Source of the DNA: a virus | Reading direction: 5' to 3' (one strand) | IMG/VR virus record: IMGVR_UViG_3300022746_000007 | DNA length: 41,487 nucleotides | Shown here: positions 1 to 41,487 of the stretch, piece after piece | Layout of the letters: the number at the start of each line of letters is the position of its first letter | How positions within the stretch are numbered: position 1 is the stretch's first letter | Made by a program: the position numbers and the translations under genes | Notes under the pieces: generated by a model | What the model saw: only the letters and a program-made list of their open reading frames with translations | What the model was told of the DNA's origin: nothing | The model's database searches: none

Positions 1-127
1 AATACCTGAATAACCTGAGTAACCAGAAATTCCTGAGAAGCCTGAAATACCAGACCAACCACTCCATCCACTAATGCCACTAAATCCTGACCATCCAGAG
101 ATACCACTATCTCCAGAATAACCAGAA
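1..127. repeat. Terminal direct overlap, identical to 41361-41487; implies a circularly closed or permuted genome of 41360 unique bp
   Basis: Direct reading: aatacctgaataacctgagtaaccagaaattcctgag...ctccagaataaccagaa is present at both window ends, 127/127 identical. Confidence 0.95.
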
Positions 128-975
128 ATACCAGACCATCCGCTTATGCCTGAGTAGCCACTATATCCGCTAATTCCACTATACCCAGAGAATCCACTTT
201 CGCCACTCCATCCTGAAATACCAGAAAAACCAGAATAACCTGATACTCCAGAACCAGAGTAACCACTAAATCCTGAAATACCGCTATCACCTGAGTATCC
301 TGAGATTCCAGAAAAACCTGAATATCCGCTAATACCAGACCATCCAGAAATACCTGAGAATCCACTAATGCCAGAATAACCACTAAATCCACTAATTCCT
401 GAATCGCCAGAGAAGCCAGAGATACCACTCCAACCTGACCATCCAGACATACCTGAATCACCGCTATAACCGCTAATACCACTAAATCCACTATAGCCTG
501 AAATGCCAGAATAACCTGAGTATCCTGAGAAGCCTGATGCACCAACTATCTGACCTGCATCAAACCATGCTGAACCATTCCATACCCATAAGTCACCATC
601 GGAAGTAACGATATAAGCATCATTGACATGATTGCCAGTCATAGGCAAATCATCAACGGTAGCTACTTCACCTTTAATGACAATGCTAGTACCTTGTTGT
701 CCGCTAAAGCCTGAAAAACCAGAGAATCCAGAAATCCCTGAATCTCCAGAATATCCAGAGATGCCAGAAAAGCCCGAGTAACCAGACATTCCAGAATATC
801 CTGAATATCCTGAGTAACCAGAATATCCATACAATCCTCTATCAAGATTGATAACTTGTCTAGGAGTAGGAATTACCTCAACATTAATGTTATGAGTTTC
901 TTGAACCTGTACAACAGTATCATTTACTTGAACATCGATATTATCAGGAGTACCTTTAGTGATTTTGACATCCAT
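1..975 (-). CDS. Tail fibre, N-terminal 325 codons of a 754-aa ORF that crosses the circular junction (continues 41360 -> 40071); Gly-X-Ser triplet repeats
   Basis: Minus-strand ATG at 975-973 with an in-frame stop just upstream (984-982). A codon-by-codon check of this frame from 975 to 1 finds no stop. Translation: MDVKITKGTPDNIDVQVNDTVVQVQETHNINVEVIPTPRQVINLDRGLYGYSGYSGYSGYSGMSGYSGFSGISGYSGDSG... The codon phase at base 1 joins the phase at 41360. Missing from the ORF track because it runs off the window edge. Confidence 0.85.
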   Translation of the reverse strand, partial: MDVKITKGTPDNIDVQVNDTVVQVQETHNINVEVIPTPRQVINLDRGLYGYSGYSGYSGYSGMSGYSGFSGISGYSGDSGISGFSGFSGFSGQQGTSIVIKGEVATVDDLPMTGNHVNDAYIVTSDGDLWVWNGSAWFDAGQIVGASGFSGYSGYSGISGYSGFSGISGYSGDSGMSGWSGWSGISGFSGDSGISGFSGYSGISGFSGISGWSGISGYSGFSGISGYSGDSGISGFSGYSGSGVSGYSGFSGISGWSGESGFSGYSGISGYSGYSGISGWSGISGYSGDSGISGWSGFSGISGWSGWSGISGFSGISGYSGYSGI

Positions 976-976
976 A

Positions 977-1456
977 TTAGTTCACCACGCCATCAGAACG
1001 AACCAAGAACAATAAGAAGATAATCTTATCTTGAGCAGGGTTTGTACCATCAGACGGGAAACTAATCTTAATTCGACCACTAAAAGCAACAGGATTTTCA
1101 GCAGCGATATTTAGTTCTGGGTCTGAAGAAATAACATTCCATGTATCTTCATCAATAACTAATGTGAAATAACCTAGAGCATCATCACGATTGACGATAG
1201 GCATAGAAACCGCAGGTGGCTCTGGGTCATAATCTTTAATATCGAAGCTTAATCCAGAGCGAGTATCAACTAGATTGTAGACTTCTCTACGAATAATTTG
1301 AGCATCAATAGTAACGCTAGTTAGGTCAATAGGAAGACCGTCAGTAGTTAATTGGATATTCCAAAAGTCATTCTGGTTATATACAAGCTCGCCAGCAATA
1401 CATTGATTGTTAAAACCACTTACTTGAGTGATTGTGTTCTTACTAAAAAGTGCCAT
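977..1456 (-). CDS. Hypothetical virion/fibre-associated protein (159 aa)
   Basis: ORF in the late operon; its stop at 977-979 lies one base from the fibre ATG; no motif recognised. Confidence 0.5.
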   Translation of the reverse strand: MALFSKNTITQVSGFNNQCIAGELVYNQNDFWNIQLTTDGLPIDLTSVTIDAQIIRREVYNLVDTRSGLSFDIKDYDPEPPAVSMPIVNRDDALGYFTLVIDEDTWNVISSDPELNIAAENPVAFSGRIKISFPSDGTNPAQDKIIFLLFLVRSDGVVN

Positions 1457-1539
1457 GATAGCTCCAGATTCTCGGTAAATTAGCTCTAAGCACTCTCAGA
1501 GCCATGCTTCATGTAGTATTTTGTTTTATATATTGTACA

Positions 1540-2037
1540 TTATTGTGCTGTAAAAACACCAATTTTACCTGTGCAATTTATTACACAAGGACTTTCTGCA
1601 AAGTATGAAGCTCCAGCAGGAAAACTATCAGAACCAACTAAATAATAATTTAATGGTACAGCTAATTGTCCAGCTAAAAGATTAACTTGACCATAAGAAT
1701 CAATACATTCATAAGTTATTATTCTTCCTTCTTGAGATGCACATAAGAAAGATGTAGTCTCTAAAGCAGTATATTTATAAGATGTATTTGGTGGGAATGG
1801 TACATCTAAATCTGGATACCAGTCCGTTCTTTTTGCTGAATCGCCACTATATACATCATAATCAAATTCACCAACTTTGATATTCAAAGCTCCATTAACA
1901 ACCATACTCCAATTATTAGTATTTTTAGGTAATGTTTTTGATGAATTTTCTATAATAAATTCTAAAGCATCATCTTTAGCAAAAATTATAGTATCTACAG
2001 TAAATTGTCCTACTATTGTTCTTTTAATATCTAACAT
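1540..2037 (-). CDS. Hypothetical structural-module protein (165 aa)
   Basis: ORF in the late operon between fibre genes; no motif recognised. Confidence 0.5.
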   Translation of the reverse strand: MLDIKRTIVGQFTVDTIIFAKDDALEFIIENSSKTLPKNTNNWSMVVNGALNIKVGEFDYDVYSGDSAKRTDWYPDLDVPFPPNTSYKYTALETTSFLCASQEGRIITYECIDSYGQVNLLAGQLAVPLNYYLVGSDSFPAGASYFAESPCVINCTGKIGVFTAQ

Positions 2038-2038
2038 A

Positions 2039-2305
2039 TTAAGCCTTAACAGTTATTGTTTTTGGTATAGACATATCAATAGGTTCTATATCAATAAATT
2101 GTTTAATAATTTCTTGTTTTAATTCATCCCATCTAGCTTTAGCAGAAATTAAATCAGAGAAATATTCATGCTCTCCAGAAAAAGTATTAAATACTTGAAA
2201 TTGGTCTTCTTCTGTAAAAGTATCTAAATCAACAGGCTGCCAAGAAGTATCTCCATTTTCATGTTCAATTTGCCTAACAGCAAACAATCTTTCATTTATT
2301 GTCAT
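2039..2305 (-). CDS. Hypothetical small acidic protein (88 aa)
   Basis: ATGA start/stop overlap with the upstream gene (2302-2305); late operon. Confidence 0.5.
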   Translation of the reverse strand: MTINERLFAVRQIEHENGDTSWQPVDLDTFTEEDQFQVFNTFSGEHEYFSDLISAKARWDELKQEIIKQFIDIEPIDMSIPKTITVKA

Positions 2306-3411
2306 GATACTGCTCCGTATGCTCTTGATGAACTAGATGAACCACCTGTCCAAGTTATTGTATATCCATTTAATGCAACAGCTTTACCACCTGCTGTACC
2401 TGCATTTTGAGCAGTTCCACTTGGTGCTGTACCATTACCACCAACTCCACCAGCAGAACCACCACTACCGCCAGTCCAAGTTCCAGATGTTGTTCCACCG
2501 CTTGTTAAGTAACCAGTACCACCAGAAGCTCCCCAACCACCACCACCACCTGAAGCACCAATATTATAAGAACCTTTTACTGCATTACCACCCATAGCAC
2601 CGCCACCGCCAGCACCACCACCTCTTCCGTAATCATAATAACCACCATCTGCTGAAACAGCTTTAGAGCCACCAGCACCGCCAGTTCCAGATAATATTCT
2701 ACCGCCACCACCACCAGAAGCGTATGCACTAACCACATTACCATTACCACCAGAAGCACCAACACCACCACCAGAACCACCAGTTGTTTGTGTTTGAATA
2801 TATCCACCAACACCACCACCAGCACCACCACCGCCAGCAGAACTGATGCTACTTACAGCACCAACACCACCAGCACCACCACCGCCACCAATATATCCAG
2901 ATGTATTTGTAACAGTTGTACTAAATCCTAAAGATAATGCTAATGAACCTGCTGTAGCTGATGTAGCTAATCCACCACTACTATTATAAATAGCACCATT
3001 ACCACCTAGACCCATAATGTAACCATTGTTTACCAAAGTTACAGTATCTCCAGATGTGCCACCAGACAATGTCAATCCAGCAGTTCCATTTGATGTTGAA
3101 TATAAATAAATACCACTATTGATTGTGACAGTAATATCTGATTTACCAGCTACATATCCACCAAGAGATGCCACATTTAAAGAAGCATTTGCTGTATTTG
3201 AACTAAATGTGTAAGAAACAGTCGCTCTATTAGATTTACCATAAAAATTAGTTGGCATTGTAATAGCACCACTAGGAACTCCAGCCAATGCTCTTACATT
3301 AGTATCATTCAAACTAATTTGAGTTGTACCATTACCACCCAATTCAATTTCAATAGATTGTCCCGCTGTTGTTCCAGCAAGACTAATCTGACCTGAAGAA
3401 TTCATTGTCAT
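2302..3411 (-). CDS. Glycine-rich tail fibre-like protein (369 aa)
   Basis: The N-terminus MTMNSSGQISLAGTTAGQSIEIELGG...TNVRALAGVPSGAITMPTNFYGKSN resembles a conserved N-terminal module seen in environmental phage fibre proteins. The C-terminal half is long GGGGAGG/SGG tracts. Position is downstream of the J-like protein. Confidence 0.6.
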   Translation of the reverse strand: MTMNSSGQISLAGTTAGQSIEIELGGNGTTQISLNDTNVRALAGVPSGAITMPTNFYGKSNRATVSYTFSSNTANASLNVASLGGYVAGKSDITVTINSGIYLYSTSNGTAGLTLSGGTSGDTVTLVNNGYIMGLGGNGAIYNSSGGLATSATAGSLALSLGFSTTVTNTSGYIGGGGGAGGVGAVSSISSAGGGGAGGGVGGYIQTQTTGGSGGGVGASGGNGNVVSAYASGGGGGRILSGTGGAGGSKAVSADGGYYDYGRGGGAGGGGAMGGNAVKGSYNIGASGGGGGWGASGGTGYLTSGGTTSGTWTGGSGGSAGGVGGNGTAPSGTAQNAGTAGGKAVALNGYTITWTGGSSSSSRAYGAVS

Positions 3412-3413
3412 AA

Positions 3414-3662
3414 TTAAGGAGTTCCGTAAGCTGAAATATTAGCCAATGATGTTATGCTTCCACCGCTATCCATTGATGCAATTAATGTTCCACCATAATA
3501 AAAACAGAGTTTTCCAGCGACTTCTTCAATAGTAAAATTAGCTGTTGCCAAAATTACAGCATTAGTCGCATTTGGTACGGCACCAGTTACAGCAGAGCCA
3601 CTTAATTGTCCTGCTGAGTTTACATGATTTGCTAATTGGCTTAAATTAAATGCTTGTGTCAT
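3414..3662 (-). CDS. Small fibre-associated protein (82 aa)
   Basis: The N-terminus FNLSQLANHVNSAGQL is typical of phage fibre N-terminal modules; ATGA overlap with the J-like gene. Confidence 0.5.
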   Translation of the reverse strand: MTQAFNLSQLANHVNSAGQLSGSAVTGAVPNATNAVILATANFTIEEVAGKLCFYYGGTLIASMDSGGSITSLANISAYGTP

Positions 3663-6600
3663 ACTGCACCTGTCCTTGAGAAAGTTTGTTGTCCTAATAC
3701 ATTCAATGTACTTGTTGGTGAAGTCGCTAAAGTATAGCTTCCAGTTGTAACTGAATAATCTACTGTCTCTAGTTGCATAACACCATTATTATATAAGTTA
3801 AAGGCATTGGGGTCAAAACTAAAGTTATAATTTGATTGACCTATAACCGTATTAACATCCAAGTTTACTGGATTTCCGTTAGGCTGATTTAAGTTATTTT
3901 GAGACCATTGAATAATCTCTAAATCACCTGTTACTGCACTATTAAATGTAATTGTTTGACCAGTAATATTGTAATCAGATGCCATTACAGCAACACCGTT
4001 CAGGAACATAAATTCATATCCATTATTTAGGGTAAACCCTGATGCTGTATATGATGCCTGATTTGATAATGAAACCGCATTTCTTGTAAATGAATTATAT
4101 GTCGCAAAAGTAGAAGAATTAATTGATTTCATGCTAATGATAGTAATAATATCCCCAGCAGTTCTTCCTGTTCCAAATGTTACATTACCTGAATTGTCTG
4201 TATATTCACTAGGGTTTAGTATTAATCCATTTTCAAATACAAGACAGTTTCCAGTAACATAACCAGCACCACGACTAACTGAAAATACAGTTTGACCTGA
4301 CGATGCTGAATATGCTGTCATAGAATAATAAAAACTATCTGGAGCAGCAATACCAACAATACGACCATAAATATCTGCTGTAATAGTGCCTGCCACAAAT
4401 GTTTTCTGATATACACCAGTACCAAAATCCAATAACTGAGCCAATGAAGCAATAATCTGACCTTGATTATCATTAGTAATAGCAATTTCACCAGTTCCTA
4501 CAGTAGTAGTTCCTGTCTGAATTAATTGTCCAGTACGCTGTGATAAATCAATAATATTTGTACCAGTTGGCAATCCATTCCAAATAGATATGTCATAGTT
4601 AATTGCATCAATTGGTACATATCTACCAGAACCAGCAGCTTGCGATATTCCACCAACACCATAACTAATTGCATTAGAACCACGAGTGCAATATAACAAA
4701 TAGTTTGAAGAACCAAATGTTGCTGGATACCAAACATAATCTGAGGGATTTGAACTAGGTACTGTAGTGGTTTGATTAGAAATACCAAAATATGTTTTGC
4801 CTGCTGGACTAAAGTCAAATCCTGCTCCAGTATTACTTGTTCCATAAGCGACAGCTAAATATCTTTCAGGATACCTAAATGTCATTGGTCTCCATTGGAA
4901 TAATGTACTTGGTGGGCTATAAATAGAAGAGCCAAGGCTATTTACCATTCTACTAAAGAAGTACCAATTGCCAGCAGGAATGTCTGTTAAATAAATTAAT
5001 GGTAATGATGTATTAATATCATAAGGATTACCATTAGCTTGTATTTCTGTAGTACCTGCAAATAACATTTGGTCTGATGTTGGCGATGCGTATGCTGAAT
5101 ACCATAATTCTGCATATTGTGTAATTCCAGAAGAACTTGATGTTATTCTTACAGAAAATGTTGGGGTAGCAGCTACAGGATATTGTGAAATTACAGCAGG
5201 AGATGTAAGAGTACCGAAAAATGTTGGGTCTCCAAGACCAGTATTAGGTACAGTCGCAAACTGTGTAATTGGAGCATCATTGTATACTGATGGGTTATAT
5301 TCCATCAATGTTAATGAGACTGTAACAATTCCATTATTATCAATATTTTGGACACACTTACCAATTCTAAATAATTTATTTACCCAGCCATAATTAGAAT
5401 TTGTTAATGTAACCACATCTCCAGCTTCTAATTGAAGACCACTAAAATCTACTTGAACTTGAACCTGTAAATCTTCTCTACATGATTTCAAGAATCTTGT
5501 TGCTAAATATTGCGCTCTTACATCATTATTTACTAATGGTAAATTAATAGTCTGTTTATTTACAGGCTCATTAGGATAAAGCAATGATGGTGCTATTTCT
5601 GCCAAATCAAATATTGCTGTATTGAAAGCGTCTTGTTGAGATTTATCTGGGAACTGTACTTCAGCAATATTATATGAAGCTGCAATATCCAATGGTGTAA
5701 TTTGAATAGCGGAAACAATATTGCTATCATTTAATGCTAAAGCTACAGAATAACTTGGGGTTTGAACAATAGTACCCCATTTACCTGTTATCTCATTGTA
5801 TTTAATTAAACAATCACAACAAGAAGCCATATCTTGTAAGTTATCCATCACAATTCTAGATGTATCAATTACACCATCGAATTTAAATCTAGGAATAGTA
5901 CCAGTACCACCAGTATTAGGAGTATAGTAAAAAGTTTGATTACTATAAGATGTTAAATCGGCAAGACTGGCTGTATCAATTTGAGATGTTGGGATAGCAC
6001 AACCATATATAGTATTTGTTAAATAATCATAAATAACATCACCAGTATTTGTTCTAGTATTTATAATTTGAAATCTAGTTTGTTGTAATGCTGAAATACT
6101 TGCTTTTTGGCTGTATGTCAAATGAACAATTGCAAAAACACAATTACTCATTAATTTATTAGAATCCCATGTATATGTTAATCCAGCACTCTGCATAACA
6201 TCTATGGCTGACAATGTTGAATTTACAGGATTATTAGAGCCATTGTTATAAAGGAATATTTGAATCTTACCTGCTACAGTTGTATCAACTACACCAGTAG
6301 ATTCATCAGTTAATGATGCAACAGTATATCCATCTGTATCAAAGGCAACCTTTTTACCACTATAGTAAATATCGCCAAATGAAATAGTATCTGACCCAGT
6401 ACCAGTAACTTCACATAAAGCAAGAACATAATACATTTCTTGATTATTCTGTGAAATACTAAGGTCAATACCTGTGCCACCGACATAAGCAGTACCATAA
6501 ACAATAGGTAATTTGTTATTAGTTGCTGGAGCTAATTGCTGTCTATTTCCTAAATTAGCAGACATTCCAGATGGGTCAAATGTTTGTGGACTAAAGAAAG

Positions 6601-6796
6601 CTTTAGAAATAATGGTAGATGCCACCATATTGATAGCAAAAGCTACCGCAGTTCCCCAAATAGTTAAAGTACCACCTGAAACAAGTATCCCACCGATAAC
6701 TTCAGCAGCAATAATAGAACCAATAGCAAATGCAGATGTTGTAAAAGTTATCAGGCTTAAAAAAGCAAATATAAACTTAAACATTACTGCACCCAA
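3659..6796 (-). CDS. Tail tip / host-specificity protein (lambda gpJ-like central fibre), 1045 aa, with a hydrophobic Gly-rich N-terminal segment
   Basis: Largest tail ORF downstream of the tape measure and tip genes. NRQQLAPATNNKLPIVYGTAYVGG resembles the conserved P-V-V-Y-G motif near the start of gpJ-type proteins. The first ~70 aa are hydrophobic. Confidence 0.6.
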   Translation of the reverse strand: MGAVMFKFIFAFLSLITFTTSAFAIGSIIAAEVIGGILVSGGTLTIWGTAVAFAINMVASTIISKAFFSPQTFDPSGMSANLGNRQQLAPATNNKLPIVYGTAYVGGTGIDLSISQNNQEMYYVLALCEVTGTGSDTISFGDIYYSGKKVAFDTDGYTVASLTDESTGVVDTTVAGKIQIFLYNNGSNNPVNSTLSAIDVMQSAGLTYTWDSNKLMSNCVFAIVHLTYSQKASISALQQTRFQIINTRTNTGDVIYDYLTNTIYGCAIPTSQIDTASLADLTSYSNQTFYYTPNTGGTGTIPRFKFDGVIDTSRIVMDNLQDMASCCDCLIKYNEITGKWGTIVQTPSYSVALALNDSNIVSAIQITPLDIAASYNIAEVQFPDKSQQDAFNTAIFDLAEIAPSLLYPNEPVNKQTINLPLVNNDVRAQYLATRFLKSCREDLQVQVQVDFSGLQLEAGDVVTLTNSNYGWVNKLFRIGKCVQNIDNNGIVTVSLTLMEYNPSVYNDAPITQFATVPNTGLGDPTFFGTLTSPAVISQYPVAATPTFSVRITSSSSGITQYAELWYSAYASPTSDQMLFAGTTEIQANGNPYDINTSLPLIYLTDIPAGNWYFFSRMVNSLGSSIYSPPSTLFQWRPMTFRYPERYLAVAYGTSNTGAGFDFSPAGKTYFGISNQTTTVPSSNPSDYVWYPATFGSSNYLLYCTRGSNAISYGVGGISQAAGSGRYVPIDAINYDISIWNGLPTGTNIIDLSQRTGQLIQTGTTTVGTGEIAITNDNQGQIIASLAQLLDFGTGVYQKTFVAGTITADIYGRIVGIAAPDSFYYSMTAYSASSGQTVFSVSRGAGYVTGNCLVFENGLILNPSEYTDNSGNVTFGTGRTAGDIITIISMKSINSSTFATYNSFTRNAVSLSNQASYTASGFTLNNGYEFMFLNGVAVMASDYNITGQTITFNSAVTGDLEIIQWSQNNLNQPNGNPVNLDVNTVIGQSNYNFSFDPNAFNLYNNGVMQLETVDYSVTTGSYTLATSPTSTLNVLGQQTFSRTGAV

Positions 6797-7218
6797 CTTT
6801 CATCTAGTTTAGAAAAGCCAAACTTATCGTATTTGATGTCAGGACTAGAAATCATTTTAGCTATTGTAAACATAATGATTCGACCCTCATCCTTCATCTT
6901 TTTACCATATTCTGTATATGATTTTAACAGTCTATACCCTGTTGTGGAATGTCTTTTATCAGGTTTTACATACCAAGCTAACTCATGAAGGGTGAATTTA
7001 GTATCGTCCCAAATGCAAGGTACTGTAATACCCATTATAAGACCAACATTTTCTTCAATAAATATGATGCCTTTTCCAGCTAATATGGTATCAAGAAGAC
7101 GATTCCAGTAATCAGGGTTATCCAATACTTGATATTGAGGAATTGGGCTTTCATTTCTAAATGCCTTCATCATCTCTATTATTGCTGTTTTATCGTATTT
7201 GTTAGCTTGTCTTATCAT
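6784..7218 (-). CDS. GNAT-fold N-acetyltransferase-like protein embedded in the tail-tip module (144 aa)
   Basis: IRQANKYDKTAIIEMMKAF... N-terminus, WYVKPDKRHSTTGYRLLKSYTEYGKKM (acetyl-CoA-binding-like segment) and YDKFGFSKL C-terminus follow the GNAT pattern. Confidence 0.5.
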   Translation of the reverse strand: MIRQANKYDKTAIIEMMKAFRNESPIPQYQVLDNPDYWNRLLDTILAGKGIIFIEENVGLIMGITVPCIWDDTKFTLHELAWYVKPDKRHSTTGYRLLKSYTEYGKKMKDEGRIIMFTIAKMISSPDIKYDKFGFSKLDESWVQ

Positions 7219-7820
7219 GAGCCTGCTGGAGCATCCTTACCAAAGTAATAGTTAGCTGTGGCTGCAAAAGCAACCCTATTCATAGATGTATCATTAGGTG
7301 TATAGAAAGTCCAAGAGCTATTATTAGTAAATCTACCTGCTGTTCTATTTCTCAAGATAATCTGGATAGATGCAGCATTTACTGTAATAGTTCCAATATA
7401 CATTCTGGCTTCTTCCATCCATTGCTCGGAGATGGCAAAGCTATTGATATATCCATTAAAAAACTGGTAAAGACCACCAGAACCACCAGTAGTAATTAAT
7501 TGATTATTTGAATCAAAGAACCCATGCCAAGCTTCAATCTGGCATCCTTTGACATTTTGACCAAGAATCCATCCAAGCATCGCTGTATCAATACCGACTA
7601 ATGTAAAGCTAGTTTCATTAGCAGTAGATTTAATATCTCGTTGAACCTGACCAATGCTAATAAGCTGACCTACTGCTGCAAATGGCTGTGAATCTACTTC
7701 TGGTACTGTAATTGATACAGGAGTAGTAGCAAATAAATATGTTGTCGTAGGAGTTGTAATCCTGACAAAATCTGCCATCCTAATTGTATTAGTGCCAACA
7801 ACAGGTGCAATTGGATTCAT
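7215..7820 (-). CDS. Minor tail / tail-tip hub protein (lambda gpL- or GTA g13-like by position)
   Basis: Second ORF after the tape measure; 201 aa; overlapping stops and starts with its neighbours. Confidence 0.4.
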   Translation of the reverse strand: MNPIAPVVGTNTIRMADFVRITTPTTTYLFATTPVSITVPEVDSQPFAAVGQLISIGQVQRDIKSTANETSFTLVGIDTAMLGWILGQNVKGCQIEAWHGFFDSNNQLITTGGSGGLYQFFNGYINSFAISEQWMEEARMYIGTITVNAASIQIILRNRTAGRFTNNSSWTFYTPNDTSMNRVAFAATANYYFGKDAPAGS

Positions 7821-8494
7821 AGAACGACCTCAAATGCTTTAAATGAGCCATCCCATTGTACAAATGAATCATTAGTCATAGGTATAAGAGTATATGTCGG
7901 ATATGCTCTTAATAATACAGGGAAAGTGATTCCAGTATATGTATTTCCACCAAGTGCTTGAGTTGTACCATATTGACCGATTACTGCATTAGATAAAGTT
8001 ACTGTAGTTAAAATAGTTCTATGAACTGGAATACTTACAGTAGACCCAGAACCTCTTTGAATATCAGCAGTTGCAATATAAGCATATCGTCCAATTTGTA
8101 GGAAATCTCCAGTCTTGACAATGTAAGCTGTAGATGCAATAGAAGGAAGACTTCCTAATACAATAATCTTTCCTGAACTAGATGTCTGGTACTGACAAGC
8201 TGAAATCTGAGCAGAAGTCATATCACCCTGATAGGCAATATAATTCAACCATCCAGTAGCACCAAAATTAAGATATTGTTCGTTAATCTTATCGTTTACC
8301 CTAAGTGTAGACAATACGCTTCTATTCTTTGCATAAGACAAATAGTTCATTGGCTTGATGTCAAAGGAGAATGGCTGAACACTTAGTAATTCAGATACGC
8401 TAATTCTTTGGTTACGACTTAATACTTGACCAACAAACTTTTGGTCATTGATACCAACAGATTCAGCGATAGATAAAATCGTATTTAATGACAT
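7817..8494 (-). CDS. Distal tail protein candidate (225 aa)
   Basis: First ORF after the tape measure; assigned by position only. Confidence 0.4.
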   Translation of the reverse strand: MSLNTILSIAESVGINDQKFVGQVLSRNQRISVSELLSVQPFSFDIKPMNYLSYAKNRSVLSTLRVNDKINEQYLNFGATGWLNYIAYQGDMTSAQISACQYQTSSSGKIIVLGSLPSIASTAYIVKTGDFLQIGRYAYIATADIQRGSGSTVSIPVHRTILTTVTLSNAVIGQYGTTQALGGNTYTGITFPVLLRAYPTYTLIPMTNDSFVQWDGSFKAFEVVL

Positions 8495-8496
8495 AT

Positions 8497-10884
8497 TTAC
8501 CTCGATGCTGGCAAGCCACGACTTGCTGATTGATTAGCTGCAAATACAGCATTTTTATTACTTGCCAAAGCTTGAGCAAATGACTGAGTATCAATTGCAT
8601 TGATATTGTAATTGTTTACAACAGTAGAGCCACCCATCATATCTGAAACTTGGTTATTAGGAATAATTGTTCCTGAAGTATTTGGAATAAATAATTCAGC
8701 ACCACGCTCACCTACAATAGAGGGGGAATTAGCAGGTAGACTACCACCAGTAGCATTAGTTTTTAATCCAAATGACGGAAAACTAGCTCCACTTGTTAAA
8801 AAATCAGTACCAGATTGACCGCTTGAAAATAATCCACTTAGGAAATTACCTGCTCCACCTAACATTTTAAGCATTTGAGCTTTTGCATAAATAGCAAAGA
8901 TGTCTAGGATTACAGACTTAGTAAAATCTTTAAATGCAAATTTTCCTGTCTTAACAAATGTTTCAACAGCATTAGCCATACTATTAAATACAGAATCATG
9001 AACATTCTTTAATAATTTTAATTGTTCACCTAGACCGATAACATTTTCTCTTTGCTTGCCAAGGCTTTCTTGTCTTTGTTTAAGGGCTTCTTTTTCTGTA
9101 TCTGTTAAGCCACTAGCCTTCATAATATCAGCAATATTTTTTTCTGTTTCCAATTTAGCCATTGCAATTTGCAAATCGGTATCAGATAAGGCAATATTTT
9201 TCTGATATAACTCTAGCTTTTCTCTTTCTTTATCAATAGATAATTGTTCAGCAGACTGTCTATCTTCAAATGTTTTCTTTTGCTGACGATTTAATTCTTC
9301 TTTTTGAGCTTGACCAGCAGATTCAATAGCTTGAACTTTCTCTAAGAACGCTTTGTATTCTTGAGGAAGTAATCCCGTACCTTTGTCTTTAATTTGTTTA
9401 TCAAAATCAATAGCAGCTTGAGCAAGCTTTCTTCTTGTCTCTAGTTCTATCTTCTCTTGTTGAGAAGCACCAGCCTCAAGAATATTGATTCTATCATCAA
9501 CAGCTTGTTTTACTGATTCTGTCTGTAATGCTAACTCTCTTTCGAATCCACCAGCCTTTTTATGTCTTTCAATAGCTTCAGATTCTTTTGCAGCTTTCGC
9601 AGCAGCAGCTTCAGCATCAGCAGCATCTTTCTGTAAATCAGCAACAGCTTTAGCAATATCAGTTTTTAAAGCATTTACATTTGCTTGATTTAAACCTTTG
9701 ACATTTGCCATTTCAGCATATTTAAGCTGCATTAACAAATCTGTTACTTTATCTGCTTTGGTCTGAGGTGCGCCAATCTTTTGCATACCATCAACGACTT
9801 CACTTACAAAGCCTTTGATGTTTCTCCATAATTTCTCAATTGAACCTAGGCGTTCATCATATTTCTTTAATGAATCATTGAAAGCATCAGCACCAGCTTT
9901 AGCTGCTAATTGATATTGACCTTGTTTATCTAATTGCTCTAGATATTTATATTGAGATAATGTTAGGAAGTGATACTTTTGATTCAAGGAATCAATTGAA
10001 GATATGCTTCCATTAAATGCAGGAATTAAGTCTTTTGCAACAACATCAGCAGATTCACCAGATAATTTACTAACTCTAGCAATAGCTTCAGCTACAGAAG
10101 ACATTGATTCTTGAGTAAACTTACCAGAAGCTACTAAAGCACCAAAGATTGTCTTAGATTCACCAATAGTTGTATTTAATTTTGTAGATAAAGCAAGAGC
10201 AAGACCATTAAATGAATCTCTAGTAACCCCTGCATATCCATTAGTTAAAATTAAATCATCTCTTAACCTAACAAATGCTTCATGCCCTTTATAGGCTTCA
10301 TAAGCAAGAGTTCCAACTACAGCAGCTACAGCACCTAATCCAACTCTTAATGGTGTCAATACTTGCTTGAAAGCATTAAACACATTAGTAATACCGCCAA
10401 ACTGGTCTTTTAATTGACCACCTTGTTGCAATAGAACAAGCATTGGATTCTGACCGCCAGCTAGTGATGTGATGATGTCAGTAGTCTGATAGCTAAGAGC
10501 TTGAAGTTGATAAGGTGTTAATCCAGCCTTTTGACCAGCAGCATTTAATTGGGCTGTCTTTAATTTACCAGCCTTCTCAGCAGCTAAGTCATAAGCAGCA
10601 GCAGCTTTTAATACTTCATTCTTTAATTCTTGAGTTGCCTTTGATAACTTATAAGTAGGGTCATTCATTTCCCTAGTAACTTTAGCTACCGCAGTTAATG
10701 GTGTTTCTAAATCTTGTGCTGCATAAGTTAATTTAACAATTTCATTCTGGGCTGCAGTTGCACCTGCCTTAATCTCCCGACCCATCTTTTTTGTTTCTTC
10801 AATGGCTTTACTTACACCCTTTTCGAGTTCGGCAACATCCATCCCCATTACAATGCCTAGGCGTGATAAATATTGATTAGCCAT
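8497..10884 (-). CDS. Tape measure protein (795 aa)
   Basis: Long Ala/Lys/Glu/Gln-rich coiled-coil-like ORF downstream of the chaperone pair, with a Gly-rich C-terminal part. At the rule-of-thumb ~0.15 nm per residue this suggests a tail of about 120 nm. Confidence 0.85.
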   Translation of the reverse strand: MANQYLSRLGIVMGMDVAELEKGVSKAIEETKKMGREIKAGATAAQNEIVKLTYAAQDLETPLTAVAKVTREMNDPTYKLSKATQELKNEVLKAAAAYDLAAEKAGKLKTAQLNAAGQKAGLTPYQLQALSYQTTDIITSLAGGQNPMLVLLQQGGQLKDQFGGITNVFNAFKQVLTPLRVGLGAVAAVVGTLAYEAYKGHEAFVRLRDDLILTNGYAGVTRDSFNGLALALSTKLNTTIGESKTIFGALVASGKFTQESMSSVAEAIARVSKLSGESADVVAKDLIPAFNGSISSIDSLNQKYHFLTLSQYKYLEQLDKQGQYQLAAKAGADAFNDSLKKYDERLGSIEKLWRNIKGFVSEVVDGMQKIGAPQTKADKVTDLLMQLKYAEMANVKGLNQANVNALKTDIAKAVADLQKDAADAEAAAAKAAKESEAIERHKKAGGFERELALQTESVKQAVDDRINILEAGASQQEKIELETRRKLAQAAIDFDKQIKDKGTGLLPQEYKAFLEKVQAIESAGQAQKEELNRQQKKTFEDRQSAEQLSIDKEREKLELYQKNIALSDTDLQIAMAKLETEKNIADIMKASGLTDTEKEALKQRQESLGKQRENVIGLGEQLKLLKNVHDSVFNSMANAVETFVKTGKFAFKDFTKSVILDIFAIYAKAQMLKMLGGAGNFLSGLFSSGQSGTDFLTSGASFPSFGLKTNATGGSLPANSPSIVGERGAELFIPNTSGTIIPNNQVSDMMGGSTVVNNYNINAIDTQSFAQALASNKNAVFAANQSASRGLPASR

Positions 10885-11384
10885 TATTTGAATCCTTTAT
10901 ATCTGCTTAACTTAGCTAAATAAACAGGTAGTGTTTCCTCTATTTTAGATTTTAATATAGATGTAACTTTATCGATATGAAAATCAAACGCATCCCTAAT
11001 AAAAGGATGCGGTGGAGTTCTAGCATTGCCAAATTCTTGAGATAAAGATACAGCAGACTTTTTAACAGTTACAGTAGCAATATAAGCATCGGTATCCCTA
11101 ACAAGAGAAGACCTTTTATCAGATTCATTAGGGAATCTAGCATCTATTTTTGCAGTATCTCGTAAATGTGGTTTTTCTTTGCCATGAGCATCTAGATTTG
11201 ATTTTCTATGAGTATCATAGGGAGCATCTGTTTGAACCTGCAATAATACAGGCTCTAATGCAGCAGTCATCGCTGGCTTAAATACATTTTTAGCCAATAA
11301 ATCTGGTCTTTTTACAGTTTGAGAGATTTCTAGAAGGGTATCTTCTAGTTCTTTAAATCCCTCAAGTGTGTAATAAACGCCCAT
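10884..11384 (-). CDS. HK97 gp10-family head-tail joining protein, in an atypical position
   Basis: MGVYYTLEGFKELEDTL..., DAPYDT and LSQEFGNARTPPHPFIRDAF match the gp10-family pattern (EfGt...PF..pA). Confidence 0.5.
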   Translation of the reverse strand: MGVYYTLEGFKELEDTLLEISQTVKRPDLLAKNVFKPAMTAALEPVLLQVQTDAPYDTHRKSNLDAHGKEKPHLRDTAKIDARFPNESDKRSSLVRDTDAYIATVTVKKSAVSLSQEFGNARTPPHPFIRDAFDFHIDKVTSILKSKIEETLPVYLAKLSRYKGFK

Positions 11385-11385
11385 A

Positions 11386-12179
11386 TCAACCCGATTTTTT
11401 TGGATGGAATTTCATATATGATAATAGATTTCTCTGTAATTGTTCAGCTTTTTCCTCATCAGTTAAAGGTGGAACAATATAATCATGAGACATCGGGATT
11501 ATCTGTTCCATCCTATAAGGAGTAGAGCCTTGTTTTATCTTAGAATTAAGATTTCCAGTAGCAAATGCACTTAGAGCTACCAGCATACCTCTATTCCCAA
11601 TCAAGCCATCGTGATACATCAATTCAATATTGACCATATCATCTGATGATATATCTTCAGGACACCCACCATGAGCAAGAATATAAGCCCTTGCTTGAGA
11701 GCGAATGTCCCTAATTAGTTTTTTCGAGCATCCCTATAATTAGGTTCAATCGCTTCACTAATCTTTTCCACAATTTCTAATTGAAGCTGTAAAGGTAACT
11801 CTGATTCAATATCTTCATAGGTAAAGTCTTCAGAAGAACCGTCTTCTGGAATAAGCATTTGGAAGTATTTGAGAATACGCTTTTCCATACGCAATACAGC
11901 AGAAACAGTTTCTTTTGCTGACATACCATCAATAATGACATCATCTTCTTTTAATTCAATGCCTTCAATCTGTTCTTCAGCAACACTCTTCCTGAAAACT
12001 TCTGTCATCTTCTCATATCTGCTGTTAATTTCAGCTTCATCAAGTTCAATGATACTTTTATCAATTACCAGTTTTTCATTAGAAGTTGGAACTCTTACTG
12101 TGAATTTATTACCTTTGATTTCAAAAGTCTTTGTGCGAATTGCGTCATTGAATCCAAACTTTGATGATAATTTTGTCAT
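11386..12179 (-). CDS. Tail assembly chaperone frameshift product (gpGT-like, ~264 aa) made by -1 slippage at 11718-11724
   Basis: After a -1 shift the reading continues CTA ATT AGG GAC ATT CGC ... GAT GAT ATG GTC AAT with no stop. It is in the same frame as listed ORF 11386..11637 (both have codon low ends = 1 mod 3). Confidence 0.65.
11715..12179 (-). CDS. Tail assembly chaperone (gpG-like, 154 aa)
   Basis: Acidic ORF upstream of the tape measure that ends in the slippery heptamer A AAA AAC immediately before its stop codon. Confidence 0.7.
   Translation of the reverse strand: MTKLSSKFGFNDAIRTKTFEIKGNKFTVRVPTSNEKLVIDKSIIELDEAEINSRYEKMTEVFRKSVAEEQIEGIELKEDDVIIDGMSAKETVSAVLRMEKRILKYFQMLIPEDGSSEDFTYEDIESELPLQLQLEIVEKISEAIEPNYRDARKN
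11718..11724 (-). promoter_or_regulatory. Programmed -1 ribosomal frameshift slippery site A AAA AAC
   Basis: Plus strand gtttttt at 11718-11724 is AAAAAAC on the minus strand. The zero-frame codons are CGA AAA AAC TAA, which is the X XXY YYZ arrangement. Confidence 0.65.
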
Positions 12180-12180
12180 G

Positions 12181-12417
12181 TTAGCCTTTTACTATTGTGT
12201 TATAGATGTCGTTGTTTAATTGATTTACATAGGTTACAACCGCTTCTGGGGTCATAACAGGTGCGTGAAGCCTAGCTATTTCATAAGCTAGGTTCATCTT
12301 CACAATTTTTTGAGCGTGGAAAGTAAACCAGTTCTTTTCATTAGTACCAGCCAATTCCCACAATAAATCTAGTAATTGATTACTGTTCTGTATCTGTATT
12401 TGCTTTGACTGTGTCAT
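12181..12417 (-). CDS. Hypothetical protein (78 aa)
   Basis: ORF between the major tail and chaperone genes. Confidence 0.45.
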   Translation of the reverse strand: MTQSKQIQIQNSNQLLDLLWELAGTNEKNWFTFHAQKIVKMNLAYEIARLHAPVMTPEAVVTYVNQLNNDIYNTIVKG

Positions 12418-12616
12418 TTTGTTTTGTCTTTGTAGGTTTTGTGTAAGGATTGTATTTTGCTAGAACAGTTAATGCAACAAATTCTACTGTATCAGGAGTA
12501 GCCAATGCCAAAGCATCAGCCACTTCTTTACCATCAACTACCAAGCCTTGAGCAACAGAATCAAGGCTTGAATAAGTTGTCACCAATGTTTCAATTGCTT
12601 GGGCTAATGTAGTCAT
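12380..12616 (-). CDS. Hypothetical protein (78 aa)
   Basis: TAATG junction with the major tail gene stop at 12616. Confidence 0.45.
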   Translation of the reverse strand: MTTLAQAIETLVTTYSSLDSVAQGLVVDGKEVADALALATPDTVEFVALTVLAKYNPYTKPTKTKQNDTVKANTDTEQ

Positions 12617-13134
12617 TATGTGTTACTCCATCCATACTGGTTTCCACGAGGATGTACTGTAAATACACATTTCGCTTCAGCATTTGGCTGTGAATCAATC
12701 TTGAATTCAGATACACGACCATTGAAAGCATAAGCTTGGGTACTTGTGCCATCTACAGATGTAACTACAAATGTACGGTCAATAGAACCAGATTGTGAAT
12801 CAGAACGAATCAAGGCTAATGCTGCATCGCTTGGATTCCAAGGAGCAGTAATAGTCATAGATGTAGGTGCTGACTGAACTGGAATCTTGTCTGATTGACG
12901 AGAGCCTGCAACAGAGAATGAAGCGACAGCATCATCTTGTCCGAATGGTGGTACAGCTTCCACATTTAATTGGATACCTGCTGAACCAGTACCATTAGCA
13001 GCTACACCTGCAATGTTACCTACTTGACCAGTCCATACTGACAAGTTAGCAGTTGAAAGAGCAGTTGGATTAGAACCTGTTTGCATCCATAGGGATGCGG
13101 TCATTCCTGCTAAGATTTTATTTGGTGCTGTCAT
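12616..13134 (-). CDS. Major tail protein paralogue B (172 aa)
   Basis: Position after the neck genes. Shares PNKILAGMTAS, FGQDDAVA.F.VAGSRQSDKIPVQSAPTSMTITAPWNPSDA and SEFK.DSQPNAEAK.VFT.HPRGN.YGWSN with the adjacent ORF. Confidence 0.7.
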   Translation of the reverse strand: MTAPNKILAGMTASLWMQTGSNPTALSTANLSVWTGQVGNIAGVAANGTGSAGIQLNVEAVPPFGQDDAVASFSVAGSRQSDKIPVQSAPTSMTITAPWNPSDAALALIRSDSQSGSIDRTFVVTSVDGTSTQAYAFNGRVSEFKIDSQPNAEAKCVFTVHPRGNQYGWSNT

Positions 13135-13147
13135 TTCTTACTCCTAA

Positions 13148-13645
13148 TTAAGCGTTGTTAGACCAACCGTACATATTGCCACGAGGGTGCAATGTAAATA
13201 CAGCTTTAGCTTCAGCGTTAGGCTGAGAATCAACTTTGAACTCAGATGCTCTAGCATTGAAAGCATAATATTGAATGTTTGTGCCGTCAGTTGCAGCAAC
13301 TACATAAGTTCTTTCTGTAGATGAAATGCTTTCAGCATCAGCACGAACTTGAAGAATATTTGCATCACTTGGATTCCAAGGTGCTGTAATAGTCATTGAA
13401 GTTGGAGCAGATTGAACTGGAATCTTATCACTTTGACGAGAACCAGCTACAGTAAAGTTAGCTACAGCATCATCTTGACCAAATGCAGGTACAGCTTCAA
13501 TGTTCAACAAGTTACCAGATACAGCGATTGCTGATACATTGGCTAATGTAGACAATTGAGCAAGAGTTAAAGGTGTTGGAGTAGCTGAAGGCTGCATATA
13601 CATTGATGCAGTCATACCTGCTAAGATTTTATTTGGGATACCCAT
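13148..13645 (-). CDS. Major tail protein paralogue A (165 aa)
   Basis: As above; first tail gene after the head-tail joining genes. Confidence 0.7.
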   Translation of the reverse strand: MGIPNKILAGMTASMYMQPSATPTPLTLAQLSTLANVSAIAVSGNLLNIEAVPAFGQDDAVANFTVAGSRQSDKIPVQSAPTSMTITAPWNPSDANILQVRADAESISSTERTYVVAATDGTNIQYYAFNARASEFKVDSQPNAEAKAVFTLHPRGNMYGWSNNA

Positions 13646-13683
13646 TTTAGATTCCTCGATTAAAAAAATTAATAAACATTATC

Positions 13684-14100
13684 TTATGTTGAGATATAAA
13701 GCGTACAGTCTAAAGATATTTGCTGTAAACCCAAATCGTTATCGTATGTTGCATAGTGCATATATACATCTGCTTTAGCTACCTCTATTAGACCACCAAA
13801 AAGACCTGAATAGCCATGTAGTGATTGTAGCAAATCATTTGTTAAAGTTAAAGCGACATCACTATCTACATGGAATATAGAGATTTGGAATACAGGAGTA
13901 TCAATTCCCTTATTATTTTGATTCTGCCCTGTATATACAGGCTGATGAACTGCTCTAAGTTGCCAAGTCACAAAACCTGTCTCTGCTTCCAAGAATTCCT
14001 GTCTATTGAAGTTCTGATAAACAGGAAACTCCTCTCCAAATATAGATTTGAGTTGGGCTTGGATAGCTTGTGCATATATGGCTGGATTCTGTTGGCTCAT
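13684..14100 (-). CDS. Tail completion / neck protein candidate (138 aa)
   Basis: Lies between the adaptor and major tail genes; overlapping stop/start with the upstream ORF. Confidence 0.4.
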   Translation of the reverse strand: MSQQNPAIYAQAIQAQLKSIFGEEFPVYQNFNRQEFLEAETGFVTWQLRAVHQPVYTGQNQNNKGIDTPVFQISIFHVDSDVALTLTNDLLQSLHGYSGLFGGLIEVAKADVYMHYATYDNDLGLQQISLDCTLYIST

Positions 14101-14444
14101 GCTGGCACTTTCGGGTCTACTCTATAGCACATTAAAGTAATACTTAATCTATCATTAGCTTCACGAACATCAGTAATACGCCATTCATTGCCATTCCAAT
14201 CAATACTGTAATCAGGCTGATTATTCACAACATCTCGAGCAAATGGTGTGTAATTAATCACAAAATTGACTAAATCGGTATAAGCACGATACTTCTCAGT
14301 TGTTCTAAGACTGTTAGCAACATCTTTCACCCTAGCTCTGGTATCGAATAGTTTGGTCTTTGTAGTCTTGTATTGACCATACGAATTAACACTCTTAACC
14401 AGAGTATTAATCGTAATATTTTCGAACCGTTCAATTCCACTCAT
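14097..14444 (-). CDS. Head-tail adaptor (head-tail joining family) candidate
   Basis: 115 aa with the pattern R..I.I...YGQ....LFDTRARV......RITDV....RLSITLMC typical of the family; position. Confidence 0.5.
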   Translation of the reverse strand: MSGIERFENITINTLVKSVNSYGQYKTTKTKLFDTRARVKDVANSLRTTEKYRAYTDLVNFVINYTPFARDVVNNQPDYSIDWNGNEWRITDVREANDRLSITLMCYRVDPKVPA

Positions 14445-15046
14445 AGAGTAGCTGTCCTGTACTTAGTCAATAAGCGTAAGAATCCATAAGGAATCTCTTT
14501 TTTGTTAGCCATATCTGTATCAGAACGATTATTGTACCAATGGGTCAAAATCAATAACATCGCTTGTCTGATACGCTCCACATTCATATCTTCAGTAGCA
14601 CCATAAAGAATACTGTCATAAGTAATCTGAACAGGAGCAGTCCTTACTGAACTCAATGCTGCTGGGAAAGCTTGACCATTTCTAGTTCTAAGTAAAATAG
14701 GGTTTACAGTAGTATCAACTAAGTAAATAGATGGGTCTAATGTCTGTAATATGTCATGCTCATCCCAATATTTAACAACTAAATTGCTAATATTAGGCTG
14801 TGGAATAGCCATACCAGTTTGATTGAAGCGTAGATAGTTACATTGTGTTGTAACTGTTTCCAAATATTGACCAATATAGTCTTCTACAAGTTCTTGAGCT
14901 ACACCACATAGACCTTCTAAATAAGTGTCCTGAGATGTATCACCAAACAAGTTTACTTGGTTACGAGCATCTGCAACAGGCAAATAAGAAGGCAATGGTC
15001 TATCCAATATCTTCTGTTGAACTGGGAGAATTGCTGTATCAATCAT
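14441..15046 (-). CDS. Head-tail connector (gp6-like) candidate
   Basis: First ORF after the capsid gene; 201 aa; synteny with HK97-like head modules. Confidence 0.5.
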   Translation of the reverse strand: MIDTAILPVQQKILDRPLPSYLPVADARNQVNLFGDTSQDTYLEGLCGVAQELVEDYIGQYLETVTTQCNYLRFNQTGMAIPQPNISNLVVKYWDEHDILQTLDPSIYLVDTTVNPILLRTRNGQAFPAALSSVRTAPVQITYDSILYGATEDMNVERIRQAMLLILTHWYNNRSDTDMANKKEIPYGFLRLLTKYRTATL

Positions 15047-15070
15047 TGTATCCCCTTAATATACTTTCCA

Positions 15071-15089
15071 ATGCTCCTTGTGGGAGCAT
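15071..15089 (-). promoter_or_regulatory. Stem-loop just downstream of the major capsid gene (7-bp stem, 5-nt loop)
   Basis: atgctcc ttgtg ggagcat. It lies ~19 nt after the capsid stop on the minus strand and has no U-tract, so it more likely affects mRNA stability or attenuates than acts as a full terminator. Confidence 0.35.
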
Positions 15090-15107
15090 CAGAAAGCATA
15101 CTAACTA

Positions 15108-16487
15108 TTAAACTTCGCCAGTAAACTCTAGTGTTACACCAGCTTGTACATCGTATACCAATGTGTTCAAACGACCACGGATGTAGAATGTCAAGTAGCC
15201 CAATTTTGTGATTGGAGTAGTTGTCAAAGTAGCCATCATACGGTCATAGATACGGAACAAGCGTGTCTTGCTACCGATAACACCGAAACGAACACGGTCA
15301 CCAGCAGAGAATGTTGGTGCATACCACTCTTCGTAAACATCGATACCTAAGAACTTACCTACATAAGCTGGCATACCAGCAGCAGGAGCGTTGTTTTGTA
15401 ACAATGTTTCTGTGAACAATGGGCGACCAAACGCATCAACCAAGCTACGAACTTGTTGAAGAGCTTGTGAGCTAAGAACCCAGCAAAGGTCATTACGATA
15501 AACAGGGCGTAATGCGTAGATAGCAGAGATGAACTTCTGATAAGTAGCGTTAGCACCAGTTAAAGTCTTAGGCGTACCTGCTGCTGTATTAGGGTCTTGA
15601 ACTTGACCACCAGCCAATGCTGTTTCTAATGTTGCACCAGCAAAGTCAATACGCTTCAACTGGATAGCACCAGTACCAGAATCGATAGATGCTGAAGTAC
15701 CAGATGGAGTAGCTGTCAAGTTGAACAAGCCATTGATGTTACCGTTAGAGCCAGAACCAGTACCGTCACCATTAGCCAAACCAATAGCTACAGTTTGAGC
15801 AGCAGCCATGTACAAGTCTTCGCTGAATGTTGATAACAATGTACCGTTGTCGCTTAGTACATCTTCACCAATCCAGTTTGTACCTTCGTAACGCTTGAAG
15901 TTTACTGTACGCTCAACGATTGCTTGGTCACCCACATTGGCTGGCTGGTTATAACCCCAACCGATACCTTGGTTAGCGTAACCGCTTGTATCTGAACTAC
16001 CTACTAATGTAGGAACTACCAAGTTTGCTGAACCAACAACTTGATTCAAGAAAGCTTGACGGATACCTGAAGGCTGACGCATATAAGCGAAAGTTGGGTC
16101 TACAGGGCGTGGAGAACCTTGGTCTAAACCAGAGCCAACCAAACCAGTAGACTTGTTGAACAATTTAATGCTCATTTCAGTCTCTTTACCTGTCTCTTTA
16201 GCTTGTTTAGCTAATTCAACAATCTCTTGACCCATCTTTTCAAAGAAAGGAGCTTCTGGCTGTGCAGATTTACCTGCTTCGATGTCCTTACGGTTCTTCT
16301 CGATATACTCTTCTAGAGCAACCATCTTAGAACGCAAAGTACCGATTTCTTCAGTCTTAGCAAATTCTTTTAAAGATTCTTCAACAGTAGCAAGTACATC
16401 GCCTTTAACAGACTTTGATACTTCTTTTACCGCTTCTTCGGCAGCAGCTTTTACGCCTGCCAATACTTCTTGTTTTAAATCAGACAT
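15108..16487 (-). CDS. Major capsid protein, HK97 fold, with an N-terminal delta (scaffold) domain
   Basis: 459 aa directly after the prohead protease. The first ~110 aa are a coiled-coil-like Lys/Glu/Ala segment, and the remainder looks like typical capsid protein sequence. Confidence 0.8.
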   Translation of the reverse strand: MSDLKQEVLAGVKAAAEEAVKEVSKSVKGDVLATVEESLKEFAKTEEIGTLRSKMVALEEYIEKNRKDIEAGKSAQPEAPFFEKMGQEIVELAKQAKETGKETEMSIKLFNKSTGLVGSGLDQGSPRPVDPTFAYMRQPSGIRQAFLNQVVGSANLVVPTLVGSSDTSGYANQGIGWGYNQPANVGDQAIVERTVNFKRYEGTNWIGEDVLSDNGTLLSTFSEDLYMAAAQTVAIGLANGDGTGSGSNGNINGLFNLTATPSGTSASIDSGTGAIQLKRIDFAGATLETALAGGQVQDPNTAAGTPKTLTGANATYQKFISAIYALRPVYRNDLCWVLSSQALQQVRSLVDAFGRPLFTETLLQNNAPAAGMPAYVGKFLGIDVYEEWYAPTFSAGDRVRFGVIGSKTRLFRIYDRMMATLTTTPITKLGYLTFYIRGRLNTLVYDVQAGVTLEFTGEV

Positions 16488-16490
16488 GAT

Positions 16491-17294
16491 TTAGTTCCCT
16501 TTTAAAGATTTAATAATGTCTCTTAGTTCAGCATCAGCTTTAAGCTGTTCCAAGAGTTTTTTGGCTTCCATCTCTTCATTTGGAGCTTGGTCTTCAGTTG
16601 TGTCTCCTGCTGGCATCTCACCAGATTCGTCATCATCTTCATCACTAACTTCAATATGAATCAACAGATAGTCCTTAAGTGCTGAAATAGCACTTTTTGC
16701 TTCTGAGCGAGATGCTCCAGCTTCACGCAGGGAACGCTCATATACTGCCAAGTTAATTGTGCCATCCTTATGTTTGGCAGTCTTAACATTGGTAATCTTT
16801 GCTGATGGCATTGCTGGATTAATCACAATTGATGTCTCTCTTAAAGTAATTTCATTGAATTTATATCCAACCCATCTATCTTCAGCAATAATATCTTCAT
16901 AATCGTTACTTGTAAAGCCAATTGAGAATCCACCAATAATTGAATTCTCATCTTTAGTCATTTTACGAACATCTTGACCTCTAGTTGTATCGTAAAACTT
17001 ACCATAACCGATTACGCCTTCCATTGTCTTCTCAAATTTAGTCCAATAACCGATTGGGTCTAGAGTAGAGTGCTGAAAATACATTGGAAGTGGTGTATCG
17101 TAAATACCTTGTCTCATCGTAGCGTTATAGCTATCAATGAACTTGTCTAGGGCTGACGGAACAATCACATCGCCTACCAAATCTGGTACGCCAAAAGTAG
17201 TAATCATTCCAGCAATATCATAATCAGGAGAATCTACTTCCTTCTTAATGAGCTTACCAGCAAAATCTTTAGTTACGATTTCTTTAGTGTTCAT
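16491..17294 (-). CDS. HK97-family prohead protease (S78-like) with an acidic C-terminal tail
   Basis: Lies between the portal and capsid genes. TTFGVPDLVGDVIVPSALDKF and PMYFQHS fit the family pattern. Confidence 0.7.
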   Translation of the reverse strand: MNTKEIVTKDFAGKLIKKEVDSPDYDIAGMITTFGVPDLVGDVIVPSALDKFIDSYNATMRQGIYDTPLPMYFQHSTLDPIGYWTKFEKTMEGVIGYGKFYDTTRGQDVRKMTKDENSIIGGFSIGFTSNDYEDIIAEDRWVGYKFNEITLRETSIVINPAMPSAKITNVKTAKHKDGTINLAVYERSLREAGASRSEAKSAISALKDYLLIHIEVSDEDDDESGEMPAGDTTEDQAPNEEMEAKKLLEQLKADAELRDIIKSLKGN

Positions 17295-18634
17295 GATGTT
17301 TTGCCTTGTGTATCAGTTGATTGGGCTGGATTAGTTGGCTCTCCATCTTGACCTTTTACTGGAGCTTTACCACTAATAAGTTCTTTGCCTTTACCATCTG
17401 GAAGTGGAGCATAATTCATGTGCGCCCTAACTTCGTCAATAGTAAATGCACCTGTATTCGATAATAATTGGATAAAGTTAGCTTGAGATAACAAGTCACC
17501 CTTAAGGTAAGCTTCATCATCAAACTTTACTTTCAATACATCACGCTTATCTGCTGGGATAAGGATGTCTGTCAATGTAGCTTCGATGTTAGAAACGATA
17601 GGGTTCAGAGTATCTCTGTACCATCCAGCATTATTAGCAACTACATTGTTAAAACGAGCATTAGCTTCTGAGCCAACTTTAGATGGTGGAACACCAAATG
17701 AAGCTGCAATCTCAGTAATTAATTGTTTGCGGAAAGCCAACAAATCAGCAGTCTGAGGATTAGAAAGCATCTCAGTCATGATGATGTCAGCATCTTTATC
17801 ACCAGTTACGAAAATACCACCAGCTTGAGTGTTGGTGTTATTAGGGTCTAGAGTAAAGTTTCTCTTCAAATCTGCTAAGAAATTATCTTTTTCTTTAGCA
17901 TCTGTGAAGGCATTAAGCATTGGTGACTTATAAACACCAGAAATCCTTGCACCATTAGCAAATGTTCTAAGGGCAAAATTGTCTGCCTGAATTAATAAGC
18001 GAATTTTGTCAGCATTGCGTAAGATTAGAGATTCACCAGTTAAACCATCAATCTCAACATCACGAACTTGGAACATTTCGCTTGGAGCAAATGCGTTATA
18101 TCCACTCTCACCGATAAAGTCATAACGAACTAACCGAGTACGACCATCCATCGTTTCGGTAATCGGTCTCATACGATATGGATTCAACAATGTCATTCTT
18201 GGTACTAAACCATCACGATTCGGTGCGCCAATAAATGCGTTACCCCATGCTCTAAGCACGAATACCATATTATAGATGAATGTATATGTATTCTGACGCT
18301 CATTCGGATTCTTCAATCGTTCCAATGCGATATTCGCAATGTTCTTATTGATAGTACCTTGAGGTCTGATGAATTTCTCTTCTGCTTCATCCCATTGATA
18401 AATGGAAATAGGTAATTGAGCAATCGCTTTAGATGTCGCATCTAAGCAAGCAAAGACTGTACCGTTGTTAAGTGCATCCCAAACGATGTCAATTTGCGCT
18501 CCATTAGGAGTTGTAGTGCTAGTTGGAACATATCCATACCAGTTAAAGCCATTTGGTGCGTAGTCCGCAAAAAAGCGACCACTACCAGACATCAAATTCT
18601 TAACTCGGTCAATAATCTTCAAGCTATCCCCCAA
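17291..18634 (-). CDS. Portal protein (447 aa)
   Basis: Size and position immediately after the large terminase; overlapping stop/start with the protease gene. Confidence 0.75.
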   Translation of the reverse strand: MGDSLKIIDRVKNLMSGSGRFFADYAPNGFNWYGYVPTSTTTPNGAQIDIVWDALNNGTVFACLDATSKAIAQLPISIYQWDEAEEKFIRPQGTINKNIANIALERLKNPNERQNTYTFIYNMVFVLRAWGNAFIGAPNRDGLVPRMTLLNPYRMRPITETMDGRTRLVRYDFIGESGYNAFAPSEMFQVRDVEIDGLTGESLILRNADKIRLLIQADNFALRTFANGARISGVYKSPMLNAFTDAKEKDNFLADLKRNFTLDPNNTNTQAGGIFVTGDKDADIIMTEMLSNPQTADLLAFRKQLITEIAASFGVPPSKVGSEANARFNNVVANNAGWYRDTLNPIVSNIEATLTDILIPADKRDVLKVKFDDEAYLKGDLLSQANFIQLLSNTGAFTIDEVRAHMNYAPLPDGKGKELISGKAPVKGQDGEPTNPAQSTDTQGKTS

Positions 18635-20310
18635 TACATTTGTCGTTGTTGCGGATTCTCAATATCTAGCGAACACGCCATTACCATTGTCATTACCGCA
18701 TCTATTTTATTTGGAGAAGAAGGACTCTCCTTTTGTGGATATAAATTTCCTTTATTATCAGGTCTAATGTGAGCATTTGCAACCTGCCATGACATAAAAG
18801 ATGACTTATTATGTATTATTTTACCCTCATTTAGCAATCTTTCAAAGTCCATTGCTGCTGGATTGATTACCATACCATTTTGATTGATAGGCTCAAGGGT
18901 CATTGTTAAGTCTTGTGCTAGTTTAGCTGTAAGCATTGTAGCAGACCATCTATCGAATCCAATAACCTTTGGTCTATATTGAGCGTTCCACTCTTTAATC
19001 TTGTCTTCAATAATATAAGGGTCTACGATTTCCCCTTCGACTAAAGTCAATACACCTTCTTCGATACCACGACCATACTTTACCTTATAGACAGTAGGTA
19101 AGGCATCAAATGTAGCCCTTGGTATATAGCATTGATGTATAACTGAGCGACTTCCATCAGGATGCCTAAACCACATCGCTAGAGCAGTTAAGTCTTGAGA
19201 GCGAGATAAGTCAAATGTCATGAAGCAGTCTTCTGAAATAGGAACATTATCTACAGCACTAGCATCCCATTTCGTCACATCAAGCCAGCTTTCAGCAGAA
19301 CCTAAGTATACATTCAGGTTTTTAACCATAAATGAGTTCTTCTTGATAGTAGATTTCCTTGCTTCTAGGCAAGTCTCCATCATTTTGTCTTCTCGGACAG
19401 TAATCCCCAAATTGGGATTAGCCTTAATCCATAGCTTAGGGTCATCCCAGTTCTTATAGTCTTCAGGGTCTAGTGTATAAATCAGACCAAATGTTCTATC
19501 CGAGCCACTATTACGCAAGTCATTAATATATGGCTCTTCAAACATTTCAAAGAATGGATTAACAGTATCTTGTGCGGTAGTCAAAAGAATGTTTAGTACA
19601 TTCGATGATGCAAGCTGTCCAGATGTCAATACGCTGAATACATTTGGGTCTTTAATAGCAGCAGCTTCGTCAAAAGCTACCACATCGGGCTTGAATCCGT
19701 CTTGTGTATTTGAATCTTTACCCAATGGCTTAAATGTTTTCCAGTCATCGACAATTTCGATAGAACGATTCTTTAACTTAAACATCTTACGCAGTTCTCT
19801 ATCAGACTGCATAATCATACGCTTACAGAACTGGTGAAGAATATTAGCTTGGTCTTCTTTGGTAGCAGCACAAAACGCCTGAAGACCTTTATCTCCTAGG
19901 ATGTATGCCAATAAAACCATTCCAGCCACAAGGTTAGTCTTGCCATTCTTACGACCCACTTTAAGCAAAGCATTATTGTATCTACGCTCTTTCTTATTCT
20001 CTCTACTTACCCAGCCAAAGATGGCAGCTACAAAGAACTGTTGCCAAGGAGTTAGATAGAATGGTTCACCAGCCCATTTATCCTCAGTTAGTCTTAAGCA
20101 TCTGCTAAAAAACTGAATAGCTCGGTCTGCCCTTTTTCTGCAAAAGAACCATCTATATGTATCATCGCTATCTGCCTTCTCTAATTCCTTAACAAAGGCT
20201 TCGCATTGAAGTCGGACATATTCATTGGATAATATCTTCCCCGATACAATATCTTCGCAATACTGTATAGCGGTGATATACGATTGTTTGGAGTGTTCAG
20301 TCTTCGTCAT
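18619..20310 (-). CDS. terL: Terminase large subunit (Terminase_1-type)
   Basis: 563 aa; Walker A-like VGRKNGKTNLVAG; VVAFDEAA Walker B-like; follows the small terminase gene. Confidence 0.85.
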   Translation of the reverse strand: MTKTEHSKQSYITAIQYCEDIVSGKILSNEYVRLQCEAFVKELEKADSDDTYRWFFCRKRADRAIQFFSRCLRLTEDKWAGEPFYLTPWQQFFVAAIFGWVSRENKKERRYNNALLKVGRKNGKTNLVAGMVLLAYILGDKGLQAFCAATKEDQANILHQFCKRMIMQSDRELRKMFKLKNRSIEIVDDWKTFKPLGKDSNTQDGFKPDVVAFDEAAAIKDPNVFSVLTSGQLASSNVLNILLTTAQDTVNPFFEMFEEPYINDLRNSGSDRTFGLIYTLDPEDYKNWDDPKLWIKANPNLGITVREDKMMETCLEARKSTIKKNSFMVKNLNVYLGSAESWLDVTKWDASAVDNVPISEDCFMTFDLSRSQDLTALAMWFRHPDGSRSVIHQCYIPRATFDALPTVYKVKYGRGIEEGVLTLVEGEIVDPYIIEDKIKEWNAQYRPKVIGFDRWSATMLTAKLAQDLTMTLEPINQNGMVINPAAMDFERLLNEGKIIHNKSSFMSWQVANAHIRPDNKGNLYPQKESPSSPNKIDAVMTMVMACSLDIENPQQRQMYWGIA

Positions 20311-20872
20311 CTAGAGAATCTAACCAGCTATTACCACGCTTTTTATCTGTAGGTACATCTTTGAGTTCATCTTCACTAAATGCAAAGCTAGGAGATAAAC
20401 CAAATCTAGCAAAGAATTGAATGATGGATTTCTCGGCAGCAGACATAGACCTAATGGCAGGATTGGCATAGATAATCTGTTCTATGTCATCACCTACCTT
20501 AACGCTCTTGGTTAAATTCACGCCATGAGTATCTACCTCTCGCTTGCAAGAAAGCCATAGCTCAATAGCATTTTTCAGCATTGCTAAGTCTAGGGAATAT
20601 ACCCTGTCTGCAATACCATATCTATCTCTCAAATGAGTAGAGATAGTTTCCGTCATACGCAAAGCCTGACGATGTTGCTCAGACTTACGCTTACTGACTT
20701 TCATTGACCATAATGGAAGAGGGACTACATTGGTCTTAACAAACCCCTCATCGCCCTCTTCTTCATCTAGGTCACTATCTGGAATCGGCAACTCTGTTAT
20801 ATTTTGTTTTATCTTGTTGGCAGTACCTTTAGTAGTTTTACCTACTCGTCTGCCTTTTCTTAAATCTGTCAT
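20297..20872 (-). CDS. terS: Terminase small subunit (P27-family-like)
   Basis: 191 aa upstream of terL. ANPAIRSMSAAEKSIIQFFARFGLSPS resembles the P27-family C-terminal motif. An HNH gene nearby is the usual partner. Confidence 0.55.
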   Translation of the reverse strand: MTDLRKGRRVGKTTKGTANKIKQNITELPIPDSDLDEEEGDEGFVKTNVVPLPLWSMKVSKRKSEQHRQALRMTETISTHLRDRYGIADRVYSLDLAMLKNAIELWLSCKREVDTHGVNLTKSVKVGDDIEQIIYANPAIRSMSAAEKSIIQFFARFGLSPSFAFSEDELKDVPTDKKRGNSWLDSLDDED

Positions 20873-20989
20873 TGAATTGGATTTCCGTTATATCCGCAAT
20901 GTTGTCTATAGAGTTGATACTGTTCATCAGTAATCCTACCCATATCTAACCACTCTTGGAGAACCTTAAGTGGTGGACAAACGAACTGA

Positions 20990-21205
20990 TTAAAGTTCGG
21001 ATTCAGTTGTGTTGGCATCTTCTTTCACCCTTTTTCTTCCAGCCTTTGAAATGACTGGCTTCTCATAAAGTTGAGCCTTGGCAATCTCTTCATTTCTCGC
21101 AGCTACTAACTTAACATAATGGTCATGACAAATTCTACCAGAGCCTACCTTTGATAATAACTCTTCATGGGTTAATTCGTCATTACCTACTTTGAACTTA
21201 ATCAT
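20990..21205 (-). CDS. Hypothetical basic protein (71 aa from the internal ATG)
   Basis: The ATG at 21205 overlaps the HNH stop (ATGATTAA). The longer listed ORF (to 21280) would overlap HNH by 83 nt. Confidence 0.45.
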   Translation of the reverse strand: MIKFKVGNDELTHEELLSKVGSGRICHDHYVKLVAARNEEIAKAQLYEKPVISKAGRKRVKEDANTTESEL

Positions 21206-21578
21206 AAAAACTCCTTGGGTCTTTTTTGGTTTTCCTACATATCGCTTCATATCCAGTTTTGACACTATGACATGAAGCACATAATGAAGCTAGATTAGTT
21301 ACATCAAGAAATAGACTAGTATCACCCCGATGTGGGGTCATGTGGTCTACCACCGTAGCTGGCGTAACTCTACCATCTTTTGCACATTTAACGCAAACAG
21401 GCTGCTTGCAGAGAACAGCATCTCGTAATGTTTTCCAGACACTTGTCGCATACATCGCATGATAATCTGGTCTAGATGTCTTTAGGTTTCGGATACGCTG
21501 ATGGTCTTCGCATCTGCCACTATTAACAGATTTGTTATGACATCCGAATTGAGAACAAGTGCTACGAACTTTTAGCAT
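21198..21578 (-). CDS. HNH endonuclease (terminase-associated type)
   Basis: CHNKSV..GRCEDHQ zinc-finger-like N-terminus; VVDHMTPHRGD...NLASLCASCHSVKTG is an HNH motif. Confidence 0.8.
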   Translation of the reverse strand: MLKVRSTCSQFGCHNKSVNSGRCEDHQRIRNLKTSRPDYHAMYATSVWKTLRDAVLCKQPVCVKCAKDGRVTPATVVDHMTPHRGDTSLFLDVTNLASLCASCHSVKTGYEAICRKTKKDPRSFYD

Positions 21579-22352
21579 CTTTTTACCATTTTTATATTAT
21601 ATTTTTTAATATATTGTAAGTTTTGTGAAAGTAATATTAACCGCTTTCCCTTTATTTTACAGGGAATTCCCCAAAAAAGGGTAGAAAAAACCGTTTCATG
21701 GGTAAACTATAACAGTATATTGTCAGAAAAGACCCCGTGCCTGCTTCCGAGACGGTTGCCAATACTTTTCATGAGAAGGCTTATTTTATATGGCTCTCAA
21801 GGCAGGAGATAGGCTACAGCCTTTTATTTATTGGTTTATCGGTTATCGATGTCATTATAGCCTTATATTATATACAGTCTAAGGCATTGGCTTATTGCTT
21901 ATAGTCTATCGCTATAGTCTAAGCCTATACAAATCAATGAGTTAGCTATATTTATCTCATTAACGCTATGGCTTCAATATGGATATATAGGGCATATTGA
22001 TTTAATAAGCGGTTTTCCTATGGCTATCTCTACCCATTGGCTAGGCTCTACCCTTTAGCCTTAGTTATCTATCCGCTTTCCTATGGTGTATTGCTTTATT
22101 GTTTTATCTAACTATTGGATAGTGATAAGTTAAGCCCTATAGATAGCCTTACATATATCTAATGTATATATGGCTATAGGTAGATAGTTGATAGGGGTCT
22201 AATGCTTACTTACTGTATGAATATGGATACATAGCCCATATTTCACATTATGAGAAAGTTAAAAATAATTAGACTTAGCCCTTGTTTTATTCATCGTTTT
22301 ACCTAAAATACATACATACGCAATCAAGCGGATATGTTGAAAGGGTTAAAAA
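21579..22352. other. 774-bp non-coding, repeat-dense divergent control region (left arm of the small-gene cassette)
   Basis: No ORF. Contains the palindrome gggaattccc (21662-21671), tatagtcta x2 (21900-21908, 21913-21921), tttcctatgg x2 (22014-22023, 22077-22086) and ctatggctatct (22018-22029), the last also found at 24876-24887. Many GGCTAT/ATAGCC words. Confidence 0.7.
22282..22309 (+). promoter_or_regulatory. Candidate sigma70-like promoter TTGTTT-16-TAAAAT for the small-gene cassette
   Basis: Hexamers read directly; about 44 nt upstream of the ATG at 22353. Confidence 0.25.
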
Positions 22353-22580
22353 ATGAAAAAATTAGACTTAAATAGAATCTTCTTTGTTTACCATGAGGCT
22401 TCTTTAGCGGTGTTTATTCTTTTCGGTTTTCTTTGTGAGTTATTAGCTGGCTTATGTCTTATCTATTCAGATAGCATTGTTCAGCCTGTGGGCTATTTTG
22501 CTTTAGCTTCATGCCCTGTATTTTTGCTTATTGCTTTATCTCTTATCTATTCAATTTATAAACAAGAAAAAAGGTTTTAA
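22353..22580 (+). CDS. Small membrane protein (75 aa, two hydrophobic helices)
   Basis: AAAGGGTTAAAAA ATG RBS context; hydrophobic segments LAVFILFGFLCELLAGLCLIY and FALASCPVFLLIALSLIYSIY. Confidence 0.55.
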   Translation: MKKLDLNRIFFVYHEASLAVFILFGFLCELLAGLCLIYSDSIVQPVGYFALASCPVFLLIALSLIYSIYKQEKRF

Positions 22581-22582
22581 TC

Positions 22583-22687
22583 ATGTTTAGAAAAATCTTA
22601 GACTATATTTTGGGCTTACTTGTTGCAACTGTTTTAATGGGCGGTTTAGGCTTTCTTATCGCTCTCTCTTTTATCTCTAACTCTTAA
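22583..22687 (+). CDS. 34-aa hydrophobic peptide (MFRKILDYILGLLVATVLMGGLGFLIALSFISNS)
   Basis: Below the ORF-track cutoff. ATG lies 2 nt after the previous stop, AAGG upstream, with a single TM-like segment. Confidence 0.4.
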   Translation: MFRKILDYILGLLVATVLMGGLGFLIALSFISNS

Positions 22688-22699
22688 AAGGTGCTATCA

Positions 22700-23044
22700 A
22701 TGAAAACTACTGTTTACCGCTCAGAATTCCACGATTATTTTACTAAGTCAGACACATATAAAAATCAGTTTTCGTATGAAGCTCGAGAAATCATTTTTGA
22801 CTATATAGAAGAATACGAAGAATCTACAGGTGTAGAAACTGAATTTGACCTAGTTTCGATTTGTTGCGACTTCTCAGAATCTACTATTTCAGAAATTGTT
22901 TTTGACTATGGATATCTTATGTCTTCATCTGATGGAGATAAACCAAAAGAATATATACAGGAATTTTTAGAAAGTAAAACCTCAGTCTGTGGCTCTTATA
23001 CAGACAATGAGGGAGAAACTGTTTTTGTATTTGGACAATTTTAA
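22700..23044 (+). CDS. Strongly acidic small protein (114 aa)
   Basis: ATG at 22700 preceded by AAAAGGTG. By my count about 25 Asp/Glu against 8 Lys/Arg. The FSYEAREIIFDYIEEYEE...EFDLVSICCDF pattern recurs in phage and plasmid small proteins. Confidence 0.6.
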   Translation: MKTTVYRSEFHDYFTKSDTYKNQFSYEAREIIFDYIEEYEESTGVETEFDLVSICCDFSESTISEIVFDYGYLMSSSDGDKPKEYIQEFLESKTSVCGSYTDNEGETVFVFGQF

Positions 23045-23057
23045 AAAGGGGTTAAAA

Positions 23058-23264
23058 ATGAGAAAAGCAAAAGTAAGATTATTTATTGACCAATATGGAT
23101 ATAAATATTACGCATCTACATTGAAAGAATTAAAAGAAAAACACTATCTAAAAGGCAAAATATCCAAAATGTATGTAGATAGAAAAGATAAGGTTTATCA
23201 CATTGGCTATGTAATTGGTCAAAATTGGCTTACTGAATTTTCACCAGTAGAAAAAGAGATTTAA
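23058..23264 (+). CDS. Hypothetical protein (68 aa)
   Basis: ATG at 23058 preceded by AAAAAGGGGTTAAAA. The longer listed ORF (from 22989) overlaps the previous gene. Confidence 0.55.
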   Translation: MRKAKVRLFIDQYGYKYYASTLKELKEKHYLKGKISKMYVDRKDKVYHIGYVIGQNWLTEFSPVEKEI

Positions 23265-23266
23265 TT

Positions 23267-23449
23267 ATGAAATTGATTTTTACTTATGATGAATTGGCTA
23301 CTATTAAAGAATCTATCAAAAACACACAAGATAGAATTGAAAACACTAGCGAAGAGCATATTTACGATAAAAGCGGAAAATTGATGGAATTAAAACTTAT
23401 TGATGCAAAAATTGTCTTATATCTTAACTATTTATCTAAAGGGGTTTAA
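23267..23449 (+). CDS. Hypothetical protein (60 aa)
   Basis: TAATTATG junction with the previous gene. Confidence 0.5.
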   Translation: MKLIFTYDELATIKESIKNTQDRIENTSEEHIYDKSGKLMELKLIDAKIVLYLNYLSKGV

Positions 23450-23451
23450 TT

Positions 23452-23625
23452 ATGGCTATTTATAGAATAGAAGCAAGCGAAACTGTCTACTATACAAAAA
23501 ATGTAGAAGCTGAAAGCGAAGAGCAAGCAAGGGAGCTAGTTTTTCAAGGTGAAATTGATTTTGACTATGGAGATATAAGAGATGCTCATGATTTCCAAAT
23601 AAATAACATTATAAAAGAGAGTTAA
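23452..23625 (+). CDS. Hypothetical protein (57 aa, MAIYRIEASETVYYTKNVEAESEEQARELV...)
   Basis: Below the ORF-track cutoff; AAAGGGG RBS and a TAATTATG junction. Confidence 0.5.
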   Translation: MAIYRIEASETVYYTKNVEAESEEQARELVFQGEIDFDYGDIRDAHDFQINNIIKES

Positions 23626-23627
23626 TT

Positions 23628-23864
23628 ATGAGTTATTTTTCAGATTTAGCCATTGAATATGAAGAAAAAGCAATTAAAACTGAGCTAATAAGAGATTATC
23701 AAATGATTGACTTAGCTTTAAAGTTAGCTATAAGAAATACAACAATTCTATATAAAAAAATAGAGCAATTTAGGGGATACAACTCAGACTGTAGTTTATT
23801 AGATGATTTAGAGCAAAAAATATTTGACATGATTGAAGATTTAGAAATAGGGCTAAAGCTATGA
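23628..23864 (+). CDS. Hypothetical protein (78 aa)
   Basis: TAATTATG junction with the previous gene. Confidence 0.5.
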   Translation: MSYFSDLAIEYEEKAIKTELIRDYQMIDLALKLAIRNTTILYKKIEQFRGYNSDCSLLDDLEQKIFDMIEDLEIGLKL

Positions 23865-24016
23865 AAAAACACATATTCACATTAAAACATGATAGCGGAA
23901 AGGTAAAAATTACCACATGGGGCTATAGCTCTATAGAATCCGCTACTAAATTCATTATGGAGCTAGAAAAATGCCCTAAAAGAGCAATTATTAAAGTTAT
24001 AGAAAAAACAATTTAA
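23861..24016 (+). CDS. Hypothetical protein (51 aa, MKKHIFTLKHDSGKVKITTWGYSSIESATKFIMELEKCPKRAI...)
   Basis: Below the cutoff; ATGA overlap with the previous gene; followed by a terminator hairpin. Confidence 0.5.
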   Translation: MKKHIFTLKHDSGKVKITTWGYSSIESATKFIMELEKCPKRAIIKVIEKTI

Positions 24017-24027
24017 CAATGCGACAT

Positions 24028-24060
24028 AAAAGCCCATTTTTATAAGTGGGCTTTTGTATT
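24028..24060 (+). terminator. Rho-independent terminator candidate
   Basis: aaagccca tttttataag tgggcttt followed by tgtatt. Confidence 0.55.
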
Positions 24061-24117
24061 GGCATTGGCTAATAGCTACGCCCTAGGCTTTAGGGCTTTA
24101 CTTATTAGGGGTTTTAC

Positions 24118-24276
24118 ATGAGAAAAATAGACATTTATTACAAGTGGAAAGGCGTATTTGTATATGCTTGCTCAACAAATAAGGCGGTAAGCTGTAAAGA
24201 AGCTAAAAACAATTTTTTAAAGGCTTACCCTAATTTTCCATCTAATCTAGTTAAAACTTGTTTTTCTAAGGCTTAA
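24118..24276 (+). CDS. Hypothetical protein (52 aa, MRKIDIYYKWKGVFVYACSTNKAVSCKEAKNNF...)
   Basis: Below the cutoff; TAGGGGTTTTAC ATG RBS context. Confidence 0.45.
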   Translation: MRKIDIYYKWKGVFVYACSTNKAVSCKEAKNNFLKAYPNFPSNLVKTCFSKA

Positions 24277-24279
24277 ACC

Positions 24280-24444
24280 ATGAACACTATCTTTTTGGCT
24301 GTACCTATTGGCTCATTATTTGAGTATGGCGGTACAGCATACATAAAACAATCTAATCGAACCGCCAAGCTATTAGAGAATCAATCTAAATGGTTTTATT
24401 TTAGCCCTAGGGATAGAGTACGCATCATGGGAAAGGCGGTTTAA
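24280..24444 (+). CDS. Hypothetical protein (54 aa, MNTIFLAVPIGSLFEYGGTAYIKQSNRTAKLL...)
   Basis: Below the cutoff; starts 3 nt after the previous stop. Confidence 0.45.
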   Translation: MNTIFLAVPIGSLFEYGGTAYIKQSNRTAKLLENQSKWFYFSPRDRVRIMGKAV

Positions 24445-24445
24445 T

Positions 24446-24637
24446 ATGTCTATAAGATTCTTAGAAAATGGCTTAATAGCCATCGAGTACCATAGAAAAC
24501 CAACAAAAGCAGAAATAAAAAGGGGTTATGGTTGCACCCATTACAGGGAATTTCTAGCTAATGAGTTTTTAAACAAGCAGGGAAAGCCTAAAAAATGGCT
24601 TGTCTGTTCTTCTGATGGTTTACGCTATTATCGATAA
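24446..24637 (+). CDS. Hypothetical protein (63 aa)
   Basis: AAAGGCGG RBS; starts 1 nt after the previous stop; followed by a terminator. Confidence 0.5.
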   Translation: MSIRFLENGLIAIEYHRKPTKAEIKRGYGCTHYREFLANEFLNKQGKPKKWLVCSSDGLRYYR

Positions 24638-24639
24638 TT

Positions 24640-24661
24640 AGCCCTTAATAGGGCTTTTTTC
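24640..24661 (+). terminator. Rho-independent terminator
   Basis: agccct taat agggct followed by tttttt. Confidence 0.65.
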
Positions 24662-25136
24662 ATTTTCGCTTAGTGCTTAACTAATAGGGCATTTTTTGCC
24701 TTATTGGGTAAGTATTGCCAAAAATTTAGCCTTTAGGCTAGGTGTAATATCGCTCTTTAAAAATTAGCTTATGGGCTATTTATGCCCTTATATTGAATTT
24801 ATAGCGGATAGGCTAGGTGTTTTATCGCCTGTAGATTTTAGGTAAAACGCTACCTATTTAATTATTGCCTTTAGGCTATGGCTATCTATACTTAAAAAAT
24901 GGCTTCAAGTAATTTATTAAATATACGCTCTAAACCATTGTTTTATATACGAAAAAAACACTTAGTAAAAATTATATAATATAAAAAAACAATATATAAA
25001 AAAATATTATATAAAATCACTAAGTATATGACTTTTGGGAAACACCCACTGCTCATTTTCAAAAAAAAAAATGAAGTCCTCTATTTCACCCTTAATTTCA
25101 CTTCTCAAATCTGCATGAAATATTAATAAAATATTT
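24662..25136. other. 475-bp non-coding right arm of the small-gene cassette, with repeats and an extreme AT tract
   Basis: taggctaggtgtNNtatcgc x2 (24734-24753, 24809-24828). ctatggctatct (24876-24887) is shared with 22018-22029. A 7-bp inverted repeat acttagt/actaagt (24960-24966, 25019-25025) brackets 52 bp that are almost pure A+T. A11 run at 25061-25071. Confidence 0.7.
25061..25104 (-). terminator. Weak terminator candidate for the rusA/dps-like operon
   Basis: Minus strand GAAGT (22-nt loop) ACTTC followed by A then T11; the stem is only 5 bp. Confidence 0.3.
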
Positions 25137-25514
25137 TTACTTCAATCTCTCTAATTTGTAGATTGTTCTAGTAATCAAAGCCATCATCTCATCGATAATG
25201 TTCTGCAAGTAAGAATCTTGTGGCAATTCTTTTCTAGTAGTCTCTACATATTTCTTCAATGTAATCATGTATTCCAATGGTGAGCCAGCAATGATGATTA
25301 CAGATGTAGGATATTCCTCAATGAACTCTAACCCACCAAAATAAGATTCAGCGTAGCTGTCTACAATATCACCGATTTCGCTATAGAACTCTTCTAGTGC
25401 TTTGTGCTGTGAGAATGAGCCAGTCTTTAGATGAGCAAGGTGAGCATTAGTCACGCTATGCAGCATTGTTACGATGAATTTACCAGCGAGGGGGTATGCC
25501 ATTATTTTCTCCAA
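25137..25514 (-). CDS. Dps/ferritin-like mini-protein (125 aa)
   Basis: AHLAHLKTGSFSQHKALEEFYSEIGDIVDSYAE reproduces the Dps ferroxidase ligand spacing H-x12-H-x14-D-x3-E (compare Listeria Dps H31/H43/D58/E62) and the LYSEFG..MDEVAE-like helix. Confidence 0.55.
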   Translation of the reverse strand: MEKIMAYPLAGKFIVTMLHSVTNAHLAHLKTGSFSQHKALEEFYSEIGDIVDSYAESYFGGLEFIEEYPTSVIIIAGSPLEYMITLKKYVETTRKELPQDSYLQNIIDEMMALITRTIYKLERLK

Positions 25515-25536
25515 AAACTGTACCAGAACTCAGCCA

Positions 25537-25878
25537 TCATATTACCTCAACTTCGATGTATCCACCAATGTTATTAGCTACTTCGATGACAATACGCTTA
25601 AAGCATTTGTCATTTACCCCTAAAGCATCAGCCATACCATCTAATCCAGACTTGATAGATGCCAGCATATTGTCTAAGTCCATGTGTCTATTGTTGGGTT
25701 TGTAAAAGGTAATCTGCAATGCTTTGTAATCATCTCTGACTGGGTAATCAACCATTGCTGCCTTGGTATGGTAATAGCACTCTAGTCTGTATCGTTTCTT
25801 GAACTGAGCTTTGTTTAGGTAATGCTTAGAAGAGTTAGGACTAAGTTCTTTAGGATACCAAGGGAATGTAATAATCAT
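25537..25878 (-). CDS. rusA: RusA-family Holliday junction resolvase
   Basis: 113 aa; HMDLDNMLASIKSGLDGMADALGVNDKCF matches the RusA D.DN..K...D......DD motif. Confidence 0.7.
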   Translation of the reverse strand: MIITFPWYPKELSPNSSKHYLNKAQFKKRYRLECYYHTKAAMVDYPVRDDYKALQITFYKPNNRHMDLDNMLASIKSGLDGMADALGVNDKCFKRIVIEVANNIGGYIEVEVI

Positions 25879-25930
25879 TTATATACCATTAATCATTCTT
25901 TATATTAATTAATATACTATATATTAACTA

Positions 25931-26160
25931 CTATTCCCCTATCTGCTCTTTCGGTGAACGAACCTAGCCTACCTAGATTCGCCTTAATCTGCTCCATCGG
26001 AGTTACAGAACCCGTCAGTCTTGCGTTGAATCGGCACTAACTTCGCCACCGATATGTGTCCTGTCACATCAACTACCCCCAGTAGGACTATTCGCTTTAG
26101 CACCCTGATATGTCGTTAGAGCCTCGATGCTAAACCTAACTGGATGTGGCACAAATAAAA
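25931..26160 (-). ncRNA. GC-rich non-coding island: candidate structured RNA or leader upstream of rusA (orientation tentative)
   Basis: By hand count about 50% G+C over 25941-26150 against about 12% in the adjacent 50 nt. Stops in all plus frames. C exceeds G on the plus strand (62 vs 42), so the minus-strand transcript is G-rich. Local stems: tcggtg/caccga (25951-56 / 26047-52), atgtg...cacat (26053-57 / 26065-69), ccagtagg/cctaactgg (26079-86 / 26135-43). Confidence 0.3.
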
Positions 26161-26382
26161 AAAGACTACTAAAATCTGTCATTTCTATTGGCTTAACACT
26201 ATGTAAATACTCTGACCTATACTTACATAGTGCGAAATAACAGACTTCAATAGTCTTCGCTGTCAGATTATTACACCTGAACGCCACATTCAGTAATTGC
26301 ATTGTAGGACAATATTTATAGAAATACAAGCTTTTCGTACAAATACTTGCTATTGTCATAATTATCGTTAAAAATCATATAT

Positions 26383-26802
26383 ATGAGAATTAGGCAAGTG
26401 GATACTATCTTTGAAAAGCACATCCTAGCATTAACTAGGCTGCATGAATTATGCTTTCCATCCGATGATATGCCTGATTTCAAGAAAGGTTACTGGTGGA
26501 TTGCCTATGATGATTCTGAGCCAGTTGGATTCTGTGGGCTAACTCATGTTCAATCTTGGGATTCAGCAGGATACCTTAATCGTGGTGGAATGATTCGTAC
26601 TCATCGTGGAAAAGGTATGCAACGCAGAATGATTAATGTCAGAGTAAATAAAGCTAGGAAAGTAGGATGGTCTTGGTTAATATCTGCTACTAGAGAGAAT
26701 ATTCCATCATCTAATAATCTAATAGCTTGTGGGTTTAAGCTATATAACCCTAATTATGAATGGCTAGACGGTCATTCTCTATACTGGATAAAGAAAATCT
26801 AA
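26383..26802 (+). CDS. GNAT-family N-acetyltransferase (139 aa)
   Basis: GMIRTHRGKGMQRRMI matches GNAT motif A (R-x-x-G-x-G); the C-terminal ACGFKLY is typical. Confidence 0.7.
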   Translation: MRIRQVDTIFEKHILALTRLHELCFPSDDMPDFKKGYWWIAYDDSEPVGFCGLTHVQSWDSAGYLNRGGMIRTHRGKGMQRRMINVRVNKARKVGWSWLISATRENIPSSNNLIACGFKLYNPNYEWLDGHSLYWIKKI

Positions 26803-27800
26803 TGCCTATCAAAGTATCTAATGAAGAATTCATTGCTACATGGACTGAATTAGGAAGTCCTCAAGCTGTTGCTAACGCACTCAGTCTAGATATTCGAGGG
26901 GTGTACTACAGGCGTAACAAATTAATTGCTCTAGGCTTTGATTTGCCTACTACCAATAAGGCTGGCAATACAGTTGCAATAGAAAAGCAATTGCTTAAAG
27001 ATAAACTAGAAAAGAGATTGACTGCTGTAAGACATTCAGCCAGAAGAGGAACTATTTTAGAAAAGGGTAGAGTATTGGTATTCAGCGATGCTCATTTCTA
27101 TCCTGATGATGAGACTACAGCCTATAGAGCATTGCTAGAGTGCATTAAAGAATATAAGCCAGAGATTATTGTTGCCAATGGTGACTTATTCGATGGAGCA
27201 TCGATTAGTAGACATCCACGCATCGGATGGGACAGCAAGCCTACTGTAAAGCAGGAATTAGAAGCTGTTGAGTATCACCTTACTAAGATTGAAGAAAACA
27301 GCCGATTTAAGTCCAATCTTATTTGGACATTAGGCAATCATGATGCCCGATATGAAACCTATTTGGCAGCCAACGCTCCTCAATATGAAGGAGTAATGAA
27401 CTTCTCCCTTAAAAACCATTTCCCTTTATGGCAGCCATGCTATAGCTATTGGATTAATGACGATACAGTTATTAAACACTCATGGAAGGGTGGTTTTAAC
27501 GCAGGTAGAGCCAATGCTTTAAATGCTGGTGTCAATATGATTACAGGGCATACGCATAATATGTCCTATATGCCGATAAGTGATTACCGAGGAACAAGGT
27601 ATGGTATTCAGACAGGTATGTTGGCTAATCCAGATGGAGAGCAATTCTTAGACTACACGCAAGATGGTGTTAAGGATTGGCGTAGTGGATTTGTGATGCT
27701 TACATTTGAAAAAGGACAGCTACTTCTACCAGAGTTTGTACAAGTTGTAGATGAGATAGAAGGAACTGTCCAGTTTCGAGGGAAAATCTACGCTGTTTAG
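26802..27800 (+). CDS. Calcineurin-like metallophosphoesterase with an N-terminal HTH-like domain (332 aa)
   Basis: SDAHF, NGDLFDG, LGNHD and GHTH motifs in the canonical order. N-terminus SPQAVANALSLDIRGVYYRRNKL is HTH-like. The ATG overlaps the GNAT stop (TAATG). Confidence 0.7.
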   Translation: MPIKVSNEEFIATWTELGSPQAVANALSLDIRGVYYRRNKLIALGFDLPTTNKAGNTVAIEKQLLKDKLEKRLTAVRHSARRGTILEKGRVLVFSDAHFYPDDETTAYRALLECIKEYKPEIIVANGDLFDGASISRHPRIGWDSKPTVKQELEAVEYHLTKIEENSRFKSNLIWTLGNHDARYETYLAANAPQYEGVMNFSLKNHFPLWQPCYSYWINDDTVIKHSWKGGFNAGRANALNAGVNMITGHTHNMSYMPISDYRGTRYGIQTGMLANPDGEQFLDYTQDGVKDWRSGFVMLTFEKGQLLLPEFVQVVDEIEGTVQFRGKIYAV

Positions 27801-27803
27801 TGC

Positions 27804-28010
27804 TCACTCGCTTTCTTTAAATGGCTTTACATTCTCCCAACTGCTACCTTTTTGACCAACCTCATTACTGTTGGTGCATTTATTTAAATGATTGGTAGCT
27901 TTAGGACATCTTTTATTTCCACAATCAGGGCATAAAATCATTCGCATACTTATCCAATCAGATATTGAATTAGGTCTGCAAGTTTCACACCAACAATCTT
28001 TGGGGTTCAT
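27804..28010 (-). CDS. Cys-rich small protein (68 aa, CGNKRCP-type)
   Basis: CWCETC...LCPDCGNKRCPKATNHLNKCTNSNEVGQKGS; ATGA coupling with the upstream gene. Confidence 0.55.
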   Translation of the reverse strand: MNPKDCWCETCRPNSISDWISMRMILCPDCGNKRCPKATNHLNKCTNSNEVGQKGSSWENVKPFKESE

Positions 28011-28348
28011 TTCTCACTCGCTTTCTTTAGTATTGCTCTAGCAAAATCAATAATGCTATCTAATGAATTCCAAGTTTGAATATGCTGAACAATAAGTTGT
28101 TTTATTTCCTCATCACTTAACTCTCTTGGTGCTTGCCATAAGACCTCTTGCACTTGATGTTCTTCATTAGTCAGAGTAACTGCAACTACCTTACCTTGCT
28201 CATCTTTGACGATTGTTGGCATTAGCTCTATTGGTGTAGTGAAAAGTGGTTTTAATGTTCCCATGTCATAAGAAGCAGGTGGACTGCTTGAAAATACATT
28301 TATAAATGGGTATGTGTCATACATCCATGCAACAGGTTCTTGTTTCAT
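28007..28348 (-). CDS. MKQEPVAW...KKASEK family paralogue 1 (113 aa)
   Basis: Shares the N-terminal MKQEPVAW, the central APRELS.EEI and the C-terminal ILKKASEK with 28539..28781. Confidence 0.6.
   Translation of the reverse strand: MKQEPVAWMYDTYPFINVFSSSPPASYDMGTLKPLFTTPIELMPTIVKDEQGKVVAVTLTNEEHQVQEVLWQAPRELSDEEIKQLIVQHIQTWNSLDSIIDFARAILKKASEK
28013..28029. repeat. Gene-junction repeat ctcactcgctttcttta. Copies at 27803-27819, 28013-28029, 28351-28367 and 28545-28561; the last three extend to a 25-nt identity catttctcactcgctttctttagta
   Basis: Read directly. On the minus strand it encodes ...KKASEK, the stop codon and the overlapping ATG of the next gene. Confidence 0.9.
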
Positions 28349-28542
28349 TTCTCACTCGCTTTCTTTAGTAGTTCTTGGTCATCAGCAAAAGCAAGCCAAC
28401 CATGAACCATGTTATATGTTAATTTTGCTTTTCTTAACCAAACCCAACCAACAAATAAACATCTTGGTTCATGTAGTTTTCCTGTTGGGTAATGAATTTC
28501 TACTAAAGGTCTAGGCATTAAGCAAAAAACAGTTTTTGTCAT
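28345..28542 (-). CDS. Small protein sharing only the LLKKASEK C-terminus (65 aa)
   Basis: ATGA coupling on both sides; the same 25-nt 3-prime junction as its neighbours. Confidence 0.5.
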   Translation of the reverse strand: MTKTVFCLMPRPLVEIHYPTGKLHEPRCLFVGWVWLRKAKLTYNMVHGWLAFADDQELLKKASEK

Positions 28543-28781
28543 TTCTCACTCGCTTTCTTTAGTATGTTATTGGCGAATTCTTTAAACCATTTGTTATGAG
28601 GAACAAAATCAGGAGTAGCACCATCAGGCATACAATCTTCAATTTCTTCCATGCTTAACTCTCTTGGTGCGGTGTAGAGTGGAATCATTTTGCTTTTTGT
28701 TTCATCATCAAGCATTAGGTTTTCATCATTCATATATAAAAACCCTGAGCCATCAGTCCATGCAACAGGTTCTTGTTTCAT
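28539..28781 (-). CDS. MKQEPVAW...KKASEK family paralogue 2 (80 aa from the coupled ATG)
   Basis: The ATG at 28781 overlaps the upstream stop (ATGA) and gives the same MKQEPVAW start as paralogue 1. Confidence 0.6.
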   Translation of the reverse strand: MKQEPVAWTDGSGFLYMNDENLMLDDETKSKMIPLYTAPRELSMEEIEDCMPDGATPDFVPHNKWFKEFANNILKKASEK

Positions 28782-29041
28782 TCGTTGCACCTTTCAACCA
28801 AAGCAAGATACCCAACAGAATCAACTAATGAATCATGATGGTCAGGACTATTAGCAAGTCTAGCTACCTTCAATAATGTCATCATTAATGCGACATCTTG
28901 TGCTGTTAGCGTAGCTACATTTCTTGATTGAATATATGCAGTCCACATTACTGCAATAACTTCTAGATTCTTTGATGGGTGTCCATAGGTTTTCTCCCTG
29001 TCACCATAAATAATCTCTTTTGCTTCATCTAAAATACTCAT
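28778..29041 (-). CDS. Conserved phage helical protein (87 aa; resembles the family I recall as DUF6378)
   Basis: GDREKTYGHPSKNLEVIAVMW...LTAQDVALMMTLLKVARLANSPDHHDSLVDSVGYLAL pattern. Confidence 0.4.
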   Translation of the reverse strand: MSILDEAKEIIYGDREKTYGHPSKNLEVIAVMWTAYIQSRNVATLTAQDVALMMTLLKVARLANSPDHHDSLVDSVGYLALVERCNE

Positions 29042-29400
29042 GCTTGCTCCTGTGATTGTGCTAATTTGTAATGTGATTTAGTTGTAGTTGAATAGTAATT
29101 CTCTACAAATTTACCATCAATATCGGTAATCCAATTCTGAGGAAGATAAACATATTTAAGTTCTGATTTATCTAATTTTGCTTCAATATCCGTAGCTTTT
29201 CTGAGATAGCGAACAAATGGTTTATTGCTAATTTTTAATTCTACTATCTTAGCCATTTCATGAATGACTTTAATTTGAGAATATTTTTTTGGATATCTTT
29301 TATGTAATCGTTCATTACCATTTGATACTGAACCTAGTAAAGAACCATCATCTCTTTTTTTGACTTTAATAGTAAAGCCTTTAAATACTGCTGTTTTCAT
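29038..29400 (-). CDS. Hypothetical basic protein (120 aa)
   Basis: ORF with ATGA overlap to the downstream gene. Confidence 0.5.
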   Translation of the reverse strand: MKTAVFKGFTIKVKKRDDGSLLGSVSNGNERLHKRYPKKYSQIKVIHEMAKIVELKISNKPFVRYLRKATDIEAKLDKSELKYVYLPQNWITDIDGKFVENYYSTTTKSHYKLAQSQEQA

Positions 29401-29428
29401 GTTATGTCCTATGTTATGTTGTAAAAGT

Positions 29429-29554
29429 GGCAGGTAATGTAGATTGATACCCTGCCTGTATCTTAGAAAGGTCTGATAGCCCTGAAAATTTTATGACCCC
29501 GAGCTATCAGTCACAAATAAACTTTGCATCTACAAGGTTTATCGTTTATTTGTG
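29429..29554 (-). promoter_or_regulatory. Cluster of three inverted repeats in a 155-bp intergenic gap
   Basis: ggcagg/cctgcc (29429-34 / 29451-56); ctgatagc/gctatcag (29473-80 / 29503-10); cacaaataaac/gtttatttgtg (29512-22 / 29544-54), with an alternative partner gtttat at 29537-42. Confidence 0.45.
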
Positions 29555-29555
29555 T

Positions 29556-29702
29556 TTATAATTTAGGGGTCTGCTTTATATTCTTATTTGGACAATTTCT
29601 GCCCTGATTACAGTCATGATTGCAACATTTTTCTTTCTTTGGAAAGATTTTGTCCCAATTATTTCTGTAGTCATTAGTAGTCTTCTTTTGTTTTTCATTC
29701 AT
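29556..29702 (-). CDS. Cys-rich mini-protein (48 aa, ...KCCNHDCNQGRNCPNK...)
   Basis: Below the cutoff; the ATG directly follows the upstream stop (TAAATG). Confidence 0.45.
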   Translation of the reverse strand: MNEKQKKTTNDYRNNWDKIFPKKEKCCNHDCNQGRNCPNKNIKQTPKL

Positions 29703-29819
29703 TTAATTATTCTCTGCACAAGTTCTACATATCCATTTATATGTTAATCTGTCTTTGCTTACAACACGCTTACCAGTTAATTTATTTTTTTTCTGCTTAC
29801 AGTTATCACAAATTCTCAT
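29703..29819 (-). CDS. Zinc-ribbon mini-protein (38 aa, MRICDNCKQ...WICRTCAENN)
   Basis: Below the cutoff; two CxxC pairs; starts 14 nt inside the end of the Ref-like gene. Confidence 0.45.
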   Translation of the reverse strand: MRICDNCKQKKNKLTGKRVVSKDRLTYKWICRTCAENN

Positions 29820-30081
29820 TAAGTAATCTCATCGTTTCTTCAAGTAATTCTTCTTCGGTGACCAAGTAAATTTTCTCGAAAGCTTTTCTACCAAGTCCAT
29901 GTATTCCTGTGTTACCAGTATGGTGTTCTGGACACAATGGGATGACTGGAGCGAGACTTCTTTTACCCCCTCTTCGAATGTGGTGCAAGTGAGGGGGTGT
30001 TTCTCCGTATCCAAGATGTCTGCACAATGAGCATCCAAGCCTTGCAACTTTATCATTATGTTCTCTTTCCGCTTTATTCAA
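29806..30081 (-). CDS. Ref-like RecA-dependent HNH nuclease (91 aa)
   Basis: VARLGCSLCRHLGYGETPPHLHHIRRGG...VIPLCPEHHTGNTGIHGLGRKAFEKIY matches the P1 Ref-family pattern. Confidence 0.65.
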   Translation of the reverse strand: MNKAEREHNDKVARLGCSLCRHLGYGETPPHLHHIRRGGKRSLAPVIPLCPEHHTGNTGIHGLGRKAFEKIYLVTEEELLEETMRLLNENL

Positions 30082-30508
30082 TTTTAGTTATTTTGATAGC
30101 ATATTTAAACAACAAATCTTTTTTGATGAGGTATGCTTTTTTAGAAGCTGTATCACCTTTACCTACAAACTCAGCATACTTTAAATTATTCTCAAAGATG
30201 CAATAAACAATGTCCATAGGTGTAAACCATGCCAATACATTGCCATCTGTAATCACCCAATATGTTGCAGTAGTAGTCATCAATGCAGAACGCTTACCAT
30301 TCATTTCAAACTCGATGACAATGTTTCCAGTCTGATTACTTTTATTATCAAACTTTACTTCAACAGATTGCTTTGTCTCTGGAATCCAGATGTCATAGCC
30401 CTTGAAAGCATTAATAAGAGATGCAGACGGATATTTCTTCCGTATCTCTTTTAATACTTGCATTTCAGTTTCCTGTCCTGCAATTAGGCTAGTCTCAAAA
30501 TCACTCAT
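30074..30508 (-). CDS. PD-(D/E)XK nuclease-fold protein candidate (144 aa)
   Basis: GYDIWIP...SVEVKFD gives a D...E-x-K arrangement; first gene of the minus-strand block. Confidence 0.35.
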   Translation of the reverse strand: MSDFETSLIAGQETEMQVLKEIRKKYPSASLINAFKGYDIWIPETKQSVEVKFDNKSNQTGNIVIEFEMNGKRSALMTTTATYWVITDGNVLAWFTPMDIVYCIFENNLKYAEFVGKGDTASKKAYLIKKDLLFKYAIKITKIE

Positions 30509-30548
30509 TCATAGAGTATGACATAGGTAAAAAGATATTGCACCATCA

Positions 30549-30565
30549 ATTTCATGATGTGAAAT
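30549..30565. promoter_or_regulatory. Palindrome atttca-tgatg-tgaaat in the divergent intergenic region (operator candidate)
   Basis: Read directly; the 132-bp gap between divergent operons must hold both promoters. Confidence 0.25.
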
Positions 30566-30640
30566 AGTTAAAAATAATTGTTTACTTCTATTGTCAGGTT
30601 CAATTAATCTTCGTATTCCATAATTAAATAAAGGATAAAA

Positions 30641-30865
30641 ATGTTAAGTGAATCAGAACAAACAATGCTGAGATTGGCTGCAAGAAGTGTAGACCATCCT
30701 GACTTTGGCAAAACCAATAAAAAGCTTGAAGATATTATAAAAGGTATTAAACTACTAAACCCTTCAGCGTTTGTATCAACAAAAAAGGAATTGGCTAATA
30801 GAAGATTTTTTCACAAGCCAGACGCAATTACACCATTCAAATCTTATGTAGAGGAAAAAGTATGA
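30641..30865 (+). CDS. Hypothetical protein (74 aa)
   Basis: First ORF of the plus-strand replication block; AAAGGA RBS. Confidence 0.5.
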   Translation: MLSESEQTMLRLAARSVDHPDFGKTNKKLEDIIKGIKLLNPSAFVSTKKELANRRFFHKPDAITPFKSYVEEKV

Positions 30866-31041
30866 GCCAAATTAAAGTAGCTAAAGCATATTTAATTATG
30901 ATAATGGAAGATGGTGACATGATGACTTTCCAACAAGATGCTTTATTGCCACAAACACAAAGCCATATTGATATTGAAATTAATATGTTAGAAGATTTAT
31001 TAAAAAATGAAGCAATCATTCACGGAGATAACGATGAGTAA
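30862..31041 (+). CDS. Hypothetical acidic protein (59 aa, MSQIKVAKAYLIMIMEDGDMMTFQQDALLP...)
   Basis: Below the cutoff; ATGA overlap upstream and ATGAGTAA overlap with ssb downstream. Confidence 0.5.
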   Translation: MSQIKVAKAYLIMIMEDGDMMTFQQDALLPQTQSHIDIEINMLEDLLKNEAIIHGDNDE

Positions 31042-31417
31042 CGATTTAAACCAATGTCAATTCATTGGAAGACTAGGTAAAGAACCAGAAGTTAGACAAT
31101 TACAATCAGGGGATTCAGTATGTAACTTTTCTCTTGCAGTTGGCTGGAAGTCTAAAGATAAAGAAGGCGTTGAATGGGTAAATATTACTGTCTTTGGTAA
31201 GTTGGCTGATATTTGCGGTAAGTATTTAAAGAAAGGCTCACAAGTTTTTGTATCAGGCAAATTCAAGACTGATAAATATACTGACAACAATGGCGTTGAA
31301 AGATATTCAACTAAGATTATGGCTAATGAAGTTCAATTTTTAGGTGGCAAGCCTAATAGTCAAGAAAGCCATGCTGCTCCAGCAGTTACTACTGACGATG
31401 ATGATATTCCATTCTGA
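31034..31417 (+). CDS. ssb: Single-stranded DNA-binding protein
   Basis: OB-fold pattern NQCQFIGRLGKEPEVR...W.NITVFGKLA and the canonical acidic C-terminal tip DDDDIPF. Start taken at the internal ATG (MSNDLNQ). Confidence 0.9.
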   Translation: MSNDLNQCQFIGRLGKEPEVRQLQSGDSVCNFSLAVGWKSKDKEGVEWVNITVFGKLADICGKYLKKGSQVFVSGKFKTDKYTDNNGVERYSTKIMANEVQFLGGKPNSQESHAAPAVTTDDDDIPF

Positions 31418-31419
31418 TT

Positions 31420-31755
31420 ATGACATTCGATACATCAATTGAACTATTAGAGGATTCTGCATTTCATGGATTCGATGTTGAAGAAGCCTATGAAAATGAA
31501 GTAGCTGAGAATAAGAGATTGAATGAACTTGTAGATGCTTTGACCTGCTCTGATTCTGATAAAGAAATTGTTAGATTAAACAATCAGGTTAAAGCTCTTG
31601 AGGGAAGACTATCTCAAGCTTTAACTACTGAAGCGGAAGCTATTAAACAGGTAAAGAGTAATAACAAACTATTAACCAATATCAAAAAGTTACTTGCTGT
31701 ACAAAACAATACAGAAATTCTACCTACATTAAAACATGGATATAAACCTTCGTGA
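31420..31755 (+). CDS. Hypothetical coiled-coil protein (111 aa)
   Basis: ORF between ssb and the helicase gene. Confidence 0.5.
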   Translation: MTFDTSIELLEDSAFHGFDVEEAYENEVAENKRLNELVDALTCSDSDKEIVRLNNQVKALEGRLSQALTTEAEAIKQVKSNNKLLTNIKKLLAVQNNTEILPTLKHGYKPS

Positions 31756-33208
31756 TTATCAGTTAGATGCCATTGAATCTTTAAGAGATGGCATCAGAAT
31801 GGGTATCAAGAATCAGGTTTTATCTGCTCCTACTGGGTCAGGTAAAACTGTTCTTGCTTCCCATTTAACTGATGAATCGTATAAAAAAGGAAAGAGCGTT
31901 CTCTTTGTCGTTGATAGAGTGAATCTTATCAATCAGACTAGCGAAACATTTGATAGGTATGGTATTCCTCATGGAGTGATTCAGGCTCAACATTGGAGAT
32001 ATAGACCTTGGGAAAAAGTGCAAGTTGCATCTGCTCAGACCTTGGCTAGAAGAAAATGGGAACTGCCAGATTTACTTATTGTTGATGAGTGCCATACTTT
32101 ATTGAAAGTTATCACTAATGCTATCGATAAGCGAGAAACTATAACTATAGGACTAAGTGCTACACCTTTTACCAAAGGATTAGGAAAACATTATGATGCT
32201 GTTAAATCGGTTACGACAACAAATAAACTCATATCAGAAGGGTTTTTATCCCCATTCGAAATTTATGCAGCATCCGAACCTAATATGGATGGTGCTAAAG
32301 TGGTCGCTGGGGAATGGACTGACAACGATGCTGCTGACCGTAGCATGGCTATTGTTGGCGATTGTGTTGTTGAGTATCTTAAGCATGGCAATAATAAGAA
32401 GTTTATTGCTTTCGGCTGCAATGTTCTTCATTGCGAAGCGTTAAAGGCTCAATTTGAATCGGCAGGTATTCCATGCGAGTTATACACATACAAGGATGGC
32501 AATGAAAAGAAAGACGATTTGGTTAAAGAATTTAAGAAGCCTGATTCTGCTATTCGTGGTCTTATTTCTGTGTCTGCTTTGGCAAAAGGTTTTGATGTTC
32601 CCGATGTTGGTGTAGTTATTATGGCTAGACCTTTGCGTTCAAGTCTTTCAGAACACCTACAAATTTTAGGAAGAGGATTGCGTATTGCCGATGGAAAAGA
32701 GAAATGTATTGTCCTAGACCACTCAGGAAACTGTGCAAGGTTCTGGGAAGATATGCAAGAGTTCCTTGAGCATGGAGTATTACATCTATGCGATGGAAAG
32801 CCAAAAGAAAAGCCAGAAAAGAAAGAGAAATCTGATGACAAGAAACCGAAAAAATGCCCTAGTTGCTTTCATTTGCATAGTCCTGCTTTGGTCTGTCCCA
32901 ATTGTGGCTTTATTTATAAAGTAAAGTCTGACATTACACATGAAGCAGGTGAATTACACAAGATAAATAGTTCTGTATCGCAGAACAATACTTTGTTTGA
33001 AGAGTTGGCTCATTATGCAAAAGTCAAACAAGGCAAGAATGATACAGATGCTCACAAATATGCTCAGGCTATGTATAAAAACATAACTGGCGTATGGTCT
33101 CCAAAAAGAATTACGGAGATTACTTTAGTACCACCAACGCAAGAAACATTAAATAAAATAAAACATCAAAACATACGATATGCCAAAGGCAGAAAGAAAT
33201 ACAAATGA
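31736..33208 (+). CDS. SF2 DEAD/DEAH-box helicase with a C-terminal zinc ribbon (490 aa)
   Basis: Motif I APTGSGKT, motif II VDECH, motif III SATP, and later CPSCFHLHSPALVCPNCG. Confidence 0.8.
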   Translation: MDINLRDYQLDAIESLRDGIRMGIKNQVLSAPTGSGKTVLASHLTDESYKKGKSVLFVVDRVNLINQTSETFDRYGIPHGVIQAQHWRYRPWEKVQVASAQTLARRKWELPDLLIVDECHTLLKVITNAIDKRETITIGLSATPFTKGLGKHYDAVKSVTTTNKLISEGFLSPFEIYAASEPNMDGAKVVAGEWTDNDAADRSMAIVGDCVVEYLKHGNNKKFIAFGCNVLHCEALKAQFESAGIPCELYTYKDGNEKKDDLVKEFKKPDSAIRGLISVSALAKGFDVPDVGVVIMARPLRSSLSEHLQILGRGLRIADGKEKCIVLDHSGNCARFWEDMQEFLEHGVLHLCDGKPKEKPEKKEKSDDKKPKKCPSCFHLHSPALVCPNCGFIYKVKSDITHEAGELHKINSSVSQNNTLFEELAHYAKVKQGKNDTDAHKYAQAMYKNITGVWSPKRITEITLVPPTQETLNKIKHQNIRYAKGRKKYK

Positions 33209-33396
33209 AATATAAATGTTGGTATCACATTGGAAGCCATGTTGCATGGTGCTTAATTGATAGTATTGCATGGGCTAAAGAAGGATTTTGGATTGATTAT
33301 CAAGGTAATTTTACAAATAGTTTATCTGCACATAGATGGATTCCACCAGCAGGTATTTTATTTGTAGAACATTTTGAAGAAGTGGAAAAACATTAA
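33205..33396 (+). CDS. Hypothetical protein (63 aa)
   Basis: ATGA overlap with the helicase gene. Confidence 0.45.
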   Translation: MKYKCWYHIGSHVAWCLIDSIAWAKEGFWIDYQGNFTNSLSAHRWIPPAGILFVEHFEEVEKH

Positions 33397-33653
33397 TGAA
33401 AGATAAACCAGCATTAGATTGGTATAGATTCTCATACCTTAATGGTTCTAGACGGACTGTTGATGCTATGACTAAACAATTAGAAGAAATCCAATCAGGA
33501 TTAAATCATCTTGGTATTGCTACATCCAAAGGTGATTTAGAAAAAGAGATGATGAAAGCTATTGCTGAGTTAGCAAAACTATCTGGAATCATCATGAAAA
33601 GGGTTCAATATGAAAGAGAGAAGGATATTACTCTATATCTGGAAGACCTGTAA
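33396..33653 (+). CDS. Hypothetical protein (85 aa)
   Basis: TAATG junction. Confidence 0.45.
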   Translation: MKDKPALDWYRFSYLNGSRRTVDAMTKQLEEIQSGLNHLGIATSKGDLEKEMMKAIAELAKLSGIIMKRVQYEREKDITLYLEDL

Positions 33654-33742
33654 TTTCACATTATGATAAATATGAAAATAGTTCTTTCAATGATGAATAA
33701 ATAGGTTTACAGTTCACTTGTCTTAACCAAAAAGGAAATTAA

Positions 33743-34339
33743 ATGAAACAAGTATGTGCAGCATTTGTCAAAGCTCAAAAGGAGTTTGCTCCTGCTTTGA
33801 AGTCATCAACTAACCCTCATTACAAGTCTAAGTATGCAGCTTTAGATGCTTGTATTGAAGCTGTGATTGATGCTCTTAATAACAATGGAATTGCATTAGT
33901 TCAGCGATGCAGAGATGTACCTACGGGTATTACCGTAGATACATTGTTTATACATGAATCAGGTGAAATCATGGAAGCTGGCTGTCTTCATGTGCCAGCA
34001 GCTAAACAAGACCCTCAAGGATATGGTTCAGCTTTAACATACGCTCGTAGGTACTGTCTGATGGCTGCCTGTGGTATCGCTCCTGAGGATGATGATGGTA
34101 ATGCTGCATCTGTAAAAACTAAACCAATAGCTAAAAAAGAAGAGCCAAAGCCTGATATTGAGATTCCTGAAGGCATGACCATTCTAGAATTTGCTACTCA
34201 GATGTTCCCATTATGTGCAACATTGGATGAGTTGAAACAAATGTTCAAACAGCTTTACAGACAGTCTAGTAACAATACAGAAGCACAAGCAACAATTAAA
34301 ACTTTATATGACACAAGAAAGGCAGAGTTAGGAGAATGA
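33743..34339 (+). CDS. erf: ERF-family single-strand annealing protein
   Basis: YKSKYAALDACIEAV...IHESGE...DPQGYGSALTYARRYCLMAACGIAPEDDDGN fits the ERF pattern. Confidence 0.65.
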   Translation: MKQVCAAFVKAQKEFAPALKSSTNPHYKSKYAALDACIEAVIDALNNNGIALVQRCRDVPTGITVDTLFIHESGEIMEAGCLHVPAAKQDPQGYGSALTYARRYCLMAACGIAPEDDDGNAASVKTKPIAKKEEPKPDIEIPEGMTILEFATQMFPLCATLDELKQMFKQLYRQSSNNTEAQATIKTLYDTRKAELGE

Positions 34340-34581
34340 AAGCATTTCCACAAATAGACACAATATGGAAAGATTCGAATAGTGATTCTTACCAAGTATC
34401 AACAAAAGATGGCATGGATTTAAGAGATTATTTCGCTGCTAAAGCTATGCAAGGTATGACCACTTGGGATTTAAAAACCATGCACAAATTAGCTAATGAT
34501 TTTGGAGAAGAACCTTTAGATTATTTAGCTAACAATGCTTATGCTATAGCAGATGCAATGATGGAAGCGAGGAAAAAATGA
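34336..34581 (+). CDS. Hypothetical conserved phage protein (81 aa)
   Basis: The MDLRDYFAAKAMQGM...AYAIADAMMEARKK pattern is common in phages; function unknown. Confidence 0.5.
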   Translation: MKAFPQIDTIWKDSNSDSYQVSTKDGMDLRDYFAAKAMQGMTTWDLKTMHKLANDFGEEPLDYLANNAYAIADAMMEARKK

Positions 34582-35294
34582 AACTTGTATTAGATTTGGA
34601 GACTATTCCATCTCAACGATTAGATGTATTACAAAGAATACACGCTGATGCTGAGAAAGAAACTAAACAAATTAAAGCTCCATCAAACTATAAAGATGAA
34701 GCAAAAATTGTTGAATATATTACACAAAAATCAAATGAAATCCTTGATGGTGTTGATGACACATGGCGTAAGACTTCATTTGATGGTGGATATGGTCATA
34801 TTTGCGTAATTGGATTTATGATTCAAGGCAGCAATCCTATTGCTTTATACAAAGAAGGTGATGACCATGTTGCTAATGAAATCGGCATTATCAAATCTTT
34901 CTATGAAATCTTACAGGATGCTTACATTCCAAATGAAGGTCTAGTTAAGTTAATTGGTCACAATCTAGTGAACTTTGACTTGCGATTCCTATATCAACGC
35001 TCTATCGTATTAGGTATCAAACCACCATCATTTATCACATTTGATGCTAAACCTTGGTCTGAGAATGTATTTGACACAATGATTAAATGGGCTGGTGTAG
35101 GTAATCGTGTCTCACTAAACAAATTAGCTGACATTCTTGGCGTTGGTCAAAAAGGTATTGAAGGTGAAGAGTTTGATGGCTCAATGGTTTGGGATGCTGT
35201 CAAGAATGGTGAGATTGCCAAGGTAGCTGAATACTGCAAGCAAGATGTTCGTTTAACTGCTGACATTTATAATCGATTAAATTTCAATGGATAA
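34578..35294 (+). CDS. 3-prime to 5-prime exonuclease, RNase H-like fold (PolB-exonuclease-related)
   Basis: LDLETIP (ExoI-like), GHNLVNFDLRFL (ExoII-like), YCKQDVRLT (ExoIII-like). Confidence 0.55.
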   Translation: MKLVLDLETIPSQRLDVLQRIHADAEKETKQIKAPSNYKDEAKIVEYITQKSNEILDGVDDTWRKTSFDGGYGHICVIGFMIQGSNPIALYKEGDDHVANEIGIIKSFYEILQDAYIPNEGLVKLIGHNLVNFDLRFLYQRSIVLGIKPPSFITFDAKPWSENVFDTMIKWAGVGNRVSLNKLADILGVGQKGIEGEEFDGSMVWDAVKNGEIAKVAEYCKQDVRLTADIYNRLNFNG

Positions 35295-35664
35295 ACAAGT
35301 ATTCTTCTTGGCTCATGATGTGGCTAGAGCTAATGCTATTGAAGCAATTAGACAAGCTCCAATTGGATATGCAGTCACGATACAACCAAAAACACGCTCT
35401 ATTGAGCAGAATTCAAGGTTCTGGGCTATTTTGACTGATATATCTAACCAGATGGTATGGCATGGTAAGAAATTAGCTCCTGAAGACTGGAAACACATCT
35501 TTACAGCTACTTTAAGAAAGCAGATTGCTGTACCAAATCTTGAGCATAATGGATTTGTAGTATTAGGTAGTTCAAGTAGTAAGTTAAATGTAAGGGAAAT
35601 GGCAGAGTTGCAGGAATTGATGACTGCCTTTGCTGTTGAAAATAATATTAAATTAAGAGGATAA
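35287..35664 (+). CDS. ninB: NinB/Orf-family recombination mediator
   Basis: TIQPKTRSIEQNSRFWAILTDISNQMVWHGKKLAPEDWKHIF matches the NinB pattern. Confidence 0.6.
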   Translation: MDKQVFFLAHDVARANAIEAIRQAPIGYAVTIQPKTRSIEQNSRFWAILTDISNQMVWHGKKLAPEDWKHIFTATLRKQIAVPNLEHNGFVVLGSSSSKLNVREMAELQELMTAFAVENNIKLRG

Positions 35665-35665
35665 A

Positions 35666-35827
35666 GTGGATTATTCAGAACATTTATTAGAGTGCCAAAG
35701 ATTAGTTAAAGACATTCATAATGCAACGCTAAAAAAGAACTATGTATTAGCAGCTAAATTGTCTGATGACTTGGCTTATGTGGCTCATTATGGATTAAAC
35801 AAGACTTTATTGGAGATGAAAAAATGA
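35666..35827 (+). CDS. Hypothetical protein (53 aa, GTG start)
   Basis: Below the cutoff; AGAGGA RBS 5 nt upstream of the GTG; ATGA overlap with the next gene. Confidence 0.4.
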   Translation: MDYSEHLLECQRLVKDIHNATLKKNYVLAAKLSDDLAYVAHYGLNKTLLEMKK

Positions 35828-36117
35828 TTGATAGATTTTTAATGTCATTAGCAGAAGAGGATGCTCAATTAGAAGAGCAATTCAATGATAGAGTATGTGA
35901 ATTACTCAATAACGAATGGAATCCAGACAGTTTTGATAATGTAATGGATGCTATTCATGATGATTGTTTATATCCAATTCGTGAAAAATTGGAATATGCC
36001 ATTCTCCATAATGACTTTACGGAATATGGAAGACTTATCTTTAAACAAGTAGAAGAATGGTGCATTGGTAAAGCAGAAGACCAAGCGAATGAAGAATTTG
36101 CAAGAGGGTTAAATTGA
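35824..36117 (+). CDS. Hypothetical acidic protein (97 aa)
   Basis: ORF in the operon. Confidence 0.5.
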   Translation: MIDRFLMSLAEEDAQLEEQFNDRVCELLNNEWNPDSFDNVMDAIHDDCLYPIREKLEYAILHNDFTEYGRLIFKQVEEWCIGKAEDQANEEFARGLN

Positions 36118-36479
36118 TTAAATATCCACCACAAAGAAGCATCGAAAAGTTGATGCGACTTGACAAAATAGTTAAATATGGGAAAAGACATTCTTTTACT
36201 ATACAAGATGTATGTGAAGTGCTTAATGTTGCTAAAAATACTGCTGAACATTACATCAAAGTATTAAGAAAAGAAAATCAAATATATATTCATAAGTACA
36301 AAAGAACTGGCGGTTCAATGACCAATATATATAAAACTGGTGATAAACCAGACGCTATTAAGCCAAGTCCTATGACTAGATATGAATATGATAGAAGATA
36401 TAAAAATAAACTTACTCATGCAAGGTCTAGAGTTAAAGTAACAATACAAAGGGATATAGCAGCAGCATGGATAAATTAA
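36114..36479 (+). CDS. Winged-helix DNA-binding protein candidate (121 aa, TTG start)
   Basis: FTIQDVCEVLNVAKNTAEHYIKVLRKENQIY is HTH-like; AGAGGG RBS before the TTG. Confidence 0.4.
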   Translation: MIKYPPQRSIEKLMRLDKIVKYGKRHSFTIQDVCEVLNVAKNTAEHYIKVLRKENQIYIHKYKRTGGSMTNIYKTGDKPDAIKPSPMTRYEYDRRYKNKLTHARSRVKVTIQRDIAAAWIN

Positions 36480-36670
36480 AATTAATGGGATGTGCCACAA
36501 TGCAGACAATCACCAAATATATATTAGTTGCAGGAATATTCTTCTTGTTAGGTGGCTTCTATAGAGAAGCTGTGGTTAAAAAATACATTACAGACGATTG
36601 CCGAGTAATCAAAGCTACACGATTCGGTGAGGTTTTTATTAAATGCGACACTATTCAACGATATGACTAA
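36467..36670 (+). CDS. Small membrane-anchored protein (67 aa)
   Basis: Hydrophobic ILVAGIFFLLGGF segment. Confidence 0.4.
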   Translation: MDKLKLMGCATMQTITKYILVAGIFFLLGGFYREAVVKKYITDDCRVIKATRFGEVFIKCDTIQRYD

Positions 36671-36941
36671 ATTACTAGAACATCACCATTTCAGAATTCA
36701 GAATACTCTTTCTTGGAGAGCAGAATACATATTGGCTCATATTGCAGTACATGAAGGCTGCAAAATGGGATTCCTAAGAGACTTCTGTATTAGATACCAT
36801 TCTGTACCTAAAATTGTACATAAACTTGTACAAGATGGATTTGTAGAGATTAAGCAGACTGATAAATTAAGGAAGTTTCTATACCTTACAGACAAGGGAA
36901 AGAACTACATTAATTCTATTGAAGCTTTCTATCAAGCGTAA
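36663..36941 (+). CDS. MarR-like winged-helix regulator candidate (92 aa from the coupled ATG)
   Basis: ILAHIAVHEGCKMGFLRDFCIRYHSVPKIVHKLVQDGFVEIK...YLTDKGKNY; the ATG overlaps the upstream stop (ATGACTAA). Confidence 0.45.
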   Translation: MTKLLEHHHFRIQNTLSWRAEYILAHIAVHEGCKMGFLRDFCIRYHSVPKIVHKLVQDGFVEIKQTDKLRKFLYLTDKGKNYINSIEAFYQA

Positions 36942-37363
36942 GGTCTAGTACCTTTTTCATCGATAATCAACATCTGACCTCTAGGGGTCTCATTTGGATG
37001 GTTCGGGATGCTAACATGAACCCATGTTAGCTCCTGAATTAACTGGTCAAATTGGATGTCAGAAGCTTTAATTACTTCACATATCTCTCTAGGTGTCATT
37101 CCACCAACACGGAAGTCACACGCTGCTCCTACACGGTGCTGTGATGATTCTTTGCTGCCTAGCATTGTATTTAATACAGAACTTCTATAGCCTGAATCTA
37201 CAACCATAGGCTTGCCAATTACTTTACGAACTTCCTCTAGGAAAGCAGCTAATCTAAATAGATTAGCAGAAGCAATCATATTAGGAGTGTTATCAATGCC
37301 TTTTCTAGCACCAGTAGCGGAAAATGTTAGCTCTTCAAGAGTAAAGTGTTCTGATAAATTCAT
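36932..37363 (-). CDS. Endolysin, zinc peptidase M15 family (D-Ala-D-Ala carboxypeptidase fold)
   Basis: DSGYRSSVLNTMLGSKESSQHRVGAACDF carries the SGYR...N...S.H..G.A.D signature; adjacent to the holin. Confidence 0.75.
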   Translation of the reverse strand: MNLSEHFTLEELTFSATGARKGIDNTPNMIASANLFRLAAFLEEVRKVIGKPMVVDSGYRSSVLNTMLGSKESSQHRVGAACDFRVGGMTPREICEVIKASDIQFDQLIQELTWVHVSIPNHPNETPRGQMLIIDEKGTRPYA

Positions 37364-37761
37364 GCTACGCCTTTAAGCTTCTCATAGGTTCTTAACCCAC
37401 CAAGACCTAATAAACCACCCAAAACAGTCATTAAAGTAGTCATATCAAATGAAATAACGATTTCTTGATACTTTAAACCCACTAGAATAAAGTTAATTAT
37501 TGGGAATAATACAAAATGTAATGCAAATGAAATTGAGCAAGTCCAACCTACTGATGGTCTCCACCCTGATTTAAACAAAGAATCTGACTTTGCTTCTTCT
37601 AAATTGACCTGAATTTGTGCTAAATCACGCTGAAAATCTTGGTCATTGATTGCTTTATTTAATTCAGATTTAGCTAATTCTCTAGCATTTGTGTCTGGAA
37701 TTACCCTGTCTAGAATCTTTCCACCAATATCGATTATTGCTGTAACAGGGTCAAATGCCAT
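37360..37761 (-). CDS. Holin, three-TM GTA-holin-like family
   Basis: IIDIGGKILDRVIPDTNAR...SLFKSGWRPSVGWTCSISFALHFVLFPIINF fits the family I recall as GTA_holin_3TM; ATGA overlap with the endolysin gene. Confidence 0.6.
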   Translation of the reverse strand: MAFDPVTAIIDIGGKILDRVIPDTNARELAKSELNKAINDQDFQRDLAQIQVNLEEAKSDSLFKSGWRPSVGWTCSISFALHFVLFPIINFILVGLKYQEIVISFDMTTLMTVLGGLLGLGGLRTYEKLKGVA

Positions 37762-38013
37762 TTAGAACCTCAATCCATGAGTTTTAAGGAAATCTACGAA
37801 TACATAACCTACACCGCAAATACAGAACCAAACAAATCCAGCTAAACTCTTTTCAATAATTGCCTGTCTTAACGCTTTACGCTCTGCTTGTGCTTCAATT
37901 GCCAGCCTAACCCATTGTGCTTCTTCTGGTGTCAAATGGTGGCTGGTAATAGGAACTTCTTTTAATACCGTCATCAACTCTTCTATTAGCTCTTTGCGTT
38001 CTTGCGGTGACAT
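37762..38013 (-). CDS. Membrane-anchored lysis-cassette protein (83 aa)
   Basis: C-terminal TM LAGFVWFCICGVGYVFVDFL; directly upstream of the holin. Confidence 0.4.
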   Translation of the reverse strand: MSPQERKELIEELMTVLKEVPITSHHLTPEEAQWVRLAIEAQAERKALRQAIIEKSLAGFVWFCICGVGYVFVDFLKTHGLRF

Positions 38014-38051
38014 ACATACTCCAAAAGTTAAGTTGATGATATATGGGTATT

Positions 38052-38492
38052 TTATTTGAAGTTTTTAATATTATAAATAACTTCTTCAGGAGAGACAAAC
38101 TTCTCTGGGTCAAATGGAGTATCTTCCCACCAGAGGAATTGATTTGGAGCTAAACAATCCTTAGATTTCAATAGATTAATGTTGATATCATGTCCAAAGA
38201 TGGCTGGATTAGATACTGACCATAGGACAATGCCTTTCTTTTCTTGCTGCCAAGCTAAATGTTGGAAGAAACTATCGCAAGATACCCATGTACGACATTT
38301 ATGAAGTAATAAACATAGCTCACTTAAAGATAAGTTTTTCCTGAAATCATCAACAAGTTGTTCCTCACCCTCTACTCCAACCTGTATAATTTCCTCATCA
38401 ATACTCTGGATAACTTGCTTCCAGAAGGGATAGTTTTTTGGATTTGGTTTACCATTGCGTAGTTTTTGAGCGTATGGTGAAATAATAATCAT
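38052..38492 (-). CDS. Glycosyltransferase family 9-like C-terminal domain protein (146 aa)
   Basis: NPKNYPFWKQVI..IIQVGVEGEE...LSLSELCLLLHKCRTWVSCDSFFQHLAW...GIVLWSVSNPAIFGH follows the heptosyltransferase C-domain pattern (K.WP, G..E, sL.EL, DSG..HLA, FG). Confidence 0.5.
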   Translation of the reverse strand: MIIISPYAQKLRNGKPNPKNYPFWKQVIQSIDEEIIQVGVEGEEQLVDDFRKNLSLSELCLLLHKCRTWVSCDSFFQHLAWQQEKKGIVLWSVSNPAIFGHDININLLKSKDCLAPNQFLWWEDTPFDPEKFVSPEEVIYNIKNFK

Positions 38493-40051
38493 TTGTATAA
38501 CTTTCTAAAAGCATCCTGTAAAGATTCTGTCCATTCCCATTGAGCCATTTTCTGATAAATATTCCATCTATCAATATTGCCAAATAATTCAATAGCTTTA
38601 GAAATAGGTTCACCATCAACAATTTCTGGGTAACAAGTAAATATCAATGGGTTTTTTAATTCATTAATAATAGATTTGAATACAACATGGTCTCCCATGC
38701 CACAATTCAATACCACAATAGTGCGGTCTTTATATTTAAGGAAGTTCTGGAAAATTTGTTCATCTTTATCATATAAAGCAGCATTAGTTTCGCTTCTAAT
38801 ACCACCAGTAGGATTCTTTAAATGCCATGTAATTGCATCAGGGATTACCAACAATCTATATCCTTTGAGATGCAATCCATAAGAGAATAAAGTCTCTTCC
38901 CTATGAGCAACTCTAGACAATCCTAAATGATAATCATTAATTCCAGCACGATATAAGAATGAGCAATATAAATGTTCTACTTGCTTAACCCAATTAAGCA
39001 TACCCCATTGGACATTAGGTTCTTTTTCTATATTTTCAATTAAACCAGTAGAGTTCAATGTTTGTAATGGGACTGGTGGAGTGATTACTGAGCCACCAAC
39101 AGCACCAATGCTTTCACTCTTATATGCAGTAGTAGCATAAGTGTATAGTTCTTCTAATACATTAGGTTCTGGAATAGCATCATCATCGACACGCCATACC
39201 CAATCATATCCTGCTGTATTAGCTGCCTGATGAATATGATGCTGACCTTTTTTGCCTGCAAATTTCCACTCCCAAGGAACTCCTTTAACATCTAGCATAT
39301 AAAATAGATGTGCGTATAGAAAGTCTTGCCTTAAATCTTTAGGCTCATCATTATCATCAAATATAACTAATTTATCTGGAAGTTTAGTCTGATTCAATAT
39401 AGCTTGAATAACCATAGGAAGAGTAGAATGGTATCTTCCTCTCGTAGCAATAGAACATAAAACAGTTTCTTTTTTATCCCATGAGCCAATCAATAGATTA
39501 CAATGATTTTCATTAGATAAGGCTTCCAGATACTTACTAATTCTGCCTTCTTCATTAATATAATTAAATTTAAAATTAGGGAAGTTGTATTCTGTTAAAC
39601 CATGTAGCTTATGATGCTCACCCCAAAATCCTTTAGGTTCTTTATGCGGAACTGTTATCAATAAACGCTTGCAATGTTTCTTGAGCTTTTCAATAATCTC
39701 TAAGCCATTATCAAGATGCTCAATCACTTCAAATGCAATGATTGTGTCATATTGCTCTAATTCAAATGTATTGATGTCTGCATGAAAGAATTTAGCATTT
39801 GGATGCCAATCTTGTTGATTAGCTACATCAATAATACGCTTATCATAATCTATACCTGTGTAATCAACAACTCCAAGGAATTGAAATCCATAACCAGATG
39901 AACAGCCAATTTCTAATACTTTTTTACCAAGTATATTCTTAGCAGCCCATGAGTAACGAGCAGTTTCTCGGGCTTCTATTTCATCGCCCTTTAAGAATAC
40001 TGCTCGTTCATAATTGTTTTTTAATTCGTGTTTATATTGTTCTATATCCAT
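38489..40051 (-). CDS. Multidomain SAM methyltransferase - GT2 glycosyltransferase fusion with a GT9-N-like tail (520 aa)
   Basis: VLEIGCSSGYGF (motif I) and IIAFEVIEHL. Then LCSIATRGR...LNQTKLPDKLVIFDDNDEP and WRVDDD (GT-A DxD). The C-terminal TIVVLNCGMGDHVVFKSII resembles the start of a GT9 N-domain. Confidence 0.65.
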   Translation of the reverse strand: MDIEQYKHELKNNYERAVFLKGDEIEARETARYSWAAKNILGKKVLEIGCSSGYGFQFLGVVDYTGIDYDKRIIDVANQQDWHPNAKFFHADINTFELEQYDTIIAFEVIEHLDNGLEIIEKLKKHCKRLLITVPHKEPKGFWGEHHKLHGLTEYNFPNFKFNYINEEGRISKYLEALSNENHCNLLIGSWDKKETVLCSIATRGRYHSTLPMVIQAILNQTKLPDKLVIFDDNDEPKDLRQDFLYAHLFYMLDVKGVPWEWKFAGKKGQHHIHQAANTAGYDWVWRVDDDAIPEPNVLEELYTYATTAYKSESIGAVGGSVITPPVPLQTLNSTGLIENIEKEPNVQWGMLNWVKQVEHLYCSFLYRAGINDYHLGLSRVAHREETLFSYGLHLKGYRLLVIPDAITWHLKNPTGGIRSETNAALYDKDEQIFQNFLKYKDRTIVVLNCGMGDHVVFKSIINELKNPLIFTCYPEIVDGEPISKAIELFGNIDRWNIYQKMAQWEWTESLQDAFRKLYK

Positions 40052-40070
40052 ATTGTATTGTGTTGTGTTA

Positions 40071-41487
40071 TTAAGTTTTGCGAATCATATCATACAATTC
40101 TTTAATTTGTAATTTAAGGCTCACAACTTCTTTTGCTAATTCAACAGCAGAAACAAGAGCAGCATTACCGTAGGCAAGGGACAACTTTCCATCAGCGTCT
40201 GTAAGAACTGTTTCAGGTAACAAATTTTGCATCCCTTGCGCAGACACACCAGCCTGAGTGGCATCCATATCTGTACGGTCATAAATACCAGATTTGACAT
40301 TAGCAAGTTTTTCAATAAAGCCTTCTTGAACAGGTCTCCAGTTTTTCTTTAATGTTTCATCTGAGTAAGCTGTGATGTTGCCAGACATGGTTAAAGAACC
40401 ACTGAAAGTCCTACCACCAGTATTTAAGTACTCAATCCAACTGCCAAAAGAATTACCAGTGATGTTTCGGGTTAACATCCTATTTGCATTATCTTCCCAA
40501 CCCCAAGCTATCTGAGTACCCCAGTAGTTACTTGAGTTAGAATGCCGCATATTTTCAATAAACCACCAAGTGCCTCCAGGGTTATTTGTTACATTTGCAT
40601 CATCGCCTTGGTATCTATATGTGCCAGCAGGCGTATTTTGGAAATCTGTGTTGTAGTTTCCTGATGTGCCAGTTCTTTGAATATAGTTTGAACCGTTTAA
40701 CCAAGTAGCTGAGTTTGCACTTGTTGCAGTAGCAGCATTACCAGTACATGAAGCTGATGAGCCATTTATACTTCCAATGATTGTATTGTTGAAAGTATTT
40801 GTATTTGTCCAAGTATTAGCTGAACCTAATATAGATGAACCTGCTGCTCCACTATATCCAGAATAACCTGATGTTCCTTGTGCGCCTGTAGCTCCAGAAT
40901 AACCTGAATACCCTGATGTACCAGTTGCTCCAGTTGAGCCTGTTGCACCAGTAGCTCCAGAATAGCCAGAATAACCACTTGCACCTTGGCTACCATTGAT
41001 TCCAGAATAACCTGAGTATCCACTAGCACCTGTCGCTCCAGTAGAACCAGTTGCTCCTGTAGCACCTGAATATCCAGAATAACCACTTATCCCAGATGCA
41101 CCATTAATTCCAGAATAACCTGAATATCCTGATGTACCAGTTGCTCCATTTAAACCTGAATAACCAGAAATTCCACTATAACCAGAAGCACCGTTAATAC
41201 CTGAATAACCTGAAATACCACTAAATCCAGATATACCAGAATAACCACTCCAACCACTTACACCAGAACCAGAATATCCTGAGTAACCTGATACACCACT
41301 TCCAGAATAGCCACTAATGCCACTCCAGCCAGAGATACCAGAGTATCCTGACCAACCGCTAATACCTGAATAACCTGAGTAACCAGAAATTCCTGAGAAG
41401 CCTGAAATACCAGACCAACCACTCCATCCACTAATGCCACTAAATCCTGACCATCCAGAGATACCACTATCTCCAGAATAACCAGAA
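40071..41487 (-). CDS. Tail fibre, C-terminal part of the same wrap-around ORF (unique part 40071-41360): Gly-X-Ser/Thr triplets, globular tip, C-terminal Peptidase S74-type intramolecular chaperone domain
   Basis: The frame of listed ORF 40071..40550 stays open upstream through 41487, checked triplet by triplet. Translation: ...SGWSGYSGISGWSG...GATGATGSTGATGASGYSGYSG...AAGSSILGSANTWTNTNTFNNTIIGS...WWFIENMRHSNSSNYW...; AYSDETLKKNW fits the S-D-x-x-x-K motif of endosialidase-type chaperone domains. Confidence 0.85.
   Translation of the reverse strand, partial: SGYSGDSGISGWSGFSGISGWSGWSGISGFSGISGYSGYSGISGWSGYSGISGWSGISGYSGSGVSGYSGYSGSGVSGWSGYSGISGFSGISGYSGINGASGYSGISGYSGLNGATGTSGYSGYSGINGASGISGYSGYSGATGATGSTGATGASGYSGYSGINGSQGASGYSGYSGATGATGSTGATGTSGYSGYSGATGAQGTSGYSGYSGAAGSSILGSANTWTNTNTFNNTIIGSINGSSASCTGNAATATSANSATWLNGSNYIQRTGTSGNYNTDFQNTPAGTYRYQGDDANVTNNPGGTWWFIENMRHSNSSNYWGTQIAWGWEDNANRMLTRNITGNSFGSWIEYLNTGGRTFSGSLTMSGNITAYSDETLKKNWRPVQEGFIEKLANVKSGIYDRTDMDATQAGVSAQGMQNLLPETVLTDADGKLSLAYGNAALVSAVELAKEVVSLKLQIKELYDMIRKT
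41361..41487. repeat. Second copy of the terminal overlap (identical to 1-127)
   Basis: Same as above. Confidence 0.95.

Follow-up and report, generated by a model that had tools for sequence, protein, structure and literature searches.

A proline-free Gly-X-Ser tail-fibre gene cut in two by the ends of a circular phage contig

The window, the whole 41,487-nt stretch of DNA analysed here, is a circular phage contig of 41,360 bp after overlap removal, and it carries a 754-codon fibre gene that is split over the ends of the contig and encodes a shaft of Gly-X-Ser (G-X-S) triplets without proline. The gene is confirmed as real, and its repeat type, found on at least 386 viral contigs, is widespread in environmental phages yet undescribed. 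These shafts form a large natural set that keeps to a strict Gly-(Tyr/Ile/Phe/Trp)-Ser rule and lacks the usual collagen stabilisers. Taken as a whole, the probable explanation is a trimeric collagen-type fibre with a Peptidase_S74 (S74) chaperone and a shaft that may be modified by the enzymes of an adjacent gene cassette.

Recovery and identity of the fibre gene

The window opens and closes with one and the same stretch of 127 nt, and the contig is therefore circular. With this overlap taken out, a minus-strand reading frame starts at the ATG at position 975, runs to base 1, and continues from 41360 to a stop codon ending at 40071, encoding exactly 754 aa; when the ends are joined with the overlap left in, the frame is broken at 331 aa. 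The original prediction of a hidden 754-codon ORF was thus borne out, and the four decoy ORFs listed in its place (144..545, 663..845, 40826..41086, and 41258..41467) are all present. The gene looked hidden because the ORF track omits ORFs running off the contig ends, and gene callers will miss such a fibre gene wherever a circular contig is cut inside it. Features of the locus are given in Table 1.

Since both contig ends lie within the repeat array, the frame could in principle be an artefact, either a misassembled or collapsed repeat or an open but non-coding low-complexity region, and we consider this exceedingly improbable. The longest exact DNA repeat of the array is 21 nt, far under the 127-nt overlap, so that the array holds no repeat long enough to confuse assembly, and the 754-codon frame is open only upon exact removal of the overlap. 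The non-repeat parts of the fibre also have homologues in other phages (52-67% identity), and the same architecture is found in a cultured, fully sequenced phage.

Table 1. Features of the fibre locus in the window, with coordinates, strand, and basis of assignment
Feature	Coordinates	Strand	Basis or comment
Fibre gene, 5' part, codons 1-325	1..975	-	Start ATG at 975
Fibre gene, 3' part, codons 326-754 and stop	40071..41360	-	Continues at base 1 over the circular junction
Terminal redundancy, 127 nt, identical to 1..127	41361..41487	.	Circularisation overlap, to be cut before reading the gene
N-terminal non-repeat segment, aa 1-46	838..975	-	Presumed attachment end
First G-X-Y block, aa 47-97, 17 triplets	685..837	-	Triplet count
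Insert, aa 98-144 (conserved core ~aa 93-145)	544..684	-	Four-stranded β mini-domain within the shaft
Main G-X-S shaft, part one, aa 145-325	1..543	-	Triplet count
Main G-X-S shaft, part two, aa 326-501	40833..41360	-	GAT/GST/GAS/GIN with GYS-GYS towards the tip
Distal non-repeat tip domain, aa 502-657	40365..40832	-	Putative receptor-binding domain
Peptidase_S74 intramolecular chaperone, aa 658-754, and stop	40071..40364	-	PF13884; S658-D-E-T-L-K663
159-aa protein, possibly a fibre adaptor	977..1456	-	65% identical to P19250A_0022
Methyltransferase + GT2 glycosyltransferase fusion, 520 aa	38489..40051	-	PF13489 4.8e-11; PF00535 2.1e-7
146-aa protein, C-terminal part of a split GT9-like glycosyltransferase domain	38052..38492	-	PF01075 3.7e-5

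The fibre gene ends the tail module, after the tape measure (8497..10884; phrog_24, 3e-88) and a J-like tip gene (3659..6796). The protein matches PHROG tail-fibre families, with no tape-measure family among its best 25 PHROG families, and a syntenic homologue is encoded by a siphovirus that is in culture; the predicted role of the protein as a tail fibre agrees with all three observations. Its collagen-like nature, also predicted, is supported by a match to Pfam Collagen (PF01391) of 193.1 bits (gathering threshold 27.2; 5e-58) in 8 stretches, and the Pfam and PDB collagen matches rest almost wholly on Gly periodicity. Searches of the PDB with the whole fibre and with the pure G-X-S core returned only such Gly-periodicity matches, to collagens of animals and to the generic GAPGSQ chain 8zxl, for whose name, "spindle/axial fibril", nothing relevant was found in the literature. 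The protein is best read as a tail fibre, side or distal, of a siphovirus resembling P19250A.

The homologue in Methylophilaceae phage P19250A is P19250A_0023 (APC43908.1; GenBank KX815270.1), a protein of 1201 aa. P19250A resembles the window in its succession of genes for a J-like tip, a small protein, a Gly-rich protein, a 159-aa protein, the fibre, a methyltransferase, a GT2 glycosyltransferase, and a 147-aa protein, and four of the fibre-flanking proteins are 62-66% identical between the two. P19250A_0023 has GYS, GFS, GIS, and GWS triplets and is 67% identical to the window fibre over aa 30-145 (tblastn), a stretch that takes in the insert and the C-terminal part of the N-terminal segment. 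It differs in being longer, with a second internal non-repeat domain, and in its C-terminus, which does not match the tip or S74 region of the window, and its methyltransferase and GT2 are encoded by two genes whereas the window has one fusion. The GenBank label of P19250A_0023, "tail length tape-measure protein", is wrong by position and content, so that the reference-phage homologue of the fibre carries a false annotation. Because P19250A and its host are cultured, the G-X-S question is testable now.

The 159-aa protein has no Pfam or PHROG family. Its gene precedes the fibre gene in about 19 loci, and it accompanies the fibre in P19250A-type loci. A Gly-rich protein is encoded at 2302..3411. 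Megablast of window positions 8000-21000 against cultured phages gave no match.

Composition of the G-X-S shaft and its flanking modules

The fibre contains 134 G-X-Y triplets in five runs (aa 47-97, 145-243, 246-347, 350-358, and 361-501) of 17, 33, 34, 3, and 47 triplets, respectively, with Gly at each third residue. Residues at X are Tyr (41), Ile (29), Phe (16), Ala (15), Trp (11), Ser (7), Asp (5), Thr (4), Leu (2), Met (2), Gln (1), and Glu (1), and those at Y include Ser (112), Thr (10), Asn (4), Gln (3), and Gly (3). Among the 402 repeat residues there are no Pro, no Lys or Arg, and six Asp or Glu. The forecast of about 135 proline-free Gly-X-Ser triplets with aromatic or aliphatic X was therefore close, and the layout expected ahead of them, an N-terminal segment of ~46 aa, ~17 triplets (aa 47-97), and an insert of ~50 aa, was found as described. 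Three GSGVSG steps said to shift the Gly register are real one-residue Gly-X-Gly interruptions, at aa 241-246, 345-350, and 356-361, and the shift of the distal third to GAT/GST/GAS/GIN mixed with GYS-GYS pairs is visible in the translation. Gly-X-Gly interruptions are typical of non-fibrillar collagens.

Collagen stability is normally ascribed to imino acids, hydroxylation, or charge pairs. The fibre shaft has neither imino acids at X and Y nor the many charged pairs of Scl-type collagens; proline and charge pairs are both absent, and Tyr, Phe, Trp, or Ile is exposed beside Ser in almost every triplet. The same bias holds class-wide: in 30,016 triplets from 154 proteins, Y is Ser in 86.7% and Thr in 3.7%, with Pro below 1% and Lys plus Arg at about 0.2%. 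Arrays of relatives total up to 622 triplets per ORF. No description of the repeat type was found in the literature, where only the lipase GXSXG motif was retrieved, and it has been in GenBank since 2016 in the misannotated phage P19250A. The statement that the repeat is not the textbook form stands in that its composition departs from all experimentally studied collagen-like proteins found, but it is not a one-off.

At the DNA level, the second part of the shaft (40833..41360) has a higher-order period of 108 nt, and Gly and Ser codon use in the fibre equals that of the remaining genome. Repeated k-mers and the longest exact repeat (21 nt) match those of synonymous-codon shuffles (n=300; mean for the longest repeat 21.4, SD=3.1), which argues for neither active codon scrambling nor recent duplication. 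The suggestion that synonymous codons are deliberately mixed was thus not upheld, as the repetitiveness is that of random synonymous choice, whereas the accompanying view that the array did not arise by recent duplication was. Recent tandem duplication was ruled out, with TRF likewise giving weak periodicities only.

The insert is a general β mini-domain that is also used inside Pro-rich collagen-like fibres, where it is flanked by GPQ or GPT (P0037, P0056, P0061, P0080, P0087, P0095, and P0097). Its core is modelled by AF2 at a pLDDT of 87-93, versus 40-50 for the G-X-S flanks (monomer model), and a search of BFVD with it gave 44 matches (E<=1e-3), in phage tail-fibre and collagen-repeat proteins; we infer that it serves as a trimer or register node of the fibre. 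It belongs to no Pfam family and has no Pfam match even at E<=10, for which reason a relationship to DUF2793 was rejected. Foldseek against the PDB gave no significant hit, the best being Geobacillus virus E2 ORF18 (E 0.048), and collagen XV/XVIII trimerisation domains appeared at E about 1, a lead only. PDB matches to gelsolin and villin were set aside as a short motif with no significant stretch.

The tip is 52-66% identical to tips of proteins that have no G-X-S shaft or have Pro-rich shafts, and some Pro-rich G-X-Y proteins (P0050, P0062, P0068, and P0073) carry the same tip plus S74 module; hybrid arrays exist as well (P0031, P0058, and P0063). The tip has no relative among PDB sequences, and the AF2 monomer model of tip plus S74, built from four sequences, has a pLDDT of 35, too low for a fold search. 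The C-terminus matches PF13884 over aa 658-711 with 29.5 bits for the whole protein and 32.5 bits for the C-terminal fragment (cutoff 22). Within its S-D-x-x-x-K motif, alignment A2 shows no variation at S, D, L, and K, and S658 and K663 are presumably the Ser-Lys catalytic dyad identified from characterised S74 members. The original prediction mentioned neither this chaperone nor the adjacent methyltransferase and glycosyltransferase genes, and it did not foresee that the insert is shared with Pro-rich fibres.

The glycosyltransferase cassette and the fold of the shaft

The methyltransferase + GT2 fusion gene starts 19 nt downstream of the fibre stop and is overlapped by 4 nt by the gene for the 146-aa GT9-like protein, so that virus-encoded glycosyltransferase genes are linked to a structural gene at the fibre locus. 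The fusion protein is 62% identical to the products of P19250A genes 0024 and 0025 and 58-62% identical to those of locus L005, and the 146-aa protein is 63-66% identical to its P19250A and L005 homologues. In locus L147, GT9 is fused with the methyltransferase and GT2, and its GT9 match covers model positions 102-218 with 23.3 bits (cutoff 22). No membrane segments were found in the cassette proteins and no terminator-like site between the fibre and cassette genes and the lysis genes; the cassette is apparently co-transcribed with the fibre gene. No PDB relative was found for the GT2 profile and no close characterised relative for the cassette enzymes, whose only NCBIfam signals are generic, for GT-A and class-I methyltransferases.

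P19250A has cassette homologues of 54-71% identity, as does an unrelated 57-kb contig in which the fibre follows the capsid genes, and cassettes of ~40% identity lie upstream of the fibre (L105 and L106) or form one ORF overlapping the G-X-S gene (L147). A G-X-S array was present in 68 of the 80 viral loci picked by GT2 alone, where arrays end mostly about 600-700 or 1250-1300 nt upstream, and in 100 of 113 GT2 loci overall, raw counts that overstate independence because many of these loci share ancestry. Clustering of GT2 at 80% and 70% identity left arrays in 34 of 36 and nine of nine clusters, respectively. The GT2 family is in practice virus-only, with at least 424 viral contigs versus three MAG contigs in 185,579 species genomes, all three of phage-like size. 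Loci picked by array lacked a cassette in the DNA examined in 40 of 75 cases (about 12 of the 40 have at least 5 kb downstream), and a Pfam search of the neighbours tested in cassette-less L090 and L123 gave no glycosyltransferase. Unless genes for the enzymes lie at another site, glycosylation by the cassette therefore cannot be required universally. The usual position of the cassette beside G-X-S arrays suggests that the shaft serines are glycosylated.

In chain order, the fibre consists of aa 1-46, the 17 triplets, the ~50-aa β mini-domain, a 357-residue G-X-Y segment with three one-residue breaks, a tip domain of ~155 aa, and the C-terminal S74 chaperone. Domains suited to trimerisation or registration thus adjoin the array, and by analogy with S74 proteins and prophage collagen-like fibres the chaperone and the internal β node would bring three chains into register. 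The G-X-S segments would then zip into a collagen-type triple helix of ~115 nm in total (0.286 nm per residue), and self-cleavage of the chaperone immediately ahead of S658 is predicted to yield a mature fibre of 657 aa, the tip of which may bind the host. The downstream methyltransferase, GT2, and GT9-like enzymes may O-glycosylate shaft Ser and add a methyl cap to the glycan, a leading inference to which we give a little less than an even chance. Such a glycan could shield and stabilise the helix, possibly via sugar-aromatic stacking. It is more tentative still that G-X-S represents a distinct, glycan-dependent collagen, in which cytoplasmic glycosylation of Ser in nearly every triplet and sugar-aromatic stacking would replace proline and charge pairs along a helix of 100-500 nm.

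Of the folds offered by the original prediction, triple helix, β-solenoid, or silk-like, the first is the most likely; the latter two are unlikely because the same flanking modules are also combined with ordinary Pro-rich G-X-Y shafts. On the Brodsky-lab host-guest scale, Tyr, Phe, and Trp at X and Ser at Y are reportedly among the least helix-favouring residues, so an unmodified triple helix of G-X-S sequence is predicted to be weak. That scale, the low AF2 monomer confidence in the G-X-S flanks, and the alignment of PDB collagens on Gly only are what recommend a shaft of non-collagen type, be it a polyglycine-II bundle, a β-rich or amyloid-like stack of Tyr, Phe, and Ile, or a flexible, possibly glycosylated, mucin-like tether. 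We regard such a shaft as improbable, since modules specific for trimers (S74 and the β node) flank the array and are found attached to Pro-rich arrays as well, the interruptions are of the Gly-X-Gly type, and the array grades into GAT and GST triplets with the register kept. Polyglycine-II bundles, as in the snow-flea antifreeze protein and phage S16 gp38, are made of short Gly-rich PPII helices and turns in a compact bundle, whereas the fibre has unbroken runs of 99-141 residues (33-47 triplets), with up to 622 triplets in relatives, which leave no room for such turns.

A triple helix could also do without the glycan, held by its trimerisation modules, by hydrogen bonds of Ser hydroxyls and water, and by aromatic contacts, while the cassette acts elsewhere; it might act on the host envelope (to mask receptors or exclude superinfection, in a way tied to fibre specificity) or on a virion protein such as that encoded at 2302..3411. 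This reading, which we find rather unlikely, accommodates the roughly half of G-X-S loci that have no nearby cassette, including L090 and L123, where the neighbours tested gave no glycosyltransferase, and accords with the one biochemically studied phage collagen-like fibre, which needs no glycosylation to be stable (PMC3368898). It also fits the usual action of GT9 relatives on LPS cores (Pfam description) and the conventional linking of phage glycosyltransferases to host conversion or DNA protection (PMC8024684). Against it, the GT2 here has no membrane anchor, is packed in a late structural and lysis unit, and belongs to a family near-absent from cellular genomes, prophages included (3 in 185,579). 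No integrase was found among the larger ORFs tested, and GT2 tracks G-X-S arrays across backbones, gene orders, and one fusion, while the fibre tips vary.

Should the shafts prove to be triple helices, they would embody a new form of collagen stabilisation and offer a proline-free scaffold expressible in bacteria, and a glycan-dependent shaft would be a new chemical route to building collagen. If the cassette glycosylates them, tail-fibre glycosylation would be widespread in abundant freshwater and coastal phages, with a bearing on host recognition, stickiness, and virion stability.

Comparison with characterised fibres and glycosylation systems

Characterised S74 domains (~100 aa, S-D-x-x-x-K) trimerise the upstream fibre and then cleave themselves off. 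The S74 fibres and spikes, such as the K1F endosialidase and the T5 L-shaped fibre, share with the window fibre a C-terminal S-D-x-x-x-K domain of ~100 aa, and the nearest S74 relatives are the Ralstonia phage RSP15 tail fibre, whose C-terminus is 62.6% identical to aa 649-747, and the distal subunits of Vibrio T4-like long tail fibres. Upstream of the domain, characterised members have a β-helix, triple β-helix, or coiled coil, whereas the window has a 400-residue G-X-S array and its cleavage is predicted. No report of tail-fibre glycosylation in a phage of a Gram-negative aquatic bacterium is known to us.

The E. coli O157 prophage proteins EPclA and EPclB are trimeric and triple-helical, with nucleation by a C-terminal domain (Ghosh et al., 2012; PMC3368898). 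Like the window fibre, they have a phage tail-fibre G-X-Y domain between globular modules and a C-terminal trimerisation domain; unlike it, their collagen domain is much shorter, has an ordinary polar, Pro-containing composition, and lies alongside an α-helical coiled coil, and the C-terminal domain is PfC rather than S74. They were shown to be unglycosylated, and no dedicated modification genes were reported for them (PMC3368898).

Among viral modification systems, PBCV-1 A64R is a fusion of GT-A and O-methyltransferase domains and Mimivirus L230 glucosylates viral collagen-like proteins (PMC4691112), and glycosylation of mycobacteriophage virions (capsid and tail) is known, as cited in PMC12582341. 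The window cassette differs from the characterised viral glycosylation enzymes in having no detectable close sequence relationship to them. Bacillus anthracis BclA (GPT repeats; PDB 1wck) matches the fibre at 1.3e-6, and BclA glycosylation genes adjoin the BclA gene. BclA and the Mimivirus fibres resemble the G-X-S shaft in the hydroxyl residue carried by nearly every triplet, in their display on the particle surface, and in the presence of glycosylation genes in the same genome. They depart from it in that BclA has Pro at X and Thr at Y, and that the Mimivirus collagen-like proteins are modified at hydroxylysine, whereas glycosylation of the shaft is predicted here.

The fibre gene across the contig junction

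Window positions 1..127 are identical to 41361..41487, an exact 127-nt terminal redundancy that is probably an assembler k-mer overlap, and the contig is therefore a 41,360-bp circle. Its minus strand carries an ORF that starts with an ATG at 975, passes through base 1 to 41360 and stops at 40071, so that the hidden ORF of the original prediction is indeed open for 754 codons once the overlap is removed. The gene seemed hidden because joining the ends with the overlap kept breaks the frame after 331 codons and because ORFs running off contig ends go unreported; the four decoy ORFs found in its place exist and come from this DNA read in other frames. Assembly ambiguity was ruled out, as the longest exact repeat is far shorter than 127 nt. 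Genes across a circular junction escape linear ORF callers.

The fibre protein matches Pfam Collagen (PF01391, 5.3e-58) and, at its C-terminus, the Peptidase_S74 intramolecular chaperone (aa 658-711, stronger with the C-terminal fragment alone), its S658-D-E-T-L-K663 motif is invariant among homologues, and it falls in PHROGs tail-fibre families. The genome is of siphovirus type (~36% GC), and its structural genes end with the fibre, after which come two enzyme genes, the holin and the M15 endolysin. Pfam, PHROGs and position in the tail module bear out the earlier interpretation in part: the protein is a collagen-like tail fibre, here assigned by sequence together with an S74 chaperone, and the repeat type is not a one-off.

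The layout and composition of the repeats agree with the first account: 134 G-X-Y triplets fall in five runs, where X is chiefly Tyr (41), Ile (29), Phe (16), Ala (15) or Trp (11) and Y is chiefly Ser (112), then Thr (10), and the repeats contain no Pro, no Lys or Arg and only six acidic residues. The three register-shifting GSGVSG steps are present as Gly-X-Gly interruptions, as is the distal-third change to GAT/GST/GAS/GIN mixed with GYS-GYS pairs. Synonymous codons had been called deliberately mixed, a claim that failed, since the array uses Gly and Ser codons just as the genome outside it does. Repeated k-mers are as numerous, and the longest exact DNA repeat (21 nt) as long, as in synonymous-codon shuffles (n=300; mean longest repeat 21.4), and periodicities detected with TRF are weak apart from a single higher-order unit of 108 nt close to the tip. 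The DNA of the array is thus old, and the constraint on it is at the protein level. The 108-nt unit is the sole trace of segmental duplication in the array.

Features of the window and of the compared viral contigs (L-numbers)
Feature	Location	Strand	Details
Gly-rich protein, 369 aa	window 2302..3411	-	GGGGAGG runs, not G-X-Y; between J-like tip gene and fibre; sole family match phrog_10745
J-like tip gene	window 3659..6796		
Acetyltransferase-like protein	window 6784..7218	-	phrog_1249, 1.2e-9; inside tail module, adjoins J-like gene
Tape measure	window 8497..10884		
Other structural genes			large terminase, portal, major head protein
Replication genes			Erf, SSB, NinB, helicase
Lysis cassette	window 36932..38013	-	83-aa protein, GTA_holin_3TM holin (5e-16), Peptidase_M15 endolysin (2e-17); directly 3' of enzyme genes
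146-aa protein with GT9-like match	window 38052..38492	-	overlaps 520-aa fusion by 4 nt
Methyltransferase + GT2 fusion, 520 aa	window 38489..40051	-	starts 19 nt after fibre stop
Higher-order unit, 108 nt (36 aa)	window 40893..41158		2.5 copies, 76% identity; distal GAT/GST/GYS shaft
Insert, ~50 aa	window 544..684	-	predicted four-stranded β mini-domain, AlphaFold2 pLDDT 87-93
Fusion ORF, 661 aa	L147 7864..9849		methyltransferase (Methyltransf_24, different Pfam family) + GT2 + GT9-like
G-X-S protein, 676 aa	L147 9833..11863		start overlapped by fusion-ORF end; almost no C-terminal domain
Giant G-X-S proteins, 2,000-2,436 aa	L102 454..7389; L107 4835..11770; L098 8342..15649; L143; L144		up to 622 triplets; contigs up to ~100 kb
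Three or four tandem G-X-S genes	L089/L090 3694..14842; L092; L099		adjoining terminase gene; 73-140 kb contigs

Modules and fold of the shaft

The tip and S74 region share 52-66% identity with the C-termini of proteins without a Gly-X-Ser (G-X-S) array and 58-66% with those of proteins with ordinary Pro-rich G-X-Y shafts. The model of the insert, a non-repeat segment within the shaft, gave 44 structural matches (E<=1e-3) in phage tail-fibre and collagen-repeat proteins of very different phages, and in many database proteins the insert is flanked by Pro-rich triplets. It belongs to no Pfam family and lacks a significant relative among solved structures; its fold resembles the trimerisation domains of collagen XV/XVIII weakly and below significance. 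By its predicted structure, the insert is a widespread, unnamed β mini-domain that occurs in Pro-rich as well as in G-X-S collagen-like phage fibres.

The sharing of tip, S74 and insert with Pro-rich fibres argues that the G-X-S array fills the canonical collagen-like slot, and would place it between the same trimer-specific modules as canonical arrays elsewhere. In host-guest peptide work on the triple helix, aromatic residues at X and Ser at Y are among the least favourable, and no solved structure in the PDB has this repeat, the matches aligning by Gly only. By analogy, a collagen-type triple helix is most likely the fold of the shaft, because of the shared slot, the unbroken triplet runs (up to 47) and the precedent of prophage collagen-like fibre domains, which form trimeric triple helices with a C-terminal domain as nucleus (PMC3368898). 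The predicted shaft length is then ~115 nm (357 + 51 residues at 0.286 nm per residue).

A subclass of fibres and its enzyme cassette

The same composition was found in ~65 of the 120 best database hits, among which the Ser-at-Y fraction is bimodal (>=0.6 or <=0.25, few intermediates), and a pattern scan of IMG/VR yielded at least 386 viral contigs with such arrays. In 154 unique ORFs (30,016 triplets), Ser occupies 86.7% of Y positions and Thr 3.7%; Tyr, Ile, Phe and Trp together make up 73% of X, with Pro at <1% and Lys plus Arg at ~0.2%. Some 36-140 kb contigs carry two to four G-X-S genes in tandem, and the shafts of the giant proteins, if triple-helical, would be ~0.5 µm long. No description of the subtype was found in the searchable literature. 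G-X-S fibres are a large, undescribed, proline-free aromatic/Ser subclass of collagen-like fibres, usually accompanied by a virus-specific glycosylation-type cassette.

This cassette comprises methyltransferase, GT2 and GT9-like modules, and no terminator-like site separates the fibre/enzyme unit from the lysis genes. On an unrelated 57-kb contig, as in phage P19250A, the same modules are separate (identities 54-71% over these two), and on the 57-kb contig the fibre follows the capsid genes. Relatives of the GT2 occur on at least 424 viral contigs. When loci were picked by GT2 alone, without regard to arrays, 68 of the 80 best had a same-strand G-X-S array, usually ending one gene-length upstream of the GT2; those lacking one were mostly contigs with too little upstream DNA. 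Pooled, 100/113 loci had an array (34/36 clusters at 80% identity, 9/9 at 70%), and L036 is the sole well-flanked locus without one. Conversely, loci picked by array alone had the cassette in 35 of 75 cases, in four arrangements that include cassettes of ~40% identity upstream of the fibre. Outside viruses, 185,579 species genomes yielded the GT2 family on three MAG contigs, G-X-S arrays being present on two of these, and the family is essentially virus-only.

Comparison with known systems

The most likely reading, which we offer tentatively, is that the cassette glycosylates fibre serines. PBCV-1 A64R is a fusion of a GT-A with an O-methyltransferase thought to aid capsid-glycan building, and Mimivirus L230 glucosylates viral collagen-like proteins (PMC4691112); virion glycosylation also occurs in mycobacteriophages, according to work cited in PMC12582341. 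The chief caveats to the reading are the large phages with no cassette nearby, the shared ancestry of many of the loci and the fact that the cassette enzymes have no close characterised relative; on the large contigs with tandem arrays, no glycosyltransferase was found among the neighbours tested. Membrane segments are absent from all cassette proteins examined.

The nearest cultured relative is the Methylophilaceae (LD28) phage P19250A, and two papers that deal with its phage group are silent on both the fibre and the enzymes. The fibre homologue (KX815270.1, 5911..9516) is annotated as a 'tail length tape-measure protein', an annotation error, as content and position fit a collagen-like fibre. 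In the position of the 369-aa Gly-rich protein, P19250A has a longer one (926 aa) whose label, 'PE family protein', looks unfounded. The homologue, gene 0023, is 67% identical to the fibre over aa 30-145, insert included, and shares its GYS/GFS/GIS/GWS triplets and neighbour genes; the three cassette modules are present as separate genes. Questions about the fibre are directly testable in a cultured phage.

Follow-up and report, generated by a model that had tools for sequence, protein, structure and literature searches.

A long-form RF02932 RNA with a conserved 3' domain and a duplicated word upstream of a rusA-like gene in a low-GC freshwater siphophage

Results

A structured RNA gene of the RF02932 family

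The GC-rich island between the rusA-like gene and its divergent neighbours is the gene for a structured RNA of about 195 nt, encoded on the minus strand from 26135 to 25941, and this RNA is a long-form member of the Rfam family RF02932 (Betaproteobacteria-1 RNA). The RF02932 match, at 26135-26010 on the minus strand, is the sole above-threshold match when the whole window, that is, the complete stretch of viral DNA analysed here (41,487 nt), is searched with cmscan. It covers model positions 1-120 of 120, and its score of 86.3 bits (E = 1e-14) lies above the gathering score of 49.4. The initial annotation, made by eye, had held that the island matches no known RNA; the cmscan that it had itself proposed as a check overturns this. 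Further Rfam families gave only chance matches at E values up to 10 (a snoRNA at 17.7 bits and a thermometer at 8.8 bits). A tRNA or tmRNA identity can be ruled out, as ARAGORN finds neither, in line with the earlier observation that no tRNA cloverleaf fits. RF02932 originates in a survey of 224 motifs, the main text of which is silent on this motif (PMC5737381). In Rfam its type is Gene; sRNA.

The family itself is thus already known, and the window RNA shares with it three hairpins and the invariant GGUGGCGAAG ... CGGGU. The Rfam model ends at CGGGU, whereas in the window and in 84 phage contigs the RNA extends for about another 70 nt, comprising the helices P4, P4a and P5 and a duplicated word, so that the catalogued model spans just about two thirds of the conserved RNA. 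Three pseudoknots described below (PK0-PK2) are absent from the printed structure line of the model, and the carrier is a low-GC freshwater siphophage rather than a betaproteobacterial chromosome. New here are how far the uncatalogued 3' domain extends and how it covaries in this subfamily, a rule for the duplicated word and two types of upstream architecture.

The sharpness of the island was correctly described at the outset. The G+C content of 25941-26150 is 49.5%, against 18-26% in the flanks (17.7% at 25879-25940 and 26% at 26151-26200) and 36.4% in the whole window, and the reported excess of C on the plus strand (62 C, 42 G) is reproduced. Stops, noted before in the plus frames, occur in all six frames of 25931-26160, with 3-7 in each. 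The only ORF listed there, at 26069-26359 on the minus strand (96 aa, ATG start), had already been doubted; it has no match in Pfam or PHROG and covers only part of the island. The locus is a clean low-GC example of the family with sharp boundaries.

Gene annotation identifies the window as a siphovirus-type phage genome, with a large terminase (18619-20310), a major head protein (15108-16487) and a J-like tail protein (3659-6796). The first gene after the RNA, co-directional with it, encodes a RusA-like Holliday-junction resolvase (25537..25878, minus strand; phrog_34 E = 3e-13, with a weak match to Pfam RusA), and the second a DUF5856/Dps-like protein (25137..25514, minus strand; PF19174 E = 1e-19, phrog_858 E = 1e-24). 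The RNA heads just these two genes, after which a convergent plus-strand block begins. On the other side of the island lies a divergent plus-strand pair, GNAT/metallophosphoesterase. The 504-bp intergenic region that had seemed empty can now be accounted for by a candidate promoter, a leader hairpin and the RNA gene.

Relatives and distribution

Relatives were sought with an invariant-core pattern, GGTGGCGAAGNNAGNGCC, which identified at least 119 viral-contig loci in IMG/VR. A covariance model, R1, was built from 54 of those contigs together with the window and has 227 positions. A search with R1 of the window, the first 98 loci and a single chromosomal locus gave 84 matches, and the RNA is present in 83 of the 98 viral loci searched (L001-L098). 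The window scores 169.8 bits over 25921-26148 (228 nt).

Outside viral contigs the RNA is rare. The core-pattern matches in bacterial genome contigs look like chance, and none of those listed passed a two-motif screen, a screen that itself missed some true viral members; five of the genomes that have these core-pattern matches, moreover, lack an RF02932 match. Among 156 genomes searched, from the order Burkholderiales and others, a single one carries RF02932 (one of 151 within the order). This copy, L240 (1385-1636, minus strand), on a Burkholderiales-order chromosome, is the only chromosomal one found; it scores 64.7 bits to RF02932 and carries a diverged P4/P5-like extension. In L240 the sequence that occurs twice is the P4 5' strand (CUUCAAG and CUUCAG), and both copies are complementary to one CUGAAG. 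A BLASTN search of 50,697 GenBank phage records with the region and with this chromosomal homologue gave no real match. The closest cultured relatives by TerL share only about 31% identity and belong to the Pseudomonas D3-like and the Ralstonia phages.

Core fold and covariation

The RNA folds into five hairpins tied together by three pseudoknots that are supported by covariation. We counted base pairs in a covariance-model alignment of 81 distinct sequences, and as controls slid the 3' partners by 1-3 columns and ran 500 shuffles. Standard pairs occupy 91.4% of cells compared with 31-45% in the slid controls, and the covariation score is 0.534 compared with 0.05-0.09. Changes on both sides are found in 41 of the 52 pairs, and not one of the 500 shuffles attains any of the observed measures. 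The covariation check suggested by the initial annotation thus comes out clearly in favour of the structured RNA that it had proposed, transcribed in the direction of rusA, as does the RF02932 match. The compensatory base-pair changes show that selection acts on the RNA.

The core, which corresponds to the RF02932 model (26010..26135, minus strand), is supported both by cmscan and by compensatory changes among these relatives. Its first hairpin, P1 (26135-26126/26104-26095), has double changes in 9 of 9 pairs, with 95% of cells paired, and P2 (26088-26084/26062-26058) has them in 5 of 6 pairs, with 87% of cells paired. In P3 (26041-26036/26019-26014) two of the six pairs show double changes and three others never vary; 99% of cells are paired. 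Three sets of contacts, all with compensatory changes, connect these hairpins: PK0 (26108-26105/26082-26079) pairs CAG of the P1 loop with CUG of the P2 loop, PK1 (26073-26069/26029-26025) pairs five P2-loop bases with the P3 loop, and PK2 (26053-26051/26032-26030) joins the P3 loop to three bases that precede GGUGG. About 45 nucleotides are invariant across the RNA, including CGGGU and, in the core, GGUGGCGAAG at 26050-26041. A fourth contact, between GGUGG and CCACC, is possible: it is paired in 90% of cells, but its 5' side never varies, and variation on one side only is consistent with the contact without proving it. Alternatively, GGU may pair with ACC as a nested helix and so close a three-way junction.

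Two of the helices first drawn by hand have a place in this fold, tttagc/gctaaa within P1 and tcggtg/caccga as the possible GGUGG/CCACC contact, while atgtg-N7-cacat and ccagtagg/cctaactgg fall outside the covariation-supported structure. The minimum free energy of the window RNA folded as a single sequence is no better than that of shuffles (z = -0.5 on either strand). A folding energy no better than shuffled controls had been named as grounds for doubting the RNA, and formally this result counts against it; it is, however, to be expected because the fold is pseudoknotted, and for such an RNA it is uninformative. Likewise, RNAalifold on a raw MAFFT alignment gave fragments only, because of pseudoknots and indels, and was replaced by the covariance-model alignment.

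A 3' domain with a duplicated word

Beyond the end of the Rfam model lies a 3' domain of about 70 nt (25941..26009, minus strand), conserved in the 84 R1 matches. After CGGGU it consists of P4 enclosing P4a, a UGAAGGC-type stretch, P5, CCACC and a short tail. P4 (26009-26006/25991-25988) and P5 (25981-25973/25967-25959) both show compensatory changes; P4a, the inner hairpin enclosed by P4, pairs CUCC with GGAG (26002-25999/25995-25992). In the window the conserved stretch reads UUAAGGC (25987-25981), and the short tail is preceded by CACC (25956-25953), which is CCACC in the family. A conserved motif, AGGUAGGCUAGG, extends from the 3' end of the P5 5' arm across the GUAGG loop to the beginning of the 3' arm.

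The most unusual feature of this domain is a word that is present in twin copies, in the window GAGCAGAU at 25994-25987 (X1) and 25948-25941 (X2). The sequence GAGCAGAT that had been seen twice on the minus strand is this pair, and the duplication is family-wide: nearly every member repeats, directly after CCACC, a word of 6-12 nt whose first copy comprises the P4a loop and the 3' half of P4a, often with a few more bases. The word differs widely among phages (for example AAAAGCAA, AAAGGCAAC, CCAAAGGAGGAA, AACGGGCAUGG, GGUAUCAU, UUCGGGGAA and UCCAGCAU). More than 20 variants occur. Within any one RNA the copies are alike, and their spacing is mostly 46-54 nt (range 44-64). The match score of X1 to X2 is 7.3 within an RNA and 4.3 between clades, with a Mann-Whitney p of 3e-37 that overstates independence, the sequences being related; the number of distinct word variants carries more weight. 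The first copy comes after CUCC and forms a hairpin with it, whereas the second comes after CACC, with which it cannot pair; X2 cannot self-fold because its CUCC partner has been replaced by CACC.

Strand exchange is the simplest reading of the twin word. The 3' domain is probably a two-state element in which the strand ending in CUCC pairs with either copy of the word: the conserved GGCUCC, together with the P4 5' strand, would take X1, giving the P4a hairpin, or X2 in the 3' tail, and the exchange would expose or hide that tail. This accounts for the duplication of the paired part but not for the copying of unpaired loop bases, and in some clades, for example that of L078, copy 2 offers just 3 bp. 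A word that is kept identical in a folded and an unfolded copy but differs between phages could guide mutational work on the role of the RNA.

Other origins and partners for the word were considered and rejected. Neither a third copy of the word, in the fetched loci or the window, nor its reverse complement, in the fetched loci, was found. In the window, two 8-mers complementary to GAGCAGAU lie on the plus strand at 31822-31829 and 32029-32036, inside an SF2 helicase gene (31736-33208); they have no convincing extended pairing as a trans target, and the count is within chance (5 matches compared with 1.6 expected, a number that 3 of 100 shuffles attain). An origin of the repeats by rolling-circle replication or template jumping was set aside, there being no reverse transcriptase among the annotated proteins and the spacing not being in frame, and a small ORF in the 3' domain is not conserved beyond the clade of the window.

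The 3' domain of the window is almost identical in four other phages (L097, L001, L048 and L098), whose 5' core (P1-P3) sequences differ. Sequence comparison suggests that the core and the 3' domain may be exchanged as modules.

Two upstream architectures

Upstream of the RNA in the window a candidate sigma-70 promoter can be read from the sequence at 26301..26329 on the minus strand, with a -35 element TTGTAT (26329-26324), a 17-nt spacer and a -10 element TACAAT (26306-26301), which would place the start of transcription near 26294. A consensus promoter scan did not pick it up, the -35 element being too weak. We infer that TTGTAT-N17-TACAAT may drive a unit consisting of the leader, the RNA, rusA and the Dps-like gene. 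Between this promoter and P1 is a leader hairpin followed by a U-run (26157..26258, minus strand). The hairpin is a 40-bp imperfect stem with arms at 26258-26219 and 26210-26161 and a 10-nt asymmetric bulge at 26195-26186, and the U7 run is at 26163-26157. Its minimum free energy is -66.5 kcal/mol (z = -10.2 compared with shuffles). Its form could suit either a conditional terminator or a processing stem of the RNase III type.

The relatives fall into two classes with respect to this region. In class A, which includes the window, a long hairpin and U-run stand just upstream of P1 (z = -3.2 to -15.4). The architecture of these hairpins is kept while their sequences are unrelated between relatives, and a -10-like TATAAT or GATATAGT is found at the equivalent place upstream of the leader hairpin. 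Class B relatives have no such hairpin and instead have a conserved promoter, TTGCAA-N16-18-TAnnAT, that ends about 7 nt before P1. With this placement transcription would begin right at P1. The class B -10 element takes the forms TAAGAT, TAGAAT and TAAACT, and the promoter sits inside the end of the upstream gene, within the 40 nt before P1; it is seen in L002, L012, L026, L042, L063, L072, L079, L084, L093, L096 and others.

Downstream spacer and neighbouring genes

The conserved RNA is separated from rusA by an AU-rich spacer (25879..25940, minus strand) of 62 nt, in which the RNA strand is free of C. No Shine-Dalgarno sequence can be recognised for rusA. No terminator is present in this spacer, and in 66 of 75 distinct loci there is no terminator-like site within 250 nt downstream of the RNA. 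As no terminator follows it, the RNA is presumably co-transcribed with rusA and the Dps-like gene, and the early proposal of a leader of rusA/dps would hold insofar as the RNA forms the leader part of that transcript.

The next genes are co-directional with the RNA in all resolvable loci. Of four loci in which the downstream genes seemed convergent, two were dismissed, L062 because a co-directional 1965-aa ORF runs past the ±6-kb span examined around the locus, and L040 because the ORF there is a shadow ORF; the other two, L045 and L100, were left out, although L100 lists co-directional ORFs. The identity of the downstream genes differs by phage and includes a replication initiator, a ParB-like protein, RusA, a C5 methylase and the 1965-aa protein. 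In the commonest layout a Cro-like gene is followed by the RNA and then by a replication initiator and a C5 methylase, with an exonuclease and SSB leftward. In L003 and L024 a RusA-like ORF precedes the RNA and a ParB-like gene and an ORF of about 500 aa follow it, a layout which implies that the RNA stands at the boundary of a module and has no fixed link to rusA. A universally conserved neighbour protein that might act as its partner was looked for and rejected, the commonest clusters occurring in at most 23 of 58 loci.

Discussion

Possible roles of the RNA

The reading that we tentatively prefer, while granting that it may well be wrong, is that the folded RNA is itself the product, excised from an AU-rich early transcript, and is not a switch for a particular downstream gene. 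Transcription would run from the promoter near 26300 through the leader with its 40-bp hairpin and U-run, and on into rusA and the Dps-like gene, and the RNA would be cut out of this transcript as a compact, nuclease-resistant module. The 5' cut would be made at the long leader stem by an RNase III-type activity and the 3' cut in the C-free AU spacer by an RNase E-type activity, and the free RNA would bind a conserved partner, be it a host machine or a small molecule. Consistent with this, the downstream genes differ between phages, the class B promoter would start transcription at P1, class A members have just upstream a long stem that is a possible processing site, the flanks are extremely AU-rich with a C-free spacer downstream, and Rfam types the family as an sRNA gene. 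Of what a stand-alone gene would have, class B relatives show a dedicated promoter at P1, and in the window a candidate lies 160 nt upstream; the RNA is not followed by a terminator. That 66 of 75 loci have none, and that the next genes are co-directional, would fit a cis-acting leader equally well. A more specific and much more speculative proposal, to which we give only a slight chance, is that the RNA is an early phage decoy or sponge whose knotted core captures a conserved host molecule, such as an immune signalling nucleotide or a defence or transcription protein, with the twin word as a strand-exchange switch that reports or gates binding. Were that so, it would be the RNA counterpart of the phage protein sponges against bacterial immunity.

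A cis-acting role of the kind played by the put RNAs at the head of an operon, in which the nascent RNA would bind RNA polymerase during transcription, or mark the transcript in another way, and thereby promote read-through or stability of the downstream genes, appears rather unlikely to us, but it is the most serious of the other explanations. The RNA is co-directional with the next genes and in most loci no terminator intervenes. Many relatives place it where nutR or putR would be, after a Cro-like gene and before replication genes, and others directly at a dedicated promoter, like putL (PMC9378689); the downstream genes are arbitrary, and the unpaired bases that never vary could make contact with a polymerase surface that is itself universally conserved. 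The antiterminator RNAs putL and putR of HK022, however, are about 70 nt long with two stems and lack pseudoknots (PMC9378689), whereas the RNA described here is three times larger, with 195 nt, five hairpins and three pseudoknots. In class A the strong hairpin and U-run come before the RNA, a position at which it cannot aid read-through, and in the window only two genes follow before the convergent block. What is common to both is a phage RNA after an early promoter or cro, a co-directional operon and no dedicated protein nearby (PMC9378689); the size and number of stems differ, the comparison is by description and not by sequence, and antitermination would be assigned here by analogy. A riboswitch, in which the pseudoknotted core would be the aptamer that recognises a metabolite or a signalling nucleotide while the 3' domain would serve as the expression platform, is improbable. 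The compact core with its many invariant unpaired bases, the competing partners in the 3' domain (X1 or X2; GGUGG or GGU with ACC) and the location in a 5' leader are what such an element would be expected to have, but no expression platform can be recognised: there is neither a terminator nor sequestration of a ribosome site, the rusA start is 62 nt past the conserved end, with AU-rich sequence that is not conserved in between, the genes downstream share no function, and no Rfam riboswitch class matches, even at E values up to 10.

Less probable again is a self-processing RNA, in which a ribozyme core would act at both identical words, guided internally by the conserved GGCUCC strand first to X1 and next to X2, so as to release a piece of 46-54 nt or to set the 5' end of the downstream mRNA. 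Size and knotting resemble those of small ribozymes, for example of the lariat-capping type, and the proposal would make sense of two phage-specific identical words that each follow CNCC at a near-constant spacing of 44-64 nt, and of one conserved strand able to pair with either. Yet cmscan reveals nothing similar among the Rfam ribozyme families, and pairing of the guide strand with copy 2 is weak in several clades. That the island is protein-coding, or else a non-functional remnant of host-derived or attP-like DNA as the initial annotation had allowed, we regard as next to negligible. An ATG-initiated ORF does overlap part of it, but this ORF, which belongs to no protein family, spans only part of the conserved element and has its 5' part in the leader, the sequence of which is not conserved among relatives, and the island is interrupted by stops in every frame. 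Nothing speaks for a remnant either, the substitutions being compensatory in RNA helices and the family occurring in one bacterial genome among those searched; and the same evidence of selection on the RNA leaves nothing in favour of the suggested protein-binding locus in the DNA. What probability remains belongs to readings beyond these five.

Comparison with other phage RNAs

Like the window RNA, the ROOL and GOLLD RNAs are ornate orphans supported by covariation and largely borne by phages or prophages (PMC5737381; bioRxiv 10.1101/2024.12.08.627333). They are several hundred nucleotides long, usually lie near tRNAs and form multimeric cages (PMC5737381; bioRxiv 10.1101/2024.12.08.627333); they are thus far larger, and cmscan finds no sequence or model similarity to them. 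RF02932 is an orphan that ranks among the most intricately folded small RNAs that phages carry. Short phage-specific words that are identical at two places in one transcript, as here, are also a feature of the C4 antisense RNA of phages P1 and P7, where loops of the antisense RNA are complementary to the repeated words, which are its targets. In the RNA described here, by contrast, the varying words have no varying complement, and their sole pairing partner is the nearly invariant GGCUCC strand.

Follow-up and report, generated by a model that had tools for sequence, protein, structure and literature searches.

Could a phage glycosylate its own collagen-like tail fibre? The question is raised by the virus record IMGVR_UViG_3300022746_000007 of IMG/VR, in which two genes for sugar-modifying enzymes directly follow the gene of a serine-periodic fibre. 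A preliminary description of this DNA drew the link between enzymes and fibre from adjacency. To our knowledge, glycosylation of its own virion by a phage has been documented experimentally for a few mycobacteriophages only, and when aquatic phages encode glycosyltransferases (GTs) in their tail-fibre regions, these are routinely taken as host-surface modifiers. Literature searches for published work on the glycosylation of collagen-like phage fibres found nothing relevant. Here, we explore the domains, the gene context and the distribution of this module, and find it specifically tied to proline-free Gly-X-Ser collagen stalks. We slightly favour the reading that the phage uses a late-expressed cytoplasmic module to O-glycosylate serines of its own collagen-like tail fibre.

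The fibre gene and the late operon

The window, that is, the whole stretch of 41,487 nucleotides analysed here, is a circular complete phage genome with a 127-bp terminal overlap, positions 1-127 being repeated at 41361-41487. Since the contig is circular, the fibre gene spans both window ends on the minus strand. Its N-terminal part, recovered by circular reconstruction, lies at 1-975 with the ATG at 975, and its C-terminal 472 codons and stop, identified by translation and Pfam, lie at 40071-41487 (stop codon at 40071-40073). The complete protein of 754 aa contains 124 G-X-[S/T]-G triplets and 8 prolines, so that the more than 100 regularly spaced Ser/Thr hydroxyls described before are indeed present, in a protein larger than the window shows. 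The Gly-X-Ser repeats are followed by a globular region and then by a Peptidase_S74 intramolecular chaperone domain, and Pfam matched Collagen over eight stretches (E 5e-58) and Peptidase_S74 (E 9e-7). With Gly-X-Y repeats and a C-terminal Peptidase_S74, the protein is a collagen-like phage tail fibre with an intramolecular chaperone. The triplet register is interrupted several times, the unbroken runs being 17, 33, 34, 3 and 47 triplets long. Directly upstream of the fibre (977-1456, minus strand) is a 159-aa gene homologous to gp22 of phage P19250A, with 65% identity to P19250A 20909-21388.

On the other side of the fibre, 19 nt past its stop, the expected 520-aa ORF (ORF520; 38489-40051, minus strand) starts with an ATG at 40051. 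It is joined to ORF146 (146 aa; 38052-38492, minus strand) by the ATGA stop/start overlap noticed earlier (AAATGATT; 38489-38492, minus strand), which probably couples the translation of the two. Such overlaps are general: in all 123 relatives compared, the C-lobe gene begins within the last 4-26 nt of the upstream ORF, and 70 of them have ATGA. ORF520 and ORF146 are located between the fibre and a lysis cassette (36932-38013, minus strand) that Pfam and hydropathy resolve into a holin (GTA_holin_3TM), an endolysin (Peptidase_M15_3) and an ORF of 83 aa in which a single segment is hydrophobic. No terminator-like site was found in 36800-41487, and the lysis cassette closes the late transcription unit that contains the GT module. 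The maximal 19-residue hydropathy is 1.31 for ORF520 and 0.85 for ORF146, neither has a transmembrane (TM) segment, and both enzymes appear soluble from their sequences. No integrase-sized candidate ORF is present in the window. The set of genes for 754, 520 and 146 aa was recovered by independent assembly in three sample sets.

Methyltransferase and GT2 domains of ORF520

The first two domains of ORF520 had been called from the motif VLEIGCSSGYG and from acidic motifs of the GT-A type, and both calls are backed by Pfam profiles, by fold matches and, for the GT2 domain, by invariant acidic residues. Residues 1-195 (39467-40051, minus strand) constitute a class I SAM-dependent methyltransferase domain with a Rossmann-like fold and a GxGxG SAM-binding motif. 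Residues 34-139 matched Pfam Methyltransf_23 with E 4.8e-11, five Pfam methyltransferase families scored above cut-off, and PDB 3l8d was matched with E 5.8e-5. The substrate of this domain is probably a sugar hydroxyl. In relatives the methyltransferase is a separate gene or is fused to an extra GT2, while here it is fused to the GT2 and the mini-domain considered below. Among 155 related loci, no methyltransferase was seen in 38, some of which are truncated by contig ends, and the domain is an accessory part of the module.

Residues 196-435 (38747-39466, minus strand) are a GT2 glycosyltransferase domain of the GT-A fold. Residues 208-308 matched Pfam Glycos_transf_2 (PF00535) with E 2.1e-7 and 31.5 bits against a cut-off of 23.3, and Foldseek matched GT-A enzymes at E ~1e-8. 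The invariant acidic residues are D232-D233 (FDDND) and D289-D290-D291 (WRVDDD). Together, PF00535, the fold and the DxD-type acidic motifs place the domain in GT2. The AlphaFold models of ORF520 and ORF146 are confident, with pLDDT of 86.8 and 87.2, respectively.

A proposed GT9-like enzyme split over two polypeptides

ORF146 was described as a free-standing GT9 C-domain, and PF01075, Foldseek matches and invariant catalytic Lys/Asp residues agree that it is a GT9-like C-lobe, i.e. a nucleotide-sugar-binding Rossmann domain. Residues 53-100 matched Pfam Glyco_transf_9 (PF01075) with E 3.7e-5 and 23.6 bits against a gathering score of 22, and precomputed PF01075 matches are present on many ORF146 homologues; the NCBIfam heptosyltransferase I model gave 15 bits only, far under its cut-off. 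When PDB chains were searched by sequence and by profile, WaaC appeared only without significance (E 1.8) among chance matches, and therefore a fold comparison was needed. The top 22 Foldseek matches in PDB are WaaC, a Veillonella GT9, TibC and WaaF (probability 0.99-1.0, TMq 0.52-0.64, E ~1e-3), the fold being nearest to the C-lobe of the Escherichia coli GT9 enzymes WaaC (HepI) and WaaF. Residues K19, D73 and H78 are invariant across 31 diverse sequences and correspond to WaaC K192, D261 and H266, where the equivalence of K19 with K192 is taken from the motif pair NPKNYP/DDKHWP only. An hhalign comparison of alignment A4, which consists of natural-fusion homologues and does not have ORF146 itself as the query, with WaaC 197-289 gave P 93% and E 3e-7, and pairs ISVDNFLPH with VSVDTGLSH of WaaC. 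In WaaC, K192 and D261 are catalytic or binding residues conserved in all heptosyltransferases (PMC5713226). With a profile score above threshold, the C-terminal Rossmann lobe of a GT-B fold and the conserved donor-site Lys/Asp, ORF146 fits GT9.

Then, where is the other lobe? ORF146 does not itself carry a complete N-terminal Rossmann lobe with a catalytic Asp (D13 in WaaC), and the division into two polypeptides, of the ORF520 type and the ORF146 type, is kept across over 1,600 protein clusters. The last ~85 residues of ORF520 (aa 436-520; 38492-38746, minus strand) form a mini-domain, delimited by the model, by invariant residues and by natural fusions, of which about 80 aa had been likened to the start of a GT9 N-domain. 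In the AlphaFold model, ~aa 440-520 are a separately folded unit (pLDDT 85-96) with two strands only, in which a beta-strand, GMGD and a helix follow each other. G451, G453, D454 and H455 are invariant (GxGD motif), and MGD13 of WaaC resembles this GxGD after the first strand. In P0247, P0248, P0258, P0293 and P0313, the mini-domain is naturally fused upstream of a C-lobe in the same N-to-C order. However, hhalign found no significant similarity to WaaC, to WaaF or to an alignment of the two (P <1%), and PF01075 leaves the mini-domain part uncovered even in the natural fusion P0247. Consequently, the methyltransferase, the GT2 and the C-half of the GT9 score as had been claimed, while it is unproven that the mini-domain is homologous to a GT9 N-lobe, the case for this being made by the motif and the natural fusions and not by a statistical match. 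We propose that the mini-domain is a reduced N-lobe that gives a catalytic Asp (D454) to the C-lobe of ORF146. The overlap of 4-26 nt in every relative compared, together with the fusions in constant order, suggests that the two halves work together. The GT9C-like domain is also found fused to partners without the mini-domain.

Split GT-B enzymes are known in Alg13/Alg14 and Cps14F/Cps14G, where the N-lobe and C-lobe proteins must associate. These are of GT1/GT28 type with a membrane-anchored N-lobe, whereas the phage enzyme is GT9-like and its N-part is a mini-domain fused to GT2. In WaaC and WaaF, in contrast, the N-lobe has ~170 aa on the same polypeptide, compared with ~85 aa on a separate polypeptide, behind a GT2 and with no significant profile match, in the phage.

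Distribution of the module

Homologues of ORF520 form more than 3,300 protein clusters and those of ORF146 form 1,669, and in freshwater viromes the clusters of the GT module run into the thousands. Given these many clusters and the same gene set in independent assemblies, ORF520 and ORF146 are real genes, not chance ORFs. A profile scan of 185,579 species genomes with alignment A1, which reaches close relatives only, found the close family on 6 MAG contigs and nowhere else, and the module is missing from isolate bacterial genomes. When ORF520 and ORF146 were compared by tblastn with 50,697 phage records, only the Methylophilaceae phage P19250A was matched, a cultured phage of LD28 with the same order of fibre, methyltransferase, GT2 with the mini-domain, and GT9 C-lobe. 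The window and P19250A are syntenic over the entire structural module at 26-73% identity; a fibre-plus-GT cassette on unrelated backbones is thereby ruled out for this pair. The marine relative Venkman was also sought, but with the terminase or a tail protein of the window as query, the phage collection gave only distant phages or P19250A. Among the BFVD matches are phage proteins labelled Aah/TibC.

Does the module act on the host envelope?

The enzymes might alternatively remodel the host envelope by altering the LPS core, O-antigen or capsule, possibly masking the receptor from progeny or competing phages. GT9 is classically the LPS-core heptosyltransferase family, and soluble GT2/GT9 enzymes that make LPS or polysaccharide at the inner membrane face likewise lack TM segments. 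Moreover, this is the usual interpretation for glycosyltransferases in aquatic-phage tail-fibre regions, for example in the hypervariable regions of pelagimyophages (PMC7029224; PMC10202952). However, the genes are part of a late structural/lysis operon with no terminator, and neither a flippase nor a membrane GT nor any TM segment accompanies them. True heptosyltransferases bind Kdo2-lipid A with their N-lobe, which is here cut down to ~85 aa, and Kdo2-lipid A is an unlikely acceptor. Systems of the GtrABC type, which cause seroconversion, consist of a membrane GT and a flippase and are carried by temperate phages or prophages. The present module differs from them in having no TM segment, no integrase-sized ORF beside it and matches on only 6 MAG contigs in the 185,579 species genomes. 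Therefore, lysogenic conversion is excluded by the missing integrase-sized ORF and the absence of the family from isolate genomes.

Co-occurrence with Pro-free Gly-X-Ser fibres

The 159-aa gene upstream of the fibre served as a neutral anchor for co-occurrence. A search with the alignment of its homologues (A5) identified 554 related stretches in IMG/VR, where a single gp22-like protein query gave none. Among 34 anchored contigs, 23 have a long Pro-free Gly-X-Ser fibre together with the GT module, 11 have neither, and none is discordant (Fisher p = 3.5e-9). On the tree of the anchor gene, at least 6 joint state changes are required. The fibres of the GT-plus contigs have 140-256 triplets with Ser at 78-97% of the Y positions and 0-4% Pro, while their orthologues in GT-minus contigs are either short fibres of GPQ/GPP type or GPT fibres, in which ~56% of triplets contain Pro. 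When loci were anchored on the GT genes instead, 60 had an upstream flank of 5 kb or more, and 56 of these contained an x-Ser-Gly fibre; such fibres were scored by 'SG' density, since a strict Gly-X-Y regex undercounted register-shifted fibres (L045, L053). The pairing recurs, with other gene orders, in three unrelated lineages (L154, on a contig of 179.6 kb, L162 and L167).

The x-Ser-Gly fibres in GT-module loci carry 39 different C-terminal domain clusters, which indicates that the module tracks the fibre stalk and not the tip. This bears on envelope remodelling, because the module follows stalk composition (Pro-free Gly-X-Ser versus GPP/GPT) while the receptor-binding tips vary over all 39 clusters. 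In favour of a host target, the module also adjoins non-Ser fibres. On balance, modification of the host is weakened as an explanation, and we regard it as unlikely, although it is the most probable of the alternatives considered.

Exceptions to the pairing occur in both directions. The GT module is found without an x-Ser-Gly protein in the examined flank in L019, which has a Thr-rich fibre, in L102, L121 and L124, which have Gly-rich fibres, in L155 (a 482-kb contig) and in L156, where it adjoins a sheath-like gene; an x-Ser-Gly fibre without the module is found in L182 and L195. The module could instead glycosylate other structural proteins of the virion, such as capsid, tail tube or Gly-/Thr-rich fibres, the Ser-rich fibre being merely a frequent neighbour. 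The loci with Thr-rich and Gly-rich fibres, which keep the module among fibre genes, and the sheath-like neighbour in L156 would suit such a target. There is also a precedent in mycobacteriophages (Che8, Corndog and Myrna; Freeman et al. 2023), whose own GTs modify their capsid and tail proteins, with capsid and tail tube as the targets, according to a paper that cites this work (PMC12363180). No homology to GTs of the Che8 gp110/Corndog gp38 type was found by tblastn in the 50,697 phage records, and the target proposed here is instead a collagen-like fibre, in freshwater Methylophilaceae-type phages. With no discordant contig among the 34, a sharp contrast in fibre composition and the independent recurrence of the pairing in L154, L162 and L167, another virion protein as the main target is rather improbable.

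Could the GT genes and the Ser-rich fibre simply travel together? They adjoin, so one recombination event moves both, and the co-occurrence is consequently weaker evidence than the raw counts imply. Tail-fibre regions swap as blocks, as the repeated block exchange on the anchor tree illustrates, and the enzymes might be biochemically unrelated to the fibre and serve another end, such as the modification of DNA or the synthesis of a glycan that is free or attached to a lipid. However, neither a changed gene order nor an unrelated backbone breaks the pairing, and no recombinant with one part alone exists among the 23 GT-plus and 11 GT-minus anchored relatives. Late expression does not suit DNA protection, and the GT2/GT9-like folds differ from those of known phage DNA glycosyltransferases. 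Pure hitch-hiking is thus the least probable reading, and we give it little credence. The link that had been drawn from adjacency therefore gains from the concordant contigs, the joint switches and the three unrelated lineages; it is qualified by the exceptions in both directions and by an adjacency that favours joint transfer.

Proposed mechanism and known systems

Glycosylation of the phage's own fibre, the reading we slightly favour, builds on the identities of the domains, on the conservation of the catalytic residues and of the split, on the place of the genes in the late operon and on their co-occurrence with Pro-free Gly-X-Ser fibres; acceptor, donor sugar, order of steps and stabilising role are inferred from these as follows. 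The fibre polypeptide would present ~124 Ser/Thr at Y of Gly-X-Y, nearly without proline. The GT9-like enzyme would assemble from two polypeptides, namely the N-lobe of ORF520 (aa 436-520, with Asp454) and the C-lobe of ORF146 (with the donor-binding Lys19 and Asp73), and the ATGA coupling would favour making both parts together. By analogy with TibC and AAH, which act on serine-rich autotransporters, this enzyme may put the first sugar on serine hydroxyls, most likely heptose from host ADP-heptose. The GT2 domain would attach a further sugar, the methyltransferase would O-methylate the glycan as a cap, and the glycan may stabilise and/or shield the proline-free triple helix.

TibC and AAH, bacterial autotransporter heptosyltransferases (BAHT), are GT-B enzymes related to WaaC. 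They attach O-glycans to numerous serines in a protein made of repeats, and their N-lobe is atypical in being reduced; in TibC, which hyper-glycosylates its serine targets, this lobe has four strands (PMC4358343). In the fold comparison, chains of TibC ranked among the best matches to ORF146, with a similarity no better than that of WaaC, and sequence and profile searches of PDB did not match TibC, so that ORF146 does not belong to BAHT by sequence. The two further differ in that the BAHT acceptor is a beta-helix protein and the proposed phage acceptor a collagen-like triple helix, and in that the phage enzyme comes in two parts and is linked to GT2 and a methyltransferase.

Some eukaryotic viruses provide parallels for the combination of activities. 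A064R of PBCV-1 is a GT-GT-methyltransferase that builds the virion glycan, and L230 of giant viruses glycosylates a collagen-like viral protein on hydroxylysine (PMC9614988). Like A064R, which builds and caps a virion glycan, the phage module would be a multi-domain viral enzyme of soluble cytoplasmic GTs and a SAM methyltransferase. However, the domain families and their order are different, and the glycans of A064R are N-linked to capsid protein, in contrast to the Ser O-linkage predicted for the bacteriophage, which also differs from the hydroxylysine acceptor of L230.

O-glycans on collagen-like Gly-X-Thr/Ser repeats are also found in cellular proteins. In the cuticle collagen of a vent worm, glycosylated Thr at Y reportedly stabilises the helix in the role of hydroxyproline (work of Mann in 1996). 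The glycans of the exosporium collagen-like protein BclA include an O-methylated sugar (PMC6222408). In both cases, the repeats are Gly-Pro-Thr or Thr-based and the enzymes are cellular, and the GPT-type fibre orthologues of this phage group are precisely those without the GT module.

A bolder version is that, in this highly abundant freshwater phage group, dense serine O-glycosylation, with a heptose start, extension and methyl cap, replaces proline/hydroxyproline as the stabiliser of the collagen helix. The initiator would be a new two-polypeptide GT9 whose reduced N-lobe is joined to the next enzyme of the pathway, and phages would alternate between 'proline collagens' and 'glyco-serine collagens' by exchanging one fibre-plus-enzyme cassette. 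We advance this version tentatively, as conceivable but short of an even chance. If the predicted glycosylation of the fibre is true, it would represent a new mode of collagen-helix stabilisation, relevant to designed collagens, and a new substrate class and split architecture for GT9-type enzymes. The fibre glycans may then affect host recognition, stability or the evasion of grazing and immunity of abundant environmental phages. Since the module is also present in the culturable P19250A, which grows on the LD28 methylotroph, the prediction is directly testable.

Co-occurrence of the GT module and Ser-periodic fibres

The preliminary description had linked the GT module, that is, ORF520 (methyltransferase, GT2 and terminal mini-domain) and ORF146 (a GT9-like C-lobe), to the adjoining collagen-like tail fibre from adjacency alone, and had proposed to look for their co-occurrence in relatives. 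The comparison took as its anchor a neutral gene, the conserved 159-aa one that directly precedes the fibre, and covered the 34 loci with 6 kb or more of sequence downstream. Both features are present in 23 loci (including L317, counted as such with its GT module cut by the contig end), neither in 11 and one only in none, and the Fisher p of 3.5e-9 overstates independence, since adjacent genes are transferred jointly by a single recombination event. On the neighbour-joining tree of the anchor gene, loci in the two states are intermingled, and at least six joint changes are required.

The fibres with the GT module are of a long, Pro-free Gly-X-Ser type, with 140-256 Gly-X-Y triplets, Ser at Y in 78-97% and Pro in 0-4% of the triplets. 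The fibres without it comprise a short GPQ/GPP type (2-5 triplets, Ser at Y ≤40%, Pro-containing triplets 50-80%), a GPT type (54-61 triplets, Ser at Y 4% or less, Thr at Y 70-77%, Pro-containing triplets ~56%) and L322, which belongs to neither: its 915-aa protein has 10 triplets, of which 40% have Ser at Y and 30% contain Pro. Inside one phage group, the collagen chemistry switches as a cassette. The GT-minus orthologues have the same N-terminal domain as the GT-plus ones and a different collagen segment. Encoded by the next gene after the anchor, they are short GPQ/GPP proteins of 87-104 aa in L289, L291, L294, L302 and L320, and long BclA-like Gly-Pro-Thr proteins in L295, L304, L306 and L359.

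With the GT genes as anchor, 60 IMG/VR loci have 5 kb or more of upstream sequence, and 56 of these contain an x-Ser-Gly-rich ORF; the exceptions are L019 and L102/L124, with Thr-rich or Gly-rich fibre proteins, and L155, whose 482-kb contig carries a GT cluster. From the fibre side, a scan for the DNA pattern encoding GYSGYSGYSG yielded 42 loci whose x-Ser-Gly repeats span 100 aa or more, and the GT module occurs in at least 22 of them, counting available flank. Nine of the 42 have at least 3.5 kb of downstream flank: the module lies downstream in five (L186, L188, L239, L260 and, weakly, L263), L167 has a diverged module upstream of the fibre, L182 and L195 have the fibre without the module, and in L237 a long Gly-rich ORF continues to the contig end. 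The exceptions to the pairing run in both directions. The L182 fibre has UDP-glucose dehydrogenase, UDP-galactopyranose mutase and sulfotransferase genes as neighbours instead, which may represent an alternative set of glycan enzymes for fibres of this type; L182:28-11951 also encodes a protein with a zeta-toxin-like kinase domain and a 1,065-aa RCC1-repeat protein.

The pairing recurs, with other gene orders, in three unrelated lineages, represented by L154 (179.6-kb contig), L162 (46% GC) and L167. The x-Ser-Gly fibres of the loci compared here fall into 39 C-terminal domain clusters, and therefore the module tracks the stalk chemistry, not the receptor-binding tip. The genomic link between fibre and GT module is well supported by comparative analysis.

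Gene layout and fibre protein

Window 1-127 is an exact repeat of 41361-41487, which gives a complete circular phage genome of 41,360 bp; the 127-bp terminal overlap is probably an assembler k-mer artefact. The genes at the window ends, the fibre included, are cut by the linearisation point, and since the contig is circular, the fibre gene starts at 975 (-), runs over the junction and ends at 40071. Its stop codon (40071-40073) is separated by 19 nt from the start of ORF520 (38489..40051, minus), whose stop overlaps the start of ORF146 (38052..38492, minus) in ATGA, so both the spacing and the coupling reported earlier are borne out. Identical 754/520/146 gene calls for the same phage were obtained in independent assemblies from ENA, JGI and Logan samples; therefore, the ORF520/ORF146 split is no assembly error. 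The GT module is flanked by the fibre on one side and by the lysis cassette (holin, M15 endolysin) on the other. No terminator-like site was detected in window 36800-41487, no membrane-spanning stretch in ORF520 or ORF146, and no unassigned integrase-size ORF in the window.

In Pfam, the fibre (754 aa) hits Collagen in eight stretches (E 5e-58) and, at its C-terminus, the Peptidase_S74 intramolecular chaperone. We counted 124 G-X-[S/T]-G triplets, in agreement with the more than 100 regularly spaced Ser/Thr residues first noticed; X is mainly Tyr, Ile, Phe, Ala or Trp, and the whole protein has only 8 prolines. The repeats are broken by a small globular insert, QQGTSIVIKGEVATVDDLP...DAYIVTSDGDLWVWNGSAWFDAGQIVG (fibre aa ~95-145, window ~540-690, minus), which is kept in several relatives and in gp23 of P19250A, a cultured phage of an LD28-clade methylotroph.

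The window is syntenic with P19250A over the structural module (26-73% identity), and the gene order is the same: gp23 fibre, gp24 methyltransferase, gp25 GT2-mini and gp26 C-lobe, the last three annotated as hypothetical. The gp23 product (L001, KX815270, 21390-24995) carries the wrong annotation "tail length tape-measure protein" and is a 1,201-aa Gly-X-Ser collagen-like fibre; gp15 is the true tape measure.

Enzyme domains and the split

In Pfam, ORF520 hits class I SAM methyltransferase families with aa 34-139 (best E 4.8e-11) and, over threshold, Glycos_transf_2 with aa 208-308. Its AlphaFold model (pLDDT 87) matches GT-A enzymes at ~1e-8 (Foldseek), pointing to no single enzyme, with RmlT, TarP, pp-GalNAc-transferases, collagen galactosyltransferase and GlfT2 among them; D232/D233 and D289-D291 are invariant. 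ORF146 is barely over threshold for Pfam Glyco_transf_9. The best PDB matches of its model (pLDDT 87, Foldseek) are WaaC, Veillonella GT9, TibC and WaaF, and the profile of its natural-fusion relatives aligns with WaaC residues 197-289 at 93% probability. K19, D73 and H78, invariant over a diverse set, are equivalent to WaaC K192, D261 and H266; across all heptosyltransferases, K192 and D261 are conserved and important by mutation (PMC5713226). The initial readings of ORF520 as methyltransferase plus GT2, from profiles and predicted fold, and of ORF146 as a free-standing GT9 C-domain, from Pfam, predicted fold and catalytic-residue equivalence, are supported by these results.

The C-terminal ~85 aa of ORF520 are predicted with confidence as a unit of their own, with invariant G451, G453, D454 and H455. 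Its start, strand-GMGD-helix, resembles that of the WaaC N-lobe (strand, SSMGD13, helix), where D13 is the catalytic base. Profile comparison of the mini-domain with the GT9 N-lobe gave no significant match; consequently, the likeness to a GT9 N-domain start proposed for ~80 aa holds for the motif and not for the profile, and we treat the mini-domain as a putative GT9 N-lobe, backed by GMGD and by natural fusions.

Such fusions, ordered GT2, mini-domain, C-lobe, were recovered by exhaustive profile search (proteins P0247, P0293, P0258, P0313 and P0248). Homologues of ORF146 form 1,669 clusters, nearly all of ~145 aa; those of ORF520 form more than 3,300, in MTase-GT2-mini (~520 aa), GT2-mini (~322 aa, the commonest) and GT2-MTase-GT2-mini (~750 aa) forms, all with the mini-domain as C-terminal end. 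In 123/123 related loci, the C-lobe start codon (ATG) lies within the end of the preceding ORF, an overlap of 4-26 nt. The split is of ancient origin, and its halves form a pair. GT2-mini and C-lobe are the invariable core, and the methyltransferase (117/155 loci) is accessory. The profile search also recovered C-lobes that lack the mini-domain and are fused to other glycan-tailoring domains (FkbM and MT24 methyltransferases, pyruvyl transferase, GT17), one of them in a 1,700-aa multi-GT protein. The multi-enzyme protein P0279 (1,700 aa) has two GT2, TOD1/MUCI70-like, GT17 and Methyltransf_24 domains, with a GT9C-like domain at the C-terminus.

Proposed role

The simplest account, which we consider somewhat probable, is that soluble, late-made enzymes O-glycosylate the fibre-stalk serines in the cytoplasm. 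By analogy with TibC and AAH, the split GT9-like enzyme would start the glycan, plausibly with heptose from host ADP-heptose; the glycan would next be lengthened by the GT2 domain and capped by the methyltransferase, as in A064R. TibC and AAH, both GT-B heptosyltransferases, have a reduced N-lobe and hyper-glycosylate serines (PMC4358343), and the glycan on the chlorovirus capsid is built by the GT-GT-methyltransferase A064R (PMC9614988). Pro-free stalks go with the module and Pro-containing ones lack it, which suggests that the glycan may stabilise the collagen helix of the fibre. A 1996 work by Mann reportedly describes such stabilisation by glycosylated threonine in vent-worm cuticle collagen. 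Acceptor, donor, order of steps and stabilising role are all what we infer.

Modification of the host envelope, the standard reading in the literature (PMC7029224), appears unlikely and fits less well than fibre glycosylation, since the genes lie in a late operon, have no membrane components and no prophage copies, and follow stalk composition over many tip types. A milder variant of fibre glycosylation, with other virion proteins as targets and hinted at by the GT-plus, Ser-minus loci, seems quite improbable. Searches of the available literature returned no paper on a split GT9, on this GT module or on glycosylation of collagen-like phage fibres; already known separately are virion glycosylation by virus-encoded enzymes, O-heptosylation of proteins and split enzymes of the GT-B type. 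The prediction of fibre glycosylation is directly testable in the cultured phage.

Distribution and other observations

Among 185,579 species genomes searched, the close family was found in six MAG contigs only. These ORF146-matching contigs (L277 = JAHEYD010000010.1, labelled a Nitrosotalea MAG, and five others) come from freshwater/groundwater bins of unrelated phyla and are probably mis-binned phage contigs, since one is 38.9 kb, which is phage-sized.

Window 2302-3411 (-) encodes a 369-aa, extremely Gly-rich protein (GGGG runs) without Pfam match, with the J-like tail protein on one side and the fibre region on the other. Its P19250A counterpart (925 aa, Gly-rich) bears the annotation "PE family protein", and Gly-rich proteins of a similar kind adjoin the GT module in loci without Ser-rich fibres. 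Two paralogous ORFs next to each other, 12616-13134 (-) and 13148-13645 (-), of 172 and 165 aa, are each ~57% identical to one P19250A gene (8597-9094) and represent a tandemly duplicated structural gene of the tail region. In the tail-tip gene block, a 144-aa ORF (6784-7218, -), syntenic with P19250A gp18, has a weak GNAT match (Acetyltransf_4, E 0.005, below threshold).
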